The notes beneath the pieces are model-generated. The model saw nothing but the letters and a program-made list of their open reading frames with translations. It made no database searches and was not told where the DNA came from. From a virus (lineage: Duplodnaviria; Heunggongvirae; Uroviricota; Caudoviricetes): a stretch of DNA of 18,535 nt. Of this stretch, positions 1 to 18,535 are shown piece after piece. Positions within the stretch are counted from its first letter, which is position 1. Each line of letters begins with the position of its first letter. The DNA lies in the IMG/VR virus record IMGVR_UViG_3300049617_000342, positions 1 to 18,535 of that record; one strand, given 5' to 3'. The position numbers were made by a program, and so were the translations under genes.

Positions 1-330
1 ACAACCGCCGGCGTGCAGGTGACCTTCACCGACAGGTTCAGCGACGTGGCCGAGGACGTGATCGACTCCCTCAGGGACGTCACGGAGCCGAGCCAGATCA
101 AGACCTTCTTCGAGGAGAAGCGCGTGCTGACCCTCGCCAAGACCGACGACGACACCATCAAGATGCTGGTCGAGAAGCTCGGCGAGCAGACCTTCGGCGA
201 CATCTTCAAGATCAAGGTCTCGCTGGCCGCCAAGAAGGACATGGACAGAAACCAGTTCGAGCTTGTTCCCGAGGCCAGAGGGCTGCTCAAGCAGGCCAAG
301 CCCGGCGTCAAGCTCCTGAAGGAAGACTGA
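1..330 (+). CDS. Hypothetical protein, 5'-truncated by the window edge
   Basis: Frame 1 is open from base 1 to TGA at 328-330 with strongly G/C-ending codons; no family motif recognised. Confidence 0.7.
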   Translation, partial: TTAGVQVTFTDRFSDVAEDVIDSLRDVTEPSQIKTFFEEKRVLTLAKTDDDTIKMLVEKLGEQTFGDIFKIKVSLAAKKDMDRNQFELVPEARGLLKQAKPGVKLLKED

Positions 331-338
331 GGTGACAA

Positions 339-572
339 ATGTTCGTACTAAAAGACGTAACCCTGGCAAAGGCCATCGACGTCATGCTGTCAAAGAAGGC
401 CGCCGAGGCCGAGATCACGGGCGAGGCCGACAAGCTTCGGTACGTCGTGAGCAGAGCGGGGAAGCGCACGTGGACCTACAATGGGAGAGAGACCGACAGC
501 GTCTTATTGACGGCCTTCAATCACGACTACCGATGGGATTTAACGATACACAAGACAAAGGACGACCTATGA
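339..572 (+). CDS. Hypothetical protein (77 aa)
   Basis: GAGGTG Shine-Dalgarno (SD) before ATG 339; stop overlaps the next start (ATGA at 569-572). Confidence 0.72.
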   Translation: MFVLKDVTLAKAIDVMLSKKAAEAEITGEADKLRYVVSRAGKRTWTYNGRETDSVLLTAFNHDYRWDLTIHKTKDDL

Positions 573-766
573 TGAGGCACACGATAATGGAGGCCGTGAT
601 GATCGCGGCGTTCGACCCGACCAGCAACCCACAGATAGAGCCGGACCTCATCGCAGAGTCCATGGCTAGGCACCGGCGCGAGAAGCAGGCCATCGAGATG
701 GCGACCGCCTTCCTGCCCGAGGACCCCTGCGACGACGAGGTGATCAAGAGCCGGTGGTCCAAGTGA
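569..766 (+). CDS. Hypothetical protein (65 aa, MMRHTIMEAV...)
   Basis: C-terminal part of track ORF 332..766; start taken at the ATGA overlap; stop overlaps GTG 763. Confidence 0.68.
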   Translation: MMRHTIMEAVMIAAFDPTSNPQIEPDLIAESMARHRREKQAIEMATAFLPEDPCDDEVIKSRWSK

Positions 767-948
767 GCGCCGCCCTGGAGCTGCTAAAGGAGGCCGCACT
801 GAAGCTGGAGGAGGCCCGCAAGAGCGGGGACCAGAAGAGGATATCGGAGGGTAACTATCCCTTGACGACAAGTAAGAGGAGCTGCCAGCACAAGCCACGG
901 CTCAGAAGCTCGAAGTACAACAAGCCTAGAACGGTGAGATACGCGTGA
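763..948 (+). CDS. Small helical protein; N-terminus paralogous to 1235..1444
   Basis: GTGA overlap start; SAALELLKEAALKLEEARKSGDQKRISE aligns with TALDALRQAADALEIARKTGDEKKITE; the 3' half has a different composition and may be degenerate. Confidence 0.55.
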   Translation: MSAALELLKEAALKLEEARKSGDQKRISEGNYPLTTSKRSCQHKPRLRSSKYNKPRTVRYA

Positions 949-1238
949 TAGAGTGGGTCACAGGTGACGATGTTGAATATGGAGTGCCCGTAATCAGAGG
1001 AGCCACCGAGTTCGGCATACGAGACAACAAAGGGCGCGGTGTAGGGTACCTCTATGTAATAGCAGCGGCGGCAGAAACGGGCGCGGGCGTAACTCTCTGG
1101 AACACAGTTACCAGAAACGGCCACCAGTACGGCGCCAGCCAACCACGCCAGCCGTTCCCAAACCAAGAACAGGCCAAGGCCTACGCCGAGAAGCACGTCC
1201 TCAAGAGACTTAGCGACTACAAAAGGAAGTTCGGATGA
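945..1238 (+). CDS. Hypothetical protein (97 aa)
   Basis: GTGA and ATGA overlaps at both ends; more A/T-ending codons than its neighbours. Confidence 0.68.
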   Translation: MIEWVTGDDVEYGVPVIRGATEFGIRDNKGRGVGYLYVIAAAAETGAGVTLWNTVTRNGHQYGASQPRQPFPNQEQAKAYAEKHVLKRLSDYKRKFG

Positions 1239-1444
1239 CTGCACTGGACGCCCTCCGGCAGGCGGCCGACGCCCTGGAGATCGCACGCAAGACCGGAGAC
1301 GAGAAGAAGATAACCGAGGCCAAGATGGAGCACGCCATGGCGATGCGCCGCTACGACAACGACATGGAGCTTATGAGGATAGCGCCGGTGGTGCTCAGGA
1401 AGCTGCTGAACGGTACACTGGACAAAGAGGAGACACCGACATGA
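1235..1444 (+). CDS. Small helical protein (69 aa)
   Basis: ATGA overlaps at both ends; paralogous N-terminus to 763..948. Confidence 0.75.
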   Translation: MTALDALRQAADALEIARKTGDEKKITEAKMEHAMAMRRYDNDMELMRIAPVVLRKLLNGTLDKEETPT

Positions 1445-1782
1445 TCACAAAGGGAAAAGCCATAGAGTTCGTCAAGGAGTTCACCCCTAAGCTGATGGAC
1501 GCCACGCGCGTCAACCAGTTCCAGGGAGTCTACTCCAAGAAGGCCGCCCAGAAGGTGCGCCGCGAGATCGCCAAGTTCTCCGCCGCCCTGCAAGCCAAGC
1601 TGGACGACAAGGTCGCGCTCCACACAGCCGGCAGCGTCGACAAGATGATCAGCGAGTTCGACCACTTCATAGAGTACCCCTCCAAGAAGGAAGGGAGACC
1701 GGGCTGGCTACCAACAATCACGCAGCGCCGAGCGGCACCCCTCATTAAGGCGCTCCTCCTGGAGCTTAAAGAAGCAAGCTGA
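1441..1782 (+). CDS. Hypothetical protein (113 aa)
   Basis: GGAG SD, ATGA overlap at start, TGATG overlap at end, typical codon bias. Confidence 0.78.
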   Translation: MITKGKAIEFVKEFTPKLMDATRVNQFQGVYSKKAAQKVRREIAKFSAALQAKLDDKVALHTAGSVDKMISEFDHFIEYPSKKEGRPGWLPTITQRRAAPLIKALLLELKEAS

Positions 1783-3215
1783 TGGGTGGCTGGTCCAACC
1801 TCGGGATGATGGGCATCTTCGCCGGCATCACCGCGGCGTGGGGCCAGGTCAAGGCGCTCATCGACAGGTTCACCTCGGTCTTCGTGGTCACCGCCGTCCT
1901 AGAGAACACCACCGCCGAGGCGGTCTACTGCTACCTCTGGGACAACTTCAAGAACGGCCGGCTGGCCGACAAGCGCTTCAGCTCCCTGTGGACCTACGTC
2001 AAGCCCAACAAGCGCCGCCAGGCCATAGCCACCGAGATGCTGGGCAGCTCGAGCGTCTTCTACAGGGGCTGGAGGTTCATCTTCGTCAGCCCCACCGTGA
2101 AGAGCCAGGACGGCTCGCCGGGCAACACGAACACCATCACGATCAAGTACCTGCGCGGCTCCATGGACCTGAACGGGTTCATCGTCGAGGCCATGGACGC
2201 CCACAACGACTACCTGGACAACAACAAGAGCAGGACCAAGAACAAGCGCGTGCGCTACTACGTCAAGAAGGTGTTCGGCAGCCTCGGCCGGCAGCCCTCC
2301 ACCGACGACGGGAAGCAGCCCAAGGCCATCAAGGGCAGCAGCAGCAACTCCGAGATATCCAGGGACGTCAGGCCCCTGAAGTGGTCGAAGGACCAGCTGG
2401 GGAGCCCGGTGCCCCCGTCGCCGTTCGCGGCCCTCAGCTACCCGCCCGACATAATGGAGGTCATCGAGGACCTGCGCTTCTGGCGCGCCTCCAGGAAGTG
2501 GTACTTCGACCACATACTGCCGTGGCGCATGGGCATACTCTGCCTCGGCGGCCCGGGCACCGGTAAGACCAGCATGATCAGGGCGGTCGGCCAGGAGCTT
2601 GACATGCCTGTCCACCACTACGACCTCGGCACCATGAGCAACGAGGAGTTCTCCAGGGAGTGGCAGGACACGCTGTCGTGCGCGCCGGTCATAGTCCTGT
2701 TCGAGGACTTCGACAGGGTGTTCAACAAGGCCGACAACGTCCAGTCCAACAAGACCGGCATAAGCCCCCTGACCCTGGACTGCCTTCTGAACTGCGTGGG
2801 CGGCCTGGAGCAGGCCAACGGCATGCTGCTCTTCATAACCGCCAACGACCCGACCAGGCTGGACGAGGCCATCGGCCTGCCGAACATGAAGGGCGAGTCC
2901 ACCAGGCCAGGCCGCATAGACAAGATCATCACGTTCAGGGAACTGAACGACGAGCAGAGGAAGTCCATAGCCAACAGGCTCCTCAAGGAGTACCCCGAGC
3001 TCATCAACGAGACCATAGCGGCCGGGGCAGGCGAGACCGGGGCGCAGTTCGAGAACAGGTGCGGCCAGCTAGCGCTCCACCACTACTGGAAGCAGAAGAG
3101 GCTCTCGAGGGAGAGCGAGGACCTGTGGCAGGAGAACAAGAGCCAGATGGCGAACCTGCTCGACGAGATGGCCGAGCACGAGGAGGACGAGTGGTATGAA
3201 GACGACGACAACTGA
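1782..3215 (+). CDS. BCS1-like membrane-anchored AAA+ ATPase (477 aa)
   Basis: Hydrophobic N-terminus; WY..xLPWRMGILCLGGPGTGKT (Walker A preceded by a BCS1-like WY..GIPYRRG segment); Walker B VIVLFEDFD; LTLDCLLNCVGG (cf. BCS1 VTLSGLLNALDG); ITANDPTRLDEA...RPGRID sensor-1/Arg-finger region. Confidence 0.88.
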   Translation: MGGWSNLGMMGIFAGITAAWGQVKALIDRFTSVFVVTAVLENTTAEAVYCYLWDNFKNGRLADKRFSSLWTYVKPNKRRQAIATEMLGSSSVFYRGWRFIFVSPTVKSQDGSPGNTNTITIKYLRGSMDLNGFIVEAMDAHNDYLDNNKSRTKNKRVRYYVKKVFGSLGRQPSTDDGKQPKAIKGSSSNSEISRDVRPLKWSKDQLGSPVPPSPFAALSYPPDIMEVIEDLRFWRASRKWYFDHILPWRMGILCLGGPGTGKTSMIRAVGQELDMPVHHYDLGTMSNEEFSREWQDTLSCAPVIVLFEDFDRVFNKADNVQSNKTGISPLTLDCLLNCVGGLEQANGMLLFITANDPTRLDEAIGLPNMKGESTRPGRIDKIITFRELNDEQRKSIANRLLKEYPELINETIAAGAGETGAQFENRCGQLALHHYWKQKRLSRESEDLWQENKSQMANLLDEMAEHEEDEWYEDDDN

Positions 3216-3792
3216 GAACCCGTTCCTCTACCCCAACAAGCCCGTGCTGTTCCACCGGCTGGAGACGCTCGAGGCGCACATCGACCTCAGCAAGTACCTG
3301 GTCCAGCCGAAGTACAACGGCGACCGCGCCATAGTCAGCTGCTCCAAGGACGGCAAGGTCGTCGTGTTCAGCAGGCTCAGGAGGGAGCTTAACGGCACCA
3401 AGGGGAAGTTCGACTACCTGGCCGACGCCGTGAAGCTGCCCAAGCCGTGGGTGCTGGACGGCGAGTGGGTCAAGGAGAAGTTCGGCATCTACTGGTGGGA
3501 CGTGGGCATGGTCGGCGGCAAGTTCGTAGGCGGCACCCCGTACAAGGAGCGCTTCGAGAAGTACGAGGAGCTGGTCGGCCGCATACAGATGCCGGCCGAC
3601 CACAAGATGCCGTTCCTGTGCAGGACCATCTGGGCCGAGTGCGACAGCAAGCACTACCAGGCCGTGAAGGACATCAGCATTCAGGGCGTCTCCAGCCTGG
3701 AAGGCCTCGTCTACAAGCTCAAGGACGCCACCGACCTGTGGGGCGTGTCGTCCACTTCAGAACGACCGAGCCAGCTCAAATGGCGCAAGTAG
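3196..3792 (+). CDS. ATP-dependent ligase/capping-superfamily nucleotidyltransferase, adenylation domain only (198 aa)
   Basis: Motif I QPKYNGDR, III VLDGEW, IIIa YWWDV, IV EGLVYK, V QLKWRK, then an immediate stop; no OB-fold. Confidence 0.82.
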   Translation: MKTTTTENPFLYPNKPVLFHRLETLEAHIDLSKYLVQPKYNGDRAIVSCSKDGKVVVFSRLRRELNGTKGKFDYLADAVKLPKPWVLDGEWVKEKFGIYWWDVGMVGGKFVGGTPYKERFEKYEELVGRIQMPADHKMPFLCRTIWAECDSKHYQAVKDISIQGVSSLEGLVYKLKDATDLWGVSSTSERPSQLKWRK

Positions 3793-3869
3793 AGCTGCTC
3801 CCCTGGGTGACGATGATCTGGTGCGCCCCCATCGTGGCGTTCTGCGTCTGGTTCGCGTGGCCCCGGTGA
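3780..3869 (+). CDS. Small hydrophobic membrane peptide (29 aa, MAQVELLPWVTMIWCAPIVAFCVWFAWPR)
   Basis: Fills the gap exactly; stop overlaps GTG 3866; one hydrophobic stretch. Confidence 0.5.
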   Translation: MAQVELLPWVTMIWCAPIVAFCVWFAWPR

Positions 3870-4072
3870 TCACGCCAGAGGACCTAAAAGCCATAAAAGA
3901 GAACTGCCTGCTCTGGTCCAACAACTGCGGCGGCTGCGAGACGTGCAGCCAGTTCTTCGGGAGCAAGACGCCACCGTACGACCACTACGAGACGTACCAG
4001 CTCGTCTGCATGATCGAGGAACGCGACGCAGAGATCAAGAGACTAAAGGAGGCCAAGGTTGAGCAGGTTTGA
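3866..4072 (+). CDS. Small Cys-containing protein (68 aa; C-x6-CGGCETC)
   Basis: GTGA overlap start, trimmed from track ORF 3821..4072; cysteine cluster followed by a coiled-coil-like tail. Confidence 0.68.
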   Translation: MITPEDLKAIKENCLLWSNNCGGCETCSQFFGSKTPPYDHYETYQLVCMIEERDAEIKRLKEAKVEQV

Positions 4073-4907
4073 GGGCACCTGGCACAAGGCGCCGGAGACG
4101 AAGGTCACGCCCTACAGGCTGAAGGCGCCGTACGACAACGTGTACGTGGGCGAGGACCCGGGCGACGGAATGACCCAGGAGTACGCCGACCAGTTCGACG
4201 CCATAGTCAACGTGAGCTGCACAGAGTGCGCCCTGTTCGAGCCGAGCAGGCCAGACCAGAGGACCTACTGGTACCCCATAAACGAGATGGGCCGCTGGTC
4301 GCTGGGCTACCTGTTCTGGCTGAAGAAGGTCATGGACTTCCACCACGACAAGGGCCACAGGATCTACCTGCACTGCCACGCCGGCGCCTACAGGTCTCCA
4401 TCGGCCGCCGTGCTCTGGCTCCAAAGCAGAGGCCACACCCCTCTAGAGGCCATATCCCTAGGCGCCATGAGGTGCGACAAGAGCGCGCTGTACTCGCTGT
4501 GGAAGTCCCACGGCAACATACCGAAGATGAAGGACGCCCTGTACGAGTCCATGAGGAACAACAAGTGGAACAGCTTCGCCAGCCACATACTCAGCAGGGA
4601 CTTCTGGAACCGCGACCTGTGGAACCCCGAGATAGCGGCCCCCGGCCACATGATGCGCGCCCACATACTGCACAGGTACTTCTGGTTCTACTACCAGCCG
4701 AAGTACTGGCTCAAGGGCAAGTGGGAGAACGCGAAGTACTGGTGGGAAGGCTGCGGCTACCACGAACACGGCTACGGGAAGTACATCTACCCGAGGAAGA
4801 ACTTCTGGGAGTGGCCACTGGACGCGGAGCCCGAGGACGCCAGCTATACTGCGGGGATAGGCAAGACCTGGGACAAGTCCGACAGGACCTTCAGGGTCCG
4901 ATCTTGA
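4059..4907 (+). CDS. Cysteine (dual-specificity/PTP-like) phosphatase with an aromatic-rich C-terminal extension (282 aa)
   Basis: P-loop IYLHCHAGAYRSPS (HCx5R[S/T]); N-terminal NVYVG and DAIVNVS elements typical of DSPs; TTG start after a GGAGG SD. Confidence 0.85.
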   Translation: MSRFEGTWHKAPETKVTPYRLKAPYDNVYVGEDPGDGMTQEYADQFDAIVNVSCTECALFEPSRPDQRTYWYPINEMGRWSLGYLFWLKKVMDFHHDKGHRIYLHCHAGAYRSPSAAVLWLQSRGHTPLEAISLGAMRCDKSALYSLWKSHGNIPKMKDALYESMRNNKWNSFASHILSRDFWNRDLWNPEIAAPGHMMRAHILHRYFWFYYQPKYWLKGKWENAKYWWEGCGYHEHGYGKYIYPRKNFWEWPLDAEPEDASYTAGIGKTWDKSDRTFRVRS

Positions 4908-5235
4908 TCAGCTCGTCGCCCATCTTCCTGAACGTGAGGCCTTTGGGCTCGTGGTACTTGATCAGGGCCAGCAAGACCGTCTCGGCATCAAGGTAGTTCA
5001 GGTAGAACTCCCTCTCCTCGCCACGCTCGTTCCCCTTGAAAAGCTTGACCCTCAGGCCGTTGCCGGTGTCCTCCAGCTTGAGGGCCTCGCGGTGGTCGCT
5101 CCACTGGTTGTCGTACTCCGAGAAGCCAACCTTGACCTCCCTGTCGCTGTCGACGGCGAATCCAGACTCGACGCGCCAGCCGCTGTACTCGGCCGGGTGC
5201 TTCTTGGTGCTCGAGAAGTAGTGCTCGGTGGTCAT
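4891..5235 (-). CDS. Hypothetical protein (114 aa, MTTEHYF...)
   Basis: GGAGG SD before ATG 5235; trimmed from track ORF 4891..5310; converges on the phosphatase gene. Confidence 0.75.
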   Translation of the reverse strand: MTTEHYFSSTKKHPAEYSGWRVESGFAVDSDREVKVGFSEYDNQWSDHREALKLEDTGNGLRVKLFKGNERGEEREFYLNYLDAETVLLALIKYHEPKGLTFRKMGDELIKIGP

Positions 5236-5357
5236 GGCATCCTCCACGCGCCGTAGCGGTGGTAGAAGGTGACGGCCTCGCTCACGACCATGTAGGTCAC
5301 GCTGCCGCACACGGCGACTATCATGGACCCTATCAGAAACCTAAAAATAGAATTCAT
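5232..5357 (-). CDS. Small single-pass membrane protein (41 aa, MNSIFRFLIGSMIVAVCGSVTYMVVSEAVTFYHRYGAWRMP)
   Basis: Not in the ORF track; AGGAGG-like SD; stop overlaps the next start (ATGA). Confidence 0.6.
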   Translation of the reverse strand: MNSIFRFLIGSMIVAVCGSVTYMVVSEAVTFYHRYGAWRMP

Positions 5358-5610
5358 CCCTGCCCTCCTTGAGTTCCTTGACCTCGCGCTCCAGCCTGGA
5401 CAGCCTCTCCTCGACGGGGTCGGGCCTGATCATGGTGATCCACTGGCCGTCGTGGAAGATCTTGTCCTGGTAGGTCTTCTGGTCCCTGGCGAGCATCACC
5501 AGGAAGCCGTCTATCTTGCCGTCGGCCGGCAGCTCGTCCACCTCTCGGTAGCCCATCATCACGTTGCCGTTGAAGAACAGGCAGAAGTAGCGCTTAGAAG
5601 TATCCGTCAT
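5341..5610 (-). CDS. Hypothetical protein (89 aa) with a C-terminal coiled coil
   Basis: GAGG SD, codon bias, VEERLSRLEREVKELK heptads. Confidence 0.74.
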   Translation of the reverse strand: MTDTSKRYFCLFFNGNVMMGYREVDELPADGKIDGFLVMLARDQKTYQDKIFHDGQWITMIRPDPVEERLSRLEREVKELKEGRDEFYF

Positions 5611-5911
5611 CGTCGTCCTCTAGCGGGTCTACGTCCTCACCGAGGTCGTCGAAGCTGGTCTCGTTGTGGCCACCGCCGAGGCGGTTGTTGTACTCGGGAT
5701 CGGGCACGCCGTCGCGGTCGTGGTTGACCTTCGGCGGCTCGTACGCGGGGAGCTGGTCCACCGCGGTGATGTCCTTCTCGCCCCCGAAGCTCTCGAAGTC
5801 GTCGAAGTCGTTCTGGAGGACCTTCTTGGCCGCGTGGTCTAGGTTGTCGGCCTCCACGTCCACCTCTCGCTGCTCCTTGTACTTCACCCTGAATATCTTT
5901 GAGTCGCTCAT
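5594..5911 (-). CDS. Highly acidic protein (105 aa); N-terminus resembles the DpnD/PcfM-like small phage domain
   Basis: KIFRVKYKEQREVDVEADNLDHAAKKV pattern; 30 D/E vs 11 K/R by manual count; ends EDDDDGYF. Confidence 0.74.
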   Translation of the reverse strand: MSDSKIFRVKYKEQREVDVEADNLDHAAKKVLQNDFDDFESFGGEKDITAVDQLPAYEPPKVNHDRDGVPDPEYNNRLGGGHNETSFDDLGEDVDPLEDDDDGYF

Positions 5912-6210
5912 CTCTGTCTCCTAGGTCGGGCCGCCGCATGGGCCCTTCGTTCTACTGCCTCCATGACCTTCTCGTCCTTCTCGACTTCCTCGTCCCACTT
6001 GTTCAGCGTGTATCCGGCGTAGTAGACGCTCATCATGCCCTGCGCCAGGTCCTCCCTGCACCTTGGGGGCCGCATCACACCCTCGAAGAAGGAGAGCAGC
6101 TCCTCAGCCGGGTCCGAGTCGGCGTATCCGTGGCGCTTCCTGAGGGCGCCCTGGAAGCGGTCGCTCTCGAGGAACTCGGCCACCTTCTTCCTGAAGTCGT
6201 CTCTCCTCAC
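5908..6210 (-). CDS. Hypothetical protein (100 aa, start GTG 6210)
   Basis: GTGA overlap with the iscA stop; ATGA overlap at the 3' end; trimmed from track ORF 5908..6264. Confidence 0.68.
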   Translation of the reverse strand: MRRDDFRKKVAEFLESDRFQGALRKRHGYADSDPAEELLSFFEGVMRPPRCREDLAQGMMSVYYAGYTLNKWDEEVEKDEKVMEAVERRAHAAARPRRQR

Positions 6211-6548
6211 GCCCGGAAGCTCCCGCCGCAGCCGCACGTGTTGGTGGCCTTGGGGTTTTTCCACGTGAATCCCTGGCCCTTGAGGCCGCCGTCGTAGTCA
6301 AGGGTGCAGCCCTCCAGGAACAGCCAGCTCTTCTTGTCGACCATGACCAGTATCTTGCGGGCCCTCTCGTCGTTGTCGGTGAAGAACATGTACTTGTGCG
6401 TGGCCGCCGGGTCGTCTGCGGGCGGGTCCATCTCGTCCATGAGGTACACGAGGCCGCTGCACCCGCCGCCCTGCACGCCCAGCTTGAGAGCCTTGCCGTC
6501 GGGCAGCACGCGCCTGAGCTGCTGTACCGCCTCGAAGGTCAGGTTCAC
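6207..6548 (-). CDS. iscA: IscA/HesB (A-type) iron-sulfur cluster carrier protein
   Basis: All three conserved Cys present: GVQGGGCSGLVY and NPKATNTCGCGGSF; internal VDKKSWLFLEGCTLDY is also typical. Confidence 0.92.
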   Translation of the reverse strand: MNLTFEAVQQLRRVLPDGKALKLGVQGGGCSGLVYLMDEMDPPADDPAATHKYMFFTDNDERARKILVMVDKKSWLFLEGCTLDYDGGLKGQGFTWKNPKATNTCGCGGSFRA

Positions 6549-6847
6549 CTGAACAGCTCCCTCTTAGACTTGATGTCGACCAGGGTGGACTTGAGCCTCT
6601 CCTCGTAGGACTGGCCTCCCTTGAGACGCTCCTCGGCATACCTGGTGGCCCAGTGTCGCAGGACACTTTGTACCCTAAACTGGTCCAGGAAGTGGAAGGG
6701 CACGTCGTTGAGCTTGTAGAATCCCCACCCGTTCGCGGTCCACAGGTGCATCTTCAGCTTGGCATTCACCAGGGCATAGTGCCCCTGTTCCCAATCGAGC
6801 GGCTCTCTGTCTACCGACCGTCTAGCCTGTTCCAGCATCCTGCTCAT
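6545..6847 (-). CDS. Hypothetical protein (100 aa)
   Basis: Abuts the upstream stop; GTGA overlap with iscA. Confidence 0.68.
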   Translation of the reverse strand: MSRMLEQARRSVDREPLDWEQGHYALVNAKLKMHLWTANGWGFYKLNDVPFHFLDQFRVQSVLRHWATRYAEERLKGGQSYEERLKSTLVDIKSKRELFR

Positions 6848-7000
6848 TCAGTGTCTCCACACCTCGACCATCAGGCCGAGCGAAAAGAAGGCTATGTTCA
6901 GGTCCCACACGGCGGACGGGGCCACGTTGTCCAGCACGAGGTTGGCCAGTATCCCGGCCGCGCACAATACTATTATAAGCGCCCGAGGCTTCCTCACCAT
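6848..7000 (-). CDS. Small membrane protein with two hydrophobic segments (50 aa, MVRKPRALIIVLCAAG...)
   Basis: C-terminal part of track ORF 6848..7249; start overlaps the upstream stop. Confidence 0.6.
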   Translation of the reverse strand: MVRKPRALIIVLCAAGILANLVLDNVAPSAVWDLNIAFFSLGLMVEVWRH

Positions 7001-7188
7001 CCGATGCTCGGGCCCTCGCCGGGCCTGCGGCCGCAGTTGGGCTTGGTGCACTTCAGGAACCCGGTCTCGTCGTAGTCCCACTTGTGGGGCGGGCAGGCGT
7101 TGGGGTCCTTGGCCCTGGGGGCTCGGTTGGCCATGTAGGCCACGAAGCCAAGGAACAGGAATATGACGAGCAGGCTGTCTAGGTCCAA
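6994..7188 (-). CDS. Membrane-anchored small Zn-finger-like protein (64 aa)
   Basis: GGAGG SD 7 nt before TTG 7188; N-terminal TM (LLVIFLFLGFVAYM) then CPPHKW...CTKPNC. Confidence 0.6.
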   Translation of the reverse strand: MDLDSLLVIFLFLGFVAYMANRAPRAKDPNACPPHKWDYDETGFLKCTKPNCGRRPGEGPSIGW

Positions 7189-7264
7189 GGGTTCGCCTCC
7201 ATTGTAACCTTGGTATACACTGGGCGACGCCGGAGGCACGGCGGCGCACGAAGGGAGACGTTAC

Positions 7265-7585
7265 GTGAAGGAGCTATCGCCCTCGCAGGGCTTCATAAAG
7301 ATCAAGCGGGCCAGGTACAGCCTGGACGAGACCAAGAGGTTCCTCTTCTTCTGGAAGAGGGACGACGTGAACGGCAAGTGGAGCGCCCACTACACCGACC
7401 TGGTACTGGACAAGAAGAACATACGGATAGTCATGCCCGGCACCGAGGACACCGACAACGACCCCTGGTACCAGCGCATAGTGGACAGCTTCACCATAAT
7501 CAGGACCTACTGCGGCAGGGACTACTGGGTCAAGGAGAGCGTCGAGGAAGTCAACAAGATGCTCGGAGAAGAGAAGGCCGAATGA
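7265..7585 (+). CDS. Hypothetical protein (106 aa)
   Basis: AGGGAG SD before GTG; first gene of a divergent block; ATGA overlap at end. Confidence 0.74.
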   Translation: MKELSPSQGFIKIKRARYSLDETKRFLFFWKRDDVNGKWSAHYTDLVLDKKNIRIVMPGTEDTDNDPWYQRIVDSFTIIRTYCGRDYWVKESVEEVNKMLGEEKAE

Positions 7586-8121
7586 AGAGACTGTTCATAC
7601 TCTTAGCCCTGATGTGCGGGTGCACCGGACCGTCGGGCTCCAACGGAGCCAACGGCGGTAACTGCCTGGTCAGCTCCAGCCCCGTCAGCACGAACCAGCC
7701 CTACGGCGGCGTGCTCATCACCTGCCCGGGCGAGGCTCCCCTGATGATCAACAACGGACCGGGCGGCGTGGCGACCACCGGCTCGACCAGCAGCTTCTCC
7801 CCTACCATAGCGATCGAGCCCTGCGGCTCGGCGTCGGCGCAGTACAAGGAGGCCCTGCTTGGACTCGTGGGCGGCGGCGTGTACGCGTTCTACGCGGGCA
7901 CCAGCGGCTCGACCCTGGCGGCGGCCAACGTACTCATCCCCGACAACAACTACTGGGACACCGACACCAGCGAGTGCAACTTCAGCGTGACCACCGCCTC
8001 CGACGGCACCAGGACGGTGAGCTGGAACGGCAGCACCAACAACGGGCACCCCGCGGGCTACTACCCCGCCGGCAGCGTGGTCTACACCCCGGCCACCATG
8101 AGCTGGAACCCGGGGCCCTGA
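7582..8121 (+). CDS. Putative lipoprotein (179 aa)
   Basis: MKRLFILLALMCG-C signal peptide II/lipobox-like; G-x-x repeats (GPSGSNGANGG); Gly/Ser/Thr-rich beta-type body with Cys residues. Confidence 0.78.
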   Translation: MKRLFILLALMCGCTGPSGSNGANGGNCLVSSSPVSTNQPYGGVLITCPGEAPLMINNGPGGVATTGSTSSFSPTIAIEPCGSASAQYKEALLGLVGGGVYAFYAGTSGSTLAAANVLIPDNNYWDTDTSECNFSVTTASDGTRTVSWNGSTNNGHPAGYYPAGSVVYTPATMSWNPGP

Positions 8122-8840
8122 TGGTAGTCAGGGAGATCCTCCCCAGAGTCTATCTGCTCACCTCGAACAGCACCAGGAAGCTGGCCCGGATGTTCGTGCG
8201 CCTCGAGGAGTACTTCGAGAGCCCCAACCCGGCCTTCAGGGACAACGTCTTCGACATGGGCAAGTTCCGTAAGTGGTACCGGCAGGACCGCAAGGCCAAG
8301 CACTTCACCTACTACACCGACTGGACGGGCTTCAACGTGCCCGGCCACGTGGTCGACGTGTTCAGGGACGCCAAGAACAAGACACCCGCCGAGAAGGAGC
8401 TGTTCAAGCACCTGCCGCACACCAGGGAGCCCAGGCAGGGCGAGATGCCCGTCTACTACAACACCACCGAGCACAAGATCGACGTGATGGGCAAGTACTA
8501 CGTCATAGCGTCCCACGGCAGCAGCCGGACCACGGTGAGGCACGAGGTCGGCCACTCCCTCTACTACATGTATCCCGCGTACAGGGACATGGTCAACGAA
8601 GTGCTCGACAAGGCCGAGGCGGCGCCGGGCGGCAAGAGGGCCTTCAGGGCGGTGCGCAGGCTGCTGAGGGAGACGGGCTACGCCAACAAGACCATCAAGG
8701 ACGAGACGCACGCGTTCATAATGGCCGACAGGGACTACCTGGAGGAGGAGGGCGTCTGGGACGCCGGGCTCGACCAGGTCACCCACGACCTCAACACCAT
8801 ATTCGACTCGTTCATGGCAGCACTCGGAGGAAAACTATGA
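8121..8840 (+). CDS. Zincin-like metallopeptidase-motif protein (239 aa)
   Basis: TVRHEVGHSLYY (HExxH) with a downstream DETHAF glutamate as candidate third ligand; TGATG overlap start. Confidence 0.75.
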   Translation: MVVREILPRVYLLTSNSTRKLARMFVRLEEYFESPNPAFRDNVFDMGKFRKWYRQDRKAKHFTYYTDWTGFNVPGHVVDVFRDAKNKTPAEKELFKHLPHTREPRQGEMPVYYNTTEHKIDVMGKYYVIASHGSSRTTVRHEVGHSLYYMYPAYRDMVNEVLDKAEAAPGGKRAFRAVRRLLRETGYANKTIKDETHAFIMADRDYLEEEGVWDAGLDQVTHDLNTIFDSFMAALGGKL

Positions 8841-9052
8841 TAGAAGCGTTGACAGTGATAGCCCTTATGTGCCAGACGCACCCCGGCTACGAGCAGAGCG
8901 CGCAGACGGCTCAGCACGTTCAGAAGCTGTGCATGACAAGGATGATCGGCTGCGTGAAGGCGGCGGCGGCCAAGGACGTGCGCCTCAGGGACATAGACGG
9001 CAAGTGGGTCAGGGCCGTACCCGGATGCGTGGACGGCGAGGCGGAGGAGTGA
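8837..9052 (+). CDS. Small, probably exported Cys-containing protein (71 aa)
   Basis: GGAGG SD, ATGA overlap, hydrophobic N-terminus, four Cys. Confidence 0.68.
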   Translation: MIEALTVIALMCQTHPGYEQSAQTAQHVQKLCMTRMIGCVKAAAAKDVRLRDIDGKWVRAVPGCVDGEAEE

Positions 9053-9315
9053 GCGGCCTGGGCACCAAGACGGAGATGAAGCAGACCGGCGCGATGGCGC
9101 GGGCCGTGGTGGCGAAGCTGGTGGAGCTGGCCAACAAGAAGGGCAAGGTCACCATCAGCAAGGACTTCGGGCACTCCATGAGCTGCACGCTGTCGACCTA
9201 CGACACGCACACCCACCCGGGCTGGACGGACCAGAGCTACGGAAAGACCGAGCTGGACTTCCTCAAGGCGCTCATGCAGGGCCTAGAGACCCTAGAGAAC
9301 CACAAGGAGGACTGA
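9049..9315 (+). CDS. Hypothetical protein (88 aa)
   Basis: GGAGG SD and GTGA overlap; TGATG overlap with the next gene. Confidence 0.7.
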   Translation: MSGLGTKTEMKQTGAMARAVVAKLVELANKKGKVTISKDFGHSMSCTLSTYDTHTHPGWTDQSYGKTELDFLKALMQGLETLENHKED

Positions 9316-9668
9316 TGGCTGAGTTCAGGGACTGGACGGTGTTCGACGGCGGCATAGACTACGGGCAGAGGTTCAGCCCGGACGTCAAGATCGAAATGGA
9401 CGTCCCGGAGCTCCCCGTGATCAACGACAACAACGGCCTCTCCATAGGGGGAGCCAGGAACTTCTACATGCACGGCGGGAAGATGAAGGCCGACGTGTTC
9501 ATACACGACAAGTGGGCCGACCCCATGAACGACATGGCCAAGGCCGGCATGCTGGGCTTCTCCATCTCGGGCTTCGTGATAGGTAAGGACAACGGCAAGG
9601 TGACCAACATCAAGGCCAACGCCGTCAGCGTCGATCACCAGAGGTCCCACTCGTCCAGAAAGACATAG
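9315..9668 (+). CDS. Hypothetical protein (117 aa), possibly an inactive prohead-protease (assemblin-fold) paralog
   Basis: GFSISGFVIGKD resembles the protease Ser motif (KISVEGKVLERD in 12999..13667); VINDNNG aligns to VNSDHSG. The ORF is well supported; the fold call is weak. Confidence 0.6.
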   Translation: MAEFRDWTVFDGGIDYGQRFSPDVKIEMDVPELPVINDNNGLSIGGARNFYMHGGKMKADVFIHDKWADPMNDMAKAGMLGFSISGFVIGKDNGKVTNIKANAVSVDHQRSHSSRKT

Positions 9669-9976
9669 CTGGGCTCCTTGCAGGCCAACAGGTCCCACTG
9701 CTCCTTGGAGATCATCTCCCTCTCCCACGCCCTACGGGAGTGGTGGCTCTCGTCCTTCCAGGCCCTGTTGAAGCTGTTGCGGCCCTTGCTCCCGGGCCAG
9801 TAGCAGTTCCCCTTGACCTTGTCTCGGTTGAACCCCTTTCGCTCGCGCCACTCTTTGCGCGCGAGGTCGGGGGTCTTCCTCTCGAGGCCGGTCTGCCTGA
9901 ACGCGGCGCGGCGGCGGAAGAAGTCCGTGTGCCTGTGGAAGTACTTCCAGTAAGCGGGCCATCCTGTCCATCCCAT
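9635..9976 (-). CDS. Basic, Trp-rich hypothetical protein (113 aa)
   Basis: AGGAGG SD before ATG 9976; overlaps the convergent gene 9315..9668 by 34 nt. Confidence 0.7.
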   Translation of the reverse strand: MGWTGWPAYWKYFHRHTDFFRRRAAFRQTGLERKTPDLARKEWRERKGFNRDKVKGNCYWPGSKGRNSFNRAWKDESHHSRRAWEREMISKEQWDLLACKEPSYVFLDEWDLW

Positions 9977-10042
9977 GTGTTCTCCTCCTATGCTAGAGTC
10001 ACATATTAGATGTCATCGTGCTATCCTCCGTGCCCTGTGGGC

Positions 10043-10076
10043 AAATAAAAAGGCCTCTGGATCTCTCCAGAGGCCT
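10043..10076 (-). terminator. Intrinsic terminator after the major capsid gene
   Basis: Perfect 11-bp stem AGGCCTCTGGA/TCCAGAGGCCT (10051-10061 / 10066-10076), 4-nt loop, followed on the - strand by TTTTATTT. Confidence 0.88.
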
Positions 10077-10105
10077 CGAAACTTCTGCCGTTACCGGCCT
10101 AGCCG

Positions 10106-11635
10106 TTAGGCCTTGCCGATGTTCTGGAAAATCCCGGACTTGCGGGGCGCGAAGATTATGATCGTGCCTGCGAGCCAGAGCAAGAACTCCTTGGCGGTCG
10201 TGATGGGCGCCAAGTTGATCTTCATGAGGGGAGCGAGCTGCCTCCACACCATGATTTCGGGTCTCATGTCCATCATGTAGGCTGTTGCGCTTCCTTGGAA
10301 GCGGTTGCCTGCGTCGATGTACAACGAGATGCTGCCTGCTGAACGCTTCTGGTACCCGACGAACTCGCGGATTCCTGAGCCCTGGCTCGAGGTGCGGTAG
10401 ATCGCGTAGTGGGTAGCGTTTGTGGACACGTCGTAGATGTTGAACGACGCTTGGTTGCCGTTGGCGGAGATCGTCACTGAGACGGTCTCGAGGTAGGCCG
10501 CGCCCTCACCCTGCTCGTTGCAGGATGTTACGCGGTACACGTAGATGTCGCCCGCGCTGAGGTTGGACTGCCCGTTGGGGTTGGAGAATGCGGCCTGGTC
10601 CATCACGTTGCCCGATCCAGCTACGATCGAGGCGGTCGCGTTGTTCCTGAGGTCGCCTGGGGCGTTTGGAACCCCAGCCCGGTCGTTCTGGGACTTCGAC
10701 TGAGACTTGGGTTTCAAGAAGATGTTGGGACGGAGTTGAATTCCACCGGCCGTGGTAACCATCTCACGAACGATGTAACCGGCCTTCCCGTCGGCCATTC
10801 CGAGGGCGTTGACCCTTTCCTTGGGGTAGAACTGCTTGATGAAGTCGGACATGGTCCTGGGGGACATGTGTGTCTGGTCGGGACGTCCGAAGTTCTCCAC
10901 GAGGAGGTTGGCTTCGAACTCGAAGTCAGTCTCGTTCATGAAGTCGCCGAGCTTGTCGTAGATGACGGTGTCTGTTGCACCGTAACCGTCGAAGGCTCTA
11001 GCTTGGGCGGTGAAGTCTGAGTCGCCCTGGCGGATGAGGACCTCTGCTCCGGTCAAGTTGAGGTTCTGGAGCTTGAGGGGGATTGCTTGGTTGGATCCGT
11101 CGAACAGGCCGGCGTTGGAGAACTCGGCCAAACCCTTGTAGAGTTCGCGCTCCATTCTTTCCAACATCCAGAGTGTTCCAGACTGTGACTCGCGGGTCTC
11201 GGGGTCAGCGCCTAGGGCCTGACGGACGAGGGTGGACGCGAGAGAGACGCCCCTGCGGGTGGAGAAGAAGACCACCTTGGCGTTCTGACGGTTGTACTCA
11301 CTGTCGTTCATGGCAGGTGAGCCGGACTCTGGGATGTATGGTGATCCCCCGTCGCCGTAGCTGTTGGTCCTGACGTACTGCTCTGTCAAGCTGTAGGCTC
11401 GGTCTTGGGCGATGCTTGGCCAGAACACGAGGTTCGTGGCGTCATACGTCACAGACTTGAGGGTGGAGTCGAGGGACTCGGCCACGAGAGCCGCTCCGCC
11501 GACGAGGCTGCCTGGGGCGTTTAAGCCGTTGGCGTGGCCGATCTGGAGGGTTTTAACCAACTCCTCGGCTTGCTGCACGTCCATGGACTGGGAAGCCCCG
11601 GTGTTCAGCCCTACGTTAAAAAGATCGTCGAACAT
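10106..11635 (-). CDS. Major capsid protein, HK97 fold, SPO1/phage K (Herelleviridae)-like (509 aa)
   Basis: LVK-T..G...GGAAL..ESLD.TL..VT...NLVFW..I...A.S..EQY...YG..G...I.E.G pattern matches K/SPO1-type MCPs; MERELYKG; FN3-like insertion (YVYRVT...YAIYR); located after protease and scaffold. Confidence 0.92.
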   Translation of the reverse strand: MFDDLFNVGLNTGASQSMDVQQAEELVKTLQIGHANGLNAPGSLVGGAALVAESLDSTLKSVTYDATNLVFWPSIAQDRAYSLTEQYVRTNSYGDGGSPYIPESGSPAMNDSEYNRQNAKVVFFSTRRGVSLASTLVRQALGADPETRESQSGTLWMLERMERELYKGLAEFSNAGLFDGSNQAIPLKLQNLNLTGAEVLIRQGDSDFTAQARAFDGYGATDTVIYDKLGDFMNETDFEFEANLLVENFGRPDQTHMSPRTMSDFIKQFYPKERVNALGMADGKAGYIVREMVTTAGGIQLRPNIFLKPKSQSKSQNDRAGVPNAPGDLRNNATASIVAGSGNVMDQAAFSNPNGQSNLSAGDIYVYRVTSCNEQGEGAAYLETVSVTISANGNQASFNIYDVSTNATHYAIYRTSSQGSGIREFVGYQKRSAGSISLYIDAGNRFQGSATAYMMDMRPEIMVWRQLAPLMKINLAPITTAKEFLLWLAGTIIIFAPRKSGIFQNIGKA

Positions 11636-11663
11636 TCTTGTCTCTCCTATTGGCTTCCCTAGC

Positions 11664-12485
11664 TTAAGCTAGGATGTCTTCGAGCCGTTCATAGTCGGAA
11701 GGCATCAGTTTGCCAAGTTCCGTCCTGGTTATTAGGTCGGTATCGACCCTTCTGTCTCCTGACTTCCTCAACTCGACGAGACGGTCTAGCGCCTCGAGCT
11801 TGCTGAACTTCGGTTTTGCTGCTTCCCTTGCTGCCTCTGCGTCGCCGCTCTTCATGAGGGGCGATGCGCCGGATAGGCCGCGTCGGGGAGCTGCGGGGGC
11901 TGCGGCGAACTTCTCGATGATGCCCTTGAGCTCATCGATCTTCTTGTCGTAGCCTCCGATCTTGTCCTCGAAGCTCTTCCTGAGTTCCTCGATGGCAGCC
12001 TTGCTTGTGTCGGCTGCTGCGGGTGCAGGGGGAGCTGCGGGGGCTGGTGCTGCCTCGGACTTGGTGATGGTCTCGGCTTTGATGAGGCCGCGCTTCTCCA
12101 TCTTGGCCATGATCGACTTGTGCATTTCCTTCAGCTCGTCGTCAGAGCACTCCTCGTCCTTCTTGTCCTTTTCCTTGTCCTTCTTTTCCTTCTCTTCCTT
12201 CTCCTTGGCCGCCTCTGCTTCCTTGTCAAGGGGTGACTTGACGTGGTCGCCCGGCAGAGCCTTCGGCTGCTCGGCGGGTGAGGGGTGGAGGGGGTCCAAG
12301 TCCATTCCCTTGTCTAGGGGAGACTTAACGTGGTCCCCTGGGAGCGGCTTTGGCTGTTCTGCTGGCATTGGATGTAAGGGATCCAAGTCCAGGTTAGCTT
12401 TCTCGAGCTTCTCGTACGTATCGATCGCCTCTGTGAGCACGTCGGATACCGCAGCGAGGAGTTCGGCTTTTGTAGGTTTTGCCAT
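11664..12485 (-). CDS. Putative capsid scaffolding protein (273 aa)
   Basis: Directly upstream of MCP; charged, helical and low-complexity (EKEEKEKKDKEKDKK, APAPAAPPAPAA); many h-x-K-S/A motifs. Confidence 0.7.
   Translation of the reverse strand: MAKPTKAELLAAVSDVLTEAIDTYEKLEKANLDLDPLHPMPAEQPKPLPGDHVKSPLDKGMDLDPLHPSPAEQPKALPGDHVKSPLDKEAEAAKEKEEKEKKDKEKDKKDEECSDDELKEMHKSIMAKMEKRGLIKAETITKSEAAPAPAAPPAPAAADTSKAAIEELRKSFEDKIGGYDKKIDELKGIIEKFAAAPAAPRRGLSGASPLMKSGDAEAAREAAKPKFSKLEALDRLVELRKSGDRRVDTDLITRTELGKLMPSDYERLEDILA
12221..12392. repeat. Two in-frame tandem copies of an 87-nt (29-aa) unit in the scaffold gene
   Basis: LDLDPLHPMPAEQPKPLPGDHVKSPLDKG / MDLDPLHPSPAEQPKALPGDHVKSPLDKE; copies at 12221-12305 and 12308-12392. 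Confidence 0.95.
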
Positions 12486-12512
12486 GTATGGCTCCTTTTC
12501 CTCGTTGGTTCC

Positions 12513-12980
12513 TTAGGCTCCGACTCCGCCTGCGCGGCTGTCGTTGACGATCTGGGTCGTGATGTTCGCGTAAAGGATCTGCGAGCCATCGAGCGTCTCA
12601 TAGGAGGCGCTGTTGATGATGTTCAAGGTAGCGCATCCGATTCTTCCGGCGGCGTACACCAATCGGGCCAAGATGTCGACGTTGTAGGCTGCCGATGCTT
12701 GGTTGAACTGGACGAACAGGTCAGTCTCTGGGAGACCGTTTGCTGACGAGCTTGAAAGCTCGGCAACGACCTGGAAGCCGTTGAAGGCCTTGGCTAGGAA
12801 GGCGATGTAGGCGACTGCCACTCCGCCGATGCTCACCAAGATTGCTGGCGACTCGCCGGCGATTACTGCGTCAGCGGAAGCGCACTGGCTGACTTGGGTG
12901 CTGGCTGAAGCGATGGTAAGGACGATGTCCCTTGCAAGCCTCTTGACCAGTTGGTCCCGTGTATTTGTTGCTAAACTCAT
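12513..12980 (-). CDS. Head-module protein of unknown function (155 aa)
   Basis: GGAG SD; lies between protease and scaffold; same codon style as MCP. Confidence 0.75.
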   Translation of the reverse strand: MSLATNTRDQLVKRLARDIVLTIASASTQVSQCASADAVIAGESPAILVSIGGVAVAYIAFLAKAFNGFQVVAELSSSSANGLPETDLFVQFNQASAAYNVDILARLVYAAGRIGCATLNIINSASYETLDGSQILYANITTQIVNDSRAGGVGA

Positions 12981-12998
12981 CGTCTTGCTCTCCTTTGG

Positions 12999-13667
12999 CT
13001 ATGACGCCCGCTTGGGGGCCGTTTCGGTTTCTTGGACCCTTAGGGCTTCTCTCAGAAGCTGCCGGGCTACTATCGCCAGCTGGTGGACCCTGTTCAGGGG
13101 GTCGTCGCTGGACTCTATGAAGTCTGGTGACTCGGACTTGAACAGCCTCTCCGCGCCCATGCTCTTCGCCATCCCAACCACTTCCGTCATGGTGTTGTGG
13201 TTGGCGGGCTGCACGGTCAGGGCCAGGCCCTTTATCAGCGTTCTCTTGAGGATGTTCCGGTTGCTGGGGTCCCTCTCGAGGACCTTGCCCTCGACGCTGA
13301 TCTTGATGGGGGCTTCCTCCCCCTTGTTCATGTAGTGCCTGTAGATGCTGGCTACTGCGTCAGCCTCCTTGTGCCCTACTCCGTCCCAGAGCTCTATCTT
13401 GCTTGCCAGGAACGGCCTCTTCAGCCTGTCCCAAGCCTTCCTCTGGTAGGGGGTCTCGGCGTCCTCGGCCTTCTCGATCTTCTTGGCGTCGACTACCCTG
13501 CCCAAGAGATGCTCGAATCTGCCGGAGTGGTCCGAGTTGACAAAGCCCTTCCCCTCTTTGAGCGGCGAGATGTCCGCGCCCGCGAGGTTAAGGGTCTCCT
13601 TCTGACTATCCCGATCGGGAGTCGTGGAGACACACTCGATCATGGTGGCCTTCTGGAGGGGTTCCAT
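12999..13667 (-). CDS. Prohead (capsid maturation) protease (222 aa)
   Basis: STTPDRDSQKE, GFVNSDH (catalytic His), KISVEGKVLERD (catalytic Ser), GLALTVQPAN; position in the head module. Confidence 0.88.
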   Translation of the reverse strand: MEPLQKATMIECVSTTPDRDSQKETLNLAGADISPLKEGKGFVNSDHSGRFEHLLGRVVDAKKIEKAEDAETPYQRKAWDRLKRPFLASKIELWDGVGHKEADAVASIYRHYMNKGEEAPIKISVEGKVLERDPSNRNILKRTLIKGLALTVQPANHNTMTEVVGMAKSMGAERLFKSESPDFIESSDDPLNRVHQLAIVARQLLREALRVQETETAPKRAS

Positions 13668-13724
13668 CTGATATGGATTGTCACCCCGAAAGTGTAGACT
13701 GAGATGTCCTGAGTTTGTTTGAGG

Positions 13725-14033
13725 CTAGGGCTGGGGGTCCTGGGGGGAGTCTGGGTCGTCTATCTGCTTGGCGAGCTTGCGGAAGTTGGATACTATCTTC
13801 TTGACCTGGGTGTCGTCGATCATCTCGACGCGGGCAATCCTGGGTGTGGGCATTGGCCGGCCGTTGCCCCTCTGCTCCATCAGGGAGAAGAAGCAGTAGT
13901 TGGACTCGGCGTCAGCGGCGTACCATGGGCACCCGCCAGTCTGGCCCTTGCGAGCCAGATCAACGGCCTTCTTGCCCTCCTGGCATGGCTCCGTTGGGTA
14001 CTGGCTAAGCCCCCTTGGGCAGCGCTTATCCAA
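13725..14033 (-). CDS. Cys-rich protein with a C-terminal HTH-like segment (102 aa, TTG start)
   Basis: C..C...CPW...NYCF followed by MPTPRIARVEMIDDTQVKKIV (resembles sigma-70 region-4 HTH spacing); the start overlaps the HNH stop; the upstream part of track ORF 13725..14207 is an HNH shadow. Confidence 0.6.
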   Translation of the reverse strand: MDKRCPRGLSQYPTEPCQEGKKAVDLARKGQTGGCPWYAADAESNYCFFSLMEQRGNGRPMPTPRIARVEMIDDTQVKKIVSNFRKLAKQIDDPDSPQDPQP

Positions 14034-14487
14034 AATTGGGCCTCGAAAACTCTCCGAAAAACATGTTAGAGGCCTTGTCGTAGGCCCTGGCAGCCTCTTC
14101 CTCAGTGTCGAAGGTCCCAAGCTGTATCTTGGCACTCCACTTGCCCTTGGAAGGGTAGACGCCCTTGTACCTGGAACTGCCTTCGTACTTGCGTCTGTTT
14201 TGGGCATTTTGAGAGGGGGTGCAGAGCCTTAGATTGGAACGCCTATTGTCTAGGCCATCACCGTTGACGTGGTCAACTATGGAGCCCGCAGGAGCCTTGA
14301 GGATGTGCCTGTGCATCTTGACAGCGGTGCGCTTCTTTGAGGTCCTGTTTCTGGAGACGGCATACTGGTTGCCGCTCCTGTCCTTATCGAGGTGCCAGCT
14401 AAGTTGGCTTACAGAGTCGTAGTCTTGAAGGCTGACTAGGGCGAACTTGTCGTTCCCCAGAGGAATCCTGCGAATCAGCTCCGTCAT
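14026..14487 (-). CDS. HNH-AP2 homing endonuclease (153 aa)
   Basis: MHRHIL...IVDHVNGDGLDNRRSNLR...QNAQN (HNH_3 type) plus SSRYKGV...KW...LGTFDTEEEAARAYD (AP2 domain); more A/T-rich than flanking genes. Confidence 0.92.
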   Translation of the reverse strand: MTELIRRIPLGNDKFALVSLQDYDSVSQLSWHLDKDRSGNQYAVSRNRTSKKRTAVKMHRHILKAPAGSIVDHVNGDGLDNRRSNLRLCTPSQNAQNRRKYEGSSRYKGVYPSKGKWSAKIQLGTFDTEEEAARAYDKASNMFFGEFSRPNFG

Positions 14488-14716
14488 TTCTTTGTCCAGG
14501 CTGCTTCCCTTTTCCGGCCATCATCCTGCCGATGGCCTCTACGGCAGCCGACTCGGCTGACTTGACCTTAGTGTACTCCGTAATGGAGACGATGACGTGG
14601 GTGTGCTGGAGCATGTGCTTGTGGGCTCGGAGCTTGCGGAGGTCCCTCAGGAGCTTCTCGACCCCCATTGCCTCCATCTTTATGCTCGCGGCGTGTATCT
14701 CTGCTGTTGTGATCAT
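14399..14716 (-). CDS. Hypothetical protein (~105 aa); 3' end runs 89 nt into the HNH gene
   Basis: Good codon bias up to ~14500, then out-of-frame HNH-derived sequence; no clear SD. Confidence 0.55.
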   Translation of the reverse strand: MITTAEIHAASIKMEAMGVEKLLRDLRKLRAHKHMLQHTHVIVSITEYTKVKSAESAAVEAIGRMMAGKGKQPGQRNDGADSQDSSGERQVRPSQPSRLRLCKPT

Positions 14717-14747
14717 GTGTTGATTATGCGCCGCGCCGGGCAGGGAC

Positions 14748-14924
14748 TTAGGGCGCTGGATCGGCTCCTTTGGGTGGGGGTGCGACGATCTCACACAGGC
14801 TGTAGGGTCCCGCGTTCATGCAGATCACCTTGAGTCCGCCGTTGGACAGATTGTAGACGAACACCGAGACGTAGATGAGCGCGATGGTGGGAATGATCGC
14901 CAGGGCAAGTATCAGTGCTTTCAT
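14748..14924 (-). CDS. Small membrane/exported protein (58 aa, MKALILALAIIPTIALIYVSVFVYNL...)
   Basis: Not in the ORF track; GAGG SD, TGATG overlap, long hydrophobic N-terminus, two Cys. Confidence 0.65.
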   Translation of the reverse strand: MKALILALAIIPTIALIYVSVFVYNLSNGGLKVICMNAGPYSLCEIVAPPPKGADPAP

Positions 14925-15178
14925 CAGATTACCCTCAAGTAAGATTTGTGCTTGGTTCTAACGATGTCCATGGTGGCCTTCTTGACGTAGATGGCCGCTA
15001 TGTCGGCCTTCTTGGGGGTCTCGAATAACTGGATCCTCTCCCTGGGATAGAACATCTTGGTCAGCTGCCTAACCTCCCTCTTGCCAAGCAAGATCTTGGT
15101 GGGCGCCCTGAAATTGGCGACCGCGTCGGCTGCCTTGTCCTCGATGCGCTTCATCAGGTCGGCTGTCTTTATCTTCAC
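14924..15178 (-). CDS. 84-aa protein resembling an internal segment of this phage's MCP
   Basis: GTGA overlap start; NFRAPTKILLGKREVRQLTKMFYPRERI vs MCP NFGRPDQTHMSPRTMSDFIKQFYPKERV. Confidence 0.72.
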   Translation of the reverse strand: MKIKTADLMKRIEDKAADAVANFRAPTKILLGKREVRQLTKMFYPRERIQLFETPKKADIAAIYVKKATMDIVRTKHKSYLRVI

Positions 15179-16551
15179 TTGTCGAATCCTTTCCATGGCT
15201 TGATTATACTGTCAAGGCTGGCGTCCCTGTCGACGCGGCTGTTGACCTTCATGAGGCGCGAGTCGCCGACCGGGTGGCCCTCCACGGACTCCCAGAGCCA
15301 CTGCCCGCAGTTACACTCGAGGATGCCGATGCTGACCGCGAAGTCGTCTGGCGGGACCATCGGGCCGTTGGTGAACATGGTGGCGCCGCTCTGCATGAAC
15401 GTCTGGCTGGCGGTGTGCACGTGGCCTACCCCGAACACGACGTACTCGTCCATGTCCTTGAGGGCCGCGTTGATGCTGTTGATCTGGTCGCCCAGGCTCT
15501 TGATGCCGATGTTCTTCCCCGGGTTCCCGGGGTTGAGCACGGTGTCGCCGTGGGTGAAGAAGCTCTTCTTGCCGAAGTGCTCGTAGGTTACGAACGGCGT
15601 CTTCGGTATGTGGAACTCGACGTTGGTCATCTCGCTGCAGGCCTTCATCAGGCTGTAGTAGATGAAGGTCTCGAGGCTGTCCCACTTCTGGTGCGTCGCT
15701 CTCTCCTTGTGCCGTCCCGTGTTGCGGCCGTGGTTTCCCGTGGCGCAGCGCACGTTGATCTTCTTGTATCTGGAGGCCAGGTAGCTGACCATCTGTAGCA
15801 GGAGGTGGAGGGCCCGGGCCATCTGCTCGGCCACCGCGGCGCCGTCGTTGGCGTCGTGGAGCCTGTTCTGGATGATGTCTCCGAGCAGTAGGAGCTCGAG
15901 TTCCGTCTCGTCGCGGTAGTGGCTCTTGTAGTCGCCGATCTGCTTGGTGATCGACGCGAGCCTTCTGGACTCCTGGAGCACGCCGAAGTCTATGGAGCCG
16001 GTCTCGTCCTGCTTGATGTCGCTGCCTATGTGGAGGTCGCTGAGCATGACGTTGACGACGCGCTGGGTCGGCACCACGATGCGGGGCCTACCCGGGCTCT
16101 TGTACTGCTCGATGCGGCCCTTGAAGATGCGGTCGCTGTAGTCCTCGATCTTGTTGAATATCCACTCGAGCCTGTTGAGCTCGCTGCCGAGCTTCCTGTT
16201 GGCTCTGGCGTGGGCCTTGATGGCTGCCTTCTCCACGGAGACCTCGGTGGTCTGCGGCGGGAAGTACGCGTCCCTGATGGCGTTGAAGCCGCCGGCGCGT
16301 GTGATGTCCTTGGGGGTTATCTCCGCTGAGTTCTTGCCCCAGGCGAAGTTGATGTACTCTCTGAAGTCCAGCCATATGAGCTGGCTGGGGTGCTTGTCGA
16401 GCTGCCCGGCGCACGCCTCTATCTCGTCCGCGATCTTCTGGCCGAGGACCTTGCGCTCCTCTTCCTTCTCCGCCCTCTTCGCCTCTATTAGCGCGAGGTA
16501 GTCCTTCTTAGGCTTGAGTTTTGGGCGGTTCTTCTTGTTGCGCTTTGCCAT
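15175..16551 (-). CDS. Calcineurin-like metallophosphoesterase with a long N-terminal extension (458 aa)
   Basis: All five motifs present: LSDLHIG, LLGDII, TGNHGR, FTHGD, VGHVH; start at ATG 16551 after GGAGG. Confidence 0.88.
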   Translation of the reverse strand: MAKRNKKNRPKLKPKKDYLALIEAKRAEKEEERKVLGQKIADEIEACAGQLDKHPSQLIWLDFREYINFAWGKNSAEITPKDITRAGGFNAIRDAYFPPQTTEVSVEKAAIKAHARANRKLGSELNRLEWIFNKIEDYSDRIFKGRIEQYKSPGRPRIVVPTQRVVNVMLSDLHIGSDIKQDETGSIDFGVLQESRRLASITKQIGDYKSHYRDETELELLLLGDIIQNRLHDANDGAAVAEQMARALHLLLQMVSYLASRYKKINVRCATGNHGRNTGRHKERATHQKWDSLETFIYYSLMKACSEMTNVEFHIPKTPFVTYEHFGKKSFFTHGDTVLNPGNPGKNIGIKSLGDQINSINAALKDMDEYVVFGVGHVHTASQTFMQSGATMFTNGPMVPPDDFAVSIGILECNCGQWLWESVEGHPVGDSRLMKVNSRVDRDASLDSIIKPWKGFDK

Positions 16552-17194
16552 CAGTACCCTCCTGGGGTTGCACCGCTTCCAACTTCGGGGCGGCTGGCTT
16601 CTCTTTCCTGAGACCGAAGAGTGTGAACTCCGCCTCGTCGATGTGGTCGCCGTTCTCGATCTTGATCTTCTTCGTCTCACCGGGCTTCATGCCGACGACG
16701 TTGATGTCGATCTCGGGGAAGAACTCGTTGGTGCCGAGCTTGAACTTCGTGCGGAAGATCTGCTGCTCGTCTGATAATTTCACGCCGCTCTTGTAGAAGT
16801 CGATCCTGCCTATGGCGTACTGGTCCAGCTCTGCGGGGCCGTCCGCGGGCTCGAGGTCGAGCTTGGCGTCGTCCGCTACGTTGGCAGCGTCGAAGCTGGT
16901 CATCTGTAGGTCGGTGACCTTGTCGATGATCTCTTGCTCGGCTATGTTGAACTTCTCCACCATGATCTTCATGATGGCGAGCGAGCGCCAGTCGGCGATC
17001 TTCGCGTAGCCGTTGGCCTGCTGCACGCTGAGGTTGAGGCTCTGGTGCTTGTTCCTGAGGCCGATCGTCTCCTGGAGGCAGCTCGACATTACGCGAGTGA
17101 TGCGCTCCTGGAAGTCCATCTTCTGTAGGCCCGCTTCCTTCTGCTCGCGGCCCTTGAACTGGAAGGCCTTGCCCTTGTTATTGTTCTCGCTCAT
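16508..17194 (-). CDS. Coiled-coil protein with a C-terminal trigger-factor/FKBP-like domain (228 aa)
   Basis: IDF...KFKLGTNEFFPEIDINVVGMKPGETKKIKI...AEFTL resembles trigger-factor FKBP (lGs..fipgfEe.lvGmk.Ge.k.i.v...a.F.v). Confidence 0.68.
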   Translation of the reverse strand: MSENNNKGKAFQFKGREQKEAGLQKMDFQERITRVMSSCLQETIGLRNKHQSLNLSVQQANGYAKIADWRSLAIMKIMVEKFNIAEQEIIDKVTDLQMTSFDAANVADDAKLDLEPADGPAELDQYAIGRIDFYKSGVKLSDEQQIFRTKFKLGTNEFFPEIDINVVGMKPGETKKIKIENGDHIDEAEFTLFGLRKEKPAAPKLEAVQPQEGTDGKAQQEEPPKTQA

Positions 17195-17202
17195 GTCTCT
17201 CC

Positions 17203-17766
17203 TTAGACCGCCCCAGGTGCGTCTGGGTCGTATTCGGTTTGCATTTGTTGGATTACGCTTCTGGCTATGGCCGTGTTGACCTTCTGGTGGATGGCCACGG
17301 GGTCAGGCTGCCTCATGGGTCTGGCGTTGGGGTTGGGCCTCACGAGTCTGCCGCTCGAGTCGCGCATGGCGGGTGGCGCAACGATCGCGTTGGGGTTCAC
17401 GGGCTGGTCGTAGCTGGCGGACGCCCTGTTGTTGAGGGCCACCTTCGCCTTGGTGGACTCGACCACTAGCTTGAGGATCTCGACGTCCTCCTCGGTGAGA
17501 GCTGAGGCCGCGATCCTAGGCGCGTCAGCCTCGGCTTGCGCGCGCCTGTCGCCTAGGAGCTCCTCTATCCTGCTGAGGACGAAGAGCTGGAACTCCTCGT
17601 TGATGAACGAGCCGATGTTCTCCGGCCCCTTGATCCTGAGCTTCTGCCCCTGGAGTGACCTGAATGCGTTGATGAGGTCGATCTTGGTGGACGCGTTGTT
17701 TGGCAGGGCCGCGGGTGCCTCCTGCTTCACTTCAGCCTTCTTCTCTGCTACCGTAGCTTCAGCCAT
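17203..17766 (-). CDS. Hypothetical protein (187 aa)
   Basis: GGAGG SD, codon bias, same operon orientation. Confidence 0.78.
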   Translation of the reverse strand: MAEATVAEKKAEVKQEAPAALPNNASTKIDLINAFRSLQGQKLRIKGPENIGSFINEEFQLFVLSRIEELLGDRRAQAEADAPRIAASALTEEDVEILKLVVESTKAKVALNNRASASYDQPVNPNAIVAPPAMRDSSGRLVRPNPNARPMRQPDPVAIHQKVNTAIARSVIQQMQTEYDPDAPGAV

Positions 17767-17791
17767 TCATACCTCCACCTAATGTGTACCA

Positions 17792-17995
17792 TCACTCGTC
17801 CTGGTCCCTCTGCCACTCCCTGTGGAGGCGGCCGTACCTCTTCATCTCATCGGACTCTATGGCCCTTCCGCACTCGGGGCAGTCATAGCTGTCGAGCAGC
17901 GGGTTGGCGTCCGGAGACACGCGCTCGCCGCACCCGGGGCACTCGACAGTGGGCTCGCCGGTGTCCTCGTCCTTATAGACGCTTAGCTGTGCCAT
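17792..17995 (-). CDS. Zinc-ribbon protein (67 aa)
   Basis: Two CxxC motifs: ECPGCG and DCPECG. Confidence 0.78.
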   Translation of the reverse strand: MAQLSVYKDEDTGEPTVECPGCGERVSPDANPLLDSYDCPECGRAIESDEMKRYGRLHREWQRDQDE

Positions 17996-18245
17996 TCTTT
18001 GGGGGCTTCAGTGTCCTGGTCTTGATGTATAGGCCGGTCAGGCCGCTGGATACGATCTCTAGGACCTGCTTGGGCAGCTTGTCCCCCTTCGGGAACATGC
18101 TGTTCTTCTGGTACACGACGACGTGGGACTTGAGGCTGGTGTCGACCAGGTTGCAGTCGTAGATCAACAGCTTGACGCCGTTCAGCTCCACCCCTGCGAC
18201 CTCGAGTGCACCGATCATTTTGACTTTAGCTTTCATGGCTTTCAT
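17973..18245 (-). CDS. Hypothetical protein (~87-90 aa; start 18245 or 18236)
   Basis: Open frame with typical codon bias immediately after the terminator; SD unclear. Confidence 0.68.
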   Translation of the reverse strand: MKAMKAKVKMIGALEVAGVELNGVKLLIYDCNLVDTSLKSHVVVYQKNSMFPKGDKLPKQVLEIVSSGLTGLYIKTRTLKPPKNGTAKRL

Positions 18246-18253
18246 ATACAGAT

Positions 18254-18281
18254 AAAAACGGCCCGGGGGCTACCCGGGCCG
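18254..18281 (-). terminator. Intrinsic terminator downstream of tmRNA
   Basis: 9-bp stem CGGCCCGGG/CCCGGGCCG (18259-18267 / 18273-18281), 5-nt loop, followed on the - strand by TTTTT. Confidence 0.85.
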
Positions 18282-18326
18282 GAAAACCAGCCACACCATC
18301 CCTGGCGTCTCTGGCTTTTAGATTTG

Positions 18327-18535
18327 TGGTGGACCCGGAGGGAATCGAACCCTCGTCCAGAAACGCTCACCAAGGTCATCCTACAAGCTTGCTCTGTTTA
18401 GGGCCCCGAGCGGGCCTTCAGGGGCAACAAGCTTCTGTTACCCTCCACCACCCCGGTTTTGTGTCTCTCCGAGGAAAAGAGATGGGTCCATTTCGCTTTC
18501 GCCGGCATGGTCCCGATGGCCGTCATGTGTCACGG
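18327..18535 (-). ncRNA. ssrA: tmRNA, 3' portion (the 5' part and tag frame appear to lie beyond the window)
   Basis: The - strand ends ...AAGCTTGTAG...GGAC-GAGGG-TTCGATT-CCCTC-CGGGTCCACCA: T-arm, encoded CCA, A73, and U70 compatible with the G3:U70 Ala identity. No anticodon/D-arm precedes it; instead ~170 nt of structured sequence. Confidence 0.88.

Follow-up and report, generated by a model that had tools for sequence, protein, structure and literature searches.

An uncultured phage from moss metagenomes carries, in addition to the gene for its major capsid protein (MCP), a small gene whose 84-amino-acid (aa) product is in all probability related by common ancestry to a single segment of that MCP, residues ~228-310. 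The small gene (P0005; 14924..15178, minus strand), here called the mini-gene, lies in the window, i.e., the 18,535-nucleotide (nt) stretch analyzed, positions 1 to 18,535 of IMG/VR record IMGVR_UViG_3300049617_000342. Contigs from four moss-metagenome runs matched the window letter for letter wherever they covered it and contained neither a variant nor a joint.

The mini-gene starts with a GTG at 15178, with an AGGA Shine-Dalgarno (SD) site 8 nt 5' of it. An alternative in-frame ATG at 15196 would give a 90-aa form (P0001) with six additional residues and lacks an SD site; the 84-aa form is the product of a public gene caller, and the N termini of the homologues begin at the equivalent point. 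The GTG overlaps the stop codon of the metallophosphoesterase gene upstream (GTGA), and the TGA of the mini-gene overlaps the start ATG of a 58-aa gene downstream (ATGA). GC contents at codon positions 1, 2, and 3 were 0.43, 0.34, and 0.80, the same pattern as in the neighbouring real genes of this genome of 63% GC. Moreover, we obtained a dN/dS of 0.18 between the orthologues of L005 and L012, which are 76% identical and in which the central loop holds most of the changes. The coordinates and minus-strand orientation given in a preliminary description of the window were correct, and its reading of the open reading frame (ORF) as intact, coupled on both sides, and not debris was borne out by the SD site, the two overlaps, the third-position GC content (GC3), and the dN/dS check across homologues that it had suggested. 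The mini-gene is intact, stands alone, and is under purifying selection, and it is very probably a functional gene.

The upstream neighbour encodes a calcineurin-type metallophosphoesterase or exonuclease (15175..16551, minus strand; phrog_284, E 9e-34), whose start was putatively placed at the first ATG. From its translation, the 58-aa gene downstream (14748..14924, minus strand) encodes an N-terminal hydrophobic helix; no family match was found for it in Pfam or PHROGs. Two genes downstream of the mini-gene lies an HNH_3/AP2-type homing-like endonuclease gene (14026..14487, minus strand; PF13392, E 7e-10; phrog_99, E 8e-33). A 131-aa ORF at 14399-14794 (minus strand) shares 47 nt with the 58-aa membrane-protein gene and 89 nt with the HNH gene; it has no family match and a lower GC3 of 0.66, and it is a putative gene whose start may lie further in. 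The first conserved head gene downstream is that of the prohead protease (12999..13667, minus strand; phrog_1028, E 9e-15; 75% identity to the L008 homologue), followed by a 155-aa gene, a 273-aa gene, and then the MCP gene. The two strongest terminator-like hairpins of the minus strand lie at 18259-18281 and just past the MCP gene (10050..10077); for the interval between them, 10077 to 18259, the hairpin scan reported no terminator-like site on that strand. Because of this uninterrupted stretch, the mini-gene is probably cotranscribed with the head genes, and in the window phage it would share a transcript with the protease, scaffold, and MCP genes. Separately, the mini-ORFs at 754-948, 1235-1444, and 9315-9668 (plus strand) were considered as a protease-like or scaffold-like "shadow head module" and found no support, with p values of 0.03-0.98 and a BLASTP E value of 22 against scaffold, protease, and MCP.

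The MCP of the window phage (10106..11635, minus strand; 509 aa) is an HK97-fold protein of the SPO1/phi812/SU10 type (phrog_752, E 4e-58). It matched SPO1 Gp6.1 (PDB 9vel) with an E value of 7e-45 as well as phi812 (5lii), and it matched about 320 MCPs of Herelleviridae-like phages at about 28% identity. The AF2 model of the MCP had a pLDDT of 71, and Foldseek matched it to 9vel with an E value of 1e-31 and also found SU10, encapsulins, and HK97 (2ft1/1ohg). The order of elements in this model is an E-loop hairpin at residues 84 to 120, the spine helix at 145 to 166, extra helices, and then a strand at 225 to 227, a helix at 235 to 247, a strand at 254 to 257, a helix at 259 to 267, a loop, and strands at 291 to 294 and 297 to 303. 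An insertion domain (328 to 441), P-domain strands (450 to 467), and two strands at 484 to 506 make up the C-terminal part. The insertion domain is beta rich and follows the A-domain core (residues ~328-441; window 10313-10654, minus strand); one source labels a 75% identical relative "plastocyanin," which is probably a misannotation of this domain. We also observed that MCPs that are 72-75% identical (window 10106-11635, L008:8001-9488, and L009:8001-9473) come from DNA of 63% GC (window genome), 44% GC, and 36% GC (the loci examined), respectively, a large compositional shift inside one phage lineage.

The preliminary description had reported an ungapped 28-residue match between the mini-protein and the MCP. 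We confirmed this match, with 10/28 identities, and located it at MCP residues 248 to 275 (window 10811-10894). BLASTP of the mini-protein against the MCP gave 30 bits with 16/48 identities and an E value of 5e-6. The proposed shuffling check of the pairwise alignment proved significant: the Smith-Waterman score of 62, compared to a shuffle mean of 27, was reached by 0/5,000 and 0/2,000 shuffled sequences (0/7,000 in all; Gumbel p 5e-6 to 1e-5). As a genome-wide control, a hidden Markov model (HMM) of the MCP family, built without the window MCP, was run against the 1,509 six-frame ORFs of at least 30 aa in the 93-kb genome. The window MCP scored 690 bits, and the mini-ORF was the sole non-MCP hit, with 24.6 bits and an E value of 7e-7 over HMM positions 232 to 274 only; the next ORF reached 6.7 bits (E 0.19). 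Four other small ORFs compared with four head proteins as a further control gave p values of 0.02-0.98.

Profile-profile comparison extended the match over the entire mini-protein. Using hhalign, the alignment of the mini-family matched that of 29 MCPs with 91.6% probability (P 8e-7) over 64 columns, and in global mode residues 1 to 84 of the mini-protein aligned to MCP residues 228 to 310 (P 5e-7), corresponding to window positions 10706..10954 (minus strand). When both window proteins were removed, the mini-family found the same MCP region in three MCP subsets (P 2.5e-6 to 6.6e-5), and the best match was to the most distant, SPO1-like subset. Of nine family members, eight hit the MCP HMM within about positions 230 to 297, seven of them within positions 230 to 281, and each of the eight outscored 300/300 of its own shuffles; the members are relatives, so this does not amount to a ninefold replication. 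The remaining member, P0012, did not hit the MCP HMM. These per-member hits indicate that the similarity belongs to the family and is not an accident of one sequence.

The mini-family is rare, with about 12 diverged clusters that all have intact frames of 77-96 aa and conserved ends. Searched exhaustively with phmmer, a set of 1.84 billion representatives yielded eight homologues that are 77-95 aa long and 31-49% identical; longer proteins were absent from the hits, and a profile search added three further members. All members come from metagenomes and were seen in uncultured phages only. When four family members were compared by tblastn with 50,697 phage records, no real match was obtained; two pattern scans of viral contigs found no relatives, Pfam and PHROGs gave no family for the mini-protein, and an ESM Atlas search returned unnamed viral clusters only. 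Three blocks are conserved in the family, namely R-I-E-x-K, P-T-K-x-Y-L-G-K-K-E-x-x-E-L-N-K-x-F-x-P-x-E-R, and the C-terminal T-K-H-K-S-Y-L-R-V. The family keeps the residues that are most conserved in the MCP stretch, N-[FL]-x-x-P and F-x-P-x-E-R-[IV]. Conservation of FYPxER, a check named in the preliminary description, was largely found: F, P, E, and R are kept in most homologues, but the tyrosine is specific to the window protein. The family-invariant residues R11, K15, G32, E35, H77, S79, Y80, and V83 are mostly not residues of the MCP. Eight of nine members have a pI of 9.3-10.7, with 15-21 Lys plus Arg per ~80 residues; the pI of the window mini-protein is 10.3, that of the matching MCP segment is 6.8, and that of the whole MCP is 5.1. 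The family is no closer to the MCP clade of the window phage than to SPO1-like MCPs, and its origin is therefore probably old.

The predicted structure agrees with the sequence match. The mini-protein model, built from its own family alignment only, has helices at residues 5 to 21 and 33 to 42, strands at 28 to 31, 71 to 74, and 80 to 83, and a poorly predicted loop after the second helix; the AF2 model is of low confidence (pLDDT 57.7). With the register set by hhalign, the first four mini-protein elements coincide with the MCP helix at 235 to 247, strand at 254 to 257, helix at 259 to 267, and strand at 297 to 303. The secondary structure of the mini-protein thus matches that of the MCP segment in register, the outcome expected in the preliminary description for its check of the predicted fold. 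The three tests by which that description could have failed, on shuffled scores, predicted structure, and motif conservation, all left it standing. The canonical HK97 A-domain is a sheet with helices alpha5 and alpha6 at its sides, and it is formed by the part of the chain that runs from the spine helix until the polypeptide re-enters the P-domain. This is where the matched MCP segment lies, behind the spine helix and ahead of the P-domain strands; the preliminary description had likewise placed it in the A-domain. Element register and HK97 topology together support the assignment to the A-domain, and the mini-protein is predicted to be an A-domain core that lacks the C-terminal strands by which the MCP sheet is completed. 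A Foldseek search of the PDB with the low-confidence model returned nothing at E <= 0.001. The wide VIA-align search with the same low-confidence model peaked at a Z of 4.9 (R3H, Smr, and ribosomal proteins), within the noise range of the tool, and the prediction of a complex between MCP and mini-protein scored 0.00, which is evidence neither way.

We then considered the genes around the homologues in other phages, as far as the contigs reach (0.5-15 kb). The mini-gene homologue of L002 lies directly before an HNH gene, and that of L005 lies directly after an HNH/EndoVII-like gene; in L012, a close relative of L005, it follows a C5 DNA methylase gene. In L010, the mini-gene is near genes for a ligase and a nucleoside deoxyribosyltransferase, and in L006 it is between a membrane protein gene and a methyltransferase gene. 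Within the reach of these contigs, the mini-gene was not near head genes and no neighbour family recurred across lineages; indeed, the gene upstream is a different one in each of the other lineages (HNH, C5 methylase, a 228-aa unknown, and a membrane protein). A fixed partnership with HNH genes was rejected, since HNH genes are absent from L006, L010, and L012 and are of more than one family elsewhere. Comparing L005:3897-4871 with L012:716-1916, we observed that the upstream gene differs (HNH/EndoVII-like versus C5 methylase) and that the downstream genes are 80-90% identical; the slot upstream of the mini-gene behaves like a cassette-exchange site in these two phages. A 269-nt GC-rich spacer with apparent self-complementary stretches lies upstream of the mini-gene homologue in L002 (L002:6271-6538) and gave no match in Rfam and none in a tRNA scan. 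L002 and L005 each have one further gene in common with the window genome and may for this reason be distant members of the group of the window phage.

In L008 and L009, whose MCPs are the 72-75% identical ones, the 8 kb upstream of the MCP gene contain neither a mini-gene nor membrane or HNH genes. Their gene order is a 228-aa gene, the phosphoesterase, a small gene, the protease, a 155/168-aa gene, a scaffold-like gene, and MCP, and neither phage has genes in that slot matching those that span the mini-gene through the HNH gene in the window. The mini-gene of the window phage occupies a variable slot just upstream of conserved head genes, and it is probably dispensable for head assembly, since L008 and L009 have no copy in those 8 kb. 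Upstream of the head genes, a metallophosphoesterase is present in all three phages (window 15175-16551, L008:3382-5115, and L009:3793-5421), with differing families: phrog_284 ("exonuclease") in the window and phrog_1745 ("DNA transfer protein") plus phrog_221 in L008 and L009. No similarity between the window phosphoesterase and those of L008 and L009 was detected by tblastn.

As to how such a gene would have arisen, the mini-gene very probably descends from an SPO1/SU10-type HK97 capsid gene of which only part was copied. The copy would have kept the A-domain core only, i.e., helix alpha5, a strand, helix alpha6, a loop, and a beta-hairpin (MCP residues ~228-310), and the fragment would have turned into a functional accessory protein that stands alone and is maintained by purifying selection. 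The direction would be from MCP to mini-protein, since an A-domain is universal in HK97-fold proteins. Having no N-arm, E-loop, spine helix, or P-domain, the mini-protein cannot be a building block of the shell. It may instead be a soluble look-alike of the A-domain of unassembled MCP that fills the surface normally receiving this domain. A possible target is the acidic MCP or capsomer, of the phage itself or of a competitor, in which case capsomer formation might be delayed, capped, or poisoned; an alternative target would be a host factor that recognizes the MCP. The gain of about +10 in net charge could give the mini-protein an edge over the native segment on an acidic partner.

Capsid-directed mimicry of this kind is the mode of action that we tentatively favour, at somewhat less than an even chance; the decoy, capsomer plug, and assembly modulator of the preliminary description are candidate roles. 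It is consistent with the retention of the best-conserved MCP motifs in the family, with the stretch free of terminator-like sites between the mini-gene and the protease, scaffold, and MCP genes, and with the pairing of a basic mini-protein and an acidic MCP. Single-domain offshoots of oligomeric proteins generally act on their parents, which mimicry fits. However, the invariant residues of the family are mostly not those of the MCP, and the shared ones could merely hold the fold together. The other phages have their mini-genes among HNH, C5 methylase, ligase, nucleoside deoxyribosyltransferase, and methyltransferase genes in the 0.5-15 kb seen, L008 and L009 lack a copy in the region covered, and the fold of the mini-protein is a prediction from a low-confidence model. 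Given the basic charge, the invariant residues of its own, and the contexts away from head genes, a function unrelated to the capsid is about as likely as mimicry.

In that reading, the exapted A-domain core would be a small alpha/beta module of basic charge whose ligand is nucleic acid or some other polyanion, and it would belong to the early or DNA-metabolism programme of the phage; we give this a slightly lower chance than mimicry, although the charge and the gene neighbourhoods suit it equally well. The high pI and the Lys and Arg content argue for this explanation, as do the largely basic family-specific positions (R11, K15, the LGKKE block, and the TKHKSYLRV tail), the DNA enzymes that adjoin the mini-gene in other phages, and the phosphoesterase or exonuclease gene that overlaps it in the window. 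However, Pfam and PHROGs gave no match to a nucleic-acid-binding family, the neighbours vary by lineage even between L005 and L012, and the retained F-x-P-x-E-R would be unexplained unless it is purely structural. The mini-protein might also be a minor virion component, either a plug at the capsomer centre or a decoration protein, or else a basic protein of the head interior that enters with the packaged DNA and is recruited by its A-domain-like shape. T4 internal proteins are likewise basic, and the probable cotranscription with the protease, scaffold, and MCP genes and the predicted MCP-derived fold would fit such a role; it is nevertheless improbable in view of its absence upstream of the MCP in L008 and L009, its distance from head genes in other phages within contig reach, and the lack of a match to known decoration or internal proteins in PHROGs and Pfam.

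Two further explanations concern the origin of the mini-gene. A chance or convergent likeness of a short alpha/beta protein to one MCP stretch, without common ancestry, is suggested by the low identity (about 22% at the profile level and 33% over 48 residues), by the E value of only 1.5 for the MCP when the HMM of the mini-family alone was used to search the genome, by the missing MCP HMM match of P0012, and by the mutual relatedness of the members, whose hits are not fully independent. Against this, the E value of 7e-7 is corrected for all 1,509 genome ORFs, the same region was found with both window proteins removed, the match spans the whole mini-protein with independently predicted secondary structure in register, and other small ORFs compared with head proteins gave p values of 0.02-0.98; we therefore consider a chance likeness very improbable. 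Decaying debris, i.e., a functionless leftover of a capsid gene carried by a homing-endonuclease cassette, was already disfavoured and can hardly be the explanation. HNH-type genes do occur within two genes of the mini-gene in the window, L002, and L005, and in the window the mini-gene and the genes as far as the HNH gene sit in a slot without matching genes in L008 and L009. However, the diverged clusters with uniformly intact frames and conserved ends, the low dN/dS, the SD site, and the coupled starts all argue against decay, and the HNH genes differ in family and are absent from three of the phages.

If the mini-protein acts on capsid protein or on its host sensors, as mimicry would have it, it would represent an assembly regulator or immune decoy of a new type, and one that its length of 84 residues would make easy to test. 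Host sensors that detect capsid protein include CapRel (PMC9712102) and a capsid-sensing TIR system (PMC11312562). A broader proposal, which we consider unlikely, is that phages repeatedly carve the A-domain from their own capsid gene as a soluble "micro-capsid" conflict protein that blinds MCP-recognizing immune sensors or caps the A-domain contacts of competitor or own capsomers, the mini-family being one independent instance of an undescribed class of accessory genes.

Among known proteins, the mini-protein resembles the SPO1/phi812/SU10-type MCPs (phrog_752, with PF17236 on some relatives; 9vel and 5lii) in its profile similarity over residues ~228-310, in the MCP-family motifs N-F-G-x-P and F-Y-P-K-E-R-V, and in the matched secondary structure. 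It differs from them in its length of 84 residues versus about 470-510, in being basic and not acidic, in being encoded by a separate accessory gene, and in having no N-arm, E-loop, spine helix, P-domain, insertion domain, or C-terminal A-domain strands. The complete HK97 architecture was not found, as MCP elements 76 to 166 and 450 to 506 have no counterpart in the mini-protein, which is a derivative of an SPO1/SU10-type MCP and not a member of that family. Extra capsid-gene copies that act on assembly through their likeness to the MCP include T4 gp24 (versus gp23) and the MCP-like Ccm of SaPIbov5. These retain the HK97 fold in full and become part of shells, whereas the mini-protein corresponds to about one sixth of the fold. 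The 30K movement proteins of plant viruses are reported to be jelly-roll capsid proteins exapted to a nonshell role (PMC10306228). Both cases would be capsid copies turned to nonshell use; the fold and the viruses differ, and a whole domain was taken in the one case and a fragment in the other.

To our knowledge, free-standing HK97 A-domains have so far been described only as the family 4 encapsulins of thermophilic archaea, the closest precedent for the mini-family. These "A-domain encapsulins" (DUF1884, PF08967, PDB 2PK8) are ~80-100 aa long, consist of the HK97 A-domain alone, occur in hyperthermophilic archaea and a few Bacteroidetes, are encoded in fixed two-gene operons downstream of an enzyme, and are thought to act via protein-protein contacts (Andreas and Giessen 2021, PMC8346489). 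The likeness lies in the free-standing, A-domain-sized protein, the fold of the mini-protein being a predicted one. PF08967 gave no hit for the nine members at E values up to 10, at which HMMER filters may hide very weak matches. Unlike the family 4 encapsulins, the mini-family is phage borne and has no fixed neighbour, since the phosphoesterase gene that overlaps the mini-gene upstream in the window is replaced by other genes elsewhere. By analogy, the mini-family would work like the family 4 encapsulin kind, of which it is not a member, and its direct similarity to one phage MCP family points to an origin separate from, and later than, that of the family 4 encapsulins. The mini-family is encoded by phages and still linked by sequence to one capsid family, indicating that a capsid gene can directly give rise to mini-proteins of this type and making it, next to the archaeal precedent, a dated and traceable case of capsid-domain exaptation.
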